Below, one piece after another: positions 1 through 64,000 of a stretch of DNA of 64,000 nucleotides. The DNA is from an uncultured bacterium (GTDB lineage: Bacteria > Fidelibacterota > Marinisomatia > Marinisomatales > JAHJCW01). How positions within the stretch are numbered: position 1 is the first letter of the stretch; every line of letters begins with the position of its first letter. Location: NCBI GenBank assembly GCA_964634215.1, contig CAZWKR010000006.1:15607-79606 (forward strand), given 5' to 3'. Both the position numbers and the translations under genes were made by a program. Under the pieces are notes generated by a model. That model was not told the origin of the DNA and ran no database searches. It worked only from the letters and a program-made list of their open reading frames with translations.

Positions 1-43
1 ACAATCAATCATAAATGTTTATGAGTCCTTACGAGAACGAACT

Positions 44-2287
44 ATGTTAGAAATATCAATTTTAATATCGTTAGCTAGTGTAATAATGATATTTACAGTA
101 TACAAAACCCAACAACTCATAAACCTACGTTTGAGTGACAAGTATCAAAAGGCTTGGGTCGTTTTAAAATATTTCATTACAGCATTTTTAATTGGATATG
201 TCTTTGTTCTGATTTTTACTTTTTTAGGTAATTCAAAAATAGCACAATTGCTCATGGGTTTAATATTTTTCCTTGGGGCATTATTCGTGTATCTAACTGT
301 GCGAACAGGATTTAATACTCTCCAGGATCTGAATAAGACGACAGTTTCAAAGAAATATTTGGATAAAATAGTTGATTCAATGGCAGATACGGTAATAGTG
401 CTAGAACTTGGTCCTGATATGCGCATAAGCAAAGTCAATCAGACCATTTTGAATTTACTTGGATATGAAGAGGCTGAACTTGTCAATAATCCTGTAAAAA
501 AAATATTTGGATCGGATGATAAATTCATAAAATATTTGGATAAAATTGGTGATGATTATTGGTTGACAAACAAGGAGGTAAACTATTTAACTAAAGAAGG
601 AAATAAAATTCCAATGTTACTAAGTATCTCATATATAAAAGATACCAGTAATATAACACATGAATTAGTACTAGTGGCTCATGATATCACTGAACAGAAA
701 ACGGCAGAAAAACTGCAATCGGTTGTTTATCAGATATCTGAAGCTGCTAATAATGTAAAAACCCTAGATACATTATATGTATCAATTCATAAGATACTAG
801 AACAAGTTCTCGATGTTACTAATTTTTACATTGCAATTTATGATGACAAGGAAAAATTATTATCCTTTCCATTTTTTCAAGATGCAGAAGATGAGGCGCC
901 TGTTGGTGACCAGCCGTTTGGTAATAGTCTTACTGAATATGTTATAAAAACAGGCAAACCACTGTTATTAAATAAAAAGGAGATAGAGAAATACAATCGT
1001 GAAGGAAAATTTGAAATATTTGGTGCAGTTTCTGATTTATGGATGGGATCACCGTTAACAATTGGAACAAAAGTGATTGGTGTAATAGCACTTAACAGTT
1101 ATCACGATCCTAATCTATACACCAAATCTGATTTAAAGATTCTAACATATGTGGCTGAACAAATTGCTCAAACCATTAAACACAAACAGTCAATTGTCGA
1201 CTTAGAGGTAGAAAAATCTTATCTTGACGAACTTTTCACAAATTCTCCTGAAGCTGTGGCTCTAGTGACAATAGATGGTTCTATCTTGCAAATAAATAGG
1301 CATTTTACAAAACTTTTCGGGTATAAAGAGAAAGAGGTTATTGGTAGAAATATTGATAAATTACTAACGACTCCGGAGAACTGGGAAAATTCTAGAAAAA
1401 TTACTAATAAAGTTGTTTTAGGAAAACGCCAGTATTTTGATGCAGTTCGAAATAATAAAGACGGTGCTATGATAAATGTTTCAGTTTTAGGTTCTCCTGT
1501 TAATTATAAGGGTGATGTATTAGCAGTATATGCCATTTATCGTGATATAACTGAACGTAGTGTCGCAGCAGATGTTTTAAAAGAATCTGAAGATCGATAC
1601 CGATCCCTTTCTGAAAAGCTAACTGAGTCTAATTCTATGAAAGAATTATTATTGGATGTCATTGCTCACGATTTAAAGAATCCGGCAGGGGTCATAAAAG
1701 GATTTGCCCAATTTGGTTTGGAAGATGACCCAAATAATGACATATTGGAAGAAATCAATAACGGTGCAGACAGTTTATTAAATGTAATAAATAATGCGAC
1801 AACTCTTTCGAGAGTTACAGTTGGTGATACAATAGAAAAGGAAGAGTTGAACCTAACAAACATTATAAATGATATTTTAAAAGAGTTTTCATCATATTTT
1901 CAATATGAAGAATTAGAGCTAGATATGAAAATTGATGAAGAACTAATGGTAATGGCAAATTCGATTATTGGTGTAATTTTCAGAAATTATATTAGTAATG
2001 CAATTAAATATGCAGAAGCAGGTAAAAAGATTATAATCGAAGCAATTGTGAAAAATCATTATGTCACTGTAAATGTTAAGGATTTTGGAAAAACAATCGA
2101 TAAAAAAGATCGTGAAAATATATTCAGACGGAATGTTAAATTAGACAAGACAAAGGGCCGCGGGTTGGGTTTAGCAATCGTTAAACGAATTGCAGATGCC
2201 CACGGCGCAGAAGTTGGTGTAAAACCGAATAACAGCAAAGGTAACATATTTTATCTTAAATTAGCATTGACTACTCCATTGAAATAA
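44..2287 (+). CDS. Membrane sensor histidine kinase (N-terminal TM helices, PAS, GAF, PAS, HisKA, HATPase_c)
   Basis: Hydrophobic N-terminus. H-box 'LLLDVIAHDLKNPAG'. G-box 'GRGLGLAIVKRIADAHGAEVGV'. PAS-like 'DITEQK'/'DITERS' linker ends. 747-aa uninterrupted ORF. Confidence 0.85.
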   Translation: MLEISILISLASVIMIFTVYKTQQLINLRLSDKYQKAWVVLKYFITAFLIGYVFVLIFTFLGNSKIAQLLMGLIFFLGALFVYLTVRTGFNTLQDLNKTTVSKKYLDKIVDSMADTVIVLELGPDMRISKVNQTILNLLGYEEAELVNNPVKKIFGSDDKFIKYLDKIGDDYWLTNKEVNYLTKEGNKIPMLLSISYIKDTSNITHELVLVAHDITEQKTAEKLQSVVYQISEAANNVKTLDTLYVSIHKILEQVLDVTNFYIAIYDDKEKLLSFPFFQDAEDEAPVGDQPFGNSLTEYVIKTGKPLLLNKKEIEKYNREGKFEIFGAVSDLWMGSPLTIGTKVIGVIALNSYHDPNLYTKSDLKILTYVAEQIAQTIKHKQSIVDLEVEKSYLDELFTNSPEAVALVTIDGSILQINRHFTKLFGYKEKEVIGRNIDKLLTTPENWENSRKITNKVVLGKRQYFDAVRNNKDGAMINVSVLGSPVNYKGDVLAVYAIYRDITERSVAADVLKESEDRYRSLSEKLTESNSMKELLLDVIAHDLKNPAGVIKGFAQFGLEDDPNNDILEEINNGADSLLNVINNATTLSRVTVGDTIEKEELNLTNIINDILKEFSSYFQYEELELDMKIDEELMVMANSIIGVIFRNYISNAIKYAEAGKKIIIEAIVKNHYVTVNVKDFGKTIDKKDRENIFRRNVKLDKTKGRGLGLAIVKRIADAHGAEVGVKPNNSKGNIFYLKLALTTPLK

Positions 2288-2305
2288 TTTTATTAAGGTG
2301 TTTGA

Positions 2306-2752
2306 ATGAAAATTCTAATTATTGATGATTTAACAAGTAATTTAGTACTAGCAAAAAAAATAATGAGTAAATACGGCAAGTGTACTACAGCAAATAGTGG
2401 TACGGTCGGATTAAGAGAGTATCAGATAGCTTTAGAATCAAATAGTCCATATGATTTGATATGCCTAGATATTTTTATGACAGGTTTGAGCGGTTTAGAG
2501 GTTCTACAGAAAATTCGTAAAATCGACACCAGTCCTAATAGAGTTAAAATTTTAATGACAACGTCTGCGAAAGAAGAAGGAATTGTTGTGAAAGCAATTA
2601 AGCTTGGTTGCGATGATTATCTTATTAAACCTTATAGTAGACAAAAGTTTGAAGAACGTATGATTAGACTAAATCTTTATAATCCGAATGTTGATGATAA
2701 GAATCGCATTGAGAATAAAGAAAAGAAAAAAACTAAAAAAAATCCCCTCTAA
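2306..2752 (+). CDS. Single-domain response regulator (CheY-like receiver, Lys-rich tail, no output domain)
   Basis: 'MKILIIDD' acidic pocket, 'DLICLDIFMTGLSG' phospho-acceptor Asp context, 'DDYLIKP'. Starts 18 nt after the kinase stop. Confidence 0.85.
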   Translation: MKILIIDDLTSNLVLAKKIMSKYGKCTTANSGTVGLREYQIALESNSPYDLICLDIFMTGLSGLEVLQKIRKIDTSPNRVKILMTTSAKEEGIVVKAIKLGCDDYLIKPYSRQKFEERMIRLNLYNPNVDDKNRIENKEKKKTKKNPL

Positions 2753-2815
2753 ATATCGAGTTTGTCGTCACAAAATTGTAGTCAGCTCCAGGTAAAATTT
2801 AACCTCCGAAACTAA
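2744..2815 (-). repeat. Decayed third copy of the 'terminator + tRNA-Phe 3' half' block (possible old att scar)
   Basis: Ungapped alignment at constant offset 4060 to 6804-6875. Exact blocks 'cccctct' and 'tttgtcgtca' sit at identical spacing. Then 'gctccaggtaaaatttaacctccgaaac' aligns to 'gctccgggcggaatcgaaccaccgacac'. By my hand count about 42/71 positions are identical. Confidence 0.4.
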
Positions 2816-2881
2816 CGGTATTTACAATTTTCCAAAAAAACAGTGGTTTCAGGAGGGGCTTTCTGTAAATGCAAGGTCGAT

Positions 2882-4456
2882 TTATTTTAATAGGACCATA
2901 CTATTGGTTTGAGACTGATCGCCTGCGAAAAGTTTATAAATATAAATACCTCCTCCGACTAACTGACCATTGTTATTAATTCCATCCCATTTTATTGTAT
3001 ATTGTCCACTAACATGATGTTTATTTACAAGAGTGGTCACTTCTTCACCGATTATATCATAAACTTTAATAGTTACATCAGTATCCGTTAGTATTTCATA
3101 TGTAATAGATGTACTAGGGTTGAATGGATTTGGATAGTTTTGATTTAAAACTAAATATTCTATGAGAATTTTATTGTTGCCATAAATTTCAACAGTTGCA
3201 CCTATATCACGGACGAGACGCACAAAATTATAGATACGTATCACATCGCCCTGCGGTCCATGACCATACGGATAATCATTAGGGTCGCCAGTTTTTGGAT
3301 CGCTGCGTTGACAGCCTGAACCGTGAACATCTAGAAGGTTGTAATTGCCCGAGTTGGGTGGACTTTCCATCCAACCTAATCCTTCACCAAAAGCCATATA
3401 AGCTGCATTTCCACCATTATTGATATTGGCGTGCGTCGTACTGCTCCAATAAAAAGGATAATTATCATTACCTCCTTCATCTGTTATGATTGTGCAATCA
3501 AATAGTGGATCAATCGATGCTGAATTTGTGATAGCGGGTGCACGTGTATAGTCAACAATACTTTGTAGTTCTTTAACATTTGGTAAGCGCCAATCACTAT
3601 AACCTAAATAATTCTCATTGTTTTTTTCCTGTGCATAAGTGAGTGCATCTTGCCATGTTACACCTGAGCTATTATCTGTTTGAGTCCACATTAGTCTTGT
3701 GGCAATATCTGATATCGTACCATCTCCGTTATCAGTAAAATTATTAATTCCATAGTTTGTATTGTCTCGAACATATAGAACATAATATTCCTTATCTTCT
3801 GATTGTCCGGGCAGAGGTCCCGTTCCATATCCTTTTATTCGTCCATCAGCGAAGTTGACACCAAACATTGTCTCGTCACCAAACATGGTTGTGCTTACAT
3901 ATAAAGTTGAAGTAGCGAACTGTGCATCGATTAGACGTTCTCCTGCATCTGTATCACCAAAACCAAAATCAATATAATCTGTATCTAAAAATGGAATTAG
4001 ATTATCGGTTGAGTTGCCATTGTACGAACTGGGATCTTTGCCCGTAAATAGAATTAATGAATATTGCTCTTTGATATTTGGTAAACGCCAGTCATTATAA
4101 CCTGCAAGATTAAATGATACTGCGCCAGCGAGTGCATTTGTATAGGAAAGCTTGTCATCTGCGTTGATTTCACCATCTCCATTCATGTCCGGAGTTTTTG
4201 ACCACATAAGACCTGTTACATTATCAGTAATCGTGCCATCGTCATTATTTGTATAAGATGGTTGATACCCATCATGTTGAGCATCTTGTCCATAATATTC
4301 ATCACCAATACCGGGAGCATTAATCTCACTCAGATTGTTATAATAAATAGTTTGACCAGAATCTACTATTTTGTAGGACTGACTATAAATTGAGTTTAAT
4401 AAAAAGGTTATTACTAGTATTACATTTTTCATTTCTCTATAATTTTTATTGGACAT
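2882..4456 (-). CDS. Secreted DUF1566 (Lcl C-terminal-like) repeat protein with T9SS C-terminal sorting domain
   Basis: Signal peptide. Repeated 'DWRLPNIKE'/'DWRLPNVKEL' DUF1566 motif. C-terminus 'YPNPFNPSTSITYEI...GIYIYKL' typical of Por_Secre_tail. Confidence 0.75.
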   Translation of the reverse strand: MSNKNYREMKNVILVITFLLNSIYSQSYKIVDSGQTIYYNNLSEINAPGIGDEYYGQDAQHDGYQPSYTNNDDGTITDNVTGLMWSKTPDMNGDGEINADDKLSYTNALAGAVSFNLAGYNDWRLPNIKEQYSLILFTGKDPSSYNGNSTDNLIPFLDTDYIDFGFGDTDAGERLIDAQFATSTLYVSTTMFGDETMFGVNFADGRIKGYGTGPLPGQSEDKEYYVLYVRDNTNYGINNFTDNGDGTISDIATRLMWTQTDNSSGVTWQDALTYAQEKNNENYLGYSDWRLPNVKELQSIVDYTRAPAITNSASIDPLFDCTIITDEGGNDNYPFYWSSTTHANINNGGNAAYMAFGEGLGWMESPPNSGNYNLLDVHGSGCQRSDPKTGDPNDYPYGHGPQGDVIRIYNFVRLVRDIGATVEIYGNNKILIEYLVLNQNYPNPFNPSTSITYEILTDTDVTIKVYDIIGEEVTTLVNKHHVSGQYTIKWDGINNNGQLVGGGIYIYKLFAGDQSQTNSMVLLK

Positions 4457-4654
4457 ATTGTCAAATCACAAAGTTTATTTATTAATTAGACACTGAATAT
4501 AATAAATTGTTAAAAACACCTAATGTTGATACGATTTCTGTGGGCATAGAAGGTTTATATTTGGATTTCTATTGGAAATCTGATAAAATATTATTTATAC
4601 TGTTGTACAAATCATTTGTAACTTTAAATACAATTTGGGTAAAAGGATATTTAT

Positions 4655-6781
4655 ATGAAGAATTCTCATAAGACCGAGGAAGATCCTTTACAGGAGATTA
4701 GCAAATTCAACAATAAAGTAGTCGATTCAGAAAAATCTGAAACCCTACACAAGCAGACAAAAAGAGCTTTAGAAGAAAGTGAAGAAAAATTTCGCTTAAT
4801 AGGGGAAAATACTACAGACTTTATCTCAATTGTAGGTTTAGATGGAAAGTATATTTATGTCAGTCCTTCATATAAATTGCTTGGCTATGATCCTGATAAA
4901 TTAATTGGAAGCGATGGTTTTAAATTACTTCATCCTGATGACAGGAAACGATTACGTCCACTTATCAAACAGGTTGTTTCAGGATTATTTAAAAAAGGAA
5001 CCACCAGGCGTTTCGAAATCCGTTTATTAGATAAATCGGGTAAATACCGCGACACAGAAAGTATTGTTAAACTGATTAAAGACGATATAGGGAAATTTAG
5101 AATTCTTTCGGTAGTCCGTGATATTACAGAACGGAAACAAGCAGAGCGTGTTCTTAGCAATAGTGAGGAACAATTTCGCAATATGTTTGAATCTAACCAT
5201 GCAATAATGCTATTAATTGACCCTGTTTCTGGAAAAATAATGAATGCAAATCCTGCTGCATGTAAGTACTATGGTTATTCAAATAAAAAATTTATAAATG
5301 AACTTTATATTCAGAACATAAATACTCTGTCCGACAGAGATATAAAAAATGAAATGCAAATTGCCGTCAAGGAAAAAAGAAATTATTTTGTTTTTAAACA
5401 CAAATTAGCCAATGGGATAATTAGAGATGTGGAAGTATATAGCAGCAAGACAATCTATCAGGGTAAATCATATCTTTATTCAATAATCCATGATACTACC
5501 GATCGAATTCATGCACAAAATGCGCTCATCGAAAAAGAGGCAAGAATTAAAAGCATTTTTCGTTCAGCACCGGTTGGTATTGGTGTGGTAAGCAATAGGA
5601 TTTTTTTAGAGGTCAATGATTGTCTTTGTGAAATGACTGGATATTCAAAAGACGAATTAGTTAATAAAAACAGTAGGATGTTATATGTAACAAAAAAAGA
5701 GTTTGATTATGTTGGCAAGGAAAAATATGAGCAAATAGAAAAATACGGTACAGGTACTGTTGAAACGCGTTTTAAAAGAAAAGATGGAAAATTTTTGAAT
5801 ATTATTCTGAGTTCAACTCCAATCGATATTGACAATTTAAGTAAGGGCGTTACTTTCGCTGCTTTAAATATCACTGAGCGTAAGCATGCGGAAGATAAAA
5901 TTAAATTTCTCAGTGAGATTACCCAACAAGCAAGGGACTCAATTATAACAACAGATCTCAATTTTAAGATTACTTGGGTAAATAATGCGTTTAGTAAATT
6001 ATTTGGATACAAATTTGAAGAAATAATTGGCAAACAACCGGATTTATTAAATGCTGAACCATTATCTGCCAAATACCAGAAAAAAATATATAATACCGTT
6101 ACAGCTGGAAAAGGATTTAAAGGCGAAGCGCTCAATATCAAAAAAGATGGTTCTGTTTTTCAATGTGAGCTTGAAATTTTTCCAATGTTGGATAAAAATG
6201 ACAGCATTATTGCATATTCGGGGCACCTTAGAGATATTACTGAGCGAAAACTTGCAGAAGATACACTTCGTAACAGCGAAAATCAGTATCGTCAATTTTT
6301 TAATGAAGATCTTTCAGGGGCGTTTATTTCAACGCCCGAGGGGAAATTGATAGAATGTAATCAGGCCTTTCTCGATATTTTTGGATATTCAGATAAAAAG
6401 AATGCTCTAAAGGATAGTACATATAAATTATATGATGAAGAAGACCAGCGCGATAAGAAACTTGAAATTCTTAGGGAAAAGAAAAAACTAATTAATTATG
6501 AAGAAAAGTTAAAAAATGTAAAAGGTAAGACGATATATGTAGTAACCAATATGAAGGGAGAATTTGATAGTGATGGAAAATTAATTTTTCTAAAAGGTTA
6601 TTTAATTGATATAACAAAACAGAGGATTGCAGAGAAAGAACTCAAAAGGAAAAATGATGGTCTTCAAATGAGCAATGATCTTTTTGTGGGAAGAAAATTA
6701 AAGATGATTGAATTAAAAAAAGAAATAAATGAGCTTCTTGAAGCTTTCGGTAAAAAACCTAAATATAAAATTATTGGATAA
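4655..6781 (+). CDS. Multi-PAS (about 5 PAS/PAC units) cytoplasmic sensor protein ending in a short coiled coil, with no recognisable output domain
   Basis: Repeated 'DITERK(Q/H/L)AE' PAC-end linkers at regular intervals. No H-box, HATPase, GGDEF, EAL or HTH motif seen. C-terminus 'LKMIELKKEINELLEAFGKK'. Confidence 0.75.
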   Translation: MKNSHKTEEDPLQEISKFNNKVVDSEKSETLHKQTKRALEESEEKFRLIGENTTDFISIVGLDGKYIYVSPSYKLLGYDPDKLIGSDGFKLLHPDDRKRLRPLIKQVVSGLFKKGTTRRFEIRLLDKSGKYRDTESIVKLIKDDIGKFRILSVVRDITERKQAERVLSNSEEQFRNMFESNHAIMLLIDPVSGKIMNANPAACKYYGYSNKKFINELYIQNINTLSDRDIKNEMQIAVKEKRNYFVFKHKLANGIIRDVEVYSSKTIYQGKSYLYSIIHDTTDRIHAQNALIEKEARIKSIFRSAPVGIGVVSNRIFLEVNDCLCEMTGYSKDELVNKNSRMLYVTKKEFDYVGKEKYEQIEKYGTGTVETRFKRKDGKFLNIILSSTPIDIDNLSKGVTFAALNITERKHAEDKIKFLSEITQQARDSIITTDLNFKITWVNNAFSKLFGYKFEEIIGKQPDLLNAEPLSAKYQKKIYNTVTAGKGFKGEALNIKKDGSVFQCELEIFPMLDKNDSIIAYSGHLRDITERKLAEDTLRNSENQYRQFFNEDLSGAFISTPEGKLIECNQAFLDIFGYSDKKNALKDSTYKLYDEEDQRDKKLEILREKKKLINYEEKLKNVKGKTIYVVTNMKGEFDSDGKLIFLKGYLIDITKQRIAEKELKRKNDGLQMSNDLFVGRKLKMIELKKEINELLEAFGKKPKYKIIG

Positions 6782-6800
6782 TTTATAACTTACAAATGAC

Positions 6801-6891
6801 AAACCCCTCTTTTAGAGGGATTTGTCGTCAATATATCAAGCGTGGCTCCGGGCGGAATCGAACCACCGACACAAGGCTTTTCAGGCCTCTG
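6801..6891 (-). repeat. Direct repeat, left copy: terminator region plus the 3'-terminal 49 nt of tRNA-Phe (truncated tRNA, attachment-site-like)
   Basis: 6815-6891 is identical (77/77 by hand alignment) to 14232-14308. Similarity continues leftward through 'acccctct' with a 1-nt indel in the hairpin loop. Identity stops at 'ggcctctg', inside the anticodon stem. Confidence 0.9.
6805..6819. terminator. Hairpin CCCTCT-TTT-AGAGGG; probable original terminator downstream of tRNA-Phe, convergent with the PAS gene
   Basis: Perfect 6-bp stem read directly. Lies 24 nt after the PAS ORF stop and 23 nt from the truncated tRNA 3' end. Confidence 0.5.
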
Positions 6892-7250
6892 TTTCACCGT
6901 CGTGAACCATATTTTTTCTGCCGTTTTTCCACCTGAAGGGTGCGGAAATAATACATTTTTATAGTTCCTAAAACATATCCCCAAACAAACGGACCAATAT
7001 AAGAAAGCTAGAAGAAAATGTTATTTAATTTTATCTGATTATATTTTTTTGATTGTTTCTATACTTGGGGACAATCCCTAGGACAATTAATAGTTTTTCA
7101 CACTACTAAAAACCTGTTTATATTTATGACATGTTTGTCTTAATATCAATATATAAACTATATGATATAATTGATATAAATGTATTAACATTCACTTGTC
7201 ATCAAATGATAAATGATGTTGATTAAATTCCGATTCTTGGTATTTTTTTA

Positions 7251-7640
7251 ATGAAAACAGCGATTAAACGTAACGCAAATTTTATATTTGTACTTACTGC
7301 ACTATTATTCTCAGTGCAGATTGTACTTCAATCGGGTCCTATTGCCAAAAGAGTGATTATAAACGGCGAATCTATATGTACTTGTGGATGTGGACATACT
7401 ATTGCGAAATGTGCAGAAAATCATGGTAGTAAACATAGTAAATGCAGTTGCCAACATGAGAAAGATGAAATAATCCATTATATTTTCACACAAAATATCA
7501 TCGGGGATATCATCATTAATCAGGACATTCCATACTATTTTAAAAAGACTCCGGAATTATTTTCTATTGAAGAATTATTGCAATTTGATCAATTTATCGC
7601 AAATATTTATAGCCCGCCCCCCCAAATAAACCTTGTTTAA
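7251..7640 (+). CDS. Small exported or membrane-anchored protein with a dense Cys/His cluster (putative metal-binding)
   Basis: N-terminal hydrophobic segment 'FIFVLTALLFSVQIVL'. 'CTCGCGHTIAKCAENHGSKHSKCSCQH' holds 6 Cys and 4 His in 27 residues. It is the first gene of the operon. Confidence 0.5.
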   Translation: MKTAIKRNANFIFVLTALLFSVQIVLQSGPIAKRVIINGESICTCGCGHTIAKCAENHGSKHSKCSCQHEKDEIIHYIFTQNIIGDIIINQDIPYYFKKTPELFSIEELLQFDQFIANIYSPPPQINLV

Positions 7641-7740
7641 TTTAGGCGACTGCTAGCTTCAAAGCGGAAAAATCAATCTAATTAATTCAATGTCCTGAAT
7701 AATAAAGGAATGGACATTTGTTATCATAAATGAGGTTAAC

Positions 7741-9978
7741 TTGAAAATAATTAAAATAATTTTGTACTGTACGTGGTTTGCTACAGTTCAAATTTTTGCG
7801 CAGCAAACTGCGACTATTAGTGGTGCGGTATTAGATAAGCAAACAAATGAAGTCTTGAGCTATGCACAAGTAGTATTGGTTGGGACAACGATGGGCGCTA
7901 CCACCGATGAAAACGGTCAATTTCATATTGTGGTGTTGAAATCAGGGATATATGAAATCAAAACAACTATGATGGGATTTTCACCTCAGAGCATTAAGGC
8001 TAAAGTTGAAAATGGTTCGGAAGTAGTAGTTACGTTTAAACTACAACCCACTGTACTGGATGCGGATGAGATCTTTGTCACCGCAACCAAAATGGACAAA
8101 GCCGTTAAGAATATAGGTGGAGCGGTTTATATGATTCAGGAAAGTGAATTGAGACAAAGTGATAGTCGCAATATACAAGATGTTCTTACGAGAGTTCCGG
8201 GTGTCTTTACTCAGGATAAATTTCACAATGAACACAATGTTGTTACATTTCGCGGAGTTGGGTTACATACTTATGTTACCCGCGGAATTCTGGTTCTTGT
8301 AGATGGAATATCGGTCAATGAAGCGATGGGTCGTTCTGTTTTTGAAGGAATTAATCTGGAGAATGCTGAGCGAGTTGAAATTCTTAAAGGACCTGTATCC
8401 GCTTTATATGGTCCCAATGGAATTACAGGAGTTATTAATATTATTACCAAAAAAGCACCTGAGAAATTAGACGGTTCATTGAGCTACACTAATGGTGCAT
8501 ATAACTCAAAACGCTTTTCAGGTCAACTAGGTACAACATTTGGCAAGACTGGTGTTTATGCAAATGCATTAGTTTATTCTTCTGATGGATACATGGATCG
8601 CAATGCATATGACACAAAAAAAATTAACACACGTTTATCATCAGAATTTGATATGCTCGGATCATTAGATCTAACTTTTGATTATACAGAATCAACGATA
8701 GACTATGCTGGTTCATTAACTCGCGAACAATATGAGAATGACGAGACTGCCGGAACAAGTAAATATACTGGAAGTGAAAAACAGTTAATGCGTCTCGGAC
8801 TTAGAAGTGTAAAAGATTTGAACAAAAAATCACATATAGCCAGTAACATTTATTATCGCAGTCGTTTTGATCAGGGACATTACATGGACATCCGGTATGG
8901 CGAAAGTGATCTTAATCTTCTAGGTGGTGAGATCCAGCTACAGTCCAAAATTATGAAAGATAAGATTAGATATGTGGTTGGAGCCAGTCATGATCGGGAA
9001 ACAGGTGATTCGCAAACCTATAATCGTGATGAAGATGGTATAGTACAGGATTTAATTGGAGACGGCACAAGCAACTACAATATCAGTGGTGCTTATACTC
9101 AAGCTGATGTTTCAATACTTACTAATCTTACAGCGATATTAGGCATTCGTTATGATAATGTAGCCTATGACTGGCAGGATAATTTTCTGCCGGACAGTAG
9201 TAACACATCCGCGAGTACCACCATTGGTGCAGTAAGTCCAAAGTTTGGTATTGCCTATAATCCATTTGAACTAATGACAATTTTTGGTAACTGGGGACGT
9301 GGTTTCAATCCACCCGAAATGGACCAGCTGTTTAGTTCTGATTCTGAAAGCAATCCTGACTTGAAACCGGAATACTTAACTAATTATGAAATTGGAATCC
9401 GTGGTCGTTTAGGACCTCGTGTTAATTATCAAATCTCAGCCTTTAAAATGGATTTTGTTGATCAGGTTGTTAAGGATGAAGAGACAGATTACTATGAAAA
9501 TATAGGAAACACAGAACATAAAGGACTTGAAACATCAATTAATGCCATGATTATGCAGAATATGATGATTTATCTAAACTATTCCTATCTCAAAGCCTCT
9601 TTTGTTGACCATCCCCTATATGAAGGCAATGCATTGGTAAAGATACCTGAAAATCAAATAGGCGCAGGTGTAAGAATGACATTGCTTAATGATCTTACAG
9701 TAAGTCTTGATTATAAGTGGATGGATAAATTTTTCATGGATAATGAAGAAACAAATATATACGATGGTCATAGTGTTGTTAATGCTAAAATGCGATACAA
9801 TTACAAGCGTTATCATGTTGCGTTAAGCGTTGATAATTTACTGGACACCCACTATGCTTCTTCTGCAGCAGCTAGGTATGCAATTATTAACTATAGAACT
9901 CGGGAATATGGCTGGATAGAAAGTTTCTACCCAGGCTGGCCTCGTAACTTCAACCTAACAATTGGAATTGATTTCTAA
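7741..9978 (+). CDS. TonB-dependent outer-membrane receptor with N-terminal carboxypeptidase-regulatory-like domain
   Basis: TTG start after 'gagg'. Signal peptide '...VQIFA|QQ'. CarbopepD_reg-like 'ISGAVLDKQTNEVLSYAQVVL...TDENGQFHI'. Plug motifs 'RVEILKGPVSALYGPNGITGVINIITK'. C-terminal aromatic 'IGIDF'. Confidence 0.85.
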   Translation: MKIIKIILYCTWFATVQIFAQQTATISGAVLDKQTNEVLSYAQVVLVGTTMGATTDENGQFHIVVLKSGIYEIKTTMMGFSPQSIKAKVENGSEVVVTFKLQPTVLDADEIFVTATKMDKAVKNIGGAVYMIQESELRQSDSRNIQDVLTRVPGVFTQDKFHNEHNVVTFRGVGLHTYVTRGILVLVDGISVNEAMGRSVFEGINLENAERVEILKGPVSALYGPNGITGVINIITKKAPEKLDGSLSYTNGAYNSKRFSGQLGTTFGKTGVYANALVYSSDGYMDRNAYDTKKINTRLSSEFDMLGSLDLTFDYTESTIDYAGSLTREQYENDETAGTSKYTGSEKQLMRLGLRSVKDLNKKSHIASNIYYRSRFDQGHYMDIRYGESDLNLLGGEIQLQSKIMKDKIRYVVGASHDRETGDSQTYNRDEDGIVQDLIGDGTSNYNISGAYTQADVSILTNLTAILGIRYDNVAYDWQDNFLPDSSNTSASTTIGAVSPKFGIAYNPFELMTIFGNWGRGFNPPEMDQLFSSDSESNPDLKPEYLTNYEIGIRGRLGPRVNYQISAFKMDFVDQVVKDEETDYYENIGNTEHKGLETSINAMIMQNMMIYLNYSYLKASFVDHPLYEGNALVKIPENQIGAGVRMTLLNDLTVSLDYKWMDKFFMDNEETNIYDGHSVVNAKMRYNYKRYHVALSVDNLLDTHYASSAAARYAIINYRTREYGWIESFYPGWPRNFNLTIGIDF

Positions 9979-10972
9979 GGGTTATACGTTGAAAAATTTA
10001 ATATATATTTTTTTGGTATCGGTCTTGTTTGGAGGGACCGGTACTAATGCTGTTTGGTTGTCACAGATTCCACCACCAGAGCGAGCGAAACAAATTGTAT
10101 CTTCAGGCATGCATCGTTTACCCACAGTAAAAAAGAGAGGTCGTGGCCCGGTGATACTAGCACTATGGTTGCGTCAGGGAGAGTCTATTTTAGATGCAAA
10201 ATATGTAGACCGGACCAACTTTGATAGTCTTAAAACCACGCTCCTTTCACCTAATGGTGAAGCAATCGAACATAATCTCTCTAAAGTTGAAGGAGGGCTA
10301 GAATTAACGCTAAGTGGCTCGGATGAGGGTTTTTATAATGCCTTCCTCATTGGAAAAAAACTTGAAGGTGAAACACTTATAGTTTCTACCGTGCAGTCAG
10401 AATTGATAAATCACAGTTGTCGTAATGGACATAAACATGTTTCCCGTAGTTTGGGACCATTTTATGGAGGTGATAGTATTCCACTAGAAATAATTAGGAA
10501 TCGTATTCGATGGGAAGATTTTCATACAGTCATTAAATCCGGTGATGTAATTGAATATCAACTGTTGTTATATGGTCAGCCTATATCTGGCATAAGAGTG
10601 ACAATGACAACCCATCAAGGTTGGCAGAAATCAAAATTTACCAATAGTGAAGGAAAGGTTAGTTTTGAATTTATAGGAGAATATTTTGGCAGGGACAAGG
10701 AATTTCACAGTCGCGATATGTATCATTACTTATTAGTAGCAGATTATTCTGTTCCTGAATCTGGGCAATTTATGAAGAAATCTTATCAAAAGATTAGGTA
10801 CCAAAGTACGGTTTCTGAAAAGTACAGAGCAGCTACTGAAATCTATACATCCACCGTTTGGGGATTATTTATAATGTTTGTAACAATGGTGATTGTTGGC
10901 TTGAGTATTTTTATTTATCGGCGGAAAACCAGTCGTGATTATAGGGAAATAGTATTCGATGAAAAAGATTAG
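9962..10972 (+). CDS. Periplasmic protein with N-terminal signal/anchor and C-terminal TM anchor (DUF4198-like Ig/transthyretin-type fold suspected)
   Basis: Overlaps the receptor stop; an alternative TTG lies at 9989. 'GDVIEYQLLLYGQPISGIRVTMTTHQGWQKSKFTNSEGKVSFEF' resembles DUF4198/CarboxypepD_reg beta-sandwich segments. C-terminal TM 'WGLFIMFVTMVIVGLSIFIY'. Confidence 0.45.
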   Translation: MELISKGYTLKNLIYIFLVSVLFGGTGTNAVWLSQIPPPERAKQIVSSGMHRLPTVKKRGRGPVILALWLRQGESILDAKYVDRTNFDSLKTTLLSPNGEAIEHNLSKVEGGLELTLSGSDEGFYNAFLIGKKLEGETLIVSTVQSELINHSCRNGHKHVSRSLGPFYGGDSIPLEIIRNRIRWEDFHTVIKSGDVIEYQLLLYGQPISGIRVTMTTHQGWQKSKFTNSEGKVSFEFIGEYFGRDKEFHSRDMYHYLLVADYSVPESGQFMKKSYQKIRYQSTVSEKYRAATEIYTSTVWGLFIMFVTMVIVGLSIFIYRRKTSRDYREIVFDEKD

Positions 10973-11954
10973 CACAATTCTAAATAACGGAAATATTAAT
11001 CGTTTCCGTACCATTGTTCAAATACTTACATTTATTTTACTTATGTACGGTGGTTTGGCTCATATTTCAATCAGTGAGCGAATCCCCACCTTTGCTTGTC
11101 CATATAACCCTGCTAGTGGAGGAACCTGCTATTTGATCGCAATTCAACATCAGCTTCACACTACTTTTGCCAACTTAGCCAGCTTCAGTGGAATTGCCAT
11201 ACTAACGGGACTGGGATTATTTCTTATGTTTTTTCTATTTTTAAACAAAGCCTGGTGTGGCTTTATCTGTCCGCTGGGAACAATTCAAGATTGGATAACT
11301 GGTCTTCGACGGAAGTTGGGTTTTCGGTTTGCGCGGTACGAGGACAACAATTTTAAGAGATTAAAGATTATTAAGTATTTGTTATTAGCATTATTAATTA
11401 TCATTTCCTTGGGCATGAGTAATTCATTTTTTGGATTACCAAAAATCTCACATGATATGTCATCACCTTTTTGTCAAATTTGTCCAGGGCGAACAGTATT
11501 ACCAATATTTGCTGGTGATACTACCCAACTCGTTATTGACTTCAGTTCAACTACTACTTTGATAATGTCCGCACTAGGTATGATAGTTACGGGTCTCTTC
11601 CTGGTTGGTGCTTTTGTGAAAAAGAGATTTTTTTGCCTGTTTTGTCCCATGAGTGCTTTACAATACATCTTTTCAAAATTTGCATTTTTACGATTGATTA
11701 AGGATGGGGAGAAGTGCACCAGGTGTGGAAACTGTTCACGAGTTTGCGACGTTGGTATCAAAGAAATTGCTGATGACGTCGTCAGTAAAAACATTGTTAC
11801 TGATGATTGTATGATGTGTTTTAAATGTGTTGGAGCTTGCCCTGAAAAGGATTGTCTTAAAGTAAAATTTGTTACATTGCCACTTTTTACGGCTACAGAG
11901 GAAGGTTTTTTTAAACGCTATGAAGCGAATGAGAATAAAGAGATTACACTATGA
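10959..11954 (+). CDS. Integral-membrane polyferredoxin (NapH/MauN/NosR-C-terminal family, 4Fe-4S binding)
   Basis: 'WCGFICPLGTIQDW' (CX3CP) and 'FFCLFCPM' motifs between TM helices. Two ferredoxin motifs, 'CTRCGNCSRVCD' and 'CMMCFKCVGACPE'. 14-nt overlap with the upstream ORF. Confidence 0.75.
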   Translation: MKKISTILNNGNINRFRTIVQILTFILLMYGGLAHISISERIPTFACPYNPASGGTCYLIAIQHQLHTTFANLASFSGIAILTGLGLFLMFFLFLNKAWCGFICPLGTIQDWITGLRRKLGFRFARYEDNNFKRLKIIKYLLLALLIIISLGMSNSFFGLPKISHDMSSPFCQICPGRTVLPIFAGDTTQLVIDFSSTTTLIMSALGMIVTGLFLVGAFVKKRFFCLFCPMSALQYIFSKFAFLRLIKDGEKCTRCGNCSRVCDVGIKEIADDVVSKNIVTDDCMMCFKCVGACPEKDCLKVKFVTLPLFTATEEGFFKRYEANENKEITL

Positions 11955-13219
11955 ACAATGGAAATCAGAGATATGAGCGTCAGAAAATATTAGCTCGGAA
12001 ACGCTTTAAGCAAGAAGGTCAACGCTGTTTGCAGGATTTAACACAAGATGGCAGAAACCATCCTAACGGAATGAAATATTTTTATGATCGATATCGGGAT
12101 CTTCTGGAAGAATCGAACAAAACCAACGATAAGCCGGTTGTGGCTTCCATGTGCATACACGTACCGGCAGAATTAATCTATGCTTTGGGTGCCCGACCAG
12201 TACGAATCTGTGCCGGAGTTCATGTGACTGACACTATTGGGGCAGAATATTTGCCAGCCAAAACTTGTCCACTTGTAAAATCAACGCTAGGAGCTATTCA
12301 CATGGATATGCTGCCAATAAAGAGCGAACCGATTATGACAGTTAATCCCACAACCTGCGATCAAAAACGTAAGTTGGGAGAAGTGACAGCAGAACTTGGT
12401 AAAGAACTTTACACCATTGAATTGCCACCAACTAAGGATTCAGCAGAAGCTCGGGAGTATTGGTTGCGAGTAGTAAAGAAGTTCACACTAGTCTTAGAAG
12501 AAGCTACCGGACAGAAATTAACGAAGAAGAAATTGAAATCTGCTATCAGCTTAGTTGCCAAGGCTCAGGCAGAATATAGGCGGTTCCATCAATTGCGACA
12601 ACAGGGAATAGTAATTAATGGAAATGATGCTCTCCTGGTAACTAATTCCCACTTCTTTGATGATATTGAAGCCTGGACAATTGCCTTAAAAAAATTAAAT
12701 ACTGAACTTGAGAAAAGACTTTCTGAGGATAAATGGGTGGTTCCAAAACAGACACCACGCATATTGATTACTGGATCACCATCAATTTTCCCAAATCTAA
12801 AACTACCGTTACTAATTGAACAATCAGGTGCAGTAATTGTCGAGGATGAATTTTGTAGTGGTAGTCGCTTGCTCCACGATACCGTAGCTGTCGATGAGTG
12901 GTTTCTCTATGATATGATCCCAGCGATAGCAGACCGTTACTTAAAACCTAGTACCTGTCCCAACTTCACACCGAACGAAGATCGGGTTCGAAAATTATTA
13001 ACGTCCATCAAAGATTTTAAAGTCGATGGTGTGATCTATCAATCTTTTGCAGGTTGTCAGTTATATGAAATTGAGTCGCTGAGCATTGGAAAAACACTAG
13101 AACGAGAGGGTGTTCCAATGCTATATGTAGAAACTGATTATAATCCGGATGATGGTGGGCAATTATCAACCAGAGTTGAAGCCTTTATAGATGCTCTGAA
13201 TGGAAAAAATTCATACTAA
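11951..13219 (+). CDS. 2-hydroxyacyl-CoA dehydratase / BcrC-BadD-HgdB family Fe-S protein present as a single subunit (double-cubane-cluster-protein-like)
   Basis: ATGA overlap with the polyferredoxin gene. 422 aa with conserved-looking Cys positions ('MCIHVP','AKTCPLVKS','TTCDQKRK','EFCSGSR','STCPNF','FAGCQLYE'). Sits directly upstream of an activase gene. No second paralogous subunit is present. Confidence 0.7.
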   Translation: MNNGNQRYERQKILARKRFKQEGQRCLQDLTQDGRNHPNGMKYFYDRYRDLLEESNKTNDKPVVASMCIHVPAELIYALGARPVRICAGVHVTDTIGAEYLPAKTCPLVKSTLGAIHMDMLPIKSEPIMTVNPTTCDQKRKLGEVTAELGKELYTIELPPTKDSAEAREYWLRVVKKFTLVLEEATGQKLTKKKLKSAISLVAKAQAEYRRFHQLRQQGIVINGNDALLVTNSHFFDDIEAWTIALKKLNTELEKRLSEDKWVVPKQTPRILITGSPSIFPNLKLPLLIEQSGAVIVEDEFCSGSRLLHDTVAVDEWFLYDMIPAIADRYLKPSTCPNFTPNEDRVRKLLTSIKDFKVDGVIYQSFAGCQLYEIESLSIGKTLEREGVPMLYVETDYNPDDGGQLSTRVEAFIDALNGKNSY

Positions 13220-13222
13220 GGA

Positions 13223-14023
13223 ATGACAATGCATTATTTTACAGGGATCGATATTGGATCCACATCAATAAAAATCGCAATCATCGATGATAGTGGTAGG
13301 TTAGTGAATAGCATTACTACGCCCACTGGTAGCCGTTTTGCTCAGAATACCGTTGATGCTCTAAATCGGTTACTTTCAGAAGTTGGGATTTCTCCGGATG
13401 ACAATGCATATACTATTTCCACTGGTTATGGACGCAAATTATTTAAGGCTGGTGACGAAGCCGTCAATGAAATTACTGCCAATGCAGTTGGTGTTAAGGC
13501 AATGGGCTCTGAATATAGGAGCATTAGGACTATTATCAACGTAGGTGGTCAGGATTCAAAGGTGATACGGTTGAAATCAGATGGAAGTGTCGACAAGTTT
13601 GCTATGAATGATAAATGCGCCGCCGGTACAGGTCGTTTTCTGGAAATTGCAGCTCGTAATTTGGAAGTTGATATTGCTGAGTTTGCCAATCTTCATCTTA
13701 CAACGAAAGAATTATCCTGTCAGGTGAACAGCACTTGCGCTGTATTTGCAGAATCAGAACTCATTTCACTATTAGCAGCTGGCAATGATAAAGCTACAAT
13801 TGCAGGGGGAGTTCACGAATCCATTGCTCGGCGTTTGAGTCGTTTAGCTGCTCGCGTGGGTCTATCTGAAGATGTACTGTTCGATGGTGGTGCAGCCATT
13901 AATGGTGGAATGATTAAAGCACTTGAAGACGAGTTAATGGTGCCGTTGATAATTGCTGCTGATCCTCAGACTACAACTGCCATTGGTGCAGCAGTTATGG
14001 CAAAAGACCGATGGAAGAATTAG
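13223..14023 (+). CDS. BcrAD/BadFG/HgdC-type ATPase ('CoA-substrate-specific enzyme activase', archerase)
   Basis: ASKHA phosphate-1 motif 'GIDIGSTSIKIAII'. The two cluster-bridging Cys contexts 'NDKCAAGTGRFLE' and 'NSTCAVFAESE'. 266 aa. Confidence 0.85.
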   Translation: MTMHYFTGIDIGSTSIKIAIIDDSGRLVNSITTPTGSRFAQNTVDALNRLLSEVGISPDDNAYTISTGYGRKLFKAGDEAVNEITANAVGVKAMGSEYRSIRTIINVGGQDSKVIRLKSDGSVDKFAMNDKCAAGTGRFLEIAARNLEVDIAEFANLHLTTKELSCQVNSTCAVFAESELISLLAAGNDKATIAGGVHESIARRLSRLAARVGLSEDVLFDGGAAINGGMIKALEDELMVPLIIAADPQTTTAIGAAVMAKDRWKN

Positions 14024-14124
14024 ATGTACAGGTATGATACCATCCTAAGATATTTAACTAATAAAGTTGTAATAAGCAGGGGCGTTATTAGAAATTAGAA
14101 ATGACGGAAAAATATCTCTAAAAA

Positions 14125-14137
14125 AGGCCTCTGCTCT
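14125..14137 (-). repeat. Isolated 13-nt fragment of tRNA-Phe (anticodon-stem/D-arm region) inside the island's right arm
   Basis: 'aggcctctgctct' equals 14300-14312 of the intact tRNA. It is followed by sequence resembling the stretch that follows the left truncated copy (see findings). Confidence 0.4.
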
Positions 14138-14211
14138 TTTTTCCTCACCCTTCAGCCTTGAAGCATGAGGAAATAATGAAATTTCCCCATTTTTCCCCTA
14201 ACTTCTCAGAC

Positions 14212-14237
14212 AAATAAAAAACCCCTCTATTGAGGGA
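14212..14237 (-). terminator. Rho-independent terminator of tRNA-Phe
   Basis: On the minus strand: CCCTC-AATA-GAGGG followed by G+TTTTTATTTG, 23 nt past the tRNA 3' end. Confidence 0.7.
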
Positions 14238-14308
14238 TTTGTCGTCAATATATCAAGCGTGGCTCCGGGCGGAATCGAACCACCGACACAAGGCTTTTCA
14301 GGCCTCTG
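14217..14308 (-). repeat. Direct repeat, right copy (terminator + 3' 49 nt of the intact tRNA-Phe)
   Basis: See the left copy. 14232-14308 is identical to 6815-6891. Confidence 0.9.
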
Positions 14309-14332
14309 CTCTACCAACTGAGCTACAGAGCC
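14260..14332 (-). tRNA. tRNA-Phe (anticodon GAA), 73 nt, CCA not encoded
   Basis: Reverse complement is GGCTCTGTAGCTCAGTTGGTAGAGCAGAGGCCTGAAAAGCCTTGTGTCGGTGGTTCGATTCCGCCCGGAGCCA. It folds by hand into a 7-bp acceptor stem, GCTC/GAGC D stem, GAGGC/GCCTT anticodon stem with loop CTGAAAA, and GGTGG/CCGCC T stem with loop TTCGATT. Confidence 0.93.
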
Positions 14333-14439
14333 AACGTATAGATTACTCTACAAATAACAACGTGAAAATTATTATTTCCATAACCATAATGCAATGTTTT
14401 ACTATAGTTGGAATTGGATAATATATTTAATTTGTATAA

Positions 14440-15036
14440 ATGAAAAAAATAGTAATAGCGACAAGTAATACACACAAATTGCTTGAAGTAAAAGAAATTC
14501 TCAAAGAATTACCATATGAATTTGTTGGATTAAATGAATTTCCTGATATTCCCCAGATCGAGGAAACAGGTAAAACATTATTAGAGAACTCCTTAATAAA
14601 AGCAAGAACAGTGCATAAAATTACTGGTTTTCCTACCGTGGCAGATGATACGGGCTTAGAAGTAAATATTTTAAATGGTGCTCCGGGTGTTAAATCGGCA
14701 CGGTATTCCGGGGAAAAGGCTACCAGCAAAGACAATTTAAATAAATTATTGAAAGATTTGGATGGACTTCCTTATGAAAAACGTGAAGCACAGTTTAGAA
14801 CAGTAATTTCATTTATAATTGATTCAAAGGAACACTGGGTTGATGGTATTGTTAAAGGAATTATATTAGACGAACCACGGGGGGATAGCGGATTTGGATA
14901 CGATCCAATTTTCTATATTCCTAAGCTTAAAAAGACTTTTGCAGAGCTATCTATGGAGGGAAAAAATAAAATTAGTCATCGTGGACTTGCATTAGAAAAA
15001 TTCCGTATACTTTTAGGTAAAATTAACCTCTCTTAA
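14440..15036 (+). CDS. rdgB: Non-canonical purine NTP pyrophosphatase (dITP/XTP pyrophosphatase, RdgB/HAM1 family)
   Basis: 'IATSNTHKLLEVKEIL', 'VADDTGLEVNILNGAPGVKSARY', 'GFGYDPIFY', 'KNKISHRGLAL'. Confidence 0.9.
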   Translation: MKKIVIATSNTHKLLEVKEILKELPYEFVGLNEFPDIPQIEETGKTLLENSLIKARTVHKITGFPTVADDTGLEVNILNGAPGVKSARYSGEKATSKDNLNKLLKDLDGLPYEKREAQFRTVISFIIDSKEHWVDGIVKGIILDEPRGDSGFGYDPIFYIPKLKKTFAELSMEGKNKISHRGLALEKFRILLGKINLS

Positions 15037-15131
15037 TAATTATGAGGAGTAATATATAGAATCCTATCGCTATTTGTTAAAGTGCCTACCGGATAGGTAC
15101 TAATCAATCAACAACAAATAGGAGAACGCCT

Positions 15132-18100
15132 TTGAGCATGAGGCGGAAAACCACATTATATTTTATTGTGTTTATCGCATTGGCGATGAATCTGCGCGCG
15201 CAATCATTTGGGTATTTCTCTGACAGCAGTAGAAGTACATATTTTTCAACATCATATGTTGTGAACCCATTTAAATCATCCCCCGTTTACGGTTTGCCAG
15301 GAGATTCATTAATTAAATATCGAGGAATTTTAGAAAATACAGCTTTAAACCCTAAAATTTCAGTAAATATAGATGACAATTGGCAATTCATAACAATATC
15401 AGAAACAATTAATGGTTATACTCTTAAGATACCTTTTACTTCATCCTTTGATTGGTATTTTAATAATAAAATAAAACATGACAGTAAAAATTATTTTCAA
15501 GAACGATTAGCAGTATCAAAACAACTCGCTTCCGATAGAGCAGTACAAAGAAATAAATCATTTGAAGTTGTTGGCGTTAACCTTGGTGATCTAGGTCGCG
15601 CTTCACTTCGTATAAATGGTAATGTAACGGTTGCGGGTAAGATGATTTATCAGGATCAAGAATTGATCACATCCAGTTTTAATGAAAGCCAAAAAGCACG
15701 TTTCGATATTGATCAAAAACAACATCTAAATATTGAAGGTACCATCGGGGATAGAGTCAGTGTTTCAATGGATCAGGATTCAGAAAGAGATTTTGATTGG
15801 GAAAATAATATCCGTATAACTTATACCGGAAAGGAAGATGAGATTATTCAAAAAGTAGAGGCAGGGAATACATCATTATCTTTACCCGCGACTCAGTTTG
15901 TAACTTTCACCGGAAATAGCCAAGGTTTGTTTGGTGTGAAAGCAATTAGCAAATTTGGACCTATCGACGTAACGTCAATTGCTGCAGTTGAGCAAACAAA
16001 AAAAGCAAAACAGAATTACAAAGGCGCTGGACAATCACAAACCCAAATAATAAAGGATTATGAGTATGTAAAAAACCAATATTTCTTTATTCATGAATGG
16101 TTTCGAAATGGTATTTCTACATCTGTAAATGGAAATACAATTACATTGCCTTCTTACTACCCACTAGATGATGAAGGACGTCATTCGAGAGGTGAGTTTC
16201 AAGTTGCAGATTTTGAATTATATAAACTTGATTTATCTAATAATCCTGCTGCCGATGTCGGTACAGCATATATAGATCCTGATAATAAGAATGAAAACGC
16301 TACTTACAACAAGGAAGGTACTTTTTTACGTATGGAACGAGATATTGATTATTTCCTGAGTGTAGATTTAGGATATATTCGATTAAGAAGCCGTAGTCAA
16401 GAACAGATTTTAGCATGCAGTTATTTATTAGTGAATAGTACTACAGGAGATACTGTTTTAACAGTCGGACACGGTCTAATAGAGAGTGATTCCACACTTG
16501 TTTTGAAAATGCTAAAACCACAGTCCTCTCATCCCAATCATCCAACTTGGGATCTAATGTTTAAGAATGTATATAATTTGGGTGCAACAAATATTGATTC
16601 TACCGGATTCGCAATAAGAATTGTTAACAACTATGATACGCCGGTAAGTGATCGTGATGAATTTGGTAAAACATACATTAATCGGTTTGATTTAGACAAT
16701 AAAAATGAGAACGGTGCAAAAATACCTGATGATAAAATTGATATTGATAATATTGTATTTTTGAATTTTGGAGAAATGCATTTACCTGCTTTGTTACCTT
16801 TTGTATCTGTAAATAATATCGCAGGTGGTAATACAAATGAAGATTTAACAGACCTACTTGGCGAGGGTAAAATGTATACATCTACTGTGCATACGGACTA
16901 TACCGGCGATAGCAGGTTTATTATTGAAGCTGATTATTCAAACCTTAGCTCAACAATTAATTTGGGATTTATGATAGTTGAAGGGAGTGAAGAAGTTTTG
17001 TTAAATGGTATTACTTTAACAAAAAATCAAGATTACACTATCGATTATTTTTCAGGTACAATCAATTTAATAAAATCCGATATTGATCCAATTGCAGATA
17101 TTGATATTAAGTATGAGAAAAATGAATTGGTCAGTTTTGATAAAAAAGTAATATTAGGTAGCCGAGCTCAAATGGATATCGGTGAAAATGCGTTTATTGG
17201 TGCAACAGCATTATATTATAATCAATCTGTAATTGATGAGAAAATAGAGGTCGGGTATGAACCTATGCGGAATTTTATATGGGATATTAACGGACGTTTT
17301 GGAAAGGATTTAGATCGTCTTACATACTATCTTGATCGGTTACCGCTTATAAAAACGGATGCCATATCGTCATTTTCATTAGAAGGAGAATTTGCACAAG
17401 TTTTTCCGAATCCAAATTCAGTATCAAATTCTGCCACCGGCGATGGAAATGGATTGGCTTATATCGATGATTTTGAAGGATCAAAAAGGAGTAATAGCCC
17501 AAGTGTAAGGCATGAACGTTGGGAACCATCTTCTGCTCCAATTGACGTTACTTCAGGTTTGCAATATCGACAGAAGAACAGAGCAAAAATGTATTGGTAC
17601 AGCCCATACGCTAAATATCCAACAAAGAGTATTTGGCCAAATCAGTCTACTTCTGTTCAGGCTAACGATCAAACAGTTGACATATTGATATTGAATTACG
17701 AGACTCTATTTCATCAGACAGGAATAGAGCGTGATTCGATATGGGCAGGTATCATATCACCATTTTATTCGGGAAGTTATGATCAAACTCAAAGCAAGTT
17801 TTTTGAAATTTGGATAAAAGGAAATGATGGAAATTTAACCGTTGATCTTGGCAAAATTAGTGAAGATTGGAATAACGATGGTGTTCTTAACACTGAAGAT
17901 AAAGCTGAAGCCGGATTTGTGCAAGGAAATGGCATTTTAGATGATGGGGAAGACTTAGGTTTAGATGGAGCAAGAGACGAATACGAAGATGGTTGGGGTG
18001 GTGTCTTAGATTCAACAGGTCTTACTTTCCAACAATATCTTGCAAGCGGTGAGACTATATTAATTAATCCTGATGCAGAAGATTTAGAAGATCCAAACGG

Positions 18101-21100
18101 TGATAATTGGTTTTACGATGATCAGCAAAATATTAGTAACTATAAAAAAGTCAATGGAACACAAGGAAATAGAAATGCGGCTGGTGGTAGATATCCCGAT
18201 ACAGAAGATTTGGACGGTTCAGGATTTCTTGATAAGACAAACAATTATTTTACCAAAACATTTCCATTAGATCAGTCCAAATATTTTGTAACTGAAACCG
18301 AAGAAAGTGATGGAACTCCAACGGGTTGGCAATTATTTCGCATCCCACTTACTCACTTTGAGAAAGTCAATAATGTTGATTGGAGTGAAATTCGCTATAT
18401 CCGTTTAGTATGGTCAGGTGTTGACGAGGCTTCTGAGTTGGGAATTGCCAAAATCGAATTAGTTGGAAATGATTGGCAAGAGTTAGGCATAGCAGAGCAA
18501 CAGTCCAATACTTTTACTAAATCTGATAGTGCATTTGCGATAACGGTTATCAATACTGAAGACAATCCTGAGTACACGCCCCCCCAGGGTGTAAAAGGTG
18601 AATATAATCCAATTTATCAAACACGATCTAAAGAACAATCATTGGTTTTAAAGTTTGAGGATTTACCTGTTAATAATAAAGGTGCCGCAAAAAAAACCTT
18701 ATTTTCTTTAACCGGAGAACGCGCACAAAGCTACCTTACGTATGATAAATTAAAAATGTATGTATATGGTGATGAAAGTCAATGGATTGGCTCACAAGAT
18801 ACAGATGTAGAATTATTCTTACAATTTGGTTTGGGTGATCAATATTATGAAATCACCCAACCTGTCTATAGTGGTTGGGATGAAGAACTTAATAGAAATG
18901 CGGTAAATATTGATTTGAATTGGTTGACAAAGTTAAAGTTGCAGGATTCTACTAGTGTTGAGAAAATAAATGACGCAGATATATTCAAAGATTCATCAGA
19001 TGTTAAGCAGTACTATTTTTCTGATGAGCAAGGAGTTTTAACTGGGGAAAAAGTTATAATTAAGGGTGAACCGGCTATATCTAGAATTCAACATTTTATT
19101 GTTGGGATTAGAAATAAAGCAAATGAACCGATTACCGGTCAGGTGTGGATAGATGAGTTAAGACTAAGTGGAGTTAAAAAAGAAAAGGGTGTGGCAATGC
19201 GTGTACAGTCTAATTTACAATTGGCTGATTTTGGCAATACATCAATAATTTTTAGCCGGAAGGATGCTGACTTTCATGTATTACAACAACGCTTAGGAAC
19301 CAATAAAACTAATCAGAGTATTCGTGTAAATACTAACTTACAAATGCAAAAATTCTTACCAGAATCTTGGGGTCTATCCATCCCTGTGAATATATCTTAT
19401 TCAAATTCAAGTAATAGTCCAAAATATTATCCGGGTTCCGATGCGCGAGTAAATACCTCCGCAGTACCTGATTCAATAATTGATAAATCTGAAGTTGTTA
19501 GTATTAGTACAACATTCATGAAAAAGCGAAAATCAAATAATAAATGGATTAAATACACGATAGATGATATCACAGGTAGTTTTTCTTCAAATAAAATATT
19601 AACGTCCAATGAAATAATGAGAGAAGTCAGGAATGAATCATATTCTGGAAAACTGACGTACAATCATGCATTTGCCAGAGATAATTTTTTCAAACCATTA
19701 AAATGGCTCAAAATCATACCCTTGTTTGGAGAAAAAATTAGTGAAACCAACTTTTTCTATACACCAAGCAGTCTGAATGCAGGAATTGATTTTTCGGAAA
19801 AATTAATTCAAAAAGATTCTAGAGCAGGTGGCAGGTCACCTGATGAATACAATTTAGGATTAAACCGAACATTAAATTTGGTATATAGACTAACCGACAA
19901 TTTAGAAGCAAAATATAGCAGAGGGGCAAAAAGTGACATGGACGAATTTCGTGCTGAAGTGATAAGAGCTTTACAAAACTGGGATCCCGGGATTGTCACC
20001 AATACTAATGAAAATTTAAGCACAACATTTAATCCTGTCATTGCAGAATGGTTAAAACCAAATTTTACATATTCTGCTGCATACCGATGGGATCAGCCTC
20101 TTAGTAGTACAATTGATGGTGCAAATATCGGAACGCAGTTGCGTTTCTCATCAAATCTATCCTTAAATGTTGTCTCGATACTCGAAACAGTATATAAACC
20201 AAAAAAGGAAACAAGACAACGTAGTGAACCAGAATCAAAAAGAAGACAACGACGAATTTCTGAAGATGAAGAAATCGGTGATCTTACGGAGGGAGCTGAG
20301 TTAGGTGGGCGCAACAGAATATTGGAAGATCAAAATGAACCTTCTACCCAAAAGGATAAACAGGCAAAAGAAAAGGTTACAATAGTGGAGGATGATGAAA
20401 AACACAAAATTAATGTGTTAGCAGGTTTTCATAAGATACTGAAAAAAATCAATCCAATTAATATGACATATTCTTCTAACTTAAATCGTACAGGAGTAGG
20501 GGTGCAAGGCGAAGTTCCAACCGGATACAAATTTGGGTGGTTGCCTGATCATGGTTTACAGCATTCTGAAAGTGTTGGGACAAATACCGGACAATGGAAT
20601 TTAATTCGCAATCTATCATTAAGATCGGGATTCTCGATTTCAACAAAAGCCAATATTAACTTAAACTATGTTCAAGAATTGGGGGTTAATCGTAGTGGCG
20701 GCACGGATTTGGAATTGCATTCACTCTCACGTAATTATTTTGCTTATGGTGAAAGATTAGATAAAGGTTTGCCATTTACAAATTGGACTATGCGTGTTAC
20801 AGGGTTGGAAAAGTTACCCTTAATAAATAAATTTGCCAAATCTGTTTCTCTTGAACATGCTTTTTCCGGCAAGGAGGTTCAATCCTGGAAAATTGAAGGT
20901 GAAGATAGTATTCCAACCACAGACTTTTTTGGAATTACAAAATTTGCAAATAGTTATTCAGATTATTTGGTGCAGTCACGTGTTAATTCAAGTTATTCAC
21001 CTTTAATAGGATTATCAATGTCATTTCCGAAAGGAATTTCATTAAATGTTAGGCATAATTTGAGCAATACTGCTGAAAAAAGCCCAACAGGTTTAACTTT

Positions 21101-21443
21101 AAAAAAGGAGCAATCAATAAGCGTGAGTTCAAATTATACTCATAAAGGAGGATTTACAATACCAATTCCATTTTTTGATAATTATAAAGTTCAAAATACA
21201 ATGAATTTTACTCTAAATGCTGATTATAGTCTTAACCAAACTTTTGCTACAAAAAATAGTCCTGATTTAGCTGTAATAGATAAAAATGAAAACAAAAAGA
21301 TTGGTTTAAGAATTTCATATTCGTTTTCATCACGTGTAACAGGTGCAGTAATTTTAGAATATCGTGAAAGTGATTCAAAACATATTGGTAAGAAAATCGA
21401 TCGTGATATTGGTTTTGATCTAAACCTCGCAATTAGCGGATAA
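15132..21443 (+). CDS. sprA: T9SS outer-membrane translocon SprA/Sov
   Basis: 2103-aa secreted protein (signal '...MNLRA|QS'). Size and beta-rich composition fit SprA. Calcium-binding Asp-rich (thrombospondin-type-3-like) stretch 'DWNNDGVLNTEDK...DDGEDLGLDGARDEYEDG'. T9SS neighbours lie downstream. The ATG at 15138 is an alternative start. Confidence 0.8.
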   Translation: MSMRRKTTLYFIVFIALAMNLRAQSFGYFSDSSRSTYFSTSYVVNPFKSSPVYGLPGDSLIKYRGILENTALNPKISVNIDDNWQFITISETINGYTLKIPFTSSFDWYFNNKIKHDSKNYFQERLAVSKQLASDRAVQRNKSFEVVGVNLGDLGRASLRINGNVTVAGKMIYQDQELITSSFNESQKARFDIDQKQHLNIEGTIGDRVSVSMDQDSERDFDWENNIRITYTGKEDEIIQKVEAGNTSLSLPATQFVTFTGNSQGLFGVKAISKFGPIDVTSIAAVEQTKKAKQNYKGAGQSQTQIIKDYEYVKNQYFFIHEWFRNGISTSVNGNTITLPSYYPLDDEGRHSRGEFQVADFELYKLDLSNNPAADVGTAYIDPDNKNENATYNKEGTFLRMERDIDYFLSVDLGYIRLRSRSQEQILACSYLLVNSTTGDTVLTVGHGLIESDSTLVLKMLKPQSSHPNHPTWDLMFKNVYNLGATNIDSTGFAIRIVNNYDTPVSDRDEFGKTYINRFDLDNKNENGAKIPDDKIDIDNIVFLNFGEMHLPALLPFVSVNNIAGGNTNEDLTDLLGEGKMYTSTVHTDYTGDSRFIIEADYSNLSSTINLGFMIVEGSEEVLLNGITLTKNQDYTIDYFSGTINLIKSDIDPIADIDIKYEKNELVSFDKKVILGSRAQMDIGENAFIGATALYYNQSVIDEKIEVGYEPMRNFIWDINGRFGKDLDRLTYYLDRLPLIKTDAISSFSLEGEFAQVFPNPNSVSNSATGDGNGLAYIDDFEGSKRSNSPSVRHERWEPSSAPIDVTSGLQYRQKNRAKMYWYSPYAKYPTKSIWPNQSTSVQANDQTVDILILNYETLFHQTGIERDSIWAGIISPFYSGSYDQTQSKFFEIWIKGNDGNLTVDLGKISEDWNNDGVLNTEDKAEAGFVQGNGILDDGEDLGLDGARDEYEDGWGGVLDSTGLTFQQYLASGETILINPDAEDLEDPNGDNWFYDDQQNISNYKKVNGTQGNRNAAGGRYPDTEDLDGSGFLDKTNNYFTKTFPLDQSKYFVTETEESDGTPTGWQLFRIPLTHFEKVNNVDWSEIRYIRLVWSGVDEASELGIAKIELVGNDWQELGIAEQQSNTFTKSDSAFAITVINTEDNPEYTPPQGVKGEYNPIYQTRSKEQSLVLKFEDLPVNNKGAAKKTLFSLTGERAQSYLTYDKLKMYVYGDESQWIGSQDTDVELFLQFGLGDQYYEITQPVYSGWDEELNRNAVNIDLNWLTKLKLQDSTSVEKINDADIFKDSSDVKQYYFSDEQGVLTGEKVIIKGEPAISRIQHFIVGIRNKANEPITGQVWIDELRLSGVKKEKGVAMRVQSNLQLADFGNTSIIFSRKDADFHVLQQRLGTNKTNQSIRVNTNLQMQKFLPESWGLSIPVNISYSNSSNSPKYYPGSDARVNTSAVPDSIIDKSEVVSISTTFMKKRKSNNKWIKYTIDDITGSFSSNKILTSNEIMREVRNESYSGKLTYNHAFARDNFFKPLKWLKIIPLFGEKISETNFFYTPSSLNAGIDFSEKLIQKDSRAGGRSPDEYNLGLNRTLNLVYRLTDNLEAKYSRGAKSDMDEFRAEVIRALQNWDPGIVTNTNENLSTTFNPVIAEWLKPNFTYSAAYRWDQPLSSTIDGANIGTQLRFSSNLSLNVVSILETVYKPKKETRQRSEPESKRRQRRISEDEEIGDLTEGAELGGRNRILEDQNEPSTQKDKQAKEKVTIVEDDEKHKINVLAGFHKILKKINPINMTYSSNLNRTGVGVQGEVPTGYKFGWLPDHGLQHSESVGTNTGQWNLIRNLSLRSGFSISTKANINLNYVQELGVNRSGGTDLELHSLSRNYFAYGERLDKGLPFTNWTMRVTGLEKLPLINKFAKSVSLEHAFSGKEVQSWKIEGEDSIPTTDFFGITKFANSYSDYLVQSRVNSSYSPLIGLSMSFPKGISLNVRHNLSNTAEKSPTGLTLKKEQSISVSSNYTHKGGFTIPIPFFDNYKVQNTMNFTLNADYSLNQTFATKNSPDLAVIDKNENKKIGLRISYSFSSRVTGAVILEYRESDSKHIGKKIDRDIGFDLNLAISG

Positions 21444-21458
21444 CAAACGTAATTAATT

Positions 21459-22370
21459 ATGAAAAAATCAATTTTTATTTTAACAACAATATTTCTAATT
21501 AGCTGTCAAACAGATGAGTTACAATTTGACGGGAATTCTTCATTTAATTGGCTTGAAAAGCAATGTGAATTTGGTCCACGGAATCCAGGCTCTGCGGGCT
21601 ATTTTGATTGTAAAGAATTTTTACTTCAAAATTTAGAGGAATTTTCAGATACGGTATTTACACAAAATTTTATATATACCGAATTACGGGAAAATAACAC
21701 TTATGATTTAAGTAATATAATTGCTGAATTTAGCGTCAATAGTGATAAACATATTTTAATAGGTGCCCATTGGGATACTCGCCCCTGGGCTGACCAAGAT
21801 TTAAACCCCTCCAATCGTTTTACACCAATATTGGGAGCCAATGATGGTGCAAGTGGAGTTGCTGTTTTAATGGAATTAGCAAAAATGTTCAAGTATAATC
21901 CGCCACCAATTAATATTACACTAGTTTTATTTGATGGCGAGGATATGGGTATTGAAGGGATTCCTGATAGTTATGCAAAAGGCTCTCAATATTTTGCAAA
22001 AAATTTACCTATACACAAGCCGGATTTTGGAATAATAATTGATCTGATCGGTGATCGAGTTTTAGAAATACCAATTGAACGACATTCCTATAGGGTGGCA
22101 CCGGATCTAGTAAATGAACTTTGGGATTTAGCAGAAAGGTTAAAACTACCGGCATTTCAAAATAGATTGGGATATGATATTTATGACGATCATATTCCTT
22201 TGTGGGAATTTGCGGGGATTCCGGCTATTGATTTGATTGATTTCAACTATCCGAATCAAAGAGCAAACTATTGGCATACATTAAATGATATTCCAATTAA
22301 TTGTTCATCGGAAAGTCTTGAACAGGTCGGAAAATTACTTTCAACTTATATTTATTCACTGACTCCTTAA
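21459..22370 (+). CDS. M28-family zinc lipoprotein, glutaminyl-cyclase-like
   Basis: Lipobox 'IFLISC'. 'LIGAHWDTRPWADQD', 'GANDGASGVAVLMELAK', 'LVLFDGEDMG', 'YWHTLND' metal-ligand contexts of the M28/QC fold. Confidence 0.7.
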   Translation: MKKSIFILTTIFLISCQTDELQFDGNSSFNWLEKQCEFGPRNPGSAGYFDCKEFLLQNLEEFSDTVFTQNFIYTELRENNTYDLSNIIAEFSVNSDKHILIGAHWDTRPWADQDLNPSNRFTPILGANDGASGVAVLMELAKMFKYNPPPINITLVLFDGEDMGIEGIPDSYAKGSQYFAKNLPIHKPDFGIIIDLIGDRVLEIPIERHSYRVAPDLVNELWDLAERLKLPAFQNRLGYDIYDDHIPLWEFAGIPAIDLIDFNYPNQRANYWHTLNDIPINCSSESLEQVGKLLSTYIYSLTP

Positions 22371-22372
22371 AA

Positions 22373-24010
22373 TTGAACAAATATCTCCATATTATTTTTA
22401 TTATTGTTGTTACACAAATTATTTTCGGACAATTGAAACCTCTACAGCATTTCAATATTTCGAATGTCACTGCTTCTTATTTGAGTGAAGAACACGGCTT
22501 ACGGAGTAACATAATAAATTGTATAGCGCTTCAAGGCGATCGAACAACTTGGATTGGAACAGGGCAAGGAATTTCAGTGATGCACGACTCCTTATCCGTT
22601 TTTACGCTTGATACAATTTATGTAGCAGATGATGATCCTCGTTTTTTATTTGATTCGATTGCATCAATGGCAGTACAAAATGATATTTTGGCTTTAGCTG
22701 CATCATCAATAGAGAATGGAATTCCCATTGGTACCGGCATTTATATAACTGAAGATGGATTATCCGAACAAATCGAATGGAAAAGATATAAACAACCGGT
22801 AGATGCAATTGATGATTCATTAGCAGAAATGGGAACGAGATATTTTAATGCAAGGCCTGTTACCAAAGCACTTACTAATATTACATATGAAATGGATATT
22901 AGTGGAAATTATCTGTGGAGTGTCAGTTGGGCAGGTGGATTGCGACGTTTGGATTTAACTGAAATGGGAAATTGGGAGCGGGTACCACTGCCATTGGATA
23001 GCTTAATAGAATTGAATACTTGCGATGAAAACCAGTATGAATTAATTGATAGTAAATTGATTTTAAACAATTACTATTTGGATTCCAGTGATCCAGTACA
23101 GGGGGGTAATCACAACCATAAAGGGTTTTCAGTTTTAGCCTATGGCGACACTGTTTGGGTAGGAACGGCTAATGGTATAAATCGTGGTATTTTAGGTGAA
23201 AATGACTGTGTTGATTGGCATCATTTTTCACATCCAACAGATAGTATTTCAGGTAACTGGGTATTAAGTATTGCTAAACAAGAATATAATAGTGAACGCA
23301 TTATTTGGGCGGTAACTGTAAATGCTGTATTGCCGTCAGAACAAAGGTCTGTGAGCTTTTCGCAAGACGATGGAGAAACATGGGAAATTGTGGAAGAATT
23401 AATTGGTGAACGATGTCATGATATTTCCGTTCAGGGCTCAACAGTATTAATCGCTTCGGATAGCGGATTATGGAAAACTGATGATGGAAACAATTGGGAA
23501 TTAATTCCTCCGGCTGTTGAAGCTACACCGATTTCATCCAATGAGATATTAAATAATACAGTTTATTCGGTTGCAGCAGATAATCGTGAATATTTTGGAA
23601 AATCATTAATCTGGATTGGTACACCGGATGGCTTAGCTCGTTCCTACAATTCTTTGGGAGATAATTGGCAAATTTATCGTGCAGAATATGATAAGGAAGA
23701 AGTATATGCCTATCCAAATCCGTTTTCACCTTATTCACATAATCAACTTAATAGTGATGGATGGGTGCGGTTTAACACGGGAGCCTACTCTGTACAGCAA
23801 GTTAATATGAATATTTATAATTTTGCATTGGAAGAAGTTTATTCAGAAAAATTCGATTGGCAACAGAATCCCGGTGCAGTCAAATGGAATGGGCGTGACA
23901 ATAGAGGTGTGTTAGTGTCTAATGGTGTATACTTTGTGAATTTGCAGTTTTCCGAAAATGATAATTCTATAACAGAAAATCATTGGATAAAATTAGTGGT
24001 TGTAAAATAA
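22373..24010 (+). CDS. Secreted beta-propeller-like protein with T9SS C-terminal sorting domain
   Basis: TTG start and signal '...QIIFG|QL'. Repeated 'W(I/V)GT..G(I/L)' propeller-blade motifs ('TWIGTGQGISV','VWVGTANGINRG','IWIGTPDGLARS'). C-terminus 'YAYPNPFSP...GVYFVNLQF...KLVVVK'. Confidence 0.6.
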   Translation: MNKYLHIIFIIVVTQIIFGQLKPLQHFNISNVTASYLSEEHGLRSNIINCIALQGDRTTWIGTGQGISVMHDSLSVFTLDTIYVADDDPRFLFDSIASMAVQNDILALAASSIENGIPIGTGIYITEDGLSEQIEWKRYKQPVDAIDDSLAEMGTRYFNARPVTKALTNITYEMDISGNYLWSVSWAGGLRRLDLTEMGNWERVPLPLDSLIELNTCDENQYELIDSKLILNNYYLDSSDPVQGGNHNHKGFSVLAYGDTVWVGTANGINRGILGENDCVDWHHFSHPTDSISGNWVLSIAKQEYNSERIIWAVTVNAVLPSEQRSVSFSQDDGETWEIVEELIGERCHDISVQGSTVLIASDSGLWKTDDGNNWELIPPAVEATPISSNEILNNTVYSVAADNREYFGKSLIWIGTPDGLARSYNSLGDNWQIYRAEYDKEEVYAYPNPFSPYSHNQLNSDGWVRFNTGAYSVQQVNMNIYNFALEEVYSEKFDWQQNPGAVKWNGRDNRGVLVSNGVYFVNLQFSENDNSITENHWIKLVVVK

Positions 24011-24939
24011 TGTATAAAAAAATCACTACATTATTTATGATTTTAACAACATTTATTATTGGACAAGATTACTCAGGTTATGCAGGAAATTATTTTCATA
24101 ATGGAGCTGATGCACGCTCAATTGCCATGGGTAATGCCTTAACGGCAGGAACCGATTTATCTTATCCTGCCTACTTTAATCCTGCAGGAGTTGCCTCTGC
24201 ATCAAACAGGAAATTATTATTTACTCACCAATTTTTATCACTCGATCGCCATCAATCAGCGATAGGTTTTACTACGCCATTACCGCCAATCGGCGGAATA
24301 AGCGTAGGTTGGATTGGTGCAGGGGTCAGTGGTATCGACGGTCGTAATTTAGCGGGTGTACATACCGATGATCTTGTTGCAACTGAAAATGCTTTCCTAA
24401 TATCATTTGGGATAGCTCCAATTCGACATCTTCAAATTGGTGGTACATTAAAAATATTACAAAACCAACTCCCAAATATTGAGGGAAATATTGTTGGGAA
24501 TGGAGTTGGTTTTGATTTTGGAGTACTCTACAATTTTAATACAAATATTAATTTTGCGTTTGTTATAAAAGATATTAACTCAGCTTATCAATGGTCAAAT
24601 AAATTAACCGATGATTTAGGAAGAGTATATAAGGATAAATTTCCTATACAATTTAGATCAGGCGTACAATATAAATTCAAGTCCCTAATCATTGTTGGAG
24701 ATGTTGGATCATATATAGCCGACAACGAACTGCTAGGTTTTGATTACAGAATTGGGACAGAATATTCATATTTTAATAATTATTTTTTCCGTGCTGGATA
24801 CCGTAACAATCGTTCAACTTTTGGAGTTGGATTAAAGTATCATCAATTTGATAAATTCATATCATTGATTGACTATGCACTTGTGATAGAGCCTGTTACT
24901 ACATTAACTCATGTAATATCGTATGCGATTAATTTTTAG
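24010..24939 (+). CDS. PorV/PorQ-family outer-membrane beta-barrel protein
   Basis: ATG overlaps the upstream stop (TAATG). Signal '...TFIIG|QD'. 'GADARSIAMGNALTAGTDLSYPAYFNPAGVA' matches the PorV/PorQ N-terminal signature. C-terminal aromatic 'AINF'. The track ORF starts 27 nt earlier. Confidence 0.6.
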   Translation: MYKKITTLFMILTTFIIGQDYSGYAGNYFHNGADARSIAMGNALTAGTDLSYPAYFNPAGVASASNRKLLFTHQFLSLDRHQSAIGFTTPLPPIGGISVGWIGAGVSGIDGRNLAGVHTDDLVATENAFLISFGIAPIRHLQIGGTLKILQNQLPNIEGNIVGNGVGFDFGVLYNFNTNINFAFVIKDINSAYQWSNKLTDDLGRVYKDKFPIQFRSGVQYKFKSLIIVGDVGSYIADNELLGFDYRIGTEYSYFNNYFFRAGYRNNRSTFGVGLKYHQFDKFISLIDYALVIEPVTTLTHVISYAINF

Positions 24940-25762
24940 AATAACAATAATAATATTATTCCAAAATCTATTGTTTGGAATTGGGACACAGTTTTTGTCA
25001 ATTCCGCAAAATGCGATGGAATTAATAATTGGAATAAATCCTGTATTAAATAATGCGTCCAATAAACCTACTTTATCAGCATCTTATGGAAATTGGTTAG
25101 CAGGGATTAATGTATCTTCATTTGGATATAGTCGCGAGATTGCCGGAGGAACGGTAGGGTTTAATGCTCGTTATGTTGCATTAAATGATATAGAACTAAG
25201 AACTGATCGTCCAACCGATGATCCTTTGTCAGTTTTTGGCACAACTGCGATTGCACTTGACGGTTGCTATGACAGACAAATTGGAATTGGATTGCTTAGC
25301 GCAAAACTCCGCTATATTTCAATGCAATTGTTTGACGAAACTTCAACGGGTCTTGCTGTGAATATCGGTCTGCAACATAATGTTAATGAAAATTTTAATG
25401 TTGGTTTTTCAGTTTTGAATCTTGGCAGGATGTCAGAATTAAATAAAGAGATTCCCAAATTGCCCGTCCGTATTATTGGGGGCTCAAGTTATAGTTTTAA
25501 TTTTACCGAGACGCAAAATTTGATATTCATTGCTCTTGAGAAATCATCTATTGTAGAAGGAATAATATTTCGAGTTGGTGAAGTAACTAATTGGAATAAA
25601 CTACAATTTTTAATCGGAACTCAAGTGTCGGAAGAAGTTGTGTCAATATCCGGAGGCATTGGAATAAAGTTAGGTACATACGATATTAAATATGGTGTAC
25701 AATTTGGATCACAAGCACTGGGAATTCCACAAATGCTGGATCTGTCAGTAGTTTTACCATAA
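24923..25762 (+). CDS. Second, more divergent PorV/PorQ-like outer-membrane barrel
   Basis: 17-nt overlap with the previous gene. Hydrophobic leader and alternating beta-strand pattern. 'GINVSSFGYSREIAGGTVGFNARYV'. Only weak similarity to its neighbour. Confidence 0.4.
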   Translation: MRLIFRITIIILFQNLLFGIGTQFLSIPQNAMELIIGINPVLNNASNKPTLSASYGNWLAGINVSSFGYSREIAGGTVGFNARYVALNDIELRTDRPTDDPLSVFGTTAIALDGCYDRQIGIGLLSAKLRYISMQLFDETSTGLAVNIGLQHNVNENFNVGFSVLNLGRMSELNKEIPKLPVRIIGGSSYSFNFTETQNLIFIALEKSSIVEGIIFRVGEVTNWNKLQFLIGTQVSEEVVSISGGIGIKLGTYDIKYGVQFGSQALGIPQMLDLSVVLP

Positions 25763-25782
25763 TACAAAAGGAAACCAGATCA

Positions 25783-26727
25783 ATGAAAACACAGTACGGC
25801 ATTTTACTTTTTTATACAATTATTTTACTAACTGGATGTAAGTCTGATGAATCTAACATACCAATTAATAATGATCCTGTGATGCCCATTGTGAATTCAA
25901 TTGGTGAATCAACTACAATTGAAGTAGTCACCTGGAATATTGAACACTTTCCGAAAGATGAGTTCACAAGTGAATATGTTAAAACAATAATTGAAGGATT
26001 AGATGCTGATATTTTCATGCTTCAGGAAATTGAGTCTTCCACAAAATTTGGTTCAATGCTAGATGATATGGATAATTATAATTATTTAATGCAAGCGACC
26101 AGAACCAATCTAAACTTGGTCCTAATTTATAATAACGATTTGATTAATGTAAAAAGTAGCAATGAATTATTTATTGACGATGATCATTTTTTTGCAGGAA
26201 GACCTCCTTTATTAACAAAACTTGAATGGCAAAAAAACGGAATCACAAAAGAATTAACAGTTATTAATTTACATCTTAAATGTTGTGGCGATAATTCAAT
26301 TGATACAGGGAACAATTATGATGAGGAATATCGTCGCGTAGTAGCTTGCCAGATGTTGCATGAGTATGTTTCCGGTTCGTTAAGCTCTGAAAATGTGATA
26401 ATAGTGGGTGATTGGAATGATGCTATTCAAGAAGTTTATTCAACAAATGTTTTCAAAATATTTATTGATGACCCGGATAACTTCAAGTTTGTAGATATGA
26501 ATATCGCAAATAGCGATGCATCAAATTGGTCATGGCAGGGTTGGAACAGCTCATGGCCTGCAATTCATTTCGATCATATTTTAATTAATAATAATTTGTT
26601 TGATGAATTTGACAATTCAAGTTTCGTTGATGTCATTAAATTGGAAGAATATTTTGAAAATGGTAGTTCTGAATATGATGAAAATGTATCAGATCACCGA
26701 CCTGTTTACTTAAAGTTTACACCTTAA
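25783..26727 (+). CDS. Endonuclease/exonuclease/phosphatase (EEP) family lipoprotein
   Basis: Lipobox 'LLLTGC'. 'VVTWNIEHFPK', 'FMLQEIES', 'VINLHLKCCG', 'IVGDWND', 'DHILINN', 'SDHRPVYLKF'. Confidence 0.8.
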   Translation: MKTQYGILLFYTIILLTGCKSDESNIPINNDPVMPIVNSIGESTTIEVVTWNIEHFPKDEFTSEYVKTIIEGLDADIFMLQEIESSTKFGSMLDDMDNYNYLMQATRTNLNLVLIYNNDLINVKSSNELFIDDDHFFAGRPPLLTKLEWQKNGITKELTVINLHLKCCGDNSIDTGNNYDEEYRRVVACQMLHEYVSGSLSSENVIIVGDWNDAIQEVYSTNVFKIFIDDPDNFKFVDMNIANSDASNWSWQGWNSSWPAIHFDHILINNNLFDEFDNSSFVDVIKLEEYFENGSSEYDENVSDHRPVYLKFTP

Positions 26728-26845
26728 TTTGTAAAAAATTGCATTGTAACAGTACTAATCTTCTTGTAGTTTTTAAAAGCAAAGAGATTTAGATTAGTCA
26801 ATCATTTTGAGAAGCATTTTTCTAAAATCACAATAAGAGGTAATA

Positions 26846-27589
26846 ATGAAGAAAATCCTAAGTATAATATTAATTCTCACTGGCTTTATAATGGCACAAG
26901 GTTTTAGCGATTTAATAGACCAAGCAGATGCCCTACATGAGCTCGACGATTTCTCTGGAAATTATGAACTATTGAAGAAAGCAGAAGAGCTTGAAACCGA
27001 AAATTTTGAAGTTATTTGGCGCTTAGCACGTGCCCATTTTGACTTTTTTGATAATTCCGAAGATGAAGAAGTAATATCAGAAAATGTGTATGCCGGAATC
27101 GATTATGCAAAACGAGCACTTGAAATGGATGACAGTAGAGCTGAATCACATAAGTGGTACGGCATTTTGATAGGTCAAGTTGGCATACTTGAAGGGACAA
27201 AACAGAAGATATTGAATTCCTATGAAGTAAAAAATCATACTCTAAAGGCCATTGAATTAGATCCTGAGGATGATGGGAATTTTCATGTGATGGGTAGGTG
27301 GCATCATACTTTAGCAGATTTAAGTTGGTTTGAGAGAAAAATAGCAGGATTAATTTATGCAGCTCCGCCTAAAGCGAGTTTTGAAGAGGCGGTTGAATAT
27401 TTTAAACAAGCAATTGATATGGCTCCTGGTGAGGTACGTCATCATGTATGGTTAGGTAAAACATATGAGTCATTAGATAATGCAGAAGCAGCAAAAAGTG
27501 CATATAATGCTGCCTTGGCAATAACTGCTGAGAATGATAGCGACCGAATTCTACAAAAGGAAGCTCAAGAATTATTATCTGAATTATAG
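26846..27589 (+). CDS. Secreted all-helical TPR-like protein
   Basis: Signal '...GFIMA|QG'. Helical repeat pattern with 'AEEAVEYFKQAIDMAP', 'WLGKTYESLDNAEAAKSAYNAALAI'. Confidence 0.45.
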   Translation: MKKILSIILILTGFIMAQGFSDLIDQADALHELDDFSGNYELLKKAEELETENFEVIWRLARAHFDFFDNSEDEEVISENVYAGIDYAKRALEMDDSRAESHKWYGILIGQVGILEGTKQKILNSYEVKNHTLKAIELDPEDDGNFHVMGRWHHTLADLSWFERKIAGLIYAAPPKASFEEAVEYFKQAIDMAPGEVRHHVWLGKTYESLDNAEAAKSAYNAALAITAENDSDRILQKEAQELLSEL

Positions 27590-27609
27590 TTTTTTATAAA
27601 GAGAGCGGG

Positions 27610-28164
27610 ATGACGCGGCTAAAGGAGAAGAGACTGTCGTCAAAAAGTGTTTTTAAGGGCAGTTTATTAGATATTTTTGTTGACGAAGTTCTGGTATATA
27701 ATGGCAAAAGAAAGATACGAGAATATACAAAACATCCTGGAGCAGCAGCTGTCATCCCGATTCTTCCCGATGGTAAAATTGGACTGATTCGACATTACCG
27801 TTACCCTACAAATCAAATACATATAGAAATTCCAGCCGGTAAAATTGATTCGGGTGAAAATGTTGAAGCGACTGCAAAACGAGAGTTGCAGGAAGAAATA
27901 GGATATATCCCACAGAAACTCACATTTTTAACTAAGATCAATCCATGTATTGGCTACAGCGATGAAAGCATTTGGCTGTATTTGGGTGAAGATCTTGAAA
28001 AGATTAATCATATTAAAACTGATGAAAGTATCGAGTTTTATCCCGTTTCCTTTGATAAAGCGGTGGGATTAGTTTGGACTGGCAAGGTCACAGATGTGAA
28101 GTCAATCATTTCGATTTTCTGGTTAGATAAACTAGTACGCAATAATAAAGTTCAAATAACCTGA
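27610..28164 (+). CDS. Nudix hydrolase (ADP-ribose pyrophosphatase-like)
   Basis: Nudix box 'GKIDSGENVEATAKRELQEEIGY'. Confidence 0.8.
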   Translation: MTRLKEKRLSSKSVFKGSLLDIFVDEVLVYNGKRKIREYTKHPGAAAVIPILPDGKIGLIRHYRYPTNQIHIEIPAGKIDSGENVEATAKRELQEEIGYIPQKLTFLTKINPCIGYSDESIWLYLGEDLEKINHIKTDESIEFYPVSFDKAVGLVWTGKVTDVKSIISIFWLDKLVRNNKVQIT

Positions 28165-28178
28165 ACACAAATACTAAA

Positions 28179-29108
28179 ATGGATCTGACACAATCCATCA
28201 AGTCCAAAGCTATTGAAATCGGATTTCAAAAAATTGGCATTAGCCCACCCAATATACCGCTCTTGTATAAAAATTATTTTGATAAGTGGCTTTCCTCCGA
28301 CAAAAATGGCACAATGAAATGGTTAGAAAACCGCAATGAAGAACGCAAAGATATTTATAAATACTTTCCTGAGGTCAAATCTGTTATTTCAGTAGCAATC
28401 AATTACTATACTGACACTGAAAATCAACAAGTAAAATTTAGTAAATATGCACACGGGAAAGATTATCATATTATTGTTAAACAAAAATTAAATGAATTGT
28501 TATACTCTATAAATGAAGAATATAATCAAGATATCAAAGGAATTGTGTGTGTTGATTCATCTCCGGTAATGGAAAAGCAATGGGCACAGCGCGGTGGCAT
28601 TGGTTGGCAAGGTAAACATACTATATTGATAAACGATGAATTCGGAAGTTGGATGTTTTTGGGTGAATTATTATTGGATATTCCGCTAGAATATGACAAT
28701 CCGTTTCAAACTGATTTATGCGGTTCATGTACAGCTTGTATTGATGCATGTCCAACAAAAGCACTTTCGGAATACCAATTAGATGCTACAAAGTGCATTT
28801 CATATTTAACAGTAGAGTATAAAAGTGAATTTGATATTGACCAAAAGAGTAAACTAAAAAATTGGATATATGGATGCGATATATGTCAACAGGTTTGCCC
28901 TTGGAATAAAAAGAAACAAAATTATACAGATGAAGATTCCTTTAAACCGATTCGGGAGATTGTAGAATATTCATATACAGATTGGTCAAATGTCGATGAT
29001 AATTCGTTTAATAATATATTTAAAGATTCTCCGGTCAAACGAATAAAATATGATCGCTTTAGGCGAAATGTTGCTGCATCAAAACAAGCAAGTCATTGTA
29101 TTGATTGA
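28179..29108 (+). CDS. queG: tRNA epoxyqueuosine(34) reductase
   Basis: 'CGSCTACIDACPTKAL', 'CISYLTVE', 'IYGCDICQQVCPWNK'. Confidence 0.85.
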   Translation: MDLTQSIKSKAIEIGFQKIGISPPNIPLLYKNYFDKWLSSDKNGTMKWLENRNEERKDIYKYFPEVKSVISVAINYYTDTENQQVKFSKYAHGKDYHIIVKQKLNELLYSINEEYNQDIKGIVCVDSSPVMEKQWAQRGGIGWQGKHTILINDEFGSWMFLGELLLDIPLEYDNPFQTDLCGSCTACIDACPTKALSEYQLDATKCISYLTVEYKSEFDIDQKSKLKNWIYGCDICQQVCPWNKKKQNYTDEDSFKPIREIVEYSYTDWSNVDDNSFNNIFKDSPVKRIKYDRFRRNVAASKQASHCID

Positions 29109-29164
29109 AATGGATTAATACCGTAGTTTGTAAAGTTAATAATAATTTATTATAGGAGGTTTTT

Positions 29165-29830
29165 ATGCCTAAAATTGGAGTTGTTTTGTCAGGATGCGGG
29201 GTATATGATGGCGCTGAAATTCATGAGTCTGTTATTACGATGTTAGCTCTTGACCGAGCCGGAGCAGAAAAAATTATGATGGCTCCTGACATAGATCAAT
29301 TACATGTTATAAATCATTTAAATGGGGAAGAGATGGATGGAGATGGTAGAAATGTTTTAGTAGAATCTGCCCGCATAGCCCGTGGTGATATCAAAAGCAT
29401 TTCAGAAGTAACGGAAAATGAATTAGATGCTCTGATCTTTCCGGGTGGTTTTGGAGTTGCTAAAAATTTAAGTGATTATGCTATGGTTGGTGCAAATTGT
29501 ACAGTGAATTCTGAAGTTGCAAAATTAACAAGAGAGGTTCATAATTCCGGTAAACCGATTGGTGTTATGTGCATTGCCCCTACAATGATGGCACAAATCC
29601 TCGGTACAATTGATGAATCTGCAGACCTTACAATTGGAAGTGATGCACAAACAGCAACTGATATAGAAACGATGGGGTCTCATCATATTGCTTGTCCTGT
29701 ACAGGATATTATAATTGATAAAAAACAAAAGATTGTAACTACTCCTGCCTACATGGAAGCAAAAAATATGTCCGAAGCTGCAGAGGGTATTGAGAAATTA
29801 GTCTCGGAAGTTTTAAATTTGATAAAGTAA
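29165..29830 (+). CDS. elbB: DJ-1/PfpI-superfamily ElbB-like protein (isoprenoid biosynthesis glyoxalase)
   Basis: 'KIGVVLSGCGVYDGAEIHESV', 'LIFPGGFGVAKNLSD', 'GVMCIAP'. Strong SD 'aggagg' upstream. Confidence 0.8.
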   Translation: MPKIGVVLSGCGVYDGAEIHESVITMLALDRAGAEKIMMAPDIDQLHVINHLNGEEMDGDGRNVLVESARIARGDIKSISEVTENELDALIFPGGFGVAKNLSDYAMVGANCTVNSEVAKLTREVHNSGKPIGVMCIAPTMMAQILGTIDESADLTIGSDAQTATDIETMGSHHIACPVQDIIIDKKQKIVTTPAYMEAKNMSEAAEGIEKLVSEVLNLIK

Positions 29831-29845
29831 ATTAACTCTATAAAA

Positions 29846-29874
29846 TAAAAAAGCACCCAAGGGGTGCTTTTTTA
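29846..29874. terminator. Bidirectional rho-independent terminator between convergent elbB and the ECF operon
   Basis: AAAAAA-GCACCC-AAG-GGGTGC-TTTTTT read directly. Confidence 0.8.
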
Positions 29875-29890
29875 TTGTTTATTGCTATTA

Positions 29891-30769
29891 TTAATCTTCT
29901 ATTACAATATCAACCGATCCCATTCCAACATTAACATCCATTGAAATTGTGGGATAATTACTTTCCCAATTAGGGCTGACCCATAATTTGTTCTTCTTTT
30001 GCTTTAGTCCATAAATATCAACTGATGATAAAAATGAAGAATCAACATATATTTCAATATTAGCTTTTTTGGGGAGGATCATATCCAGGGATCCCAATCC
30101 AACATCTACATTTATATCTGTGTCATAAATTCTGTCACCTGTGAAATCAATATCGGCAGAACCTAAACCAATATTTATATCTATATCTTTTGCAGCAAGA
30201 TTCCCTAACCCTGAAACATCTAGATCTCCCAAACCATTTTCAATACTTACTGATTCACAAACGACATTATTTCTTTTATTAATTTCAATTTCAACGTCAC
30301 TTAATCCACAATTGATATTTAATTTTGTAATTGAAATATCTGTTAAATCAATTTCTGCATCGCCCACACCAAAATCTAGGAATAGGTCGGTTTTGATTTG
30401 AGGAGGAAAATAGAATTCCATTTCGTTGTCAAATCCACCAAATTTGTAACCACAAGGATCTTTATCAGGGTCTTTTTTAGTTTTAATCAATAACACACCG
30501 CTGGAGGAAACCGATTCTAGTTTAACAATTGGTTTTATTCTGCGGCCGTCATAGGTTATTTCCCCTTCGATAAGATTTTTTTCATCGCTGGAGGCGATAG
30601 TTAATTCTCCCAAACCGTAGGAAATGGAAACATCTAAGTCTTTATATTGTCGTGTATTGAAGCTATAAGAATTAACTACTTCATATTCGTCACAATCATC
30701 ACTTTGGGCAAAAATAAATGAGCTTGTAATTAGTAGAATACTTAATAAAAATATATTTGTTTTTTTCAT
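29891..30769 (-). CDS. Secreted beta-helix/'toast-rack' type protein (DUF4097/LiaG-like putative adhesin)
   Basis: Signal '...SFIFA|QS'. Repeated 'G(L/M)G(D/S)(L/A/V)D(V/I/M)' rungs ('GLGDLDVSG','GLGSADIDF','GLGSLDMIL','GMGSVDIVI'). Confidence 0.55.
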   Translation of the reverse strand: MKKTNIFLLSILLITSSFIFAQSDDCDEYEVVNSYSFNTRQYKDLDVSISYGLGELTIASSDEKNLIEGEITYDGRRIKPIVKLESVSSSGVLLIKTKKDPDKDPCGYKFGGFDNEMEFYFPPQIKTDLFLDFGVGDAEIDLTDISITKLNINCGLSDVEIEINKRNNVVCESVSIENGLGDLDVSGLGNLAAKDIDINIGLGSADIDFTGDRIYDTDINVDVGLGSLDMILPKKANIEIYVDSSFLSSVDIYGLKQKKNKLWVSPNWESNYPTISMDVNVGMGSVDIVIED

Positions 30770-31758
30770 GGTGTCACCTCATTGTTTTCAATTGAGACTG
30801 GTTTCTGTAAGTCTGTAAGTAGTCTTCGTGCTTTTTCCCGAACTTGTGAATTATCATCCATAGTGCTTACTATTTCAAGTAATGGTATTAGATCAATTGA
30901 TTTGTTTTTTTCTAAAAGGGTTAATGATTCTAACCGCATTTCAAAATTATGATCGTCTAATAAAATTCTTTTACAAGCATTAATTAATTCTGTAGAAGAT
31001 TGATATTGAGCTAAGGTCTCCATAGACTGCATTTTAACTCTTTGGTCAGTTTCTGATAATACAGACGATATCAATACCATTTGAGATTCATTGTTTTGTG
31101 TTATTCTTTTAATTTGTTTGCCGGCTTTATATCGATTATCGATATCTTCGTCATTTAAAAGTAAATAGTACAATATTTGTCTAATATTTTTATCGTTGAC
31201 GTTACCTGAAACATTGAATCTATTGTCGGTATGCGATACCAATTTAATAGACGATGGGGATAGTGTCGATTGGTCTATACGTAAATCCGAAAGCACCCCC
31301 GATTGAATTAGTTTATTCATATCAACTATTTCTTGACCGCTAATATCAATTGGTTTATCACCATTAGTGGTGAGTAGTAAGCGTCCGGCTAAAAGTCCAA
31401 TTATTACATATGTAGCGATTGCCCAAACGGGTTGTCGTGTTTTTGCAATGGATGTAATACCATTCTTAATCTTATCAATAATGTTTAATAGAACCGAACC
31501 GGTTGTCTCTTTATTGCTAATATCCTCTATCTTGCCACGAAGCAAATTTCTACTACCTTGTAAAAATTCATCTGATGGACCAATTGTTAATATCTCTCTA
31601 GTTTTTTCAATAGATGATTTTAAATCGTTTACATAATCTAGCAACTCAGAATTAGTTTTTAATTCTTGTTCTAGTTTCCTTTTTGATGTAATGCTCAGTG
31701 CATTACAAATATATAAAGCAGCTTGTTTTTTTTGCTGCTCTGAAATATTATTAGGCAT
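30766..31758 (-). CDS. Putative anti-sigma factor: single-pass membrane protein with HEAT-like C-terminal repeats
   Basis: 4-nt/8-nt overlaps with neighbours. Central TM 'VWAIATYVIIGLLAGRLLL'. Position directly after the ECF sigma gene. No zinc-finger anti-sigma motif seen. Confidence 0.45.
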   Translation of the reverse strand: MPNNISEQQKKQAALYICNALSITSKRKLEQELKTNSELLDYVNDLKSSIEKTREILTIGPSDEFLQGSRNLLRGKIEDISNKETTGSVLLNIIDKIKNGITSIAKTRQPVWAIATYVIIGLLAGRLLLTTNGDKPIDISGQEIVDMNKLIQSGVLSDLRIDQSTLSPSSIKLVSHTDNRFNVSGNVNDKNIRQILYYLLLNDEDIDNRYKAGKQIKRITQNNESQMVLISSVLSETDQRVKMQSMETLAQYQSSTELINACKRILLDDHNFEMRLESLTLLEKNKSIDLIPLLEIVSTMDDNSQVREKARRLLTDLQKPVSIENNEVTP

Positions 31759-32308
31759 AGTGGTATTCCTTTAAACTAACACGCAATTTTTCCATTGCAC
31801 GAAATAGATATTTTTTAACTGTCCCATCGGATAAATCCAAAATATTAGCGATGTCTTTGATTTTTAATTGTTGTAAATGTTTTAAAATAAAAACGGTTCT
31901 TTGTTGATGAGATAGTGTCAATAGTGACTGGTTGATCGCTATGATTAATTCTTCACGATTATCTTCGTTGCTTTGTGGATCATAAACCCAATCTAAAAAA
32001 TCATATCCCCCATCTTCCTTTGGTTCAACAATCGTCATTTTAGAATGCTTTCTTTTATAATTATAGGCTGTATTGACTGCAATACGATAAATCCAGGTAT
32101 AGATATCACTCTCAAAACGAAATTTTGATATATTCTTATATACCTTGACAAACGTCTCCTGATAGATATCTTCGGCGTCCTCTTTATTTTGTGCAATTTG
32201 TAATGTTAGTGTCATTATTCTTGTATCATATATTGAAACAATTTTGTGGAACGATTCAGTATCGCCGGCTTGTGCATTAATTATTAAGTCTCTAGTTGTT
32301 TTATCCAC
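31751..32308 (-). CDS. ECF-type RNA polymerase sigma-70 factor
   Basis: Region 2 'DAEDIYQETFVKVYKNISKF...YTWIYRIAVNTAYNYKRK'. Region 4 'QRTVFILKHLQQLKIKDIANILDLSDGTVKKYLFRAMEKLR'. Confidence 0.85.
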   Translation of the reverse strand: MDKTTRDLIINAQAGDTESFHKIVSIYDTRIMTLTLQIAQNKEDAEDIYQETFVKVYKNISKFRFESDIYTWIYRIAVNTAYNYKRKHSKMTIVEPKEDGGYDFLDWVYDPQSNEDNREELIIAINQSLLTLSHQQRTVFILKHLQQLKIKDIANILDLSDGTVKKYLFRAMEKLRVSLKEYHYA

Positions 32309-32403
32309 GAATCTGTTTCATTTCAGTATTTTTGACACTGATTATGTAAAAATGGTTGTCATCGTTTAAGTTTTGGGATTGAATCTAATTAAATAAATAA
32401 CAT

Positions 32404-32434
32404 AAAAAAACCCTCATAAACTGAGGGTTTTTTT
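32404..32434 (-). terminator. Rho-independent terminator after rpmA
   Basis: AAAAAAA-CCCTCA-TAAAC-TGAGGG-TTTTTTT, 20 nt past the rpmA stop. Confidence 0.8.
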
Positions 32435-32453
32435 AATAATATTTTATTGAATG

Positions 32454-32705
32454 TTACGATATAACACTTACAATTTTCTTGTCACGACCCTTCTTGCCAA
32501 ATTTTACAATACCATCAGCAATTGCAAATAGTGAATCATCGCCAGCGCGTTTAACATTTTCGCCGGGATGGACTTTTGTGCCGCGTTGTTTTAAAATTAT
32601 TCCACCTGATAATATTGTTTGACCATCATATACTTTAACACCGAGTCTTTTAGCATTTGAGTCACGACCATTCCGGGAACTACCCTGTCCTTTCTTATGT
32701 GCCAT
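32454..32705 (-). CDS. rpmA: 50S ribosomal protein L27
   Basis: '[24 protein letters not shown]...'. Confidence 0.95.
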
Positions 32706-33085
32706 TATTTAGATTCCTTCTTAGTTGTTTTAGCTGCAGCAGTCTTTTTTACCGGTGCTTTTTTAGCTGGTGTAGATATTTTAATACTATTTACCATTAT
32801 TGATGAAAAATCTTGTCTATGTCCATTTTTACGCTGATATCCTTTTCGACGTTTTTTCTTATAGACAAGAATTTTTTTAAGTCGTCCATGCTCTAATATT
32901 TCTGCCGAAACTACAGCACCTTTAACAGCAGGTTTGCCAATTTTTATATTTTTTCCATCATCAGTCAGTAATACATTATCAAAGTTGACTTTGTCGCCAA
33001 CTTCTGATGATAGGCGAGCTACCTGAAGTTTATCTCCTTCAGCAACTTTATATTGTTTTCCTGCTATATTTACGATTGCGTACAT
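32705..33085 (-). CDS. rplU: 50S ribosomal protein L21 (with Lys/Ala-rich C-terminal tail)
   Basis: '[20 protein letters not shown]', '[15 protein letters not shown]'. Confidence 0.93.
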
Positions 33086-33111
33086 TTTATCTCCTAAAAA
33101 AGCTTGCGAAT

Positions 33112-34656
33112 TTAAGTCTTGGAATTATCCTTTTCAAGTGCATTTGTTACATTTTTACCATCTGATAAAGTAATGAACTCGAATTGATCTCTGTGTATCT
33201 CAGGATTGGCTTCAATCTTAATGTGCACAAAATTTTTCCACATTAATCCTCTTAATGCTTTTTTCTTATGTACTCGAAGGAATTCTTCAATTTCAGGATG
33301 CAATAGTAGTTTTAATCTCAAACTACGGCGCTTAGATTTGTATCTTCTTAGCCAATGGTCAATTCTTGTAATAAGTGTTTCTTTGGATATTATCTGTCCT
33401 GCACCATGACAAGTTGGACATTCTTCCGTCATACTATCCAATAGACTTTGGCGAATACGTTGACGTGTCATCTCTAATAATCCAAATTCTGAAATAGGAG
33501 ATACGGCAACTTTTGCACGATCTTTTTTAAGCTCATTTCGCAATTCATTAAAAACTTTTCGTTGATTATCTTGCTCACGCATATCAATAAAGTCAATAAC
33601 TATTAATCCTGACAGGTCACGTAATCGAAGTTGTCTAGCAATTTCTCGAGCTGCTTCCAAATTAATCTTAAGTGAATTTTGTTCGTGTAGTTGTTTGCCA
33701 ATAAATCTGCCGCTGTTAACATCAACAACTACCATCGCTTCAGTTTTTTCAATAACAAGATAAGCCCCACTTTTTAATCTTGCTATAGGACTCATTAACT
33801 TTGCGATTTCAGCTTCAATACCCATACTCTCGAAAAGGGGAGATTTAATTTTATATAATTGAAGTCTTTCGCTTAGATTCGGTGAGACATCTTCCAAATA
33901 TTTGTGCAATTTATTATATAATTTTTTTGAATCGATTGTGATCTTACCAACATCGGTTGTGAGTAGGTCTCTTATGACACTTGAAGCAGTTTCAAGATCT
34001 TCATAGATTAAAGCAGGGGCATCTGTATTCTTTGCTTTTTTTTCTAATTTACGCCAATGTGTAATAAGCATTTCATAATCATTTGTGATTTGTTCTTCAC
34101 TCTTCCCTTCAGCGACGGTTCGAATTATTAATCCAAAATCTTTATTGCGCAATTTGTTTGCGACTTTTTTAAGACGTCGGCGTTCGTATTTATCCCAAAG
34201 TTTTTTTGATATCCCTATATAGTTTACATTCGGAACTAAAACTAATAGTCTTCCGGGAATTGCAATTTCAGTTGTTACACGGGGTCCCTTATTAGCAAAA
34301 GGTTCCTTAATTATTTGAACAAATATTTCTTGTCCGGTGTGAAGGTCAACTTCAATATTGCCATTATCGGTATGCTTTTTGTTGTTTCGTTTGTTATCTT
34401 CACGATCAACATCAGCCAATAGAAACTCACCATTGTGAATTTCTGAAAATGGTAAAAAAGCATTTATCCCATAGCCAATATCAACAAACGCTGCTTGCAT
34501 ACCTGGGATAACATTCTCCACTTTCCCCTTATATATATTACTAACCATACGTTGCTGTCCTTGTTTTTCAACATAAACTTCAACTAAACGGTCTTCTTCG
34601 AGAATAGCAATTCGGGTTTCCCCCATGCTCTCATTTATAATAATTTCTTTCTTCAT
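33112..34656 (-). CDS. rng: Ribonuclease G/E family endoribonuclease
   Basis: S1 domain 'NIYKGKVENVIPGMQAAFVDIG'. 'VVDVNSGRF' and 'IVIDFIDM' catalytic motifs. Zn-link 'CPTCHGAG'. Confidence 0.88.
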   Translation of the reverse strand: MKKEIIINESMGETRIAILEEDRLVEVYVEKQGQQRMVSNIYKGKVENVIPGMQAAFVDIGYGINAFLPFSEIHNGEFLLADVDREDNKRNNKKHTDNGNIEVDLHTGQEIFVQIIKEPFANKGPRVTTEIAIPGRLLVLVPNVNYIGISKKLWDKYERRRLKKVANKLRNKDFGLIIRTVAEGKSEEQITNDYEMLITHWRKLEKKAKNTDAPALIYEDLETASSVIRDLLTTDVGKITIDSKKLYNKLHKYLEDVSPNLSERLQLYKIKSPLFESMGIEAEIAKLMSPIARLKSGAYLVIEKTEAMVVVDVNSGRFIGKQLHEQNSLKINLEAAREIARQLRLRDLSGLIVIDFIDMREQDNQRKVFNELRNELKKDRAKVAVSPISEFGLLEMTRQRIRQSLLDSMTEECPTCHGAGQIISKETLITRIDHWLRRYKSKRRSLRLKLLLHPEIEEFLRVHKKKALRGLMWKNFVHIKIEANPEIHRDQFEFITLSDGKNVTNALEKDNSKT

Positions 34657-35015
34657 TACTCCACCTTTTGCATCTGCATTTTTATATCTAGGCTTAATCC
34701 AATTGATTATATAACCAACTGTTCCGCGATAAACTATTATCCGGATTACCTATTTATTATTCGGGAAGAAAGAAACGAAGGGAGGTAAAAAAATTTTGTA
34801 TTTTTAAAAATGTTTCAAATATCGGTAAAAAAAAATAAACTTATTAGTCCTTCAAGCCTTTCAAACCCTATTGAAAAGTACAAGCTATTGCGATTTTCTT
34901 CAAGAAAAATAATGGTTTTGTTTTGGTAGAGTATGATTAAATTCCTTTTAATATTTTGTCGTGATTTGCGCTTGATTGCTGCGACATTAAAAAAGAGCTA
35001 AAATGGCAAGAGATT

Positions 35016-35043
35016 GCCTCGTTTAGCGCGAGGTTTTTTTATT
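35016..35043 (+). promoter_or_regulatory. Terminator-like hairpin + T7 run in the metH leader (possible attenuator)
   Basis: CCTCG(35017-21)/CGAGG(35029-33) followed by TTTTTTT, ending 3 nt before the ATG at 35044. It shares C35017-C35018 with an upstream GGCAA-GAGA-TTGCC hairpin. Confidence 0.3.
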
Positions 35044-38000
35044 ATGAACAATATTTACAAAATTGCAAAAAATAGAATTTTAATTTTGGATGGTGCCATG
35101 GGTACAATGGTTCAGTCTTATGGATTAAATGAAACAGACTTTCGCGGCAAACGATTTCAAAACCATTCAATAGATTTAAATGGTAATAATGATATTTTGT
35201 CTTTAACGAAACCAAAAATTATTAAAGAAATTCATTCCAAATATCTATCTGCCGGTGCTGATATAATATCAACTAATACTTTTAACGCTACAAAAATATC
35301 TCAAGCGGAATATGGGGCAGAATCATATATCACAGAAATAAATTATGAATCGGCGAGACTTGCACGAGAAATTTCTGATAAGTTCACCAAAAACACACCG
35401 CAAAAACCCCGCTTTGTAGTCGGTGTTCTGGGACCGACAAATCAAACAGCCTCGATGTCAGCCGACGTGAGCGATCCGGGAGCTCGAAATATTTCTTATG
35501 ACGAACTGGTTGTGGCTTATTCCGAAGCGGCTAAAGCGTTAATAAAGGGTGGCGTCGATATATTAATGGTGGAAACTATTTTTGACACATTGAACGCTAA
35601 AGCTGCATTATTTGCAGTTCAATCGATATTTGACGAAATTGGTTACAGTGTACCTGTTATGGTTTCCGGTACCATTACCGATGCAAGTGGTAGAACTCTA
35701 TCCGGACAAACTTTAGATGCCTTTTATTATTCTATGAATCACATTCCATTATTTTCAGTTGGCTTAAATTGTGCGTTTGGTGCTGAACAACTCCGACCAC
35801 ATATAGCAGAATTATCGCATATAAGCGATAGTTTAGTGAGTTTTCATCCTAATGCTGGTTTACCAAATGAATTAGGTGAGTACGACGAATCGCCTAAGCA
35901 TATGGCTACATTAGTGAGCGATATTGCCAAAAGAGGATTGATTAATATTGTTGGTGGATGTTGTGGGTCGACCCCTGAACATATCGCGGCAATCGCTAAA
36001 GTAGTAGAAAATGTTAATCCACGCAATATAGAAAAAAAGAAAAATTTTACATTTTTGAGTGGTTTAGAATCTACTGTCATTAGAGATGATTCTTTATTTG
36101 TTAATGTTGGTGAAAGAACAAATGTTGCGGGTTCAGCAAAATTTCGACGCTTGATAAAGGAAGAAAATTTTAGTGAAGCATTAAGTGTTGCTCGAGATCA
36201 AATAGAGGGTGGCGCACAGATCATTGACATAAATATGGATGATGCAATGCTTGATTCAGTTTCTGTAATGGAAAAATTCCTGCGTCTGATTTCAGCAGAA
36301 CCGGATATTGCCCGGATTCCTATAATGCTTGACTCGTCTAATTGGACAGTTTTGGAAACCGGCTTAAAAAATATACAGGGTAAGGGAATTGTCAACAGTA
36401 TAAGCTTGAAGGAAGGTGAGGCGAAATTTATTGAGCAGGCTGAATTGATTCAAAATTATGGCGCCGCGGTAATCGTGATGGCGTTTGATGAAAAAGGTCA
36501 AGCTGACACCTATGAACGTAAAATGGAAATTATTGAGAGCAGCTACCATATACTTACTGAAAAAGTTGGTTTCTCACCGGAAAACATTATTTTTGATCCA
36601 AACATTTTTGCCGTAGCTACCGGCATCGAAGAACATAATAATTATGCCGTGGATTACCTTAACGCTTGTCGAACAATTAAAGAAAAATTCTCAGGGTGTT
36701 TGGTTAGTGGAGGTGTAAGCAATTTGTCGTTTTCATTTCGTGGAAACAACACAATTCGTGAAGCGATGCACTCGGCATTCCTTTATCACGCAATCCAAGC
36801 TGGAATGGACATGGGAATTGTAAATGCCGGACAATTAGTTGTGTATGATGATATCCCTGATGAACTTCGCAAAGCAGTAGAAGATGTTATTCTTAACCGC
36901 CGTAGCGATGCAACTGACCGTTTATTGACTATCGCTGATAAATATAAAAGTATTAAAAAAGTTGAGGTTGCGGAGCAAAAATGGCGGAGTGAATCGGTTG
37001 AAAAACGGGTTGATCATGCCTTGGTTGAGGGAATTTCCGATTTTATTATTGATGACATCGAAGAAATCCGACAAAGCGTTGATGATCCGGTGAAGATCAT
37101 CGAAGGTCCATTAATGGATGGAATGAACAAAGTTGGTGATTTGTTTGGTTCTGGAAAAATGTTTTTACCGCAAGTAGTAAAAAGTGCCCGGGTTATGAAA
37201 CAAGCCGTAGCGTATTTGGAACCTTTTATTGATGAATCACAAGCTAATTCTGCCGGTTTGAAAGCAAAGCCGAAAATCGTTTTGGCAACCGTAAAAGGTG
37301 ATGTACACGACATAGGCAAAAATATTGTATCGATAATTTTGCAATGTAATAATGTCGAAATTATTGATCTGGGCGTGATGGTTCCGACGGATAGAATCAT
37401 CGCAACTGCGCAAGAGGTTAACGCCGATATGATCGGATTAAGCGGACTTATCACGCCCTCGCTTGTGGAAATGGAACACGTAGCAGCAGAAATGCAGCGG
37501 CAAGGATTGGAAATTCCACTGTTGATTGGCGGGGCGACGACATCGCAATTGCACACAGCGGTGAAAATTGCGCCAAACTACGGCAACGCAGTGGTTTACG
37601 TACCGGACGCGTCACGCAGCGTATCAGTTGTATCGGACTTACTAAGTAAAACACGCCGAAAAGAATTTTTAAAATTGTTGAATGAAAAGCAGCAAGAAAT
37701 ACTGATAAGATATGCTGACCGAAAACGACCAACTGTATTATTATCACTTGCTAACGCAAGAAAAAATAAATTTGATTTTGATTGGGATAGATATACACCG
37801 CCCATTCCAAAATTTAGTGGTATCAAAGTTTTTGATGATTACTCGATAAATGAATTAATTGATTATATTGATTGGACACCTTTCTTTTCAACTTGGGAGT
37901 TGAAAGGTAAATATCCTGATATTTTGGATAGTTCAAAGTTCGGTGAGCAAGCTCAAAAATTATTTGATGATGCACAGGTTTTGTTAAAGAAAATATCTAA

Positions 38001-38715
38001 GGAAAAACTATTACAAGCTAAAGGCGTATTTGGAATATTTCCGGCAAATTCAATCAATGAAAATATTGAAATATATTCCGATAAAAATATAATTACTGAA
38101 TTGCATCACCTGCGTCAACAAGTTAAGAAAGCAGCTGATAAACCAAATTTTTGTTTATCAGATTTTATTGCACCAAAATCAAGTGGTAAGAATGATTGGA
38201 TTGGCGCATTCGCTGTTACCACCGGTATCGGCGTAAAAAAGTTAGTTAAAGAATATGAAAAACAAAATGATGATTATTCCGCTATTATGGTCAAAGCCCT
38301 TGCCGATAGATTAGCCGAAGCATTCGCCGAACGGTTACACCAAAGAGTCCGCCAAGAGTTTTGGGGCTATGCTGCGGATGAAAATTTACAAAATGATGAT
38401 TTGGTTAAAGAAAAATATCAAGGAATCCGACCTGCTCCGGGTTACACTGCTTGTCCTGACCATTCCGAAAAGCAGAAGATTTGGGATTTACTTGATGTTG
38501 AAAAATATACCGGAATTACCTTAACTGAAAGTTATGCGATGAATCCGGCAGCGTCAGTGAGCGGGTGGTATTTTGCCCATCCGGAATCAAAATATTTCAA
38601 TGTCGGCAAAATTACAAAAGAACAAGTTGTAGATTATGCTAAACGCAAGAATATGAACATTTATGATGTAGAAAGATGGTTAGTGCCAAATTTAGATTAT
38701 AATTTTGAAAAGTAA
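35044..38715 (+). CDS. metH: Cobalamin-dependent methionine synthase, full length (Hcy, pterin, B12-binding and AdoMet-activation modules)
   Basis: '[10 protein letters not shown]', '[11 protein letters not shown]', '[11 protein letters not shown]' B12 motif (DxHxxG), '[12 protein letters not shown]'. The ATG at 35044 gives a canonical N-terminus. The track ORF starts at TTG 35014. Confidence 0.93.
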
Positions 38716-38733
38716 ATTCATAAGTTCCGCCCC

Positions 38734-39516
38734 ATGAACAAGGAACTAAAATCTGCGATTGATGCCGCTAAAGAAGCCGGATCAATCATAATGAATTATT
38801 ATAAATCAAAGTATGAGATTCGTGATAAAAGTTATCACAATCCTGTAACAACGGCTGATCACGCAGCTGATACATATTTAAAAAATACACTCACAAAAGC
38901 TTATCCTGAGTACGGTTGGCTTTCAGAAGAGACTGTAGATACCAAGTCGAGACTGAATAAAACTCGAACATGGGTTGTTGATCCATTAGATGGAACAAAA
39001 GAATTTATTGAAGGTGTCGATCATTTTGTTGTGAGTGTTGCATTAGTTGAGAAAGGTGAGCCTGTAGTTGGAGTTTTGTATAATCCCGCAAGTAAAGAAC
39101 TGTTTACTGCCACAAAAGGTGAAGGTGCATTTCTAAATGGTAAGCGATTAAATTGTTCAACCGAAACAGATTTCAAGAAAATGATTATCTTGAATAGCCG
39201 TTCGGAAACACGAAATGGGCTATGGGAACCTTATGCATCGGATTTTCAAGAACAACGTCCGATTGGTAGTGTGGCCTATAAATTAGGGCTAACATCGGCC
39301 GCCAAAGCTGATATTTTTGCTTCATTGCGACCAAAGAATGAATGGGATATTTGTGCGGGGCATTGTATTCTTCGCGAAGCAGGGGGAGAAATGGTAAACT
39401 TAGAAGGAAATCCAATTACCTATAATAATGAAAAGACTTTAATAACTCCAGGTCTGATCGCTTCAAATGCTAATATTCTTACCGATTCAATAAATTTATT
39501 TATACAAAAGAAATAA
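38734..39516 (+). CDS. Inositol monophosphatase / CysQ-family phosphatase
   Basis: 'WLSEET', 'WVVDPLDGTKEF', 'WDICAGHCILREAGG'. Confidence 0.8.
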   Translation: MNKELKSAIDAAKEAGSIIMNYYKSKYEIRDKSYHNPVTTADHAADTYLKNTLTKAYPEYGWLSEETVDTKSRLNKTRTWVVDPLDGTKEFIEGVDHFVVSVALVEKGEPVVGVLYNPASKELFTATKGEGAFLNGKRLNCSTETDFKKMIILNSRSETRNGLWEPYASDFQEQRPIGSVAYKLGLTSAAKADIFASLRPKNEWDICAGHCILREAGGEMVNLEGNPITYNNEKTLITPGLIASNANILTDSINLFIQKK

Positions 39517-39518
39517 TT

Positions 39519-40493
39519 ATGAATGATGTTCAATATCCCAATGGTGCAATAAAATGTTTGGATAAAGGATTTATCCGTTTGGTTGACTCGATGGGCAGTG
39601 ATGATGCCATTGTCCAAGCAGCACGAGTCAGTTATGGGAAAGGTACTACAAAAGTCAGTCGTGATAAAGGACTTATACGATATTTATTAAGGCATCGTCA
39701 TTCCACCCCGTTTGAAATGGTGGAGTTAAAATTTCACGCCAAAATGCCGATATTCGTTGCAAGGCAGTGGGTGCGGCATCGTACAGCGAATATAAACGAA
39801 TACAGTTTACGTTATTCGGAAGCGCAGCACGATTTTTATATCCCCGAGAAAAAGGATATTCATTTTCAAAGTCAGTTCAACAAACAGGGGCGCGATGAAC
39901 GTGAAGTTCCGCCGGAATTGAAAGACAAGGTTATCGATTATTTTAATGAAATATCTGAAAAAACATTTAATATTTATGACGAACTAAACGAAGCCGGTAT
40001 CGCCCGGGAATTGGCTCGTGGAATTTTACCCGTCAATTTATATACAGAATGGTATTGGAAAAACGATCTGCATAACATTTTCCACTTTTTACGATTACGG
40101 ATGGATGAGCATGCCCAGTATGAAATTCGTGTATTTGCGGAAGCAATGGCATCGTTTGTGAAAAAGGTTGTTCCAATAGCTTATGAAGCATTTGAGGATT
40201 ACTCAATCAATGGAATGTATTTCTCCAAATTAGAAAGAGATTTACTAAGAACGCGACTTCCAAATCGTATTCTTGATGATTTGAAAGACGAAGTTATTTA
40301 TCGCATTGTTGCAAGTCTAAATGAAAATAAGAATCGAAATGAAGCTGAATTATATACCCTCTATCAGGAAAACGGTGGGATTGATTGTAACGATGATTTT
40401 AATATCAAATGGAAAACTGGAAATATTGAAACAGACAATATTTTTGAAATGCGAGAGTTTTTGTTAAAACTTGATAAATTAAAACCCATTTAA
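39519..40493 (+). CDS. thyX: FAD-dependent thymidylate synthase with extended C-terminus
   Basis: 'RHRHSTPFEM', 'ARQWVRHRTANINEYSLRYS' (ThyX motif). Confidence 0.9.
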   Translation: MNDVQYPNGAIKCLDKGFIRLVDSMGSDDAIVQAARVSYGKGTTKVSRDKGLIRYLLRHRHSTPFEMVELKFHAKMPIFVARQWVRHRTANINEYSLRYSEAQHDFYIPEKKDIHFQSQFNKQGRDEREVPPELKDKVIDYFNEISEKTFNIYDELNEAGIARELARGILPVNLYTEWYWKNDLHNIFHFLRLRMDEHAQYEIRVFAEAMASFVKKVVPIAYEAFEDYSINGMYFSKLERDLLRTRLPNRILDDLKDEVIYRIVASLNENKNRNEAELYTLYQENGGIDCNDDFNIKWKTGNIETDNIFEMREFLLKLDKLKPI

Positions 40494-40505
40494 TTTTTTT
40501 TATAA

Positions 40506-41189
40506 TTGACAAACAACATTAAATCTATGGCAGGACACAGAAAACGGTTGCGAGAGCGTTTTCTTAGCAACGGTCTGCAAGGTTTCCATGATTATGAAGT
40601 TGTCGAACTATTACTCACACTCGGTACACCCCGCAGTGATTGCAAGCAATCGGCTAAGGATGCTCTAAAAAAATTCGGATCATTAAATGCAGTATTGGAA
40701 GCCGATCCAAAAGAATTACAGGAAATTAATGGCATTGGTCCTAGTAGTGTATTCGGATTAAAATTAACGCAAACAGTCGCACGACGCTATTTGGCAGATA
40801 GAATAATTGGACATGATATCATTACATCATCGGATGAGGTCTTAGATTATTTAAAACATAATTTGCGCGACAAAAAGCAAGAAGTATTCTCTGTAATATA
40901 TCTAAACGGACGCAATGAAATTATCGACATGGAAGAGTTATTTCAGGGTTCATTAACCACCTCCGTGGTTTATCCACGTGAAGTCGTTAAAAAAGTACTC
41001 ACACAAAATGCTGCAGCATTGATATTTGTGCATAATCATCCAAGTGGAAATCTTAATCCAAGTGAGGAAGATATTAAGATTACCAAAAAGTTAAAAGAGG
41101 CAGTCGCTACTATTGATGTTAAGGTTCATGACCATTTAATTATAGCTGGGAATAATTACTACTCATTTGCCGATAATAATAATATTTAA
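40506..41189 (+). CDS. radC: RadC-family JAB/MPN domain protein
   Basis: 'HRKRLRERF', HhH 'LQEINGIGPSS', JAMM motif 'HNHPSGNLNPSEED'. The ATG at 40527 is an alternative start. Confidence 0.85.
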   Translation: MTNNIKSMAGHRKRLRERFLSNGLQGFHDYEVVELLLTLGTPRSDCKQSAKDALKKFGSLNAVLEADPKELQEINGIGPSSVFGLKLTQTVARRYLADRIIGHDIITSSDEVLDYLKHNLRDKKQEVFSVIYLNGRNEIIDMEELFQGSLTTSVVYPREVVKKVLTQNAAALIFVHNHPSGNLNPSEEDIKITKKLKEAVATIDVKVHDHLIIAGNNYYSFADNNNI

Positions 41190-41277
41190 ATTATTTCATT
41201 TCTCGTTCGGTTCAGCTTGCTCCGGTGTCAAGTAAGTTGATAAATTTTGCATCTTTAAAACCAATATATAGGTAAGA

Positions 41278-42483
41278 ATGACACATTCATTTATATCAGG
41301 TGCAAAAGGCGAAAAACCGCGTTCCGATCTCCGCGTAAAATATACACCATCAAATAAACCACTTTCGATTTCTGTTAAAAGCACTGTTGAAACATTTTTT
41401 GGCAAAGCAATTAAACAGCAAACTGTGAATATTTGTGAAGATTTACAAATTCATTTTGGTGCAATTGAGATCGAAGATTTTGGAGCTTTGCCATTTGTGA
41501 TTGCCGCCCGCTTAGAAGCGGCGATAAAACATGCACATCCGGATTTGCAGTTTGAATCTCTACCGCCGATGAAGGATTTTTGTATGTACCCGTCAAGCCG
41601 CGACCGTTTCCGCCGCAGTCGATTGTATTTACCGGGGAACCAATCCAAATTAATGCTAAATGCGGGTATTCATAAACCTGATGGTATAATACTTGATTTA
41701 GAAGATTCCGTTTCTTCATCGGAAAAAGAAGATACTAGATACATTGTACGTAACGCTCTTCGAACTTTGGACTTTTTTGGCGCTGAACGAATGGTACGAA
41801 TCAATCAAGGTGAATTAGGACTAAAGGATTTAGAATTTATTGTACCGCATAATGTGCATTTGATATTAATTCCTAAAGTTGAAAGTGCTGAAGAAATCAA
41901 AATAATTGATGAACGAATTTTAGAAATATCAAAAATATATGGTAGAAAAGAAACGGTATTTCTAATGCCGATCATTGAAAGTGGACGCGGTGTACTTAAA
42001 GCATTGGAAATTGCTGAATCGTCAAAAAACATTGTCGCGCTAGCGATTGGTTTGGAGGATTATACTGCCGATCTTGGAGTACCGCGGACGGAAAAAGGAA
42101 ATGAATCGTTTTTTGCGCGTAGCATGTTAGTAAATACGGCACGTGCAGCAGGTATTCAAGCAATAGACACAGTATATAGTGATGTAGGTAATGAAATCGG
42201 GTTACGTGATTCGGTTAGAGAAGCTAAGTCAATTGGATTCGATGGGAAAGGATGTATTCACCCTCGTCAAATAAAGCCAATTCACGAAGAGTTTGCTCCA
42301 TCAACAGATCAAATTGAAAAAGCAAAAAAAATTACTTTAGCATTTGATGAAGCTGAGAAAAAGGGACTTGGAGTTGTATCGCTTGGTAGTAAAATGATTG
42401 ATCCGCCCGTTGTAAAACGAGCATTGCATACTATTGATCTAGCAATTGCCTCGAATTTATTAAGTCCTGATTGGAAAAATTAA
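41278..42483 (+). CDS. citE: Fusion of citrate-lyase acyl-carrier (CitD, gamma) and citryl-ACP lyase (CitE, beta; HpcH/HpaI fold)
   Basis: Residues ~1-95 align by eye with CitD ('RSDLRV' at the prosthetic-group Ser position; 'DFGALPFVIAARLEAAI' versus CitD 'DKGALDCILRARLEAL'). The remainder carries CitE motifs 'RSRLYLPGN', 'DLEDSV', 'PKVES', 'IESG.G', 'GLEDYTADLG'. Confidence 0.8.
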   Translation: MTHSFISGAKGEKPRSDLRVKYTPSNKPLSISVKSTVETFFGKAIKQQTVNICEDLQIHFGAIEIEDFGALPFVIAARLEAAIKHAHPDLQFESLPPMKDFCMYPSSRDRFRRSRLYLPGNQSKLMLNAGIHKPDGIILDLEDSVSSSEKEDTRYIVRNALRTLDFFGAERMVRINQGELGLKDLEFIVPHNVHLILIPKVESAEEIKIIDERILEISKIYGRKETVFLMPIIESGRGVLKALEIAESSKNIVALAIGLEDYTADLGVPRTEKGNESFFARSMLVNTARAAGIQAIDTVYSDVGNEIGLRDSVREAKSIGFDGKGCIHPRQIKPIHEEFAPSTDQIEKAKKITLAFDEAEKKGLGVVSLGSKMIDPPVVKRALHTIDLAIASNLLSPDWKN

Positions 42484-42484
42484 T

Positions 42485-44047
42485 ATGACAAAAGTAAAAA
42501 TGATAAAAAATTTTGTTGATCGCATGATTCCAACTGTTGTCAACGGAGTAAAGCAAACGCCATTTCAGGGCGTTGGGAAATATACACCAAAAGGAAATAA
42601 GGCTGCTTTGCCAATTCGATCATGTTCGGGTTTCCCAACCGATGGAAATAAAACGGTAAAATCATTAAAGGATGCTTTGCAAAAATGTGGTTTGAAAGAT
42701 GGAATGACAATTTCGTCACATCATCACTTCCGTAACGGCGATTTGATAATGAATCAAGTTTTTGATATTGCCGCAAAACAAAAAATTAAAGGTTTGCGTT
42801 GGTTTCCATCAGCGGCGTTTCCTTGTCATAAACCGGTAATTGATCACATGAAAAATGGCGTTGTTGATTGGGTTGAGGGTTCGCTTAACGGTCCAATTGG
42901 TGATTATGCATCGCACGGAAATATGAAAGGTACAGCAGTACTACGAAGCCATGGTGGTCGCTGGCAAGCAGTTCAGGACGGAGAAGTGCATATAGATATT
43001 GCCGTAATTGCAGCGCCAACTGCTGATGCATTTGGCAACGCCACCGGCGATAGAGGCCCATCGGCTTGTGGATTGCTAGGATTTGGTTTAGTTGATTCAA
43101 TATATGCTGATAAAGTTATTGTCGTAACTGATAACCTTGTACAGTTTCCCTGTGTCCCTTGGCAAATCCAAGGTCAAAATATTGATTTTGTTGTAGTACT
43201 TGATAAAGTTGGTGAACCGGAAAAGATTGTGAGTGGCACAACTAAACTCACAAAATCACCGGATCGTTTATATATCGCTGAGTTAACCGCGAAATTTGTA
43301 CAAGCAGCAGGTATTATTAAAGACGGATTCAGTTTCCAGGCAGGAGCCGGCGGAACTGCCCTGGCATTTGCTATATTCCTAAAAGAAATGATGAAAGAAG
43401 CCGGCGTGAAAGCACGTTTCATCCGTGGTGGCTCAACAAAATATTTGGTGGAAATGTTGGAAGAAGGATTGACCGATTTTATATTGGACGGGCAAACCTT
43501 TGACTTAGAAGGCGTACGTTCAATGCGAGAAAATGCAGGTCACGTAAATACATCACCATTCACAAGTTATAATTGGCATGGAAAGGGAAATTTTGCTTCA
43601 ATGTTGGATGCTGTAGTACTAGGGGCAACTGAAGTTGATGTTAATTTCAATGCCAATGTTGTAACTCATTCCGATGGAAAAATGCTACACGGAATTGGAG
43701 GATGGCAAAATTGTTTGTTTAGTAAATGTACAATTTTGCCGATACCGGCATTTCGTAATCGTATTCCCGTAATTGTTGATGAAGTAACAACATTGGTTGG
43801 TCCCGGTGAATTAGTTGATGTTATAGTAACTGAACGTGGAATCGCAATCAATCCATTACGCAAAGATTTGATCAAAGCAACAAAAGATAGTGGCTTGCCA
43901 ATCAGAAAGATTGAAGAAATAAAGGCTGAAATTGATGATCTAATTGGTGGTGCGCCTGCAAAACCAAAACTAACAGATGACGTGATCGGAATAGTAAAAT
44001 GGGTTGATGGAACAGTTATTGATTCGATCTATAAAATTGAAGAATAA
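42485..44047 (+). CDS. citF: Citrate lyase alpha subunit (citrate CoA/ACP-transferase)
   Basis: 520 aa, starts 1 nt after citDE. 'ISSHHHFRNGD', 'GSLNGPIG', 'FQAGAGGTALA' typical of CitF. Confidence 0.82.
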   Translation: MTKVKMIKNFVDRMIPTVVNGVKQTPFQGVGKYTPKGNKAALPIRSCSGFPTDGNKTVKSLKDALQKCGLKDGMTISSHHHFRNGDLIMNQVFDIAAKQKIKGLRWFPSAAFPCHKPVIDHMKNGVVDWVEGSLNGPIGDYASHGNMKGTAVLRSHGGRWQAVQDGEVHIDIAVIAAPTADAFGNATGDRGPSACGLLGFGLVDSIYADKVIVVTDNLVQFPCVPWQIQGQNIDFVVVLDKVGEPEKIVSGTTKLTKSPDRLYIAELTAKFVQAAGIIKDGFSFQAGAGGTALAFAIFLKEMMKEAGVKARFIRGGSTKYLVEMLEEGLTDFILDGQTFDLEGVRSMRENAGHVNTSPFTSYNWHGKGNFASMLDAVVLGATEVDVNFNANVVTHSDGKMLHGIGGWQNCLFSKCTILPIPAFRNRIPVIVDEVTTLVGPGELVDVIVTERGIAINPLRKDLIKATKDSGLPIRKIEEIKAEIDDLIGGAPAKPKLTDDVIGIVKWVDGTVIDSIYKIEE

Positions 44048-44068
44048 TCAAAAATTATTGGAGGTATC

Positions 44069-44599
44069 TTGAATAAAGAAATTTTACAACTTTGGCCTGA
44101 AATTGGTTGGATTAACAATAAAGAATTAGCAGAAAAAACTGCTAATGCATGGGAGTATGCCATTGAAAAAAGTGTGTTATCTGCCGAAGATTTGGAGAAA
44201 ATACCATTTTCCTTACTTATTAAAGATTGTGATATAACATTTATGAATCACAAGCGCACTTGTGTTCAGCTATCTGTTGATATTGCTAAGCGCATGAAAG
44301 ATAATTTTGGTGATGAAATTGAAATTGATATGGATATTCTTATAGCCGGTGCAATCTTGATCGATATAGGAAAATTAATAGAATACGAAATTGTTGATGG
44401 AAAATTAGGAACAAGTAATTTTGGAACGATTGTTCGCCATCCATTTAGCGGTGTTGCTATAGCCGATAGATTTGATCTACCAGCGGAAGTTCAGCACATT
44501 ATTGGAACGCACTCTAAAGAGGGTGATCTAGGGAAACGAACAGTTGAGTCAATAATTGTTCACCACGCTGACTTTGTTTCTTTTGAACCATTTAAATAG
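44069..44599 (+). CDS. HD-domain phosphohydrolase-like protein
   Basis: TTG start after 'ggagg'. 'HKRTCVQLSVDIAK', 'ILIDIGK', 'HHADF' fit HD-superfamily His/Asp positions. Confidence 0.55.
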   Translation: MNKEILQLWPEIGWINNKELAEKTANAWEYAIEKSVLSAEDLEKIPFSLLIKDCDITFMNHKRTCVQLSVDIAKRMKDNFGDEIEIDMDILIAGAILIDIGKLIEYEIVDGKLGTSNFGTIVRHPFSGVAIADRFDLPAEVQHIIGTHSKEGDLGKRTVESIIVHHADFVSFEPFK

Positions 44600-44608
44600 A
44601 ATAAACAT

Positions 44609-46543
44609 ATGGCACAAAATTTAGTAGAAAAAATTGTACAGAAATATGCTATTGGTCTTAATAGCGAACAAAAAGTTCAAAGTGGAGATTATGTTACAAT
44701 ACAACCGGAACATATTTTAACGCACGATAACACTGGCGCTGTAATAGGTAAGTTCAAATCTATAGGTGCCACGAAAATGGCCAATCCACGGCAACCAATG
44801 TTTGCGCTAGATCACAATGTGCAGGATGAATCTGAAGCAAATTTAAAAAAGTACAAAGGTATTCAAGAATTTGCTACCGAGATGAATGTAGATTTTTATC
44901 CTGCAGGAAATGGAATTGGTCATCAAATAATGTTAGAACAAGGATATGCCTTTCCCGGAGAATTGGCGGTTGCATCTGATAGTCATTCTAATATGTACGG
45001 CGGAATAGGATGCCTTGGAACTCCTGTTGTACGAACCGATGCAGCCGGAATTTGGGCAACCGGTAAGACTTGGTGGCAGATTCCACCCGTTGCAAAAATT
45101 AAATTATACGGTAAATTATTAGATGGTGTCACCGGTAAAGATGTAATAATTACTTTAGCAGGTCATTTTAATAATGATGAAGTATTAAACCACGCCTTGG
45201 AGTTTAGCGGAGATGGAGTTTTATCTTTATCTATTGACGATCGACTTACAATCGCAAATATGACAACAGAATGGGGCGCTTTAGTTGGACTATTTCCAAT
45301 CAATGAAAAAGTAATTAGTTGGTTAAATAATCGATTGAACTATGTTAAAAATAATTTGCGGATTAGCGAAAAACGAATTCAGGCGTTGCAATCGGAGAAT
45401 CTTACAGCAGATAATGGTGCATATTATTCAAAAATTATATCAATTGATTTGAGCACAATTCGTCCTCACACAGCCGGACCTGACAATGTAAAAACAAAAA
45501 CTAATATTTCCGATATGGAAAAACAGAACATTAAAATTCATAAGGCATATTTGGTTTCTTGCGTAAATAGTCGTGTAGAAGATTTGGCTGCAGCGGCAAA
45601 AGTTTTGAAAGGCAAAAAGATTGCTGATGGCGTTGAGTTTTACATCGCTGCTGCGTCAAAGGAAGTGCAGACTGAAAGTGAAAAAAGAGGTGATTGGCAA
45701 ACACTTATTTCCGCCGGAGCGATTGAATTAGCAACGGGTTGTGGTCCCTGTATCGGGTTAGGTGTTGGACTGTTAGAGGATGGAGAAGTTGGAATCTCTG
45801 CAACAAATCGCAATTTTAAAGGACGAATGGGAAGTCCAAATGCGAAAGCATATTTAGCGTCGCCGGCGATAGTAGCGGCATCGGCTGTGGCAGGGAAAAT
45901 ATGTAGTCCTAAGGAATTTGATTCAGTTGAATTAAAAAGTACAATAAAAATTATGGCAAAAAAGGAAGCCGCTAAAACCGCAGTAAAACTATTAGATGGC
46001 TTTCCCAAAAATATCGTTGGAGAAATTATTTATTGTTATCAAGATAATATTAACACGGACGGAATTTTCCCCGGTAAATACACGTACATTGACGATTTTA
46101 CGCCATCGCAGCAAGCGGAAGTAGTGATGGAAAATTATGATACCAATTTTGGTAAGATTGTGAAAGATGGTGAGGTATTAGTTGGTGGATTCAATTTTGG
46201 CACAGGTAGTTCTCGTGAGCAGGCGGCAACTGCGCTTAAGTATAGTGGAATCCAATTAGTTATTGCAGGATCATTCAGCCAAACATATAAGCGCAACGCA
46301 ATTAACAACGGATTTGTTGTGATAGAATCACCGGAATTGATTATCGATCTACAGAAAAAATATAAATCAGAAATTGAATTAGACAAATTAACGATACAAA
46401 CAAAAATTGGGATAGAGATCAATTTTGAACAATCAATTATTAAGATGGATAATAACGAGTACAACATTGATCCAGTTGGAGCGGCTGCTCAAGAATTAGT
46501 TATAGAAGAAGGTTTAGAGAATTGGGTAAAAAATAGATTATAA
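44609..46543 (+). CDS. Aconitase-family hydro-lyase with fused large and swivel (small) domains; homoaconitase-like rather than AcnA/AcnB-like
   Basis: 'HILTHDNTG', 'GIGHQIMLEQGYAFPGELAVASDSHSNMYGG', Fe-S Cys contexts 'SCVNSR' and 'GCGPCIGLG', 'NRNFKGRMG'. C-terminal LeuD-like 'GGFNFGTGSSREQAA'. At 644 aa it is too short for AcnA/AcnB. Confidence 0.8.
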   Translation: MAQNLVEKIVQKYAIGLNSEQKVQSGDYVTIQPEHILTHDNTGAVIGKFKSIGATKMANPRQPMFALDHNVQDESEANLKKYKGIQEFATEMNVDFYPAGNGIGHQIMLEQGYAFPGELAVASDSHSNMYGGIGCLGTPVVRTDAAGIWATGKTWWQIPPVAKIKLYGKLLDGVTGKDVIITLAGHFNNDEVLNHALEFSGDGVLSLSIDDRLTIANMTTEWGALVGLFPINEKVISWLNNRLNYVKNNLRISEKRIQALQSENLTADNGAYYSKIISIDLSTIRPHTAGPDNVKTKTNISDMEKQNIKIHKAYLVSCVNSRVEDLAAAAKVLKGKKIADGVEFYIAAASKEVQTESEKRGDWQTLISAGAIELATGCGPCIGLGVGLLEDGEVGISATNRNFKGRMGSPNAKAYLASPAIVAASAVAGKICSPKEFDSVELKSTIKIMAKKEAAKTAVKLLDGFPKNIVGEIIYCYQDNINTDGIFPGKYTYIDDFTPSQQAEVVMENYDTNFGKIVKDGEVLVGGFNFGTGSSREQAATALKYSGIQLVIAGSFSQTYKRNAINNGFVVIESPELIIDLQKKYKSEIELDKLTIQTKIGIEINFEQSIIKMDNNEYNIDPVGAAAQELVIEEGLENWVKNRL

Positions 46544-46573
46544 TAAATATTTTAGAAAATTATAGGAGTTTAA

Positions 46574-47770
46574 ATGTCAAAACGAACGATTGTAGCATTA
46601 CCTGGAGATGGAATTGGAAAAACAGTTTTAGATGAGGCAATCCGCGTGCTTGATGCAGCGGGATTCGAAGCAAATTATGTTGAAGGTGATATAGGATGGG
46701 AGTTTTGGTGTTCGGAAGGTAATCCATTACCACAGAGAACATTAGATTTGTTAGCGGAACATAAGGTTGGTTTATTTGGTGCAATTACATCAAAACCAAA
46801 AGATGAGGCATTTGATGAACTAAATCCTGAATTACAAGCAAAAGGATTAGTTTATTCCAGTCCGATTGTTGGTTTGAGACAGCATTTTGGATTGGATATT
46901 TGTCTGCGTCCGTGCCGGACATATACAGGAAATCCACTAAATTTTATTAGAAGAGGAGTCGGTGATGTTGTCGATGAACCGGAAGTTGATGTTGCAATTT
47001 TCCGACAAAATACTGAAGGATTATATGGCGGAGTTGAATGGAGTAATCCACCAACTCAAGTATATGATGCGCTTATGACACATCCCAAATTCGTACAAAA
47101 TTTTGGTGATACTTCGGTTGATGAAATCTCTGTATCAACGAGGATTTTTACAAAAAAAGCTACCGAAAGAATTTTGCGCGCAGCATTTGAACACGCCAAG
47201 AAATATGGTTACAAATCGGTAACCGTTTGTGAAAAACCAAATGTGATAAGAGAAACATCCGGAATGATGTATAAAATGGCGCAGCAAATTCAGAAGACTG
47301 ATTTCCCTGAAATTGAATTATGGAATACAAATATTGATGCACAAATGATGTGGCTAACTAAAAATCCAGAAAATTATGGTGTTATTGTGGCAGGTAATAT
47401 GTTTGGTGACATCGTATCGGATGGATTTGCCGGGCTTATCGGTGGACTTGGATTTGCTTGTAGTGCACAGTATAATCCTGAAACGGGTATCGGTGTTTTT
47501 GAACCGACGCATGGCAGTGCCCCCAAATATGCAGATTATCCTGTTTCAATTGTAAATCCAATTGCCATGATAGAATCTGCATGTATGATGCTTGATTTTA
47601 TTGATGAACAAGATATCGCAAAAAAGATACGTAAAGCTGTAGCTGAAGTTGTAGCTGAAGGTAAAGTAAAAACTTATGATATGGCAAAAATGGCCGGCAG
47701 AGCTGATGTAGTAGAAAAGGGTGCTGTTTCAACAACTCAAATGGCAGATGCCATAATTGCAAAATTATAG
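46574..47770 (+). CDS. Beta-decarboxylating dehydrogenase of the isocitrate/isopropylmalate/homoisocitrate family
   Basis: 'IVALPGDGIGKTV', 'LFGAITS', 'GLRQHFGLDICLRPCR', 'FRQNTEGLYGG', 'GNMFGDIVSD', 'FEPTHGSAPK'. Confidence 0.8.
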   Translation: MSKRTIVALPGDGIGKTVLDEAIRVLDAAGFEANYVEGDIGWEFWCSEGNPLPQRTLDLLAEHKVGLFGAITSKPKDEAFDELNPELQAKGLVYSSPIVGLRQHFGLDICLRPCRTYTGNPLNFIRRGVGDVVDEPEVDVAIFRQNTEGLYGGVEWSNPPTQVYDALMTHPKFVQNFGDTSVDEISVSTRIFTKKATERILRAAFEHAKKYGYKSVTVCEKPNVIRETSGMMYKMAQQIQKTDFPEIELWNTNIDAQMMWLTKNPENYGVIVAGNMFGDIVSDGFAGLIGGLGFACSAQYNPETGIGVFEPTHGSAPKYADYPVSIVNPIAMIESACMMLDFIDEQDIAKKIRKAVAEVVAEGKVKTYDMAKMAGRADVVEKGAVSTTQMADAIIAKL

Positions 47771-47778
47771 GAATTAAA

Positions 47779-49215
47779 ATGGAAAAATCTATCGCAAGGC
47801 AAATTGCTGAATTTGCTGTAAATCTAAAATATAAAGATATTCCCGTTGAGGTAATTAATGAAGTAAAGCGGTACTTATATGATTCAATAGGATGTGCAAT
47901 TGGATCTGTTAATACTAAAGATGTAAACGCAATTCGTGATATTTACAAAGAAATGGGTGGTACAGAAGAGGCAACAACTTTTGTATTCGGTGACAAATTG
48001 CCAGCGGTAAATGCAACATTAATCAATTCACTAATGATACGAGCACTAGATTTTAATGATATTTATTGGAAAGAAGACCCGAGCCATCCATCAGATATTA
48101 TTCCGGCGGCATTGACAGTGGCTGAAAAAGTAAATGCATCTATGAAAGATGTAATTGTTGCAATCGTATTAGCATATGAGTTTGAACAACGATTATGTTT
48201 ATTTGCTAAACCTGGTGTCCGTGAGCGAAAATGGCACCATGCAACACTTACACAATTTGTGTCGCCAATAGTAGCGGGAAAAATATTAGGGCTTAATGTT
48301 GATGAAATGGTAAATGCTATCGGAATTTCTGGATGTCATAATCATACAATCGGTTGTCCGACTGCCGGTGTTTTAACTATGATGAAAAATACGGTTGACC
48401 CTATGGCAGTGCAATCAGGTGTATTGGCTGCCCTGATGGCTCAAAAAGGGTATTCTGGAACTGAAAAAGTTTTTGAGGGTAAAGAAGGATTCATGGACGC
48501 ATTTATTGGTTGGAATGCCAAAGACGAAGAGATAAATCCTACTGATATGGAAGGACGTGATGGAGTATCCTCTTGGGGGTGGGATATAAATGCATTAGTT
48601 GGTGATTTAGGCAAGAATTATAAAATCCTCGAATGTAGTATGAAAGCATTCCCAACCGAAGCATTAACGCATACACATATATCTTGTGTGTTGAAAATTA
48701 TGGTTAATAATAATTTAGAATATTCGGATATTGAAGAAGTTAAAGTAACTGCATTTGCTCAAGCGTATGATATATTATTTGATCCTACAAAGTACCGACC
48801 GGAATCAAGAGAAACTGCTGATCATTCACTTCCTTATTGCCTAGCAGCTGCTATGGTTGACAAAAAGATAACAACAGAATCGTTCTCTGATGAAAAATTA
48901 AATGATCTAAGGATATTTGAAGTGATCGATAAAATTAAAGGTGAACCTTCAATAGAATTTGAAAAGATGTTTCCGGCAAAGCAACCATCAAAAGTGGTGA
49001 TTACCACAAAGAATGGGGGAAAATATTCGGAATATCTTGAATATCCAAAGGGGGATCCTAGAGAACCAATGACAATGGAAGATTTGGAAAATAAATTTAA
49101 TTCATTAGCTTCCGATAAGTTTAATGATTCTGAATTGTTAGAATTAAAGGAGTTAATTTTTAATTGCGATGAGCACTCTGCACGAAACTTTATGAATAAA
49201 TTTGTAATAAAATGA
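47779..49215 (+). CDS. MmgE/PrpD-family protein (2-methylcitrate-dehydratase-like)
   Basis: N-terminus 'IAEFAVNLKYKDIPVEVINEVKRYLYDSIGCAIG' and 'ADHSLPYCLAAAM' are typical of the PrpD fold. Confidence 0.78.
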   Translation: MEKSIARQIAEFAVNLKYKDIPVEVINEVKRYLYDSIGCAIGSVNTKDVNAIRDIYKEMGGTEEATTFVFGDKLPAVNATLINSLMIRALDFNDIYWKEDPSHPSDIIPAALTVAEKVNASMKDVIVAIVLAYEFEQRLCLFAKPGVRERKWHHATLTQFVSPIVAGKILGLNVDEMVNAIGISGCHNHTIGCPTAGVLTMMKNTVDPMAVQSGVLAALMAQKGYSGTEKVFEGKEGFMDAFIGWNAKDEEINPTDMEGRDGVSSWGWDINALVGDLGKNYKILECSMKAFPTEALTHTHISCVLKIMVNNNLEYSDIEEVKVTAFAQAYDILFDPTKYRPESRETADHSLPYCLAAAMVDKKITTESFSDEKLNDLRIFEVIDKIKGEPSIEFEKMFPAKQPSKVVITTKNGGKYSEYLEYPKGDPREPMTMEDLENKFNSLASDKFNDSELLELKELIFNCDEHSARNFMNKFVIK

Positions 49216-50381
49216 AATATATTGGTCCCGACTTCTATAATATTACTGACCTTCTCACAGAAGAAGAATTAGCAATACAAAAGACCGCTTACGACTTTGT
49301 AAAAAATGAATTTATGTCGGTTATTCAGGAGCATTTTCGTGAAGGGACTTTTCCAACAAATATAATTCCAAGATTAGGTGAAATCGGTATTTTTGGCTCT
49401 ACTTTTCCGGAGGAATTTGGCGGAGCCGGTGTTAGTAATGTTGCGTATGGATTATTAATGCAGGAACTTGAAAGAGGCGATTCGGGTCTGCGTTCGTTCG
49501 CGAGCGTACAAGGTGGGTTGGTAATGTATCCGATGTTGAAATATGGTTCGAATGAGCAAAAGAAAAAATGGTTACCCAAACTTGCTAAAGGTGAAGCTGT
49601 TGGTTGCTTTGGTCTAACTGAACCGGAGTTTGGATCCAATCCCGGAGGAATGATAACACGAGCTAAACGTGATGGAGATAATTGGGTAATCAGTGGTAGC
49701 AAAATGTGGATCACTAATGGATCAATTGCCGATATTGCTATAGTTTGGGCGAAAGATGAAGGTGATATAATAAGAGGATTTATAGTACAACCAGACACTA
49801 AAGGTTTTTCTGCTCCCGAAATGCATGGGAAACTAAGTTTACGTGCATCGGTTACATCCGAATTGGTTTTAGACAATGTAATTATATCTGAAAATCAAAG
49901 ATTGCCAAATGCGGAAGGATTAAAAGCACCATTGTCTTGTTTATCGCAAGCGAGATATAGTATTGCTTGGGGGGCAATTGGTGCAGCAATCGATTGCTAT
50001 GAAACTGCATTAGATTATTCAAAGAATCGTAAACAGTTTTCTAAACCAATTGCAGGTTATCAATTAATTCAGAAAAAATTAGTCGATATGCTTGAGGAAA
50101 TAACCAAAGCTCAATTATTAGCTGTTCAATTAGGAAGATTAAAGGACCAAGGTGAGGCGAACTTTGCGCAAATATCAATGGCGAAACGGAATAATGTCGC
50201 TATGGCGAGGGATATCGCACGTAGTGCGCGAGAAATATTGGGAGCGAATGGCATTACGGATGATTATCCCATAATGCGGCATATCATGAATCTTGAATCA
50301 GTTTATACTTATGAGGGTACGCACGAAATGCATACATTGATAATGGGGAAAAATATAACCGGTTTAGATGCCATTGAATAA
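49212..50381 (+). CDS. gcdH: Acyl-CoA dehydrogenase, glutaryl-CoA dehydrogenase-like
   Basis: ATGA overlap with the PrpD-like gene. 'RSFASVQGGLVMYPMLKYGSNEQKKKWLPKLAKGEAVGCFGLTEPEFGSNPGGM', 'KMWITNGSIADIAIVWAK', 'YEGTHEMHTLIMG'. Confidence 0.8.
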   Translation: MKYIGPDFYNITDLLTEEELAIQKTAYDFVKNEFMSVIQEHFREGTFPTNIIPRLGEIGIFGSTFPEEFGGAGVSNVAYGLLMQELERGDSGLRSFASVQGGLVMYPMLKYGSNEQKKKWLPKLAKGEAVGCFGLTEPEFGSNPGGMITRAKRDGDNWVISGSKMWITNGSIADIAIVWAKDEGDIIRGFIVQPDTKGFSAPEMHGKLSLRASVTSELVLDNVIISENQRLPNAEGLKAPLSCLSQARYSIAWGAIGAAIDCYETALDYSKNRKQFSKPIAGYQLIQKKLVDMLEEITKAQLLAVQLGRLKDQGEANFAQISMAKRNNVAMARDIARSAREILGANGITDDYPIMRHIMNLESVYTYEGTHEMHTLIMGKNITGLDAIE

Positions 50382-50390
50382 TTCAGAAAT

Positions 50391-51563
50391 ATGAAATTCT
50401 TTGAATCATTAACTAACCGATTTGTCCCTAAAGAAAAAGAAGCCGTCCGAGCTTATCGTAGTAGTATCGGCAAGTTTCAAGGTTGGGTCTCTGTTTTTAT
50501 TAACGGACTTTTATTTGTTATAAAATTTATTATCGGAATTATCATTGGGTCGGTAAGTGTCATCGCTGATGCGATTCATACACTCTCTGATGTTATTTCA
50601 TCCGGAGTAGTAATTTGGGGTTTCCATGAAGCTGAAAAGCCGGCAGATTCTGAGCATCCATATGGTCATGGACGAGTAGAATATATTGCTACTTTAATAA
50701 TTGCAATTTTACTGATAGTTACCGGAATTGAATTTATTAGATCATCTATTGGAAGAGTGCTAAATCCTTCACCGATTTCGCCTGCATGGTGGATGATAAT
50801 GATAATTTTGGCTACAGTATTTCTTAAGGAATTGACAGCTCGTTATGCTGAATTTTTGTCGCACAAAATATCTTCCGGTACATTGCATGCAGACGCCTGG
50901 CATCATCGTGCTGATGCGATTTCATCTCTCTTAGTAATTGTGGCAATGATTGCAGGTAAATACGGTTATCATTCCGTAGATGGATGGGCGGGTATCGGTG
51001 TGGCGTTATTTGTAATCTGGACAGGATTTACAATCGCTAAAGAAGCGGTTGACGATATAATCGGTGCTCCACCGGCAGAAGATGAAATTGACGATATTAA
51101 ACAGGTTGTTTCTGCAATTGAGGGAGTACTTGGAGTACATGATATAACGGTTCACAGCTATGGGAAGGATAAATTTGTCAGTATCCATATAGAAATAGAT
51201 GATACCATTTCTTCAGCAGATGCACATGATATTGCCGAAGATGTTGAATATATATTATATAAAAGACTCGATATTGAGCCAACAGTTCATGTTGATCCGA
51301 TTAGTATTAATAATCCTGTGATCCAAAAAATTAAAAATCATTTAGATATTAATTGGAAAAATGATGAAAGGATTATAGGGTGGCATGATATTCGTGTTGT
51401 TGATACTGAAAAACATCACGTAATATTATTGGGAATCAACTCAAAAGTAGGACTTACCAAAGCTGAAAATGTGAAAATTTGCCAAGAGTTAAAAAAATGT
51501 ATGAAATCAGAGTTTGATAAATTTGAGATAAATATCAAAGCTTCTCCAATTCATCGATATTGA
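50391..51563 (+). CDS. Cation diffusion facilitator (CDF) metal efflux transporter with an extra C-terminal domain
   Basis: 'ADAIHTLSDVISS', 'HPYGHGRVEY', 'ADAWHHRADAISS'. Cytoplasmic domain 'VLGVHDITVHSYG...IHIEID', followed by a second similar segment 'IIGWHDIRVVDTEKHHVILLGI'. Confidence 0.8.
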   Translation: MKFFESLTNRFVPKEKEAVRAYRSSIGKFQGWVSVFINGLLFVIKFIIGIIIGSVSVIADAIHTLSDVISSGVVIWGFHEAEKPADSEHPYGHGRVEYIATLIIAILLIVTGIEFIRSSIGRVLNPSPISPAWWMIMIILATVFLKELTARYAEFLSHKISSGTLHADAWHHRADAISSLLVIVAMIAGKYGYHSVDGWAGIGVALFVIWTGFTIAKEAVDDIIGAPPAEDEIDDIKQVVSAIEGVLGVHDITVHSYGKDKFVSIHIEIDDTISSADAHDIAEDVEYILYKRLDIEPTVHVDPISINNPVIQKIKNHLDINWKNDERIIGWHDIRVVDTEKHHVILLGINSKVGLTKAENVKICQELKKCMKSEFDKFEINIKASPIHRY

Positions 51564-51566
51564 TAT

Positions 51567-52331
51567 TTACAATATAACTTCCCCACTGTCATATTTAATT
51601 TCGTTACCGTCAATTGTTATAATAGCTTGACCAATTGAAGATAGTCTATTAAATCTACCTTTTACTTTTTGATTACCAGAGTGGAAAGTTACTTCCTGAT
51701 TTAAGTGTGCACAGCGTTTTACCCAATCTAGCAATTGTGATTTGGTTTCTTTGCTATTAATTCTGTATTCTAAATGTTTAAGAATATTTGCTAATAATAC
51801 TTCTAACTGATATTGTTCACCACGTTCAATCTTTAATGAAGTTGCGTTGTTACGCAGATCTTTTGGAAATTCAGAAATGTCTTCATTAATATTTAATCCA
51901 ATGCCAATTACCAAAGATTTAATTACTCCTCCGCTGATTTTACTTTCGCAAAGAATGCCACCGACTTTTTTACCTTTGATCAGAATATCATTAGGCCATT
52001 TTAATTGTGCTTGAATATTGTATTCAATTAAACAATCAGTTATTGCTAAACTTGCTAATAATGAATAAAGATTAATTTGACTTGGCAGTGCATCTGGATA
52101 CAATATTATTGAAAATGTTAAACTTTTACCTTGTGTAGAATTCCAATTATTGGCCTGTCTCCCGCGACCTTTTATCTGATTGTCAGTAATTACAACCGTT
52201 CCATTTTCAGCATTTTCGGAAATTAGTTCCCAAGCTTTAGTATTAGTTGAATCTAATTCGGGATAATGTTTAATTGATTGACAAAGTAAGTCTGTAGATA
52301 ATTTTTCTATGTAAAGGTTTAAATTGAACAT
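51567..52331 (-). CDS. birA: Biotin--[acetyl-CoA-carboxylase] ligase (group I, no HTH)
   Basis: 'QIKGRGRQANNW', 'LKWPNDILIKGKKVGGILCE'. Confidence 0.85.
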   Translation of the reverse strand: MFNLNLYIEKLSTDLLCQSIKHYPELDSTNTKAWELISENAENGTVVITDNQIKGRGRQANNWNSTQGKSLTFSIILYPDALPSQINLYSLLASLAITDCLIEYNIQAQLKWPNDILIKGKKVGGILCESKISGGVIKSLVIGIGLNINEDISEFPKDLRNNATSLKIERGEQYQLEVLLANILKHLEYRINSKETKSQLLDWVKRCAHLNQEVTFHSGNQKVKGRFNRLSSIGQAIITIDGNEIKYDSGEVIL

Positions 52332-52361
52332 CGATTAAGTATATATTGAAACAAATTTAAT

Positions 52362-52402
52362 AAAAAAAAGCCGCTGTAGTATAATAATCAGCGGCTTTTT
52401 TG
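52362..52402 (-). terminator. Rho-independent terminator after the LysM lipoprotein gene
   Basis: AAAAAAAA-GCCGCTG-(12-nt loop)-CAGCGGC-TTTTTT, symmetric A/T runs. Confidence 0.75.
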
Positions 52403-52418
52403 TTTCTCTAAAAATTAC

Positions 52419-52982
52419 TTATTCACACGGATCCAAATTTTTTCTTAATTGGAAAGTCATTCCCGGGTAAATAATTCCACCATTACGGTCAATTAACTCT
52501 TGGTTATCCATGTAGATAATTATCCACGATAGTTCATCGCCATAAACGTTTTGAGCCATATTCCATGGAGTATCACCGGATTCTATTGTGTAACTATAAA
52601 ATTCTACTTGGCAATCTTTAGCAACTGCGGCAGCTTTTAATAATTGTAAAAAGCGATATGGATATATTTTGTCAGGATTATCTCCAATCATATCACGATT
52701 ATGGTCATATATTTCACGCCACTTGCGCCAGTCACCGTATTCATTTCTTGCAATTTTTGATAAATAATCATTTCTTTTGATCATATATGGTTCTTCCACA
52801 AAATCGGGAACAACTGTACCTTCCCCTTGATCTACATTAAATGGTTCTACAACAATACCTTCATCCGTAGGTGCTGTTTCTGTAATCGCTGTATCATCTG
52901 GTTTAACTTCAACCGCAGGTGCGGCTTTTTTAGCACAAGACACCATAAAGATGATAGCAAGTAGGATTAGTATTTTTTTCAT
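52419..52982 (-). CDS. Lipoprotein with two LysM-like domains
   Basis: Lipobox 'FMVSC'. 'YMIKRNDYLSKIARNEYGD' and 'YTIESGDTPWNMAQNVYGD...IYPGMTFQL'. Confidence 0.6.
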   Translation of the reverse strand: MKKILILLAIIFMVSCAKKAAPAVEVKPDDTAITETAPTDEGIVVEPFNVDQGEGTVVPDFVEEPYMIKRNDYLSKIARNEYGDWRKWREIYDHNRDMIGDNPDKIYPYRFLQLLKAAAVAKDCQVEFYSYTIESGDTPWNMAQNVYGDELSWIIIYMDNQELIDRNGGIIYPGMTFQLRKNLDPCE

Positions 52983-53051
52983 GAACGTCCTCTATCTTTT
53001 AATTATAATAAAATTTGTCAAAGTTAAAACCATTTAATCAATAAATGGCAA

Positions 53052-54545
53052 TCAATTTTGATGATATTCACCGAATTCTTCACGCAGAATATCAGCGATT
53101 TCACCAAGTGTGCATTTATTCTTTACACAACTAATAATTTGTGGAAATAGGTTTTGTGTTGTTTGTGTCTTTGCTTTTAGAAGTTTTAGAGTTGTATTAA
53201 CGAGTTCAATATTTCTTCTGTTTTTAAATTGTTTTAGTGATTTCACTTGGTTTTTTGTTGATTTGATATCAATCTTTAATAATTCCGGTTTGACCGATTC
53301 TTGCTCAATTAATTTGTTCACACCAATTACAACATTTTCTTTCCTATCAACTGCTTTCTGATATTCGTAAGCACTTTTAACGATTTCAGTCTGTATCCAA
53401 CCACTTTCAATAGCAGCAACTGAGCCACCCATTTCATCAATTTGAGCAATAATTTGTTGAGCTTCATGTACTAGAGAATTAGTTAATTCTTCAACTACAT
53501 AACTTCCACCAAATGGATCTGGATAATTGGTTATGCCAGATTCATGCGCAATGACTTGCTGTGTCCTTAAAGCGAGTTTTACAGAATTGTCAGTTGGTAG
53601 GGCAAGTGCTTCATCTTTGCTATTGGTATGCAGTGACTGAGTACCTCCGCAAACTGCCGCCATTGCTTGAATAGTAGTCCTAACAATATTATTGTCAATT
53701 TGTTGAGCTGTTAGAGTAGAACCGCCTGTTTGTGTATGAAAACGGCAAAGTTGTGCTTTTGGATTAGTAACACTAAACCGATCCTTCATGATAGTTGCCC
53801 ACATGAAACGAGCTGCACGGAATTTGGCAATTTCTTCTAAAAATCCATTGTGTGTGTTAAAGAAAAATGACAACCGCTCTCCAAATGTATTAACGTCCAA
53901 TCCGGTTTCAATAGCGGATTGTACATAAGCAATACCGTTTGCTAGTGTAAAAGCTATTTCTTGTGCCGCTGTGCTCCCAGCTTCTCTTATATGGTATCCG
54001 GAAATAGATATCGTATTCCATTTTGGCAAATTGTTTGCACAATAATCGAAAATATCTGTAATAAGTTTCATAGACGGTTTTGGTGGAAAAATGTAAGTTC
54101 CTCGAGCGACATATTCTTTTAATATATCGTTTTGAATTGTTCCTCGTAAATTGTTGGTTGAGATACCTTTTTTTTCCGCTACGGCGATATACATTGCCAA
54201 TAAAATAATAGCAGTAGAATTAATGGTCATTGAAGTGGATATTTTATCGAGAGGGATTTCATTAAATAACCGTTCCATATCTGCAATTGAAGATATGGGT
54301 ACACCTACTCTACCTACCTCTCCTTCTGCCATTGGATGGTCGGAATCGTATCCAATTTGTGTTGGTAGATCAAATGCAACTGAAAGGCCGGTTACACCCT
54401 CATCTAATAAATAACGATACCGTCTATTTGATTCATCGGCTGAGGTATATCCTGCATATTGCCGCATAGTCCATAAGCGTTTTTTGTACATATCGGGATA
54501 AATCCCGCGAGTGAATGGAAATTCACCGGGTTTCAGGTACTTCAT
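53052..54545 (-). CDS. Methylmalonyl-CoA mutase family, catalytic (TIM-barrel) subunit only
   Basis: '[25 protein letters not shown]', '[17 protein letters not shown]', '[11 protein letters not shown]', '[19 protein letters not shown]'. No DxHxxG B12-binding domain in the ORF. Confidence 0.88.
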
Positions 54546-54631
54546 GCAAATCCTCTTTTTTGTGGAATATCAATAATATCCTATGGTAAAAACTACGCAG
54601 TTTCATAATTTCGCCAAAGTTTTATTAGCTT

Positions 54632-55177
54632 ATGAAAATATCTTTAAAAAGAAAAATCGCATTTTGGTGGTGGCAGAGATATCGGTTTAAAGAACCGAAG
54701 AATAAATTCCAAAAAATCTCAACAAGGGGAAAAGGTATTAGATCATTATTGATAATTCTACCAAGAGAAAATAGCCACTTGCCATTGGCTCAGCATTTTT
54801 TAAAATCGTTAACATCACGAGGACAATTTAGTGCAATTAATAAAATTATTGGTTGGGAAGCACAGAAAGATACCCTAGATAATGTCCTGTTACAACGAGT
54901 TCAACTAATTTCTGAAAATGATATTAGCAAGAATGGTTTATTATCCGATAAAACCATAAAGCAATTAACTAAAGGGAAATTCAGTGGTGTGATAAATTTA
55001 GATCCCATGTTTAATCCCGTGTCATATCAGTTAGTCAGTCAGTTTAATTCGATAACAAGGATTGGCTTCAGCCCAGATTTTGGAAGCAATATTTATAATA
55101 TTATAATTGATAGTAATAATGGAGCAAATTATATAGAACAAGGATATGAGTATATACTCGAGGTACTTGGATTATGA
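54632..55177 (+). CDS. Hypothetical protein, translationally coupled to the next gene
   Basis: 181-aa ORF. ATGA overlap with 55174. No motif recognised. Confidence 0.35.
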   Translation: MKISLKRKIAFWWWQRYRFKEPKNKFQKISTRGKGIRSLLIILPRENSHLPLAQHFLKSLTSRGQFSAINKIIGWEAQKDTLDNVLLQRVQLISENDISKNGLLSDKTIKQLTKGKFSGVINLDPMFNPVSYQLVSQFNSITRIGFSPDFGSNIYNIIIDSNNGANYIEQGYEYILEVLGL

Positions 55178-56379
55178 GAAAAATTTATGTTTATGAAAAC
55201 CATGAAGTATTAAATCTTGAACCGATTGTATTAACTAGACCGGCATTTGATTTACGGTGTGGTACATTTACCTTTTTAGAACGAATTCAAAATGCTTTTC
55301 CTGATGCAGAAATTGAATTAATTGTGAGGAATGAACTACAGCAAATAACGGAAGAACTATATTCTGAATTAACTGTAAACCCGACACAAGTTGAAGAAGG
55401 ACTTTGGATTCTTGGTAATGTTTTGTGGCTAAAGGAAGATCTTGAAAAAATATCCAAAAAGGACTATCAATTTTATTATAATGAGGGCGAATTAACCGCA
55501 GCATATTTAAGAAAAGATATTGGTAATAATTGGTTAAAAATGGGAGGACCGGCAAAAGATAAAATTTTGGCTTGTCCAACTATTAGTGAGATTAAATCAA
55601 AAGTAATAAAATATCTTTGGGATGCAGTTAATTCAATCGGTGAAGCCATTAAAACTGACAAAGAATATTTTCAATCAACAAATTGGGAAAATAAATCTTT
55701 AGGTGGAGTTCACCTAATTAATGAAAGTGATATTTATATTAAATCACCTGATTTAATAAATCCCGGTGTAGTGGTAGATGCTTCTAACGGTCCGGTAATT
55801 ATAGCTGATAATGTTAAAATAAACTCATTTTCGTTATTACAGGGCCCTTTGTACATTGGTGAGGATTCTGTTATTCAACCGCATACTTATATTAGAGGGA
55901 GTGTTATTGGACCAGTTTGCAAAATCGGTGGTGAAATTAGTTCTACCATTATTCAAGGTTGGTCTAATAAGGTCCATTATGGATTCATAGGTAACTCATA
56001 TATTGGGCAGTGGATAAATTTTGGTGCAGGGACTACAAATAGCAACCTGAAAAATAATTATACACCGGTAAATGTAACGGTAAATGGAAATGTTGTTAAA
56101 ACTGAAGAATTATTCGTTGGTCTTTTCGCAGGCGATTACACTACATTTGCAATTGGAACTACACTTAACACAGGGACCAATATTGGTCCTGGCTGTAATA
56201 TTGTAACCTCAGGTTTTCCACCTAAAAGAATAAATCCATTTACTTGGTACATTAACGGAAAACGTATGAAAGCAAATGAAACTAAATTTATGAATTCTGC
56301 TGAAGTGATGCAAAACCGACGTGGAAAATCGCTTTCGGAAGCGGAAAAAGAATTATTAACGAGAATATTAATAAAATAA
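55174..56379 (+). CDS. Putative sugar nucleotidyltransferase-like protein with left-handed beta-helix (hexapeptide repeat) C-terminal half
   Basis: Hexapeptide-like periodicity 'IGEDSVIQPHTYIRGSVIGPVCKIGGEISSTIIQGWSNKVHYGFIGNSYIGQWINFGAGT'. Confidence 0.55.
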   Translation: MRKIYVYENHEVLNLEPIVLTRPAFDLRCGTFTFLERIQNAFPDAEIELIVRNELQQITEELYSELTVNPTQVEEGLWILGNVLWLKEDLEKISKKDYQFYYNEGELTAAYLRKDIGNNWLKMGGPAKDKILACPTISEIKSKVIKYLWDAVNSIGEAIKTDKEYFQSTNWENKSLGGVHLINESDIYIKSPDLINPGVVVDASNGPVIIADNVKINSFSLLQGPLYIGEDSVIQPHTYIRGSVIGPVCKIGGEISSTIIQGWSNKVHYGFIGNSYIGQWINFGAGTTNSNLKNNYTPVNVTVNGNVVKTEELFVGLFAGDYTTFAIGTTLNTGTNIGPGCNIVTSGFPPKRINPFTWYINGKRMKANETKFMNSAEVMQNRRGKSLSEAEKELLTRILIK

Positions 56380-56455
56380 TATCAATCTACAACTAAGTAT
56401 TGACCATCATATTTTGCCAAATTATATTACCGCCCACTTTTAAAGGATATTATTA

Positions 56456-56851
56456 ATGTTAGAAGGTATTATTTGCCCAAATTGTGAAGCACCACTGAAG
56501 GAAGAAGACCTAAAAGAGAAATTACTTTGCGTTGAATGTAAAACGGACTTAAAAGATCGTAAATATCTTGATTTCCTAGAATATTTGATGACCAACGGGA
56601 TTGTCGAAAATCTTGATTTTTTTGATGAAGCTGTTTACAGCGAAGATATAGAAAGACTAGAACCCGATGAGGAAGAAGATGTAGACCCTTCAAAGTTTGA
56701 GAAAAAGAAAGATATGTTAAGTTTTTATGAAAATGAACATGAACATATCCAAAATAATACTGCCGATGATCTACCTGAGGTAATAGAAGAGTTTAAAGGA
56801 ATCGAAGAAGATTGGGAAGAATTTAATAAAAGTGAATTTGGTAAAACATAA
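56456..56851 (+). CDS. Small acidic protein with N-terminal zinc-ribbon (CxxC...CxxC)
   Basis: 'CPNCEAPL...CVECKTDL', followed by a highly acidic tail. Confidence 0.4.
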   Translation: MLEGIICPNCEAPLKEEDLKEKLLCVECKTDLKDRKYLDFLEYLMTNGIVENLDFFDEAVYSEDIERLEPDEEEDVDPSKFEKKKDMLSFYENEHEHIQNNTADDLPEVIEEFKGIEEDWEEFNKSEFGKT

Positions 56852-56870
56852 TATATTATAAGAGATATAT

Positions 56871-57200
56871 ATGGATCAAAAAAAAGCACCATCAAATATG
56901 CAAAAAATCAACATTGAGTTGGATGAAAAAGCAAGTGCAGGTGAATACTCTAACTTTGTTGTAGTAACTCATTCCCCTGCTGAATTTGTTATGGATTTCA
57001 CGCGTATTCTACCAGGAGTACCAAAAGCCAAAGTGCATTCAAGGATTATTATGGCTCCACCACATGTAAAATCATTTATGATGGCTTTAAAAGACAATAT
57101 AAACAAATTTGAGAAGAAATATGGAGAAATTAAAGTACATCAACAAGAAGGGATACCAAAGTTCGGAATAAAACCGCCAAAATCTGAATTACCCAATTAA
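56871..57200 (+). CDS. DUF3467-like small protein
   Basis: 'YSNFVVVTHSPAEFVMDFTRILPG...RIIMAPPHVKSFMMAL' matches my memory of DUF3467. Confidence 0.55.
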   Translation: MDQKKAPSNMQKINIELDEKASAGEYSNFVVVTHSPAEFVMDFTRILPGVPKAKVHSRIIMAPPHVKSFMMALKDNINKFEKKYGEIKVHQQEGIPKFGIKPPKSELPN

Positions 57201-57205
57201 TTATA

Positions 57206-57781
57206 TTACGTATAATTTATCCAGGTACGCCCTCTTTTTTTTTCTCGAATTTTGAGTATTACCCATATACTTAAAATTATCCAAGCTAGACCATATCCAA
57301 ATATCCATCCGCCTAGAACATCAAATGGATAATGTACGCCAACATAAACACGGCTAAATCCAACTATTATTGAGATTGCTATCGTAAAATATTTCCATTT
57401 TTTATAAAAGTAACCGATTATCGTAGCAGCAGCCATAGTATTGGCAGCGTGATTCGAAACAAAACCATATTTCCCTCCCCTTGATACTAATAAGTTTATA
57501 TTGTCTAGCATTGCACGGGAAGGGCGAATTCTGCCAAACCAGGGTTTTATAATCTGCGCTGCAATAACATCAGTCAGTATCACTGTTAGTAATAGAAGTA
57601 CTGCTGCAATCTTACCCCGTTTCCCTTGAAACAAAAGTAACCATAACCAAATAAGCACTAATGGTATTGCAATATTATTTTCGTTCGTTACTATTGGCAT
57701 TATCCAATTCAGCATAGGATTGGCAATTGTGCCATTTATAAAATGGAACAAAGTGTGATCAATTTTTATAAGTATATCCAT
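57206..57781 (-). CDS. PAP2-family membrane phosphatase (undecaprenyl-diphosphatase/lipid phosphatase-like)
   Basis: 'KPWFGRIRPS', 'SFVSNHAAN', 'SRVYVGVHYPFDVLGG' are the three PAP2 motifs. Confidence 0.8.
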   Translation of the reverse strand: MDILIKIDHTLFHFINGTIANPMLNWIMPIVTNENNIAIPLVLIWLWLLLFQGKRGKIAAVLLLLTVILTDVIAAQIIKPWFGRIRPSRAMLDNINLLVSRGGKYGFVSNHAANTMAAATIIGYFYKKWKYFTIAISIIVGFSRVYVGVHYPFDVLGGWIFGYGLAWIILSIWVILKIREKKRGRTWINYT

Positions 57782-57887
57782 TGAATTAAGTAATTTAATA
57801 TAAATAATTTAAGTAATTAGTTAGAATCATATTAATAAAAATTACTTGTTGAGATTACAAGATTATTGGTAGTTTTCGACGTTAGTT

Positions 57888-57960
57888 GGTAGGGGTGCGT
57901 TTCACTAATTGCTGGTTGTTCCCCCGCTCCCAGTGAGTGTTACAACCCCTACCGCTTTTT
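57888..57960 (+). ncRNA. Candidate small RNA or leader element: long hairpin with C-rich apical region and terminator-like T-tail
   Basis: GGTAGGGGT(57888-96)/ACCCCTACC(57945-53) is a perfect 9-bp stem. Inner TCACT/AGTGA stem. Apical 'GTTCCCCCGCTCCC'. Followed by GCTTTTTATT. No ORF. Lies in a 380-nt divergent intergenic region. Confidence 0.3.
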
Positions 57961-58078
57961 ATTAAAACACATCTTCATTACAATCTTATTGTATAAAACT
58001 AACCGTACATGTTTAGTAATTTCATCCGAATTAATTATGAAAAATTCTTGTAATAATTATGGGAATCCTGTAAAATAG

Positions 58079-58112
58079 ACCGACCGGTCGGTTTATTTAT
58101 TATAATAAATAA
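58079..58112. promoter_or_regulatory. Adjacent perfect palindromes (14-nt GC-rich ACCGACCGGTCGGT; 20-nt TTATTTATTATAATAAATAA containing TATAAT) upstream of etfB
   Basis: Both verified as self-complementary by hand. They lie 50-83 nt upstream of the etfB ATG. Confidence 0.3.
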
Positions 58113-58161
58113 CTCGCTAAATAATTGAGTCAAATATTTTTATAGTTTTGGAGGACATAAT

Positions 58162-58941
58162 ATGAAGATAGGTGTATTAGTCAAACAGGTAGCAGGAAGT
58201 GAATCACCTTTACGAATCGATTCTGCTGAAAAGTGGGTAGAAGAGGGGTCAATTGATTTTACTACAAACGAAAGTGATTCCTATGCATTAGAAGAGGCTT
58301 TACAGATTGTTGAACGTTCTGGTGGAGAAGGAGAAGTCGTGGTTATTAGTATGGGACCGGCTGAACGCACCCCTAAAATAATAAGGGAAGCGTTAGCAAA
58401 GGGCGGTCACCGGGCTATTCATATACAAGAAGAAGCTCCTTATGAAACAGATCCATATATGATTGCAAGTATTATTACTGAAGCTGTGAAAGATGAATCG
58501 TTTGATTTGATTCTGTCCGGTTTGCAATCCGATGATTTAGGTTCGGGGCAAACTGGTGTAATCTTGGGTGAATTACTTGGAATGTCCACTGCTACGCTAG
58601 TAATGGGTGTAGAGTTACAGGATGGTAAATTACGTGTTAAGCGCGAACTTGAATCAGGTTGGTTCCAATGGGTTACATTGCCATTCCCCGCTTGTATTAC
58701 AATTCAATCTGGTTTGAATCAGCCGCGATATCCATCGCTTAAAGGAATAATGGGCGCTAAAAAGAAAGAAATAAAATCTATCGTTAAAAGTGATGTAATT
58801 GGAAGCGTAGCGCCGATGCAAGATTTATCAACAATGTATTTACACAAAGCAGAAAAACGAACTGAAATGATTGAAGGTTCCACTGATCAAGTTGTAGATC
58901 GATTGGTCGATATTTTTAAAAAAGATATTAAAGCTATATAA
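58162..58941 (+). CDS. etfB: Electron transfer flavoprotein beta subunit
   Basis: 'MKIGVLVKQV', 'VISMGP', 'ILSGLQSDD', 'PRYPSLKGIMGAKKK'. Confidence 0.9.
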   Translation: MKIGVLVKQVAGSESPLRIDSAEKWVEEGSIDFTTNESDSYALEEALQIVERSGGEGEVVVISMGPAERTPKIIREALAKGGHRAIHIQEEAPYETDPYMIASIITEAVKDESFDLILSGLQSDDLGSGQTGVILGELLGMSTATLVMGVELQDGKLRVKRELESGWFQWVTLPFPACITIQSGLNQPRYPSLKGIMGAKKKEIKSIVKSDVIGSVAPMQDLSTMYLHKAEKRTEMIEGSTDQVVDRLVDIFKKDIKAI

Positions 58942-58950
58942 GGAGTTGCA

Positions 58951-59919
58951 ATGGATATTTTAGTAATTCTCGAAGGGGCAAACGGAGCAATTCATCGTAT
59001 TAGTAAAGAAGCTGTTACAGCTGCTCAAGCTTTTGGAAAGGAATTAAATCAAAAAGTCAGTGTGTTGGCATTTGGCAAAGATTCAGATAATCTTTCCAAA
59101 GAAGCAACAAATTTTAATATTGATGAAGTTTTACTCGTTAAAGACGATAATCTAAATACTTATTCTGCAGATGCATACGCAGAAACTATAAAGCAGGTTG
59201 TCGAAAAGGAATCACCTAAATTTGCAATAATGGGTTATTCATATTTAGTTCGCGATTTTTTTCCGAAAGTGAGTGCACGTCTTAAAAAACCTTTAATTAC
59301 TGATGTGGTCGGATACAAAACAGTTGGTGGTAAAACATTGTTCACAAAACAAGTGATACATGGGAAACTAACCGTTGATATCGAATCAAAAGTTGAAGGA
59401 CCTGTTTTAATAGGATTTCAATCTGCTGCATATTCAGCAGATAATCTTGAAAATGGTTCAGCAGAAGTGCGTACAGTTGAGGTAACATTAGATCCCTCCC
59501 AATTAAAAACGACTTCAGAAGAACCATTCCAAGAAGAGTCGGGTGGAGTAGATTTAACTGCGGCTGACAAGATAATATCAATTGGCAGAGGTATTGGTAA
59601 AGAAGAAAATATGCCACTGGTTAATGATTTAGCAGCTGTTCTAAAAGCTGAAATCGGTGCTTCACGACCGATAGTTGATTCAGGTTGGTTGCCAAATTCT
59701 CATCAGGTTGGTAGTTCTGGTCAGAGTGTAACACCCAATTTATACTTAGCATTGGGTATATCAGGAGCAATTCAACATGTTGTTGGAATGAAAGGTTCAA
59801 AAAATATTGTTGCAATTAATCGTGATTCCGACGCTCCAATATTTGAAGTAGCTGATTATGGTATTGTTGGTGATATTTTGGAAATCGTACCAAAACTAAC
59901 AGAAGCCCTAAAGGTTTAG
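58951..59919 (+). CDS. etfA: Electron transfer flavoprotein alpha subunit
   Basis: 'IISIGRGIG', 'ASRPIVDSGW', 'QVGSSGQSVTPNLYLALGISGAIQH', 'IVAINRDSDAPIFEVADYGIVGD'. Confidence 0.9.
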   Translation: MDILVILEGANGAIHRISKEAVTAAQAFGKELNQKVSVLAFGKDSDNLSKEATNFNIDEVLLVKDDNLNTYSADAYAETIKQVVEKESPKFAIMGYSYLVRDFFPKVSARLKKPLITDVVGYKTVGGKTLFTKQVIHGKLTVDIESKVEGPVLIGFQSAAYSADNLENGSAEVRTVEVTLDPSQLKTTSEEPFQEESGGVDLTAADKIISIGRGIGKEENMPLVNDLAAVLKAEIGASRPIVDSGWLPNSHQVGSSGQSVTPNLYLALGISGAIQHVVGMKGSKNIVAINRDSDAPIFEVADYGIVGDILEIVPKLTEALKV

Positions 59920-59930
59920 TAAATATAGGT

Positions 59931-59962
59931 ATTGCCATTTCCATCCAAAAAGAAATGGCAAT
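59931..59962 (+). other. Intercistronic 11-bp perfect hairpin between etfA and the Fe-S oxidoreductase gene
   Basis: ATTGCCATTTC-(10-nt loop)-GAAATGGCAAT. No T-run follows. Confidence 0.5.
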
Positions 59963-60003
59963 GCTTAAATAATTCTCCTAACCAAAAAATGTAGGAGGGA
60001 GTA

Positions 60004-62010
60004 GTGGAGACATTACACCACATTCCGATTGTATTTTATTTATTAGCATTAATTGCGGTAGTCATTTTTATTTATAATCTTCGGAGATTTCTTGCGGTAC
60101 GCATTGGAAAAAAAGATCCTGATTATAAAATTAAAATATTTCCTGTGATCATAAATTTGATTTATTATGGAATTCTGCAACGCAGAGTATTTCGCTTAAA
60201 ATTCTCTTTTGCAGCGGCAATGCATTTTTTAATTGGATTTGGATTTTTTATATTATTATATGCAACTGCGGTAGGTACGTTTGTATCAAAAGGTTGGTTT
60301 GTTAATTACTTACCACATCTAGATACTCCTTGGTTTGCAGCTTTGAATGATACCGGTGGATTGATGGTATTTATTGGGATATTGATGGCTTTGTACCGCA
60401 GACATTTCAATAAGCCAAAATCATTACCACAAGATACTTTCAAAGGTCGGAGTAATCTTTTCGGTGATACAGGAATTTTACTGATTATTATACTACTAGT
60501 TATCGGTGGATACTTAGCTGAAGCAGCAAGATTAGCAATCCAATCACCGGATACTGCACAATATTCATGGATCGGCTATCCCATATCAAAACTATTTTCG
60601 GTTGAGTTTTGGAATACCACCGAACGATTTCTGTGGTGGAGCCATGGGATACTATCATTAATGGCGATCGCTATTATTCCTAATACCAAGATATTTCATA
60701 CAATTGCTTCAACAATAAACATTGCGCTTACCGACCGCGATTTACGTGGTAAAGTAAAACCGATGTTTGTAAGCAAACTGATGGAAGATCCTGATATGGA
60801 TCCGGACAAGATATCTTTGGGATCAACGAAATTGGAAGATTTTACGCAGAAGCAATTGTTAGATAGTATAGCATGTACAGAATGTGGTCGCTGTACGAAT
60901 GTTTGCCCAGCTTATATTACGGATAAACCTCTTTCGCCGATGAAGATTATTACCGATATGCGACAAGAGTTGTATGATAAATATTTAAATAAAAAGGATG
61001 TTGAGGGTATCGTTGGAAATACAATTACTGAAACAGAATTGTGGTCATGTACTACTTGTGGCGCATGTATGGAAGAATGTCCCGTTCTAATAAACCACAT
61101 ACCAACGTTTACTGATATGAGACGATATTTGGTATTATCTGAGGGGAAACCTCATCCACAAGCTGCCGAGAGTTTAGAAAAAACTATGAATACCGGTAAT
61201 CCTTGGGGATTTTCTAAAAGTGAACGTACAAAATGGGCAACTGATGCAGGGATAGAGTTACCGTTAATGTCCGAGAAAAAAGAAGCTGATATACTCTATT
61301 GGGTTGGATGTGCCGGGTCATATGATCCACGCAATCAAAAAGTCGCTAAAGCGATGGTAAAAATATTGGAAACAGCAAACGTTGATTACGCTGTATTGGG
61401 TAATGAGGAATCTTGCACGGGCGATTCGGCAAGACGCTTAGGTGAAGAATATCTTTTTGAAACCATGGCATTGCAAAATATTGAGATGTTCAATAAATAT
61501 AAATTCAATAAAATAATAACTCCATGTCCCCATTGTTTCCATACCATTGGAAATGAATATAGTGATTTTGATGGAAATTATGAAGTTCAACATCATTCAC
61601 AATTTATTATGGAATTGGTTGAAAGTGGCAAATTGAAATTGAAAAAGAATATTGACGAAAAGGTTACATACCATGATGCTTGTTATTTAGGACGTCATAA
61701 TGGTGAGTACGATGCTCCACGAAATGTGATTGATTCTGTTGTTAAGGACGGTCAATTGATTGAGATGGATAGGAATAAGGCGAATAGTTTTTGCTGTGGT
61801 GCAGGTGGTGGGAATATGTGGTATGACATTGAAGATGGAGAAAGAATTAATTCTGTTAGATTTCAGGAAGCAATTGATACGGGTGTAGATGTTGTTGCAA
61901 CAGCATGTTCGTTCTGTACCATAATGTTGGATGATGCAATGAAAATAAAAGGTAAAGAGGATTCTATGCAGGTATTAGATATTGCCGAAATGGTTGCAAT
62001 TGCATTGTAA
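60004..62010 (+). CDS. Membrane-bound Fe-S oxidoreductase (N-terminal multi-TM domain + 2x[4Fe-4S] + two CCG domains; HdrD/GlpC/DsrK-like, ETF-associated type)
   Basis: GTG start after 'aggaggga'. About 5-6 TM helices. 'CTECGRCTNVCP' and 'CTTCGACMEECP'. CCG motifs 'WVGCAGSYD','PCPHCFH','YHDACYLGRH','SFCCGAGGG'. Confidence 0.8.
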   Translation: METLHHIPIVFYLLALIAVVIFIYNLRRFLAVRIGKKDPDYKIKIFPVIINLIYYGILQRRVFRLKFSFAAAMHFLIGFGFFILLYATAVGTFVSKGWFVNYLPHLDTPWFAALNDTGGLMVFIGILMALYRRHFNKPKSLPQDTFKGRSNLFGDTGILLIIILLVIGGYLAEAARLAIQSPDTAQYSWIGYPISKLFSVEFWNTTERFLWWSHGILSLMAIAIIPNTKIFHTIASTINIALTDRDLRGKVKPMFVSKLMEDPDMDPDKISLGSTKLEDFTQKQLLDSIACTECGRCTNVCPAYITDKPLSPMKIITDMRQELYDKYLNKKDVEGIVGNTITETELWSCTTCGACMEECPVLINHIPTFTDMRRYLVLSEGKPHPQAAESLEKTMNTGNPWGFSKSERTKWATDAGIELPLMSEKKEADILYWVGCAGSYDPRNQKVAKAMVKILETANVDYAVLGNEESCTGDSARRLGEEYLFETMALQNIEMFNKYKFNKIITPCPHCFHTIGNEYSDFDGNYEVQHHSQFIMELVESGKLKLKKNIDEKVTYHDACYLGRHNGEYDAPRNVIDSVVKDGQLIEMDRNKANSFCCGAGGGNMWYDIEDGERINSVRFQEAIDTGVDVVATACSFCTIMLDDAMKIKGKEDSMQVLDIAEMVAIAL

Positions 62011-62146
62011 TTCCGTAATTTATCTAAATCCAATATTTTAGCTTATATTAAGTGATGTGATATTAAATATTTATTAATTTTAGCAATTAAGAATTCTACC
62101 AATATTTAATAATATCAATATAATTGAACTAGTATAAATACTGAAT

Positions 62147-63898
62147 ATGGCAAATCATTTTTATCTTCCGTTTGAACGAAAAGGCAAAATGGACTATCAT
62201 CAACTTGATGAATATGAAAAATATCAATTATCATTCCACCCCGAAAGACCAAAATATTTAGATTATTTAGAAATATTTACTGAGCCGGAACTTTGTTTTA
62301 GAAGTAGTGATTTTGGCGCTTGTTTGATTCAGACCCATAGAGCCACATTAGAAATTGAAGATGAACAAATACCTGTCATGTTAATTGGACAACAGACCGG
62401 ACCTACGTCTGATTATAAAGAATTAACAAAAGTAATGCGTAATAATGATGAAATGCGTAAATGGAATGATGGAATGCCAACTCCCGCTTCTTACGAGCGT
62501 GCTATTAAGGCAATTGATGTAGCCAATAAGGAAGATCGTATAATAATTATTTTTGTTGATACTCCTGGAGCAGATCCAACTGAAGCGTCTGAAGCGGGTG
62601 GAATCGCTTGGCGTATAGGTGATACTATTCACGCTTTAGCAGAAGCTACAGTGGCAACCATTTCTGTAATAATGAATCGTGCGTGTAGCGGTGGTGCCAT
62701 TGCATTAACTGGCTGTGATTTAACATTAGCAATGGAGAATTCAACATACTTAGTAATAACGCCAGAGGCATGTTCATCAATTTTGTATCACACACGGAGC
62801 AGAGCAAATGAGGCAGCATCAGCTTCACGAATTACTTCGAAAGAAGGTTTTGATTTAGGCATTGTTGACATTATCGTGCCTGAACCAGAAGGGCCAGCCC
62901 ATAGATTTAAAGAACAGACAATCGCTTCATTGCATTTACACATTGAAAAAGCAATTACAAAATTACAAGCCATTTCTAAGGGAAAGCTATTGTCGAACAG
63001 AATAGATAGATGGTCAAAAATTGGTCATTGGTCAGAGACAACAATTGAACAAGTTAATTCTATTCAAAGAAAAGTATCACGTTTACCGGTACCAAATAAT
63101 GATGGTTATTTGAAACGACACAAAGGTTGTTATACAAAAAATGGGGTTCATAAATATGACCCGCTTCGATTTGATAAGTTAAAAAATGATGGATTTGTCT
63201 GTGATGTTTGCGGTTATCGTTACACGCGACCTTCAATATGGGATTGTATGGATAATTTATTTGATGAAAGATCATTTTCTGAACATACAGAGACTAAATT
63301 GATTGTAGATAAGGATATTTTGGGATTTCCTGAATATAAAGAAAAATTACTAAATACTCAAAAAAGAACCGGTTTGATGACTTCGATGATCACGTGTGAT
63401 GCCAAGATAAAGGGGCAAGATATTGTTTTTTGCGGCGCTGATTTCGGTTTTTTTGGTGCTTCATTTTGTATGAGTACTGGTGAGAAAATATGGCGAGCTG
63501 CTGAAATTGCTATTAAGAATAAAAAACCGATGATATTACAAGCAGCTGGCGGTGGAGCACGCATGCATGAAGGATGCTCGTCTATGGTTAGTATCCCTAA
63601 AGCACATGTTGCCCTGACGCGTGTTGAACAAGCCGGCATACCGGTAATTACTATTATTACAGATCCAACCTTAGGGGGTGTTGCTATTGGTTATGGTTCA
63701 CGCGGTATTAGATTATTTCAGAAGCACGCAGGAAATATCGGATTTTCTGGCAGGCGAGTAATTGAACAGTATACTGGCAAAAAGACATCCAAAGATTTTC
63801 AAACAACACCGTGGTTAAAAAAACACGGACACGTAGACCATATTGTTACTCAGGAAAATGTCAGAAAAGAAATAATCAATATTTTACAGAAAGATTAA
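62147..63898 (+). CDS. Fused carboxyltransferase: AccA-like (alpha) N-terminal half + AccD-like (beta, with Cys-rich zinc-ribbon remnant) C-terminal half
   Basis: Alpha half: 'HPERPKYLDY','FVDTPGADP','CSGGAIAL','STYLVITPEACSSILY','IVPEPEGPAH'. Beta half: 'VCDVCGYRYTRPS','GADFGFFGASFCMSTGEKI','QAAGGGARMHEG','TDPTLGGVAIGY'. Confidence 0.75.
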   Translation: MANHFYLPFERKGKMDYHQLDEYEKYQLSFHPERPKYLDYLEIFTEPELCFRSSDFGACLIQTHRATLEIEDEQIPVMLIGQQTGPTSDYKELTKVMRNNDEMRKWNDGMPTPASYERAIKAIDVANKEDRIIIIFVDTPGADPTEASEAGGIAWRIGDTIHALAEATVATISVIMNRACSGGAIALTGCDLTLAMENSTYLVITPEACSSILYHTRSRANEAASASRITSKEGFDLGIVDIIVPEPEGPAHRFKEQTIASLHLHIEKAITKLQAISKGKLLSNRIDRWSKIGHWSETTIEQVNSIQRKVSRLPVPNNDGYLKRHKGCYTKNGVHKYDPLRFDKLKNDGFVCDVCGYRYTRPSIWDCMDNLFDERSFSEHTETKLIVDKDILGFPEYKEKLLNTQKRTGLMTSMITCDAKIKGQDIVFCGADFGFFGASFCMSTGEKIWRAAEIAIKNKKPMILQAAGGGARMHEGCSSMVSIPKAHVALTRVEQAGIPVITIITDPTLGGVAIGYGSRGIRLFQKHAGNIGFSGRRVIEQYTGKKTSKDFQTTPWLKKHGHVDHIVTQENVRKEIINILQKD

Positions 63899-63900
63899 CG

Positions 63901-64000
63901 TTAGTTACTGTTAAGATGAACCAATTCAATATCAAGTTCTTTGGCATGTTTTGTAATGCGTTCATCACGATAAAATTCTCCATAGTAAATTTTAGTTATA
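63901..64000 (-). CDS. 3' end of an unidentified gene running off the window
   Basis: Open frame on the minus strand, hand-translated as '...ITKIYYGEFYRDERITKHAKELDIELVHLNSN*'. Only 33 codons are visible. Confidence 0.3.
   Translation of the reverse strand, partial: ITKIYYGEFYRDERITKHAKELDIELVHLNSN

Follow-up and report, generated by a model that had tools for sequence, protein, structure and literature searches.

A redox-operon island beside tRNA-Phe in a Marinisomatota (SAR406) genome is very probably an integrated, integrase-less member of a family of small islands

Introduction

Classical tRNA islands and prophages, such as the pheV and pheU islands of Enterobacteriaceae, are served by tyrosine integrases of the P4 or lambda type. 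An anticodon-loop sublocation of tRNA integration was reportedly described by Williams in 2002. The locus analysed here lies in a 64-kb stretch of DNA (the window) from an uncultured member of the Marinisomatota (SAR406). Together with its relatives it resembles these islands in having a block of identity that begins on the 5′ side of the anticodon stem and extends past the 3′ end of the tRNA, an integrase gene that adjoins the rebuilt tRNA, and repeated arm motifs that flank the core. It differs from them in that the integrase family is very rare, with weak similarity to PF00589, and in that the copy in the window has no integrase.

Islands with this kind of deficit were first described, as CIMEs (cis-mobilizable elements), for the ICESt1- and ICESt3-related islands of Streptococcus thermophilus (definition in PMC5704250, citing Pavlovic et al. 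2004 and Bellanger et al. 2011). Like the island in the window, CIMEs have lost their integration genes and kept both att sites, flanked by directly repeated 3′ ends of the target gene, and like two of the relatives described below (L095 and L097) they undergo tandem accretion with related elements. Unlike CIMEs, no member of the present family was found to carry conjugation or mobilization genes, which leaves an ICE or IME ancestry without support; the target is tRNA-Phe, and the host belongs to an uncultured phylum of the FCB group.

A second close parallel is provided by the ssrA-specific genomic islands of Dehalococcoides (McMurdie et al. 2011, PMC3146451), which have a serine recombinase, DsiB, a tmRNA gene as target and a 20-bp repeat. 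These also form a small lineage-specific family downstream of one small-RNA gene, with direct repeats of its 3′ end and often in tandem; an integration module is present in 16 of 31 (about half), the cargo consists of operons for anaerobic redox or respiratory functions, and conserved sequence adjoins the repeat. Here, by contrast, we find a tyrosine integrase, tRNA-Phe and a 77-nt repeat that spans the anticodon arm, T arm, acceptor strand and terminator. Our search of the literature found no description of an integrase-serviced tRNA-Phe hotspot in Marinisomatota.

Duplicated tRNA-Phe end around a redox operon

The 77-nt sequences that bracket the island are identical at 77/77 positions (Table 1), as an earlier note based on inspection of the sequence had claimed, and an exact repeat of this length within 64 kb cannot have arisen by chance. 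Similarity extends further through the terminator hairpin, in an ungapped match of 98 nt at 91% (6801–6898 versus 14218–14315) in which mismatches occur only in the hairpin loop (CCCCTCTTTTAGAGGG versus CCCCTCTATTGAGGG) and beyond the tRNA break. Each 77-nt copy consists of the last 49 nt of tRNA-Phe (positions 25–73) and 28 nt of 3′ flank. ARAGORN and Rfam recognize a single tRNA in the window, a minus-strand tRNA-Phe(GAA), and the right copy belongs to this intact gene; the left copy is truncated, again in agreement with the note, lacking positions 1–24 through a cut at tRNA position 25, and its tRNA part scores 25.3 bits, under the Rfam tRNA threshold of 29 bits. Both hairpins scored as terminator-like on both strands. 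The segment is therefore bounded by repeats of a tRNA 3′ end, one copy of which completes an intact tRNA, the direct-repeat arrangement of a tRNA-integrated island.

The six-gene cargo operon between the repeats is intact, and its last five genes overlap or are tightly packed. The best solved structures for the product of cargo gene 5 are 6ENO and 7YYL (E about 2e-70). A comparison of composition, as proposed in the earlier note, shows that the island differs modestly from its flanks: the GC content of the cargo genes is 0.38 against 0.351 ± 0.025 for other genes, their GC3 is 0.30 against 0.25, the two genes of highest GC in the window are cargo genes, and the tetranucleotide distance of the island is among the highest of comparable window segments. 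The difference speaks for the explanation preferred below, and its modest size against it.

Table 1 Features of the island and its boundaries, in window coordinates
Feature	Position	Strand	Description
Left terminator-like hairpin	6804–6819	.	Common to the convergent PAS gene (stop at 6781) and the truncated tRNA copy; diverged counterpart of 14219–14240
Left (distal) copy of 77-nt repeat	6815–6891	-	28-nt tRNA 3′ flank (6815–6842) and truncated tRNA-Phe, positions 25–73 (6843–6891); putatively the displaced 3′ part of the target, forming the distal att site
Distal att arm	6892–6998	+	Holds TTTTCCACC and CTGAAGGGTGCGGAAATAA (6925–6951); conserved beside truncated tRNA-Phe in L095 (two copies), L096 and L097
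Cargo gene 1	7251–7640	+	129 aa, N-terminal hydrophobic segment, Cys/His-rich motif; no family matches
Cargo gene 2	7741–9978	+	TonB-dependent outer-membrane receptor; CarboxypepD_reg, Plug and beta-barrel domains
Cargo gene 3	9962–10972	+	336 aa; small uncharacterized family, 159 clusters among 1.84 billion representatives
Cargo gene 4	10959–11954	+	NapH/MauN-like 4Fe-4S ferredoxin-type protein
Cargo gene 5	11951–13219	+	Double-cubane-cluster reductase, HGD-D fold; NF040772 at 349.9 bits against a cut-off of 350
Cargo gene 6	13223–14023	+	BcrAD/BadFG-type ATPase activase (TIGR00241)
tRNA-proximal att arm	14035–14216	+	78–88% identity to the DNA between integrase stop and tRNA terminator in L084, L086, L091 and L097
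13-nt tRNA-like stretch	14125–14137		AGGCCTCTGCTCT, inside the proximal arm
Inverted CTGAAG..GGAAA motif pair	14137–14155; 14158–14176	-; +	In the proximal arm
Terminator hairpin of intact tRNA-Phe	14219–14240	-	Element-type loop variant, as in L097
Right (tRNA-proximal) copy of 77-nt repeat	14232–14308	-	Element-borne under the standard integration model; tRNA part 14260–14308
Intact tRNA-Phe(GAA), target gene	14260–14332	-	ARAGORN and Rfam (start at 14259 or 14260)

Attachment arms and the missing recombinase

In relatives, a spacer of ~180 nt separates the integrase gene from the tRNA, and this spacer is conserved in the window as the proximal arm, which also contains TTTCCCC repeats. Two motifs were singled out in the att arms, CTGAAG..GGAAA and TTTCCACC. 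Three copies of the arm motif CTGAAGNNTGNGGAAAWAA are present in the window, at the island ends only, against an expectation of 0.18, and a near-identical pattern matched att arms only among 101 loci. With two repeat copies and two conserved arms, the window retains both att sites, as a CIME does. A host RNA or regulatory element was also considered for the ~180 nt beside the tRNA, and rejected: Rfam is blank there, the empty site described below does not have this sequence, and in L097 it precedes a truncated tRNA copy, on the left side.

The absence of a recombinase from the window, noted earlier from reading the open reading frames, is borne out by searches with Pfam and with an HMM of the relatives' integrase. 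The Pfam scan took the main ORF at each position and covered almost every ORF of 100 aa or more, leaving out SprA and a few short shadow ORFs; it returned only housekeeping or cargo families, and the integrase HMM had no match across the six frames, nor was an integrase stub seen in the window. Recombinase, relaxase and conjugation families were found neither between the repeats nor in the window as a whole, as in a CIME, and the relatives suggest that integration genes were formerly present. The island has neither a conjugation module nor a relaxase with oriT, by which an ICE or IME would be recognized, and it gave no PHROGs match of the kind expected of a prophage or phage satellite, such a match being confined to the integrase of relatives. 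A plasmid or phage origin was likewise rejected: viral contigs were scanned for the integrase and for two att patterns, plasmids were searched with the island and a phage collection with the integrase, and nothing relevant was returned.

Integrase, break points and empty site in relatives

Relatives that share the tRNA-Phe–RdgB–SprA backbone (RdgB 49–84% identical) encode a tyrosine integrase of 401–472 aa just past the 3′ end of the tRNA (L084–L086, L091 and L094), the position at which the window has none. It matches phrog_1 (E 1.6e-20) and, weakly, PF00589, and 5.8 billion proteins contained 14 clusters of its family, which is thus very rare; the viral-contig scan and the phage collection yielded no relatives of it in phages or plasmids. 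The element at L091 contains, besides the integrase, an excisionase-like HTH_17 gene, a 433-aa protein that matches Sigma70_r3 only (E 2.3e-7) and unknowns, and no conjugation module, relaxase or oriT was recognized in it. No second tRNA copy lies within the 4–7.5 kb available for the integrase-bearing elements at L084 and L091, and among the relatives' loci none showed an integrase-bearing element in full, from one end to the other. At two further loci (L099 and L100), a 25-aa C-terminal stub of the integrase is left before the arm, and these stubs show a route by which the integrase decays; at L090 the arm alone is kept. L090 was also tried as an empty site and rejected, because it retains the arm and because its 160-aa and 94-aa genes recur in the integrase-bearing L091 locus.

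Truncated copies of tRNA-Phe were found elsewhere by a pattern scan (L095, L096 and L097) and by BLAST, which added a second copy in L095, 4.56 kb from the first. Three of the four (L095 copy 2, L096 and L097) break after CAGGCCTCTG, at tRNA position 25 as in the window; the remaining one, L095 copy 1, breaks 2 nt earlier. All four then continue into the ~100-nt arm found at 6892–6998 in the window. The same break point thus recurs among independent insertions. In L097, the order is proximal arm, terminator, tRNA 3′ half and distal arm, followed by a different redox cargo that includes a molybdoenzyme and a multihaem cytochrome; its arms are of the same subtype as those of the window (87.5% over 216 nt), and the arrangement represents either an attP-type or a tandem junction.

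An empty site is seen at L098, which reads Metallophos, 184 nt, tRNA-Phe and RdgB and has no arm motifs. Its flank is orthologous to that of the occupied site L096 (81% and 87% amino-acid identity), which gives an empty and occupied pair in a sister lineage. For the window's own lineage, whose closest sampled relative has an RdgB 88% identical, neither an empty site nor an occupied sister was found; the search with the PAS protein was swamped by generic PAS repeats and gave no orthologue, and a scan of genome contigs with RdgB yielded matches of at most 54% identity, all in distant genomes and without close synteny, the best being Neomarinimicrobiota metagenome-assembled genomes in which no tRNA neighbours the gene. 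The cargo of the window is absent from every relative's locus compared, and is therefore not syntenic.

Origin of the island

We conclude that positions 6892–14308 are very probably an integrated, integrase-less member of a family of small integrative islands at the tRNA-Phe gene of Marinisomatota. Both arms, the integrase of relatives and the shared break point together lead to this reading, and with the empty site of a sister lineage they bear out the suggestion that the repeats are an attL/attR footprint of integration into tRNA-Phe. Among the origins that the earlier note had listed, a decayed island is favoured by the relatives that have the integrase at this site and by the stubs in L099 and L100, whereas a different duplication mechanism is rejected, as the tRNA break recurs with the same conserved arm.

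Under this model, the att site of the element ran from the proximal arm through the terminator and the last 49 nt of tRNA-Phe to the distal arm, and a lineage-specific tyrosine integrase would have recombined it with the tRNA-Phe gene of the chromosome, in or close to the anticodon arm. This att layout is shown by relatives, and we infer the corresponding event in the genome of the window. The repeat would cover the terminator because the attachment site of the family carries the tRNA 3′ flank and terminator, as in L097. On the standard model of integration, a complete tRNA would be rebuilt from the host 5′ part and the element-borne 3′ part (the right copy), and the displaced 3′ part would be left at the far end (the left copy). 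In relatives, the module for integration and excision is found immediately left of the proximal arm; here it would subsequently have been lost by deletion, as analogy with those relatives suggests, with both att arms kept. The putative break lies ~10 nt past the stop codon of the activase, where homology with integrase-bearing elements begins. The segment that remains would have the structure of a CIME and would be unable to move on its own.

Alternative explanations

One rival reading differs from ours over activity and history, not over the kind of element. The island may still be mobile, as an integrase-less, att-flanked cassette moved by the integrase of a related element located elsewhere in the genome or community, either in trans or in cis after accretion; the genome of the window may then never have carried an integrase of its own, and the cassette may have integrated in trans already without one. 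Both arms are complete and the three arm-motif copies are intact, and the identity of the repeat copies extends over 28 nt that lie outside the tRNA and over a tRNA fragment free of selection, from which we infer a neutral divergence below about 4% since the event (rule of three) and hence a recent integration, although gene conversion could also maintain such identity. Arms of the same subtype do occur in the attP-type junction of L097, but the contig there extends 183 nt upstream from the tRNA part and is silent on an integrase. Tandem arrays exist (L095), and excised forms that co-exist with the integrated one would agree with the assembly graph, yet excision is not directly evidenced and the window is 64 kb without an integrase. 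We regard continued mobility as doubtful, if far from negligible. A wider version, which we consider unlikely, sees tRNA-Phe of Marinisomatota as a platform at which short att-flanked modules with alternative redox operons, such as the double-cubane reductase and TonB receptor of the window or the molybdoenzyme and multihaem cytochrome of L097, are swapped and stacked in tandem by one rare, lineage-specific integrase acting in trans; L097 may then be a circular or tandem intermediate of an integrase-less cassette, and the 13-nt tRNA-like stretch may be an extra recombinase binding site or a secondary target site.

The remaining rivals question the integration itself. The chromosome might read PAS gene, terminator and tRNA-Phe, with the 7.4-kb segment a separate circle, or a piece from elsewhere or from another strain, threaded in through the 77-nt repeat by the assembler. 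In the Logan assembly of SRR8146440, which carries proteins identical to those of the window, the island does form a contig of its own, 7,400 bp long, that begins and ends inside the repeat, and the repeat is where Logan contigs L003, L002 and L001 terminate (window 6844, 6862/14261 and 14296). The repeat is a node with two paths in and two out, and is therefore beyond what short k-mers resolve; an empty site together with a circle would account for this graph equally well, and short-read graphs are silent between the two. The 144-kb NCBI contig, however, runs through both junctions, and contigs from other assemblies (L095 and L096) cross from host flank into truncated tRNA and arm, so that integrated forms of the family are real. 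A 7.4-kb circle without a replication or recombination gene would also not persist, and no similarity to plasmids or phages was found. An artefact is thus highly unlikely. Extremely improbable, in our view, is a duplication that arose in this genome other than by site-specific recombination, whether by illegitimate or chance duplication of the tRNA 3′ end at insertion or by import of the whole occupied locus through homologous recombination in its flanks. The lack of an integrase in the window fits such an origin, as does a repeat that reaches the terminator and so provides enough homology for recombination. Against it stands the family-specific integrase at the site in relatives. Moreover, the break is identical in three other copies and 2 nt off in a fourth, with the same arm after all of them; illegitimate events would not reproduce so conserved a junction, and that version is therefore refuted. 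An imported island would still be an integrative element in origin.

Implications

The integrated, integrase-less island that we favour is of an ordinary, known type: tRNA-integrated, with the integrase lost. It is a textbook case of a decayed island of the CIME type and leaves current models unchallenged. What the finding documents is a hypervariable, integrase-serviced hotspot beside tRNA-Phe in Marinisomatota, an abundant uncultured marine phylum. It also provides concrete att sequences and an integrase family that could be put to the test or serve as markers of flexible gene content in metagenomes. Redox operons at this site travel on small att-flanked islands and, if tRNA-Phe did serve as a cassette platform, it would be a fast exchange route for energy metabolism in an uncultured ocean lineage.

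A duplicated tRNA-Phe end flanks the cargo operon

The two repeat copies are identical at 77 of 77 nt, both by direct reading and with a repeat finder, as the earlier note had found by hand alignment. An ungapped alignment of 98 nt (6801–6898 versus 14218–14315) has 91% identity, and its mismatches fall within the loop of a small G+C hairpin and past the position where the left copy exits the tRNA. ARAGORN and Rfam bear out that the right copy belongs to an intact tRNA-Phe(GAA), the sole tRNA of the whole window, and that the left copy is truncated: the repeat comprises tRNA positions 25–73 plus 28 nt of 3′ flank, and the left copy lacks positions 1–24 and scores under the Rfam tRNA threshold. 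The hairpins at both copies have terminator-like scores on both strands. The acceptor-stem pair 6–67 is U·G in the window (T6 with G67) and G–C in contigs L084, L090, L091, L098 and L099; because G67 belongs to the 3′ half, presumed to be element-borne, and also occurs in the truncated copy on contig L096, the change in the 5′ half could be compensatory.

All six genes between the repeats have intact reading frames, and the last five are tightly packed or overlapping. The operon brings together genes for a TonB-dependent receptor, a NapH-like ferredoxin, a double-cubane reductase (NF040772, 349.9 bits against a cut-off of 350) and its activase; our literature search found no paper that links double-cubane proteins to TonB uptake. 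A PAS-domain protein is encoded to the left of the island, and RdgB and then SprA to the right. The best genome hits and a source name place the organism in Marinisomatota (Neomarinimicrobiota, SAR406). The compositional comparison with the flanks that the earlier note proposed gave a modest deviation: cargo GC is 0.38 versus 0.351 ± 0.025 for other genes, GC3 is 0.30 versus 0.25, the two highest-GC genes of the window are cargo genes, and in tetranucleotide distance the island ranks near the top of the comparable segments, by a margin that is not wide. Elsewhere in the window, a SAM-II riboswitch match (SAM_alpha, RF00521; 41.9 bits, gathering threshold 36) lies directly upstream of a B12-dependent methionine synthase gene, in a phylum other than the one SAM_alpha is named after.

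Features of the window and of the compared contigs (L numbers)
Feature	Location	Strand	Description
Left repeat copy	6815–6891		Truncated tRNA
Distal arm	6892–6998		Beside left copy
Cargo genes 1–6	7251–14023	+	Operon
Cargo gene 1		+	129-aa Cys/His-rich small protein; no family
Cargo gene 2		+	TonB-dependent receptor
Cargo gene 3		+	336-aa protein; small uncharacterised family (159 clusters among 1.84 billion representatives)
Cargo gene 4		+	NapH-like 4Fe-4S protein (membrane ferredoxin)
Cargo gene 5		+	Double-cubane-cluster reductase; best solved structures 6ENO, 7YYL (E about 2e-70)
Cargo gene 6		+	BcrAD/BadFG-type ATPase activase of the reductase
tRNA-proximal arm	14035–14216		Beside right copy
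AGGCCTCTGCTCT stretch	14125–14137		Identical to tRNA-Phe positions 21–33
Right repeat copy	14232–14308		Part of intact tRNA
tRNA-Phe(GAA)	14260–14332	−	Intact
SAM-II match	34948–35022		Riboswitch
Methionine synthase gene	35014–38715		B12-dependent
About 60-nt repeat	L095 916–984, 1206–1261, 2222–2284, 5484–5540; L090 2183–2240; L097 303–348		Contains GTCCCAAAACAAACGGCTAATTTGAGTGTGCCAAAAACG
Integrase homologue	L093 2122–3600		54–57% identity
Tandem duplication	L094 1937–2206		About 70 nt, then N run
Tandem proximal arm	L099 877–1070		97-nt period, 2.0 copies, 100% identity
Possible MetH pieces	L095 191–817, 1316–2212		B12-binding domain; homocysteine S-methyltransferase

The break point and arm recur in unrelated contexts

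Scanning metagenomes for a tRNA-Phe 3′ half that does not continue into the 5′ half returned three contigs (L095, L096 and L097), and BLAST added a second copy on L095. In L095 copy 2, L096 and L097 the tRNA ends with ...CAGGCCTCTG, at precisely the base where the window copy ends, and in L095 copy 1 it stops 2 nt earlier. The next approximately 100 nt after all four truncated copies are homologous to the distal arm of the window and carry tandem TTTCCACC boxes followed by CTGAAGGGTGCGGAAA, and the left flanks of the three contigs are mutually unrelated. A shared break point and arm in different host contexts is the signature of site-specific recombination. The earlier note had also entertained a different duplication mechanism; this recurrence excludes an accidental duplication of the tRNA 3′ end.

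The window holds three copies of the 19-nt motif CTGAAGNNTGNGGAAAWAA (0.18 expected by chance), one in the distal arm and two as an inverted pair in the proximal arm, and among 101 loci its near-identical pattern matches att arms only. The outer part of the distal arm is a dispersed repeat of about 60 nt (..GTCCCAAAACAAACGGCTAATTTGAGTGTGCCAAAAACG..), with no full match in the window; because it also occurs elsewhere in these genomes, it may represent an element of REP or MITE type.

Relatives carry an integrase beside tRNA-Phe

As the earlier note had stated, no recombinase lies between the repeats or elsewhere in the 64-kb window: Pfam searches of the main ORF at each position, which took in almost every ORF of 100 aa or more, matched housekeeping families only, and a six-frame search with an HMM built from the integrase of relatives was empty. 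Backbone relatives were traced through RdgB homologues (49–88% identity) to contigs that share tRNA-Phe–RdgB–SprA. A gene for a tyrosine integrase of 401–472 aa lies just past the tRNA-Phe 3′ end in L084, L085, L086, L091 and L094 (phrog_1 ‘integrase’, E 1.6e-20; PF00589 weak, over the whole catalytic domain), and in L091 an HTH_17 excisionase-like gene precedes it. The integrase family is very small (14 clusters among 5.8 billion proteins), and searches of viral contigs and phages found no relatives. None of the family members showed genes for conjugation or mobilisation or phage genes, and a place among ICEs, IMEs or prophages is therefore not supported. The homologue on L093 adjoins a tRNA-Leu/tRNA-Cys/tRNA-Gly cluster instead of tRNA-Phe; its called ORF overlaps predicted tRNAs, and this branch may have a different target.

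Between the integrase stop and the tRNA terminator, all integrase-bearing loci conserve a spacer of about 180–230 nt, to which the proximal arm of the window is 78–88% identical. This homology starts approximately 10 nt past the activase stop codon, roughly 115 nt downstream of the integrase end in L084 and L091; thus, the cargo operon occupies the place of the integrase. Within the arm, the AGGCCTCTGCTCT stretch runs across the recombination break point as it stands in the ‘intact tRNA’ configuration. L084, L086, L091 and L097 conserve this stretch, and L090 and L099 have degenerate versions; it could serve as an additional core-type site for the integrase or be the relic of an older junction.

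Empty site, element junction and decay intermediates

The 92-kb JGI contig L098 reads Metallophos gene, 184 nt, intact tRNA-Phe, RdgB, with no arm motifs and no terminator module, and the genes upstream have orthologues in the left flank of the occupied L096 site (81% and 87% amino-acid identity). The two contigs therefore form an empty/occupied pair, and the arms are element DNA, not host DNA. The empty-site comparison that the earlier note called for is thereby available for a sister lineage, with a Metallophos gene in the flank instead of the PAS gene of the window. The island reading had been set against an ancient arrangement with syntenic cargo in all relatives; the cargo operon is missing from this position in every backbone relative examined, which speaks against an arrangement fixed long ago.

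Contig L097 carries proximal arm, terminator, tRNA 3′ half and distal arm in succession, the layout that would be expected for the attP of the element or for a junction of tandem elements. Different cargo follows (a MarR regulator, a multihaem cytochrome c and a molybdopterin oxidoreductase), and the loop variant of the right hairpin in the window is that of L097. The extension of the repeat past the tRNA into the terminator, which the earlier note had considered atypical, is explained by this layout: the attachment site of the element itself carries the tRNA 3′ flank and the terminator.

Just the last 25 integrase codons are left in L099 and L100, where they adjoin the arm (68% identity to L091 residues 376–400, E 2e-4), and L099 has the proximal arm in perfect tandem. 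L090 has lost the integrase wholly and kept the arm, and its two neighbouring genes also occur in the integrase-bearing L091 locus. On L095, two truncated tRNA-plus-arm units 4.56 kb apart indicate tandem accretion. Integrase-less derivatives that retain att sites are, from these configurations, common in the family, and the window island is one of them. Copy 1 on L095 has a stand-alone B12-binding-domain gene on one side and a homocysteine S-methyltransferase gene on the other, which look like pieces of a MetH-type methyltransferase split around the att site.

Integration, age and alternative configurations

The break point, the arms, the integrase of relatives and the empty site together support the principal reading of the earlier note, that the repeats are the attL/attR footprint of site-specific integration at tRNA-Phe. 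By the standard scheme, integration in this genome would have joined the host 5′ part to an element-borne 3′ half and displaced the old 3′ half to the far end of the island, and the integrase would have been deleted afterwards. The identity block begins in the 5′ strand of the anticodon stem, which fits the anticodon-loop class of tRNA integration sites, reportedly distinguished by Williams in 2002. The 77/77 identity takes in 28 nt of flank outside the tRNA, together with a tRNA fragment under no selection, implying neutral divergence of less than about 4% since the event (rule of three), provided that gene conversion has not kept the copies uniform. The insertion therefore took place long after the split from every sampled relative, and with so young an event a cassette that lacked its own integrase may instead have been inserted in trans.

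In the Logan assembly of SRR8146440, which encodes proteins identical to those of the window, the left flank, island and right flank are three contigs, each of which ends inside the repeat. This topology fits an empty site plus a circle as well as it fits an integrated island. However, the 144-kb NCBI contig from which the window derives runs through both junctions, and other assemblies cross analogous junctions (L095 and L096). Logan contigs from different runs (L001, L087, L089 and L101) begin inside the tRNA-Phe 3′ half or arm, which suggests that many populations have the repeat; L087 opens with 30 nt that reverse-complement a portion of the tRNA, which may be an assembly artefact. The duplication in L094, just past the tRNA-Phe 5′ end and including that end (GAGCTACCGAGCC), is probably a scaffolding problem at a repeat.

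Relation to known islands

A literature search found no paper describing such islands in Marinimicrobia. In overall biology, the closest described system is the ssrA-specific genomic islands of Dehalococcoides, which are restricted to one lineage, frequently stand in tandem and have repeats of the 3′ end of a small-RNA gene at their borders, with respiratory cargo and an integration module in only 16 of 31 (PMC3146451). They differ from the window family in their serine recombinase, tmRNA gene target and 20-bp repeat (PMC3146451).

Follow-up and report, generated by a model that had tools for sequence, protein, structure and literature searches.

A mobile six-gene cassette linking a TonB-dependent receptor to a double-cubane cluster protein and its ATPase, with a possible role in trace-metal acquisition

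Among double-cubane cluster proteins (DCCPs), the DCCP/DCCP-R pair of Carboxydothermus hydrogenoformans is soluble and cytoplasmic and has no known physiological substrate or partner (PMC7317905, PMC9351452). Reduction of an imported compound by a neighboring DCCP and activase has been proposed on bioinformatic grounds for the selenocysteine-assisted organometallic (SAO) locus, which combines an ABC importer, selenoproteins and a MerB-like lyase, occurs mostly in Clostridia, and has a DCCP nearby in only 40% of cases (Haft, bioRxiv 10.1101/2022.07.06.499078). In our literature search, no paper connected DCCPs to TonB-dependent uptake or described the module presented here. The first-pass annotation of this DNA knew of no description in which such systems are coupled to an outer-membrane importer and a membrane polyferredoxin; that statement stands for TonB-dependent import, whereas the idea of import followed by DCCP reduction already exists for the ABC-type SAO locus. 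Here we report an apparently undescribed six-gene cassette in which an outer-membrane TonB importer and a periplasmic protein with a predicted metal-binding fold are combined with a membrane Fe-S protein and a putative ATP-driven double-cubane reductase.

The cassette lies in a 64-kb stretch of DNA from an uncultured bacterium (the window, meaning the whole stretch that was analyzed), with the following features:

6786-6898, minus strand: left direct-repeat copy, a displaced tRNA-Phe 3' half plus downstream hairpin, att-like boundary (alignment with 14203-14315)
7251-7640, plus strand: small Cys/His membrane-anchored protein, 129 aa (open reading frame, ORF)
7741-9978, plus strand: TonB-dependent outer-membrane receptor (TBDR), 745 aa (ORF; Pfam)
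9962-10972, plus strand: periplasmic protein of predicted DUF4198 fold (PERI), 336 aa (ORF; alignments, AlphaFold2, Foldseek)
10959-11954, plus strand: four-TM NapH/NosH/CcoG-like polyferredoxin (PFD), 331 aa (ORF; Pfam, NCBIfam, hydropathy)
11951-13219, plus strand: double-cubane cluster protein, putative reductase subunit (DCCP), 422 aa (ORF; HGD-D, NF040772, PDB matches)
13223-14023, plus strand: archerase-type ATPase/activase, DCCP-R-like (ACT), 266 aa (ORF; BcrAD_BadFG, TIGR00241, PDB matches)
14203-14315, minus strand: right direct-repeat copy (repeat alignment), overlapping the intact tRNA-Phe
14259-14332, minus strand: intact tRNA-Phe(GAA) gene (ARAGORN and Rfam)

All six co-directional, closely packed genes are present as plus-strand ORFs where the first-pass annotation had placed them, and its family calls are borne out by Pfam and NCBIfam profile searches. 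The mini-protein gene ends 100 nt before the receptor gene (7640/7741). Three of the junctions that the annotation described are seen as such: a 14-nt overlap of PERI and PFD (10959-10972), an ATGA shared by PFD and DCCP (11951-11954), and a 3-nt gap between DCCP and ACT, ahead of 13223. The fourth, a 17-nt overlap of receptor and PERI, holds with a PERI start at 9962 but not with an alternative TTG start at 9989, which lies 10 nt past the receptor stop and is probably the true start; the N-terminus that it gives (MKNLIYIF...) lines up with signal peptides of homologous proteins, and the packing is tight either way.

The repeat family around the cassette (D1) measures 98 nt, and has an exact core of 77 nt (6815-6891 = 14232-14308); at its left copy, a minus-strand tRNA match (6851-6909) falls below threshold. 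Because direct repeats of the tRNA-Phe 3' half bracket it, we regard the cassette as an island. It forms its own 7400-bp contig in a Logan assembly, and in a relative whose PFD is 89% identical the module occupies another chromosomal site. Additionally, the module is flanked by tra genes and transposases in Thiohalobacter sp. COW1 and resides on a 395-kb plasmid in Sulfurovum mangrovi. The six-gene cassette is horizontally mobile.

How widely is this gene order kept? A genome scan anchored on PFD returned relatives in 242 species genomes, and the best 80 loci, which span Neomarinimicrobiota, Bacteroidota, Calditrichota, Thermodesulfobacteriota, Nitrospirota, Gammaproteobacteria and Spirochaetia, have one gene order throughout; a metagenome scan anchored on DCCP added 80 further loci with the order unchanged. 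In the combined set (n = 164, many phyla), with adjacency counted only at loci that had enough DNA, PFD adjoins DCCP at 138 of 138 loci, PERI is adjacent in the module at 119 of 123, and ACT at 132 of 135. The first-pass annotation had suggested a neighborhood search for TBDR, NapH-like, HGD-D and BcrAD_BadFG genes in other FCB genomes. The arrangement recurs at 164 loci across many phyla, and its two halves are truly linked, with PERI, PFD, DCCP and ACT syntenic in nearly all loci whichever anchor is used. The six-gene linkage is far beyond chance. In addition, modules often encode a TBDR, a membrane protein of the DsbD_2 family and ExbB/ExbD/TonB: the DsbD_2/CcdA-like protein is encoded downstream of ACT in 58 loci, TonB, ExbB and ExbD are each found in 36-49, and the whole module is duplicated in three (L079, L083, L144). 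The window's module and other FCB-type modules have no DsbD_2 protein and so no obvious inner-membrane permease. Many of the hosts in the genome scan are sulfate reducers or sulfur disproportionators.

By sequence, the 422-aa protein is a class-I-like DCCP, a lone subunit without a partner, as its annotation as a lone HgdB/BcrC-family subunit had implied. It matches Pfam HGD-D (E 5.5e-92) and scores 349.9 bits against the NCBIfam double-cubane model NF040772, 0.1 bit short of the cut-off of 350. Its seven cysteines (68/87/106/136/302/336/369) are all invariant in alignment A5, a loose form of the seven-Cys motif occurs in 75 of 77 locus homologues, and the best solved relative is the C. hydrogenoformans DCCP (PDB 7yyl/6eno; E 2e-70, residues 55-415). 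Matches to the BzdN, HadC and BcrC models fall 250-290 bits below the DCCP-model match, and no locus has a second HGD-D gene beside the module except as the copy in a duplicated module. A two-subunit dehydratase or benzoyl-CoA reductase was rejected on the seven-Cys motif, the nearest structure and the lack of an adjacent partner gene. The module DCCPs form a subfamily of their own (pairwise identity at least 0.39, median 0.52), with DCCP_Ch outside it at 0.30-0.40. ACT matches BcrAD_BadFG (1e-52) and TIGR00241 (7e-64), its structural relatives are PDB 4eht, 1hux and 7yyl_E, and alignment to 4eht places the expected cluster-bridging cysteines at C132 and C172.

PFD carries Fer4_5 and Fer4_10 domains (Pfam), and hydropathy and motif scanning give four TM helices, CX3CP (100/104) and two CX2CX2CX3C motifs. 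The NapH-type polyferredoxin of the first-pass annotation is recognizable from its motifs, with NapH-like matches only under curated cut-offs (71 bits against the NapH/MauN model, cut-off 213); two CX2CP motifs can be added to its description. The predicted topology puts the two [4Fe-4S] motifs, CX3CP and CX2CP in the cytoplasm, and places four cysteines that are invariant in alignment A2 (47, 57, 172, 175) on periplasmic loops; in sequence comparison, canonical NosH lacks these periplasmic-loop cysteines and the long third loop. The Fer4_5 family includes the cupric reductase CcoG, and its member FtrD takes part in acquiring iron, which gives the family a precedent in metal handling.

PERI has a signal peptide or N-terminal hydrophobic segment and a C-terminal TM helix (300-318), in keeping with the annotated membrane-anchored periplasmic protein, followed in the predicted topology by a conserved cytoplasmic tail. 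Its motif H151-x-C153-x3-H157 (alignments A3, A6) is near-invariant in 30 module PERI proteins (A3); of 61 representatives of the wider family, about 65-80% retain it and a minority are without it. The AlphaFold2 model (pLDDT 91.6, pTM 0.84) has as its best Foldseek matches structures of Zcp that contain Cu, Zn or Co (E 7e-10, TM-score 0.65-0.68) and also matches the Ideonella DUF4198 protein 9gcb with Ni bound; the Pfam DUF4198 match is weak and sub-threshold in the window protein, and the domain is found in 26 of 30 members. As modeled, PERI shares the fold of metal-binding DUF4198 proteins, Zcp among them, and the alignments reveal no evident counterpart of the Zcp three-His site. In some homologues, the N-terminal segments are Met-rich (GMGGM-type) or His-rich.

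The receptor has CarbopepD_reg_2, Plug and barrel domains of the 22-strand type (Pfam), and its best solved relatives are YncD (7e-35) and PqqU (3e-33), with OprC not among the matches at E <= 1e-5. Across 90 module receptors, there is no column in which Cys, His or Met is conserved. The mini-protein has a TM helix (11-29), six Cys and five His within residues 43-76 and the C-terminal motif ...IYSPPPQINLV; it belongs to no Pfam or NCBIfam family, and the locus search found no sequence relatives beyond the window's own contig. At 34 of 73 loci, the receptor gene has upstream of it an ORF of 62-208 aa (mostly 92-143) with an N-terminal TM helix and a PP motif near its C-terminus. The annotated Cys/His cluster is real but lineage-specific, and only the N-terminal TM and C-terminal PP recur.

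The recurrent enzyme contexts found for the module are solely cuproenzyme loci, namely nos and cbb3/CcoI. At 13 loci, the module interrupts the nos genes between nosD and nosG/H/F/Y or adjoins nosZ, and NosL-like genes lie near it in seven; at L167, NosL is upstream of the module, and in a cbb3 context (L015) the module sits between ccoI-like, ccoNO and ccoP genes and a NosZ-like gene. Fusions occur as well: a 909-aa Fer4_5-NosL-PERI protein and a 784-aa Fer4_5-PERI protein each take the place of PERI immediately before PFD-DCCP-ACT, and in S. mangrovi that position, upstream of PFD, DCCP and ACT, holds a 722-aa protein annotated as "4Fe-4S binding protein". NosL is a Cu(I) chaperone domain. 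These contexts, like the tRNA-Phe repeats and the DUF4198 fold, had not appeared in the first-pass annotation.

We favor, on evenly balanced confidence, the reading that the cassette is a mobile system for TonB-dependent acquisition of a thiophilic trace metal in short supply, our preferred candidate being copper, in anoxic sulfidic habitats. That the cargo is a metal we consider probable; that the metal is copper is about an even call. The points in favor are the PERI fold and motif, the Met-rich or His-rich segments of some homologues, the DsbD_2 and TonB/ExbB/ExbD genes found with many modules, the Rosetta-stone fusions, synteny, mobility, the nos/NosL/cbb3 contexts and the Fer4_5 kinship with CcoG. 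The receptor would carry the cargo over the outer membrane, with cluster-encoded ExbB/ExbD/TonB driving import in other lineages, and the tethered PERI would capture it in the periplasm through candidate ligands H151, C153, H157 and H188. PERI may partner directly with PFD, which would present Cys pairs on both membrane faces and two cytoplasmic [4Fe-4S] clusters, and PFD would in turn be coupled on the cytoplasmic side to the class-I DCCP and the ATP-hydrolyzing electron injector ACT, which might supply or consume very low-potential electrons for cargo release, reduction or hand-on. On our best reading, then, an ATP-driven reductase powers the acquisition module, and we infer both the direction of electron flow and the species reduced; the quinol pool as donor to the archerase looks energetically awkward. 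Reduction of Cu(II) to Cu(I) requires no ATP-boosted electrons, so copper uptake offers no evident task for the DCCP. Also against this reading are the nearest solved relatives of the receptor, which are YncD and PqqU, importers of a small organic cofactor, and not the copper receptor OprC/NosA, the lack of a conserved Cys, His or Met column among module receptors, the lack of an evident counterpart of the Zcp three-His site in the PERI alignments, the absence of an obvious inner-membrane permease from the window's and other FCB-type modules, the small share of loci with nos or NosL neighbors (about 10%), the lack of nos genes in the window's 64 kb, the PERI minority without the motif, and Met-rich segments in just 6 of 144 PERI representatives. 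Little copper demand is known for sulfate reducers and sulfur disproportionators, which many hosts are.

Could the same architecture carry nickel, cobalt, zinc, Fe-S or FeS(aq), or molybdenum or tungsten sulfide, the copper contexts being lineage-specific recruitments of a general module for drawing metal from sulfide? We judge this unlikely. The DsbD_2 family overlaps InterPro's UreH-like putative nickel permeases, duplicated modules would fit several cargo specificities, and the absence of nos and NosL neighbors at most loci, the sulfur metabolism of many hosts and the His-rich N-termini of some PERI homologues are compatible with such cargo. DUF4198 proteins, moreover, bind Zn, Co, Ni and Cu (Foldseek matches; PMC12663993). 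The restriction of enzyme contexts to cuproenzyme loci, NosL as the sole informative fusion partner, and the lack of NiCo, Mo-cofactor and cobalamin riboswitches in the window and 7 other loci speak against it.

Quite unlikely, in our estimate, is a non-metal cargo, with PERI merely a binding protein for a small molecule, an organic cofactor or a metalloid that would cross the inner membrane and be reduced by the DCCP in the cytoplasm; candidates at the same low probability are nitrogenase-type substrates (alkyne, isonitrile, azide or hydrazine-like compounds) and metalloids such as Se(0) or selenite. The PERI metal-binding fold with its conserved His/Cys motif, the NosL fusion and nos and cbb3 contexts, which indicate metal, and the lack of a recognizable inner-membrane permease for an organic solute in the window's module all oppose a reading that otherwise has several attractions: the DCCP has the length of DCCP_Ch and the full seven-Cys set of a class for which small-molecule substrates have been proposed, DCCP_Ch can reduce acetylene, with CO and cyanide as inhibitors (PMC7317905), the PQQ transporter PqqU and YncD are the best solved relatives of the receptor, and Haft reports that DCCPs and SelD are strongly associated across genomes and puts forward import with subsequent DCCP reduction for the SAO locus (bioRxiv 10.1101/2022.07.06.499078).

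The main job might instead be outward electron delivery, with ATP-boosted electrons of very low potential running from DCCP through PFD to the periplasm and activating or repairing metal centers with metal supplied by the receptor and PERI; inactive CuZ* of N2O reductase, reduced in a NosR-like manner, would be an example. Potentials at the level of viologens are required to activate CuZ* in vitro, the module occurs within nos operons adjoining the electron-transfer genes nosG and nosH, PFD belongs with the NosH/NosR-type Fer4_5 proteins and has an additional four-Cys site on predicted periplasmic loops, and the PERI cytoplasmic tail is conserved, with PERI-polyferredoxin fusions in some genomes. 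We nevertheless hold this very unlikely, since most carriers have no nos genes near the module, many are improbable N2O reducers, and the double-cubane/acceptor cluster is a catalytic end point and not a relay in all known DCCP/archerase systems (PMC7317905, PMC9351452). Chance neighbors, or a conventional 2-hydroxyacyl-CoA dehydratase or benzoyl-CoA reductase with its partner encoded elsewhere, as the family name HGD-D and the 0.1-bit shortfall might suggest, are effectively refuted by near-invariant synteny in 164 loci across phyla with both anchors, the invariant seven-Cys motif, the weaker BzdN, HadC and BcrC scores and the lack of an adjoining second HGD-D gene outside duplicated modules.

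Several described systems resemble parts of the module. Like the NapH/NosH/NosR/CcoG/FtrD family, PFD spans the membrane four times, with a CX3CP-type motif at the cytoplasmic face and two C-terminal [4Fe-4S] motifs; it differs in its second motif, CX2CP, in four extra invariant cysteines and a longer predicted periplasmic loop, and in having a DCCP as partner in place of NapG or NosG. The NosA/OprC copper receptor and the NosL/NosDFY route of copper delivery to N2O reductase likewise have a TonB receptor encoded with nos genes, and NosL is found beside or fused to PERI, but OprC is no close relative of the module receptor, which is without a conserved Cys/His/Met site, and the module is also common outside nos loci. 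Metal-uptake clusters of TonB receptor and DUF4198 genes, some with a PepSY-type reductase, as known together with Zcp of Neisseria gonorrhoeae, have the same trio of importer, periplasmic protein and membrane redox protein (PMC12663993; Meheust et al., bioRxiv 10.1101/2021.01.07.425746). The PERI model matches Zcp in structure, whereas PERI has a C-terminal TM helix and conserved cytoplasmic tail, a sub-threshold DUF4198 match, and an H-x-C-x3-H motif but no evident counterpart, in the alignments, of the three-His site described for Zcp (PMC12663993), and the redox partner is an Fe-S polyferredoxin with an ATP-driven DCCP instead of a PepSY or flavinylated system. The SAO locus is without the TonB receptor, DUF4198 protein and membrane polyferredoxin that are all in the window's module. 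Finally, the window pair shares the two-component logic of C. hydrogenoformans DCCP/DCCP-R (6ENO, 7YYL; Jeoung & Dobbek; PMC7317905, PMC9351452), an HGD-D-fold seven-Cys double-cubane protein with an ASKHA "archerase" that has a bridging [4Fe-4S] cluster, and its 422-aa DCCP is like class-I DCCP_Ch in length; unlike DCCP_Ch, the module pair is almost always preceded by PFD and PERI, and usually by a TonB receptor.

Conserved gene order, adjacency counts and gene fusions together indicate, with a high degree of confidence on our part, that the six co-directional genes and their counterparts elsewhere form one functional unit. All six open reading frames are present where the first-pass annotation had placed them, and the features under discussion are as follows.

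6786-6898: left direct repeat, the 3' half of tRNA-Phe(GAA) plus a downstream hairpin
7251-7640, plus strand: mini-protein
7741-9978, plus strand: TBDR, a TonB-dependent receptor
9962-10972, plus strand: PERI, a C-terminally anchored periplasmic protein
10959-11954, plus strand: PFD, a NapH-like membrane polyferredoxin
11951-13219, plus strand: DCCP, a 422-aa double-cubane cluster protein
13223-14023, plus strand: ACT, a 266-aa archerase-type ATPase
14203-14315: right direct repeat, overlapping tRNA-Phe(GAA)
14259-14332, minus strand: intact tRNA-Phe(GAA)

That the receptor and reductase halves belong together had been an untried proposal, and their linkage is now found from two anchors, PFD and DCCP. 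When an alignment of PFD was scanned against one genome per species, relatives were found in 242 genomes; the best 80 loci fall in Neomarinimicrobiota (with up to 87% identity), Bacteroidota, Calditrichota, Thermodesulfobacteriota, Nitrospirota, Gammaproteobacteria and Spirochaetia, and the order TBDR-PERI-PFD-DCCP-ACT is kept in all 80 wherever the contig allows. A metagenome scan anchored on DCCP returned 80 further loci (43-57% identity), in which DCCP again directly follows PERI and PFD and precedes ACT. Among loci with enough DNA, the neighbours of DCCP include PFD in 138 of 138, ACT in 132 of 135 and PERI in 119 of 123. The receptor was recovered by tblastn in 70 of 102 loci (a minimum, as identity to receptors from other phyla is only 21-27%) and by clustering in 108 loci; all such context frequencies are lower bounds, since many loci lie on contigs with short flanks. 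Outside the FCB group, a DsbD_2/CcdA-like membrane protein commonly follows ACT (58 loci), and TonB (49 loci), ExbB (39) and ExbD (36) are frequent extras.

PERI also occurs in fusions. Upstream of PFD-DCCP-ACT, the PERI slot is occupied in locus L169 (8001-10730) by a 909-aa fusion of a Fer4_5 polyferredoxin, NosL and PERI, and in L170 (1255-3609) by a 784-aa fusion of PERI to a second Fer4_5 polyferredoxin; on the Sulfurovum mangrovi plasmid (L172, 6840-9008), the same slot holds a 722-aa protein annotated as '4Fe-4S binding protein'. Linkage and fusions together speak for a physical cooperation between PERI and the polyferredoxins. Three loci (L079, L083 and L144) hold two full or partial copies of the module, an arrangement suggestive of paralogous systems that may differ in cargo specificity. 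In four others (L004, L012, L028 and L040), a recurrent side module adjoins the core: besides a NosL-like gene, it encodes a 122-aa unknown, an FtsX-type permease, an ABC ATPase and a membrane protein of 336 aa that is rich in Cys, has a CPFC motif and matches no Pfam or NCBIfam family. In some cases a thioredoxin gene joins it. RND pumps beside the module were considered as CusA-type exporters and are uninformative, because they score better as multidrug-type.

Within the window, the genes are tightly packed. The 14-nt PERI/PFD overlap (10959-10972), the PFD/DCCP ATGA overlap (11951-11954) and the 3-nt gap between DCCP and the start of ACT (13219/13223) are all present as first described, and 100 nt separate the mini-protein from TBDR (7640/7741). 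The 17-nt overlap once reported between TBDR and PERI holds only for a start at 9962; the true start is more probably the TTG at 9989, which yields MKNLIYIF..., aligning with the signal peptides of homologues, and would leave a 10-nt gap after the receptor. A strong 14-pair hairpin, TTGGTATCGGTC...GACCGGTACTAA, at 10013-10047 sits just past the TBDR stop, among the signal-peptide codons at the 5' end of the PERI gene; translational coupling could be affected.

Pfam and NCBIfam profile searches upheld the original family calls, and for the mini-protein and PERI they returned no family above threshold. The mini-protein shows no sequence conservation among module loci. An open reading frame of 62-208 aa (mostly 92-143 aa) occupies its position in 34 of the 73 loci with enough upstream DNA, each with an N-terminal TM segment and a PP motif in the last 14 residues, typically ...[H/P/R]PP[K/R/Q/E].. 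and in the window ...IYSPPPQINLV. Position, TM segment and PP motif recur; the Cys/His cluster by which the protein was initially described is lineage-specific.

What kind of reductase is encoded? On sequence grounds, DCCP and ACT are a DCCP/DCCP-R-type pair, neither a dehydratase nor a benzoyl-CoA reductase, an assignment that we make because several lines of evidence agree. DCCP has the HGD-D fold (PF06050, 5.5e-92), aligns across residues 55-415 to DCCP_Ch, the DCCP of Carboxydothermus hydrogenoformans (PDB 7yyl/6eno, E 2e-70), and equals this class-I protein in length. Against NCBIfam NF040772, 'double-cubane-cluster-containing anaerobic reductase', it scores 349.9 bits, 0.1 bit short of the cut-off of 350; the next-best model, BzdN, reaches 103 bits, and BzdN, HadC and BcrC all match far more weakly. 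A seven-Cys motif (six cluster ligands and one Cys near the channel; 68/87/106/136/302/336/369) aligns without gaps to DCCP_Ch, and none of the seven varies among 24 module homologues from other phyla. The lone HgdB/BcrC-family subunit of the first-pass annotation is indeed alone: no second HGD-D gene lies beside the module in any locus, except for copies within duplicated modules. For its part, ACT is an ATPase of the ASKHA fold that matches PF01869 (BcrAD_BadFG, 1e-52), TIGR00241 (CoA_E_activ, 7e-64) and the solved archerases 4eht, 1hux and the DCCP reductase 7yyl_E, and the two cysteines expected to bridge a [4Fe-4S] cluster in the dimer are C132 and C172, which align to conserved Cys of 4eht. 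Model scores, the DCCP_Ch alignment and the invariant motif rule out a conventional dehydratase or benzoyl-CoA reductase. As a double-cubane cluster protein, DCCP would be expected to carry an [8Fe-9S] cluster and to catalyze ATP-driven substrate reduction. The module DCCPs make up their own subfamily, with pairwise identity of at least 0.39 (median 0.52) and DCCP_Ch outside at 0.30-0.40.

The partner in the membrane, PFD, is a Fer4_5 plus Fer4_10 polyferredoxin with four predicted TM helices. The NapH-type label holds in that the Fer4_5 and dicluster architecture is shared, but the curated NapH/MauN cut-offs are missed by a wide margin (TIGR02163 and PRK09477; 70.9 bits against 213 and 70.3 bits against 234), and PFD has one CX3CP (100/104), two CX2CP and two [4Fe-4S] motifs where NapH/MauN proteins have two CX3CP. 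With topology read straight off the sequence by the positive-inside rule, the two [4Fe-4S] motifs, the CX3CP (100/104) and the CX2CP at 226/229 are predicted to face the cytoplasm, and the invariant Cys 47, 57 and 172/175 (the last two in PFCQICP) fall within two predicted periplasmic loops. A canonical NosH from a nos operon lacks both these four periplasmic-loop Cys and the longer third loop of PFD, making these features diagnostic of the PFD subfamily. The Fer4_5 family also includes the cupric reductase CcoG.

On the periplasmic side, PERI begins with a signal peptide. As proposed at the outset, it is anchored by a C-terminal TM helix (300-318); beyond the helix comes a conserved, predicted-cytoplasmic tail, YRxRRxxPYREVxFDEK. 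Its family is rare (203 clusters at 50% identity among 1.84 billion representatives, E <= 1e-3), and finding homologues required exhaustive HMM search, word-indexed searches having returned 9 and 19 proteins only. By sequence, PERI retrieves only noise-level Ig-like matches from the PDB and scores 16.8 bits against Pfam DUF4198 (PF10670), under the gathering score of 34; such DUF4198 matches are weak but recurrent, appearing in 26 of 30 homologues (best E 1.7e-7). An AlphaFold2 model built from a 61-sequence alignment (pLDDT 91.6, pTM 0.84) replaced one from 17 sequences (pLDDT 50), and in this model PERI has the DUF4198 two-domain beta fold. Every one of its top nine PDB matches by Foldseek is a DUF4198 structure (E 7e-10 to 3.5e-7, target TM 0.58-0.68), from either Neisseria gonorrhoeae Zcp in Cu-, Zn- or Co-bound form (E 7e-10, target TM 0.65-0.68) or a Ni-bound Ideonella protein. 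DUF4198 proteins have lately been defined as periplasmic metal-buffering binding proteins (PMC12663993). An H151-S-C153-R-N-G-H157 motif, together with H188, is near-invariant in the module alignment, and these His/Cys residues are retained in ~65-80% of 61 wider family representatives; we propose H151/C153/H157/H188 as a candidate metal site, one that differs from the three-His site of Zcp. A few homologues carry Met-rich (GMGGM-type) or His-rich N-terminal segments.

The receptor comprises CarbopepD_reg_2, Plug (PF07715, 1e-21) and barrel (PF00593, 5e-46) domains. A NosA/OprC-type copper receptor is ruled out: the closest solved relatives are YncD and PqqU, OprC is absent among solved-structure matches at E <= 1e-5, and the 90 module receptors share no conserved Cys/His/Met column. 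Riboswitches of the B12, Mo-cofactor and NiCo classes are absent from the window at the gathering threshold, from the region upstream of TBDR at a permissive threshold, and from seven other module loci.

What, then, is the cargo? The predicted DUF4198 fold and the His/Cys motif of PERI favor metal handling, as do the Met-rich or His-rich N-terminal segments of a few homologues. The DsbD_2/CcdA-like protein counts in the same direction, in that it could hold thiols of the periplasm in the reduced state. TonB machinery encoded in the cluster points to uptake of a scarce nutrient. We consider metal acquisition probable. For copper in particular, the balance is even. In its favor, the module lies between nosD and nosG/H/F/Y, or adjoins nosZ, in 13 loci; NosL-like genes flank it in 7 loci, with NosL also upstream in L167; one PERI fusion contains a NosL domain; PFD shares its Fer4_5 family with the cupric reductase CcoG; and in a Melioribacteraceae genome (L015), the module has a CcoI-like P-type ATPase, ccoNO and ccoP to one side and a NosZ-like gene to the other. 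Against copper, the receptor is YncD/PqqU-like rather than OprC-like and has no conserved Cys/His/Met, nos or NosL neighbors occur in only ~10% of loci, no nos homologues lie within the 64-kb window, and copper reduction does not need ATP-boosted electrons.

As to the direction of electron flow, the route from quinol through PFD to ACT, suggested by the first-pass annotation, would be thermodynamically uphill. Electrons might instead pass from ferredoxin to ACT, DCCP, PFD and finally a periplasmic Cys site; alternatively, the cargo or its ligand could be reduced at DCCP in the cytoplasm. A fuller and rather speculative scheme, which we put forward as tentative, is that an ATP-driven reductase (below about -500 mV), docked on a Cys-lined PFD, powers the reductive release or transfer of copper, or of a different chalcophile metal, that TonB-dependent uptake draws from sulfide-bound or tightly chelated forms. 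Either electrons would be exported to the periplasmic four-Cys site, or an imported ligand (e.g. sulfide/polysulfide or an isonitrile-type chelator) would be reduced in the cytoplasm; in sulfidic settings, the metal would supply N2O reductase and other cuproenzymes, and this would be the first physiological role for a DCCP. If the copper reading is true, ATP-boosted electrons would be a power source for uptake added to the TonB proton-motive force, with a bearing on the copper supply of N2O-reducing bacteria where sulfide renders copper insoluble.

The module also appears to move. In the window, a direct repeat of ~113 nt (exact core 77 nt) containing the 3' part of the tRNA brackets exactly the six genes, the arrangement typical of tRNA-associated islands, and in a Logan assembly exactly this segment forms a contig of its own, 7400 bp long. 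The cluster thus looks like a 7.4-kb tRNA-associated island without an integrase; between the repeats lie only the six genes, with no integrase or recombinase among them. Its GC content (0.377 vs 0.350, SD 0.014; a modest shift, reported as ~1.6 SD) is too weak a signal to rely on as a sign of foreign origin. In a relative with 89% PFD identity, the module occupies a different chromosomal site, and no repeats flank it in the close relative L002. In Thiohalobacter sp. COW1 (L168; AP024239.1 104322-125281), the module and an accompanying DsbD-like gene are flanked by F-type conjugation genes (TraC/V/K/E/L, TrbI) on one side and by transposase/integrase genes on the other, as cargo of an integrative conjugative element; this locus has an extra 575-aa Plug-domain gene between PERI and PFD. 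Sulfurovum mangrovi ST1-3 carries its copy on a 395-kb plasmid.

The surroundings of the island deserve brief mention. Abutting its left boundary, a 708-aa protein (4655-6781, plus strand) shows, by eye, repeated PAS-like segments and a coiled-coil-like tail, with no kinase or other output domain visible. Downstream, a 2103-aa open reading frame (15132-21443, plus strand) appears to resemble SprA, the type IX secretion translocon, which would be in keeping with a host from the FCB group. At 34948-35022 (plus strand), a match to the Rfam riboswitch family SAM_alpha (SAM-II; 41.9 bits, gathering score 36) directly precedes a 1233-aa reading frame (35014-38715) that is, read by eye, presumably the cobalamin-dependent methionine synthase MetH; the family is nominally alphaproteobacterial, and this apparent Neomarinimicrobiota genome lies outside that range.

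DCCPs are known structurally and catalytically, through acetylene reduction, and their physiological role has been stated explicitly to be unknown (PMC7317905). This question, open since their discovery, is now directly testable in cultured carriers of the module: Sulfurovum mangrovi ST1-3, Thiohalobacter sp. COW1 and Desulfurivibrio dismutans AMeS2. The module gives one DCCP subfamily fixed partners and a cargo hypothesis open to test. Several of its parts have precedents: clusters of TBDR, DUF4198 and a PepSY-type reductase are known (Meheust et al.), as are polyferredoxins of the NapH/NosH/NosR type, and Haft, on genomic grounds, proposed a role for DCCPs in reducing compounds that an ABC-type SAO locus, unrelated to the module, brings into the cell. 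In the full text that we searched, mostly outside subscription papers, no link emerged between TonB receptors or nos clusters on the one hand and DCCPs, dehydratases or activases on the other. What appears to be new here is a membrane-docked, uptake-coupled DCCP system, one in which sequence, predicted structure and gene context would place the DCCP at the inner membrane, docked beneath a TonB importer.

Follow-up and report, generated by a model that had tools for sequence, protein, structure and literature searches.

An operon in the window analysed here (64,000 nucleotides of DNA from an uncultured marine bacterium of the Marinimicrobia) may encode the steps that lead from homocitrate to 2-oxoadipate in lysine synthesis by the alpha-aminoadipate (AAA) pathway, together with an ACP-dependent acetate-lyase and a small HD protein; sequence comparison gives this reading an even chance. 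The ORF list of the window contains seven plus-strand ORFs at exactly the positions given in the preliminary description (Table 1), separated, in order, by 1, 21, 9, 30, 8 and -4 nt. Searches against Pfam and NCBIfam bear out all seven of its family calls, and the etfBA genes and Fe-S oxidoreductase which it placed downstream were both located. The seven genes are part of a tightly packed co-directional string of twelve, which begins with metH (35014) and whose last gene, ending at 51563, encodes a CDF transporter. The genome is compact and the whole string is packed, so short spacers are by themselves insufficient to delimit the operon. The widest gap in the string (88 nt) lies immediately upstream of citDE. 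Promoter and terminator scans of the locus gave signals no stronger than in shuffled sequence, and a search for a lysine riboswitch upstream of the operon found none.

Table 1. Genes of the operon and related features in the window
Feature	Position	Strand	Evidence
CitD-CitE fusion	41278..42483	+	Pfam ACP + HpcH_HpaI
CitF-like alpha subunit (acetyl-ACP:tricarboxylate ACP-transferase)	42485..44047	+	Pfam CitF
Small HD/HDIG-fold protein, 176 aa	44069..44599	+	HDIG domain
Fused large+small aconitase-family hydro-lyase, Lys4 type, putative homoaconitase, 644 aa	44609..46543	+	Aconitase + Aconitase_C, TIGR00139
Beta-decarboxylating dehydrogenase, putative homoisocitrate dehydrogenase	46574..47770	+	Pfam Iso_dh, substrate loop
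MmgE/PrpD-superfamily protein, candidate homocitrate (or related tricarboxylate) dehydratase	47779..49215	+	MmgE_PrpD N and C domains
Glutaryl-CoA dehydrogenase	49212..50381	+	Acyl-CoA dehydrogenase family, GCDH structures as best relatives
etfB/etfA	58162-59919		
CCG/4Fe-4S oxidoreductase	60004-62010		

Comparison of related loci identified a conserved core of six genes, encoding the CitD-CitE fusion, CitF, the HD protein (counted in 61 loci), the fused aconitase-family enzyme, the Iso_dh dehydrogenase and the MmgE/PrpD protein; the glutaryl-CoA dehydrogenase gene is not included. The cluster is shared by Marinimicrobia, Ignavibacteria/Melioribacter and Calditrichota, with its genes reordered. 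All six genes are on the same strand in 34 of the 43 related loci that have full 10-kb flanks, with a median span of 10.2 kb. As the full core recurs in at least three phyla with differing gene order, the arrangement exceeds chance association. No paper was found that handles the combination as one unit, which agrees with the earlier view that it is not a described pathway.

The aconitase-like protein scores 824.8 bits against the TIGR00139 'homoaconitase' equivalog (cut-off 529.9) and passes none of the NCBIfam aconitase or LeuC/LeuD equivalogs. Orthologs retain its Fe-S ligand motifs, SCVNSR and CGPCIGLG. Family membership suggests a putative homoaconitase, interconverting cis-homoaconitate and homoisocitrate. 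The small-domain loop argues against this: it reads PGKYTY (PGPYLRT in methanogen HacB, ARYLVY in IPMI), and has no counterpart to the Arg in YLRT, the determinant of methanogen homoaconitase.

The dehydrogenase passes no NCBIfam equivalog; its top matches are the AksF2 and AksF homoisocitrate dehydrogenases. The substrate loop, YSSPIVGLR, resembles YSSPIVALR of the Schizosaccharomyces pombe homoisocitrate dehydrogenase (HICDH; 3ty3) and is kept in roughly 50% identical orthologs of Atribacteria and one further lineage. Relative to E. coli isocitrate dehydrogenase (IDH), Ser113, Arg119, Arg129, Arg153 and Tyr160 are retained, whereas Asn115, the gamma-carboxylate ligand, is replaced by Ile. 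On the basis of this loop the protein is a putative HICDH, converting homoisocitrate to 2-oxoadipate. Against a firm call, overall similarity to NAD-IDH, HICDH and IPMDH is about equal, and hydrophobic residues at the loop positions are also found in IPMDH. Melioribacter roseus encodes a canonical aconitase (aconitate hydratase, MROS_1507), an NADP-IDH (MROS_1410) and LeuCD (MROS_0233/0234) apart from its cluster. The preliminary description had proposed comparing the two enzymes with characterised Acn/LeuCD/HacAB and IDH/IPMDH/HICDH sets; given the homoaconitase match, the fungal HICDH loop without Asn115 and the separate M. roseus aconitase and IDH, sequence comparison indicates that they do not make up a redundant TCA branch.

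The PrpD-like protein is far under all three PrpD equivalogs (83 vs 950, 83 vs 575 and 59 vs 458 bits). Its nearest solved structures are cis-aconitate decarboxylases, at only 88 bits; it shares their Asp93, His103, His159 and Lys207 but has Ile in place of Thr97. It is 70-84% identical between phyla and at most 54% identical to proteins outside the clade. It is distinct from PrpD proper and is a candidate for the dehydration of homocitrate or a related tricarboxylate. The homoaconitases of fungi and Thermus interconvert cis-homoaconitate and homoisocitrate and nothing more, so homocitrate dehydration requires a second enzyme; PrpD has the dehydratase role for methylcitrate (PMC3556520).

In CitD-CitE, the ACP (gamma) domain is N-terminal (approximately aa 1-95), and the C-terminal part (aa 110-393) is the beta domain, a citryl-/acyl-thioester C-C lyase. 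It is under both NCBIfam equivalog cut-offs (citE, 278 vs 443 bits; citD, 41.9 vs 63.5), and the CitE domain also matches the itaconate-degradation lyase RipC (154 bits). The prosthetic-group serine of the CitD domain (Ser16, 'RSD' motif) is kept in 20 of the 20 ortholog rows listed, from 57 aligned. CitF scores 454 bits against Pfam CitF and is narrowly above the TIGR01584 citF cut-off (509.3 vs 501.45 bits), so the lyase may simply use citrate; CitF orthologs of related loci are 53-87% identical. No citC, citG or citX gene is found within 10 kb of the lyase genes, either in the window or in I. album. The I. album ortholog, IALB_1147, is described as a CitE-CitD fusion; the lyase is annotated in print as ATP-independent citrate lyase, and that genome encodes a putative citrate transporter at another site (PMC3362086). 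Both that paper and a Marinimicrobia paper (Hawley et al.) invoke the lyase for a variant of the reverse TCA (rTCA) cycle.

The HD protein has no domain beyond HDIG detectable in an NCBIfam search. The His of the HD dyad is substituted (motif LIDIGK; LHDIGK in homologues of other phyla); the dyad Asp99 and its neighbours, except position 98 (Ile), are invariant across a 13-sequence alignment. The AlphaFold model (pLDDT 93.5) has a generic YhaM HD domain as its sole clear fold match. The family recurs in archaea and Atribacteria beside CitF and citryl-CoA-lyase-like genes, CitD-E and AtuA/DUF4387, and there it also neighbours aconitase-family, Iso_dh and PrpD genes. In some archaea, HD and lyase genes occur alone, without aconitase or Iso_dh genes. 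In one locus of Bathyarchaeia, PrpD-like, HacAB-like and HD genes are found together with genes of the ICL/PEP-mutase family.

Lysine genes of relatives are found apart from the cluster. M. roseus, a close relative and Caldithrix abyssi have a LysW/LysX/homocitrate-synthase lysine cluster without homoaconitase and HICDH genes. In M. roseus, MROS_0161-0166 contains LysX and a LeuA/HCS-family synthase; on a Melioribacter-like contig, LysW, HMGL-like/HCS_D2, LysX, LysY and LysZ are consecutive, with no aconitase or Iso_dh gene among them. C. abyssi has a LysWXZYJ+Hcs locus, and its other pathway genes are 'scattered', some 'in the TCA cycle ... loci' (PMC5317091). The cluster is retained in I. 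album, which has no lysC, asd or dapABD and none of the leu/ilv genes. The M. roseus orthologs of the aconitase-like and Iso_dh proteins are annotated as homoaconitase (MROS_2220) and '3-isopropylmalate dehydrogenase' (MROS_2223). These two proteins and PrpD (MROS_2219) were found in all three fermentation replicates of an M. roseus proteome, which is a membrane fraction in which many cytosolic biosynthetic enzymes have the same on/off pattern.

Of the three readings offered in the preliminary description, the homocitrate/2-oxoadipate module is best supported, by the equivalog match, the HICDH loop, the separate TCA enzymes of M. roseus and the LysW-type clusters of relatives. This support covers the aconitase-like, Iso_dh and PrpD-like genes; on the same evidence the core would correspond largely to the AAA lysine pathway, which is already known, and not to a new catabolic pathway. 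The PrpD-like protein would dehydrate homocitrate to cis-homoaconitate, the Lys4-type enzyme would hydrate this to homoisocitrate, and the Iso_dh enzyme would convert homoisocitrate to 2-oxoadipate by oxidative decarboxylation. Homocitrate synthase and the LysW/X/Z/Y/J steps would be encoded elsewhere, as in relatives. For the lyase and HD protein, the likeliest site of action is this same pool of C7 acids (homocitrate <-> 2-oxoglutarate + acetate), where they could supply either a catabolic exit, working in reverse, or an entry that needs no acetyl-CoA. Two points count against a homocitrate lyase: it would form a futile cycle with homocitrate synthase unless both were regulated, and (pro-3S)-lyase stereochemistry would predict (S)-homocitrate, not the biosynthetic (R) form.

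The glutaryl-CoA dehydrogenase (GCDH) is a lineage-specific accessory outside the conserved core. It matches the Thermus structure 2eba at 489 bits, bacterial and human GCDHs at 393-430 bits (393 for human) and other ACADs at no more than 255. Its gene overlaps prpD by 4 nt. Of 80 related loci, just 4 include it beside the cluster, each of them from Marinimicrobia, and the M. roseus GCDH gene (MROS_2438) is distant; the proposed link to glutaryl-CoA oxidation is thus weak. As a Marinimicrobia-only addition, GCDH would oxidise glutaryl-CoA derived from 2-oxoadipate. ETF is a plausible acceptor for the operon's dehydrogenase electrons; unrelated genes on both strands lie between the operon and the ETF genes.

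The lyase could instead be a true citrate lyase (citrate -> oxaloacetate + acetate) co-located with homoaconitase, HICDH and PrpD-like genes which alone serve AAA lysine synthesis, the genes being kept together for regulation, for example in anaerobic growth, and not by a shared substrate. We consider this unlikely. The CitF score, the conserved serine, the I. album annotation and transporter, the homocitrate synthase already present in relatives' Lys clusters and the archaeal HD-lyase pairs all favour it; against it, CitE and CitD are far under their cut-offs and the cit accessory genes are missing nearby. Linkage of the lyase to the other core genes also persists despite complete reshuffling of gene order between phyla, and recurs with non-homologous lyases (CCL+CitF, AtuA/DUF4387) in other lineages. 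Still less probable is a C6 operon, in which a second aconitase/IDH and citrate lyase convert 2-oxoglutarate through isocitrate and citrate to oxaloacetate and acetate, as an unconventional rTCA cycle or glutamate/citrate fermentation, or operate the other way round, forming 2-oxoglutarate. The genes cover all of these steps, the rTCA proposals already mentioned point the same way, the catalytic Ser, Arg and Tyr residues of IDH are kept and PrpD enzymes can dehydrate citrate (NCBIfam NF006943 description). Citrate needs no split dehydratase/hydratase, however, and the homoaconitase match, the Ile at Asn115, the fungal HICDH loop and the M. roseus enzymes also disfavour this reading, and with it the citrate-fermentation/TCA interpretation in the preliminary description.

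It is improbable that the module works on a different substituted citrate or malate, such as 2-methylcitrate, citramalate/methylmalate or an acid resembling isopropylmalate, in a pathway of methylcitrate type or one that alters 2-oxoacid chain length, with no relation to lysine. Citramalate lyases are ACP-type relatives of CitDEF, and PrpD-superfamily membership, the Ile and Val at IPMDH-like loop positions and the Bathyarchaeia locus fit such a role. Failure against all PrpD equivalogs, which also weakens the methylcitrate reading proposed earlier, is joined by failure against LeuB/LeuC/LeuD; M. roseus has its own leuCD, and I. album has the cluster without leucine and isoleucine genes. The polar KYTY loop and Lys4-type match suggest a tricarboxylate substrate that carries a distal carboxylate. 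Applied to the lyase alone, the citrate-fermentation/TCA and methylcitrate readings are less likely but keep some probability. It is very improbable that the PrpD-like protein is of the cis-aconitate-decarboxylase type and that the operon makes or uses itaconate-like acids. The nearest structures, four conserved residues and the RipC match suggest it, but similarity is low, Thr97 is replaced, itaconate CoA-transferase and hydratase genes are absent, and the conserved homoaconitase and Iso_dh partners are left unexplained.

Three features of the locus are apparently unreported: the PrpD-like protein as a candidate for homocitrate dehydration, the ACP-type lyase in its tight linkage, and the HD protein, which in several further phyla is again found with genes for lyase, aconitase and Iso_dh enzymes. 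The front half of the AAA pathway of Thermus thermophilus and fungi comprises homocitrate synthase, homoaconitase (LysT/U or fungal Lys4) and HICDH. The window hydro-lyase fits the fungal Lys4 model and the dehydrogenase has the fungal loop, but their genes are grouped with a lyase complex, HD and PrpD-like genes, not with hcs or lysX. Homocitrate is dehydrated by aconitase in fungi, and no enzyme is assigned in Thermus; a PrpD-superfamily protein is the candidate here. The methylcitrate cycle (PrpC, PrpD, aconitase) likewise pairs a PrpD-family dehydratase with an aconitase-family hydratase limited to 'isocitrate mode'; in the window the dehydratase candidate is not PrpD, and a beta-decarboxylating dehydrogenase takes the place of methylisocitrate lyase as the next step.

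The methanogen AksA/AksD-E (HacAB)/AksF system supplies, with AksF, the NCBIfam models closest to the window dehydrogenase. As in methanogen Aks, HD-linked orthologous modules of Atribacteria have split HacA/HacB-like subunits, which fall just short of the HacA cut-off; the window enzyme is fused, of Lys4 type, and has YTYI in place of the YLRT determinant of HacB. Citrate (pro-3S)-lyase (CitDEF) of Klebsiella pneumoniae and E. coli shares the alpha (CitF), beta (CitE) and ACP (CitD) subunits and the prosthetic-group serine. In the window, CitD is fused to CitE, both are far under curated cut-offs, citC, citG and citX do not adjoin and an HD gene always does; the genomic partners suggest C7, not C6, acids. 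Compared with GCDH of lysine/tryptophan catabolism, the window enzyme is highly similar to solved structures and has ETF and a membrane Fe-S oxidoreductase encoded 8-10 kb downstream, but its linkage to the core is confined to some Marinimicrobia and is thus not conserved.

The operon contains seven genes on the forward strand. The ORFs lie exactly where the preliminary description had placed them, with gaps of 1, 21, 9, 30, 8 and -4 nt (ORF list), and Pfam and NCBIfam bear out the family calls of all seven (table). The tightly packed, co-directional string of genes is longer than the operon, running from metH (B12-dependent methionine synthase) through a CDF transporter gene; because the genome is compact, short intergenic spacers alone are little informative. 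A promoter/terminator scan at the operon gave no better result than shuffled sequence, and an Rfam search found no lysine riboswitch upstream of it. Rfam also gives a match to a SAM-II type riboswitch directly 5' of metH. The match overlaps position 35014, the mechanically called TTG start of metH, whose true start therefore probably lies more 3'.

Homologues of the prpD product place the source in Marinimicrobia (SAR406/Neomarinimicrobiota). A genome scan yielded 80 related loci, onto which the proteins of the window were mapped. Six of the genes (citDE, citF, HD, acn, idh and prpD) recur together in Marinimicrobia and in Ignavibacteria/Melioribacteraceae. In 34 of the 43 loci with full flanks the six share a strand, and their median span is 10.2 kb; in the Ignavibacteria/Melioribacteraceae loci with citDE/citF the order is idh-HD-acn-prpD-citDE-citF. 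Calditrichota share the set in part: their single locus has citF upstream on the opposite strand, then HD-idh-prpD, with no match to acn or citDE. The seventh gene, gcdh, is present in only four of the 80 loci, all from Marinimicrobia. Since six genes recur together and gcdh rarely joins them, the six form the core module and gcdh is a lineage-specific neighbour; it was accordingly dropped as a core member. The clusters of Ignavibacteria and Melioribacter are interrupted in different places by small genes for a '23S rRNA intervening sequence protein' (PF05635; 35/80 loci), and the cluster of I. album carries a CstA transporter gene between idh and HD.

Features of the window and of related loci (L numbers are loci from other genomes)
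Feature	Location	Position (strand)	Description	Basis
Operon	window	41278-50381 (+)	citDE, citF, HD, acn, idh, prpD, gcdh	ORF list
citDE	operon		ACP(CitD)-CitE fusion	Pfam/NCBIfam
citF	operon		CitF	Pfam/NCBIfam
HD	operon		176-aa HDIG protein	Pfam/NCBIfam
acn	operon		644 aa, Aconitase and Aconitase_C in one chain	Pfam/NCBIfam
idh	operon		Iso_dh protein	Pfam/NCBIfam
prpD	operon		MmgE/PrpD protein	Pfam/NCBIfam
gcdh	operon		acyl-CoA dehydrogenase; nearest solved relatives are glutaryl-CoA dehydrogenases	
Dehydratase-like run	window	9962-14023 (+)	336-aa ORF without Pfam match, 4Fe-4S protein, HGD-D (2-hydroxyglutaryl-CoA-dehydratase D-component-like, 309 bits), BcrAD/BadFG-type ATPase activator; downstream of TonB-dependent receptor	
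tRNA gene	window	14260-14332 (-)	just upstream of SprA-like gene	
SprA-like gene	window	15132-21443 (+)	2103-aa type IX secretion/gliding protein	
SAM_alpha riboswitch	window	34948-35022 (+)	41.9 bits (gathering score 36)	Rfam
Mutase	window	53052-54545 (-)	497 aa; only the catalytic N-terminal domain of methylmalonyl-CoA mutase; B12-binding domain absent from ORF	
etf region	window	58162-62010 (+)	etfB, etfA, 668-aa CCG/4Fe-4S oxidoreductase in position of ETF:quinone oxidoreductase	
AccA-AccD fusion	window	62147-63898 (+)	583 aa, acetyl-CoA carboxylase carboxyltransferase alpha then beta half	
PF05635 insertion	L058	7460-7828		
PF05635 insertion	L012	13478-13864		
Lysine gene sets	L096	2649-8355 and 10206-14251	LysW-HCS-LysX-LysY-LysZ twice, inverted; many frameshift-broken ORFs	
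HD locus, Atribacteria	L089/L090	6268-11518	GntR-AtuA-DUF4387-HD-HacA-like-HacB-like-Iso_dh; AtuA/DUF4387 in place of citrate-lyase genes	
HD locus, Thermoplasmatota			HD-CitF-citryl-CoA-lyase-like	
HD locus, another archaeon			HD-CitD/E	
HD locus, Bathyarchaeia			two PrpD, HacAB, two HD	
HD locus, one further			citryl-CoA-lyase-like-HD-Iso_dh-PrpD; CitF and aminotransferase beside	

The acn product scores 824.8 bits on TIGR00139, the fungal Lys4-type homoaconitase (cut-off 529.9), with large and small domains fused, and falls below every aconitase, AcnB and LeuC/LeuD equivalog (curated NCBIfam models with score cut-offs); the methanogen HacA and HacB equivalogs are not reached either. The 4Fe-4S ligand motifs SCVNSR and CGPCIGLG (three Cys) are kept in at least 95% of 55 orthologs. 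In the alignment to 2pkp, the small-domain loop reads PGKYTYIDD against PGPYLRTTD; the YLRT loop (PGPYLRT) of the small subunit of methanogen HacAB homoaconitase is thus absent from acn (PGKYTY), and IPMI also differs, with ARYLVY.

The idh product passes no Iso_dh-family equivalog in NCBIfam, those for isocitrate dehydrogenase (IDH) included; its best matches are AksF2 (249 bits, cut-off 540) and AksF (235 bits, cut-off 500). In E. coli IDH, Ser113 and Asn115 are ligands of the isocitrate gamma-carboxylate. Alignment to this enzyme shows Ser113, Arg119, Arg129, Arg153 and Tyr160 kept and Asn115 replaced by Ile. It should be noted that the best PDB match for the loop segment, 1grp, is a variant entry with Leu at 115; other E. 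coli IDH entries have Asn. The substrate loop before the conserved Arg is YSSPIVGLR, compared with YSSPIVALR in the homoisocitrate dehydrogenase (HICDH) of S. pombe (3ty3), FFGAIRYLR in Thermus HICDH (3asj) and S113-L-N115-VALR in E. coli IDH; the two HICDH sequences were recovered from PDB alignments, and a short N-terminal idh query found no match in PDB. Overall identity to S. pombe HICDH is only 31%. All reference classes are about 30% identical to idh, so IDH, HICDH and IPMDH cannot be told apart by global similarity; classification on that basis or by a small tree was dropped, and the loop is the main evidence for idh as an HICDH. The residue check proposed earlier points to an HICDH-like loop and away from a canonical IDH. 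Orthologs of about 50% identity from Atribacteria and another lineage have both the KYTY loop of acn and the SPIV loop of idh, which argues for one shared substrate.

Cultured relatives place these enzymes in context. In Melioribacter roseus, a proteomics supplement lists MROS_2219 as 'MmgE/PrpD', MROS_2220 as 'homoaconitase' and MROS_2223 as '3-isopropylmalate dehydrogenase' (PMC5492636). All three were detected in 3/3 maltose-fermentation replicates and in no aerobic-acetate replicate, in a membrane-fraction proteome where other biosynthetic enzymes behave the same (PMC5492636). Elsewhere this genome encodes a canonical aconitate hydratase (MROS_1507), an NADP-IDH (MROS_1410) and leuCD (MROS_0233/0234), as well as ArgD/B/C-like proteins, a 'lysine biosynthesis enzyme LysX' and a LeuA/HCS-family synthase (MROS_0161-0166) (PMC5492636). 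In view of these canonical copies in M. roseus, the cluster as the sole TCA aconitase and IDH was dropped as an explanation. So was a role in leucine/isoleucine synthesis, given the separate leu genes of M. roseus and their absence from I. album, where the cluster is present although lysC, asd, dapABD and all leu/ilv genes are missing. A Melioribacter-like contig (L096) encodes LysW, an HMGL-like/HCS_D2 protein, LysX, LysY and LysZ, without an aconitase or Iso_dh gene; the double set on this contig is probably a long-read assembly artefact and not a real duplication. For Caldithrix abyssi a LysWXZYJ+Hcs locus is reported; the other genes of the pathway are dispersed, part of them 'in the TCA cycle ... 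loci' (PMC5317091). Within the 64-kb window there is no homocitrate synthase and no LysW/X/Z/Y/J/K. A LysX search of Marinimicrobia with a 48-aa M. roseus stretch, rebuilt from proteomic peptides, returned only three fragments, and a paper on Marinimicrobia genome evolution makes no mention of lysine or citrate. On the enzyme evidence and the facts from cultured relatives together, acn and idh are best assigned as the homoaconitase and HICDH of the alpha-aminoadipate lysine pathway. The abundant ocean SAR406 bacteria probably use a homoaconitase and an HICDH of the fungal type.

To our knowledge, no enzyme has been identified that dehydrates homocitrate in the aminoadipate pathway of bacteria; fungi borrow aconitase for the step. 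The prpD product belongs to the MmgE/PrpD superfamily (Pfam) and is not PrpD proper, since it fails three PrpD equivalogs by a wide margin (83.4, 82.9 and 59 bits, for cut-offs of 950, 575 and 458). Among solved structures, cis-aconitate decarboxylases come closest, with a score of only 88 bits. The homoaconitases of fungi and Thermus are limited to interconverting cis-homoaconitate and homoisocitrate; dehydration of homocitrate needs a second enzyme, and in the methylcitrate cycle PrpD fills that separate role (PMC3556520). By position and by this analogy, the PrpD-like protein may be a homocitrate dehydratase. It is 70-84% identical across the three phyla bearing the module and at most 54% outside them, and as the neighbour of a Lys4-type homoaconitase it is a concrete candidate for the missing enzyme. 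The genomic contexts of three distant representatives (P0121, P0123 and P0126) are uninformative.

The evidence on the lyase is mixed, and citrate is a putative substrate. CitF passes TIGR01584 marginally (509.3 bits, cut-off 501.45; Pfam CitF 454 bits). CitE does not pass TIGR01588 (277.8 bits against 443.4) and matches only the superfamily domain HpcH_HpaI. The CitD domain scores 55.8 bits on Pfam ACP and 41.9 on TIGR01608 (cut-off 63.5); of the 57 rows in its alignment, the 20 displayed all keep the serine that would carry the phosphoribosyl-dephospho-CoA group. Neither the ligase gene citC nor the prosthetic-group synthesis genes citG and citX occur among the window neighbours or within 10 kb in the I. 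album and M. roseus loci. The I. album genes were published as an ATP-independent citrate lyase that might serve to ferment citrate or to run a reverse TCA cycle of an unconventional kind (PMC3362086), and Hawley et al. likewise invoke 'citrate lyase' in Marinimicrobia.

The preliminary description favoured a homocitrate/2-oxoadipate module. This is partly right: its chemistry is supported by the TIGR00139 score, the HICDH loop and the Lys clusters of relatives; most of it is the known aminoadipate lysine pathway, and conservation does not extend to the attached links from the core to GCDH (glutaryl-CoA dehydrogenase) and ETF. Three elements are new: a candidate dehydratase in the PrpD-like protein, the linkage to an ACP-type lyase, which is conserved, and the HD family. 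Literature searches found nothing relevant joining homoaconitase, citrate lyase and PrpD, or 2-oxoadipate, homocitrate and GCDH. We have about even confidence that the operon encodes the lysine-biosynthetic enzymes from homocitrate to 2-oxoadipate, and that the lyase/HD unit linked to them probably acts on the same C7 acid. The main rival takes the lyase for a true citrate lyase that merely shares the locus; the CitF score and the retained serine suit it, the CitE score and the absence of citC, citG and citX nearby do not, and we consider it unlikely. An all-C6 reverse TCA or citrate branch, as the published annotations imply, is quite improbable: the HMM result, the replacement of Asn115 and the separate TCA enzymes of M. 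roseus speak against it. Other alkyl-citrates or itaconate are minor possibilities. Arguments for an unconventional reverse TCA cycle have drawn on the 'citrate lyase' of Ignavibacteria and Marinimicrobia, whereas its conserved partners are enzymes of the lysine pathway and not of the TCA cycle; the assignment to lysine synthesis would correct this recurring annotation habit.

In full-length comparison the gcdh product scores 489 bits to 2eba, 393 to human GCDH and 393-430 to other GCDHs; the next acyl-CoA dehydrogenase class reaches at most 255. The etf region is a plausible electron route for GCDH, but unrelated genes on both strands lie between it and the operon. Elsewhere in the window, the run at 9962-14023 is a radical 2-hydroxyacyl-CoA-dehydratase-like system, and the SprA-like gene fits an organism of the FCB group.

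The HD protein has a confidently predicted HD fold with only generic matches in a fold search. The His of the HD dyad is replaced by Ile in the window and in most FCB orthologs inspected, and by Ala in 2 of 13 aligned; the motif reads LIDxGK (LAD in those two), against LHDIGK in homologues from other phyla. Members of the family (about 175 aa) occur in Bathyarchaeia, Thermoplasmatota, WOR-3, KSB1, Calditrichaceae and Atribacteria (L083, L085, L089-L092, L094). Its neighbours are repeatedly genes for CitF, citryl-CoA-lyase-like, CitD-E, AtuA with DUF4387, HacAB-like, Iso_dh and PrpD-like proteins, and components of these modules have orthologs in the window, with which they share 38-53% identity. 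The arrangements and the orthology indicate an HD-centred module that adds a C-C lyase to enzymes of the homoaconitase and HICDH types; it is widespread and appears undescribed. This links a family of small HD proteins with C-C lyases for tricarboxylates across many uncultured bacteria and archaea. In Atribacteria, gene position hints that AtuA/DUF4387 may be a C-C lyase that works on the same acid, either releasing acetate or condensing; a literature search on DUF4387 found nothing relevant.

A more speculative reading, which we think rather unlikely, is that CitD-E/CitF, HD and the PrpD-like protein provide a CoA- and ATP-independent entry to, or exit from, the 2-oxoacid elongation series. 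Acetyl-S-ACP and 2-oxoglutarate would condense on the si face to 'wrong-handed' (S)-homocitrate, or the latter would be cleaved, and the PrpD-like enzyme would turn (S)-homocitrate into the same cis-homoaconitate used by the Lys4-type enzyme. Run forwards, this would be an acetate-driven bypass of homocitrate synthase. Run backwards, with reductive carboxylation of 2-oxoadipate, it would convert lysine-derived 2-oxoadipate to 2-oxoglutarate and acetate, a redox-cheap route for peptide-fermenting bacteria and archaea. If true, the recurrence of HD with three unrelated lyase types (CitDEF, CitF with citryl-CoA lyase, and AtuA/DUF4387) would mark a widespread undescribed pathway. The model taken for the condensation is the si-face chemistry of citrate (pro-3S)-lyase; the parallel proposed for the PrpD-like enzyme acting on (S)-homocitrate is the rescue of si-type methylcitrate by PrpD.
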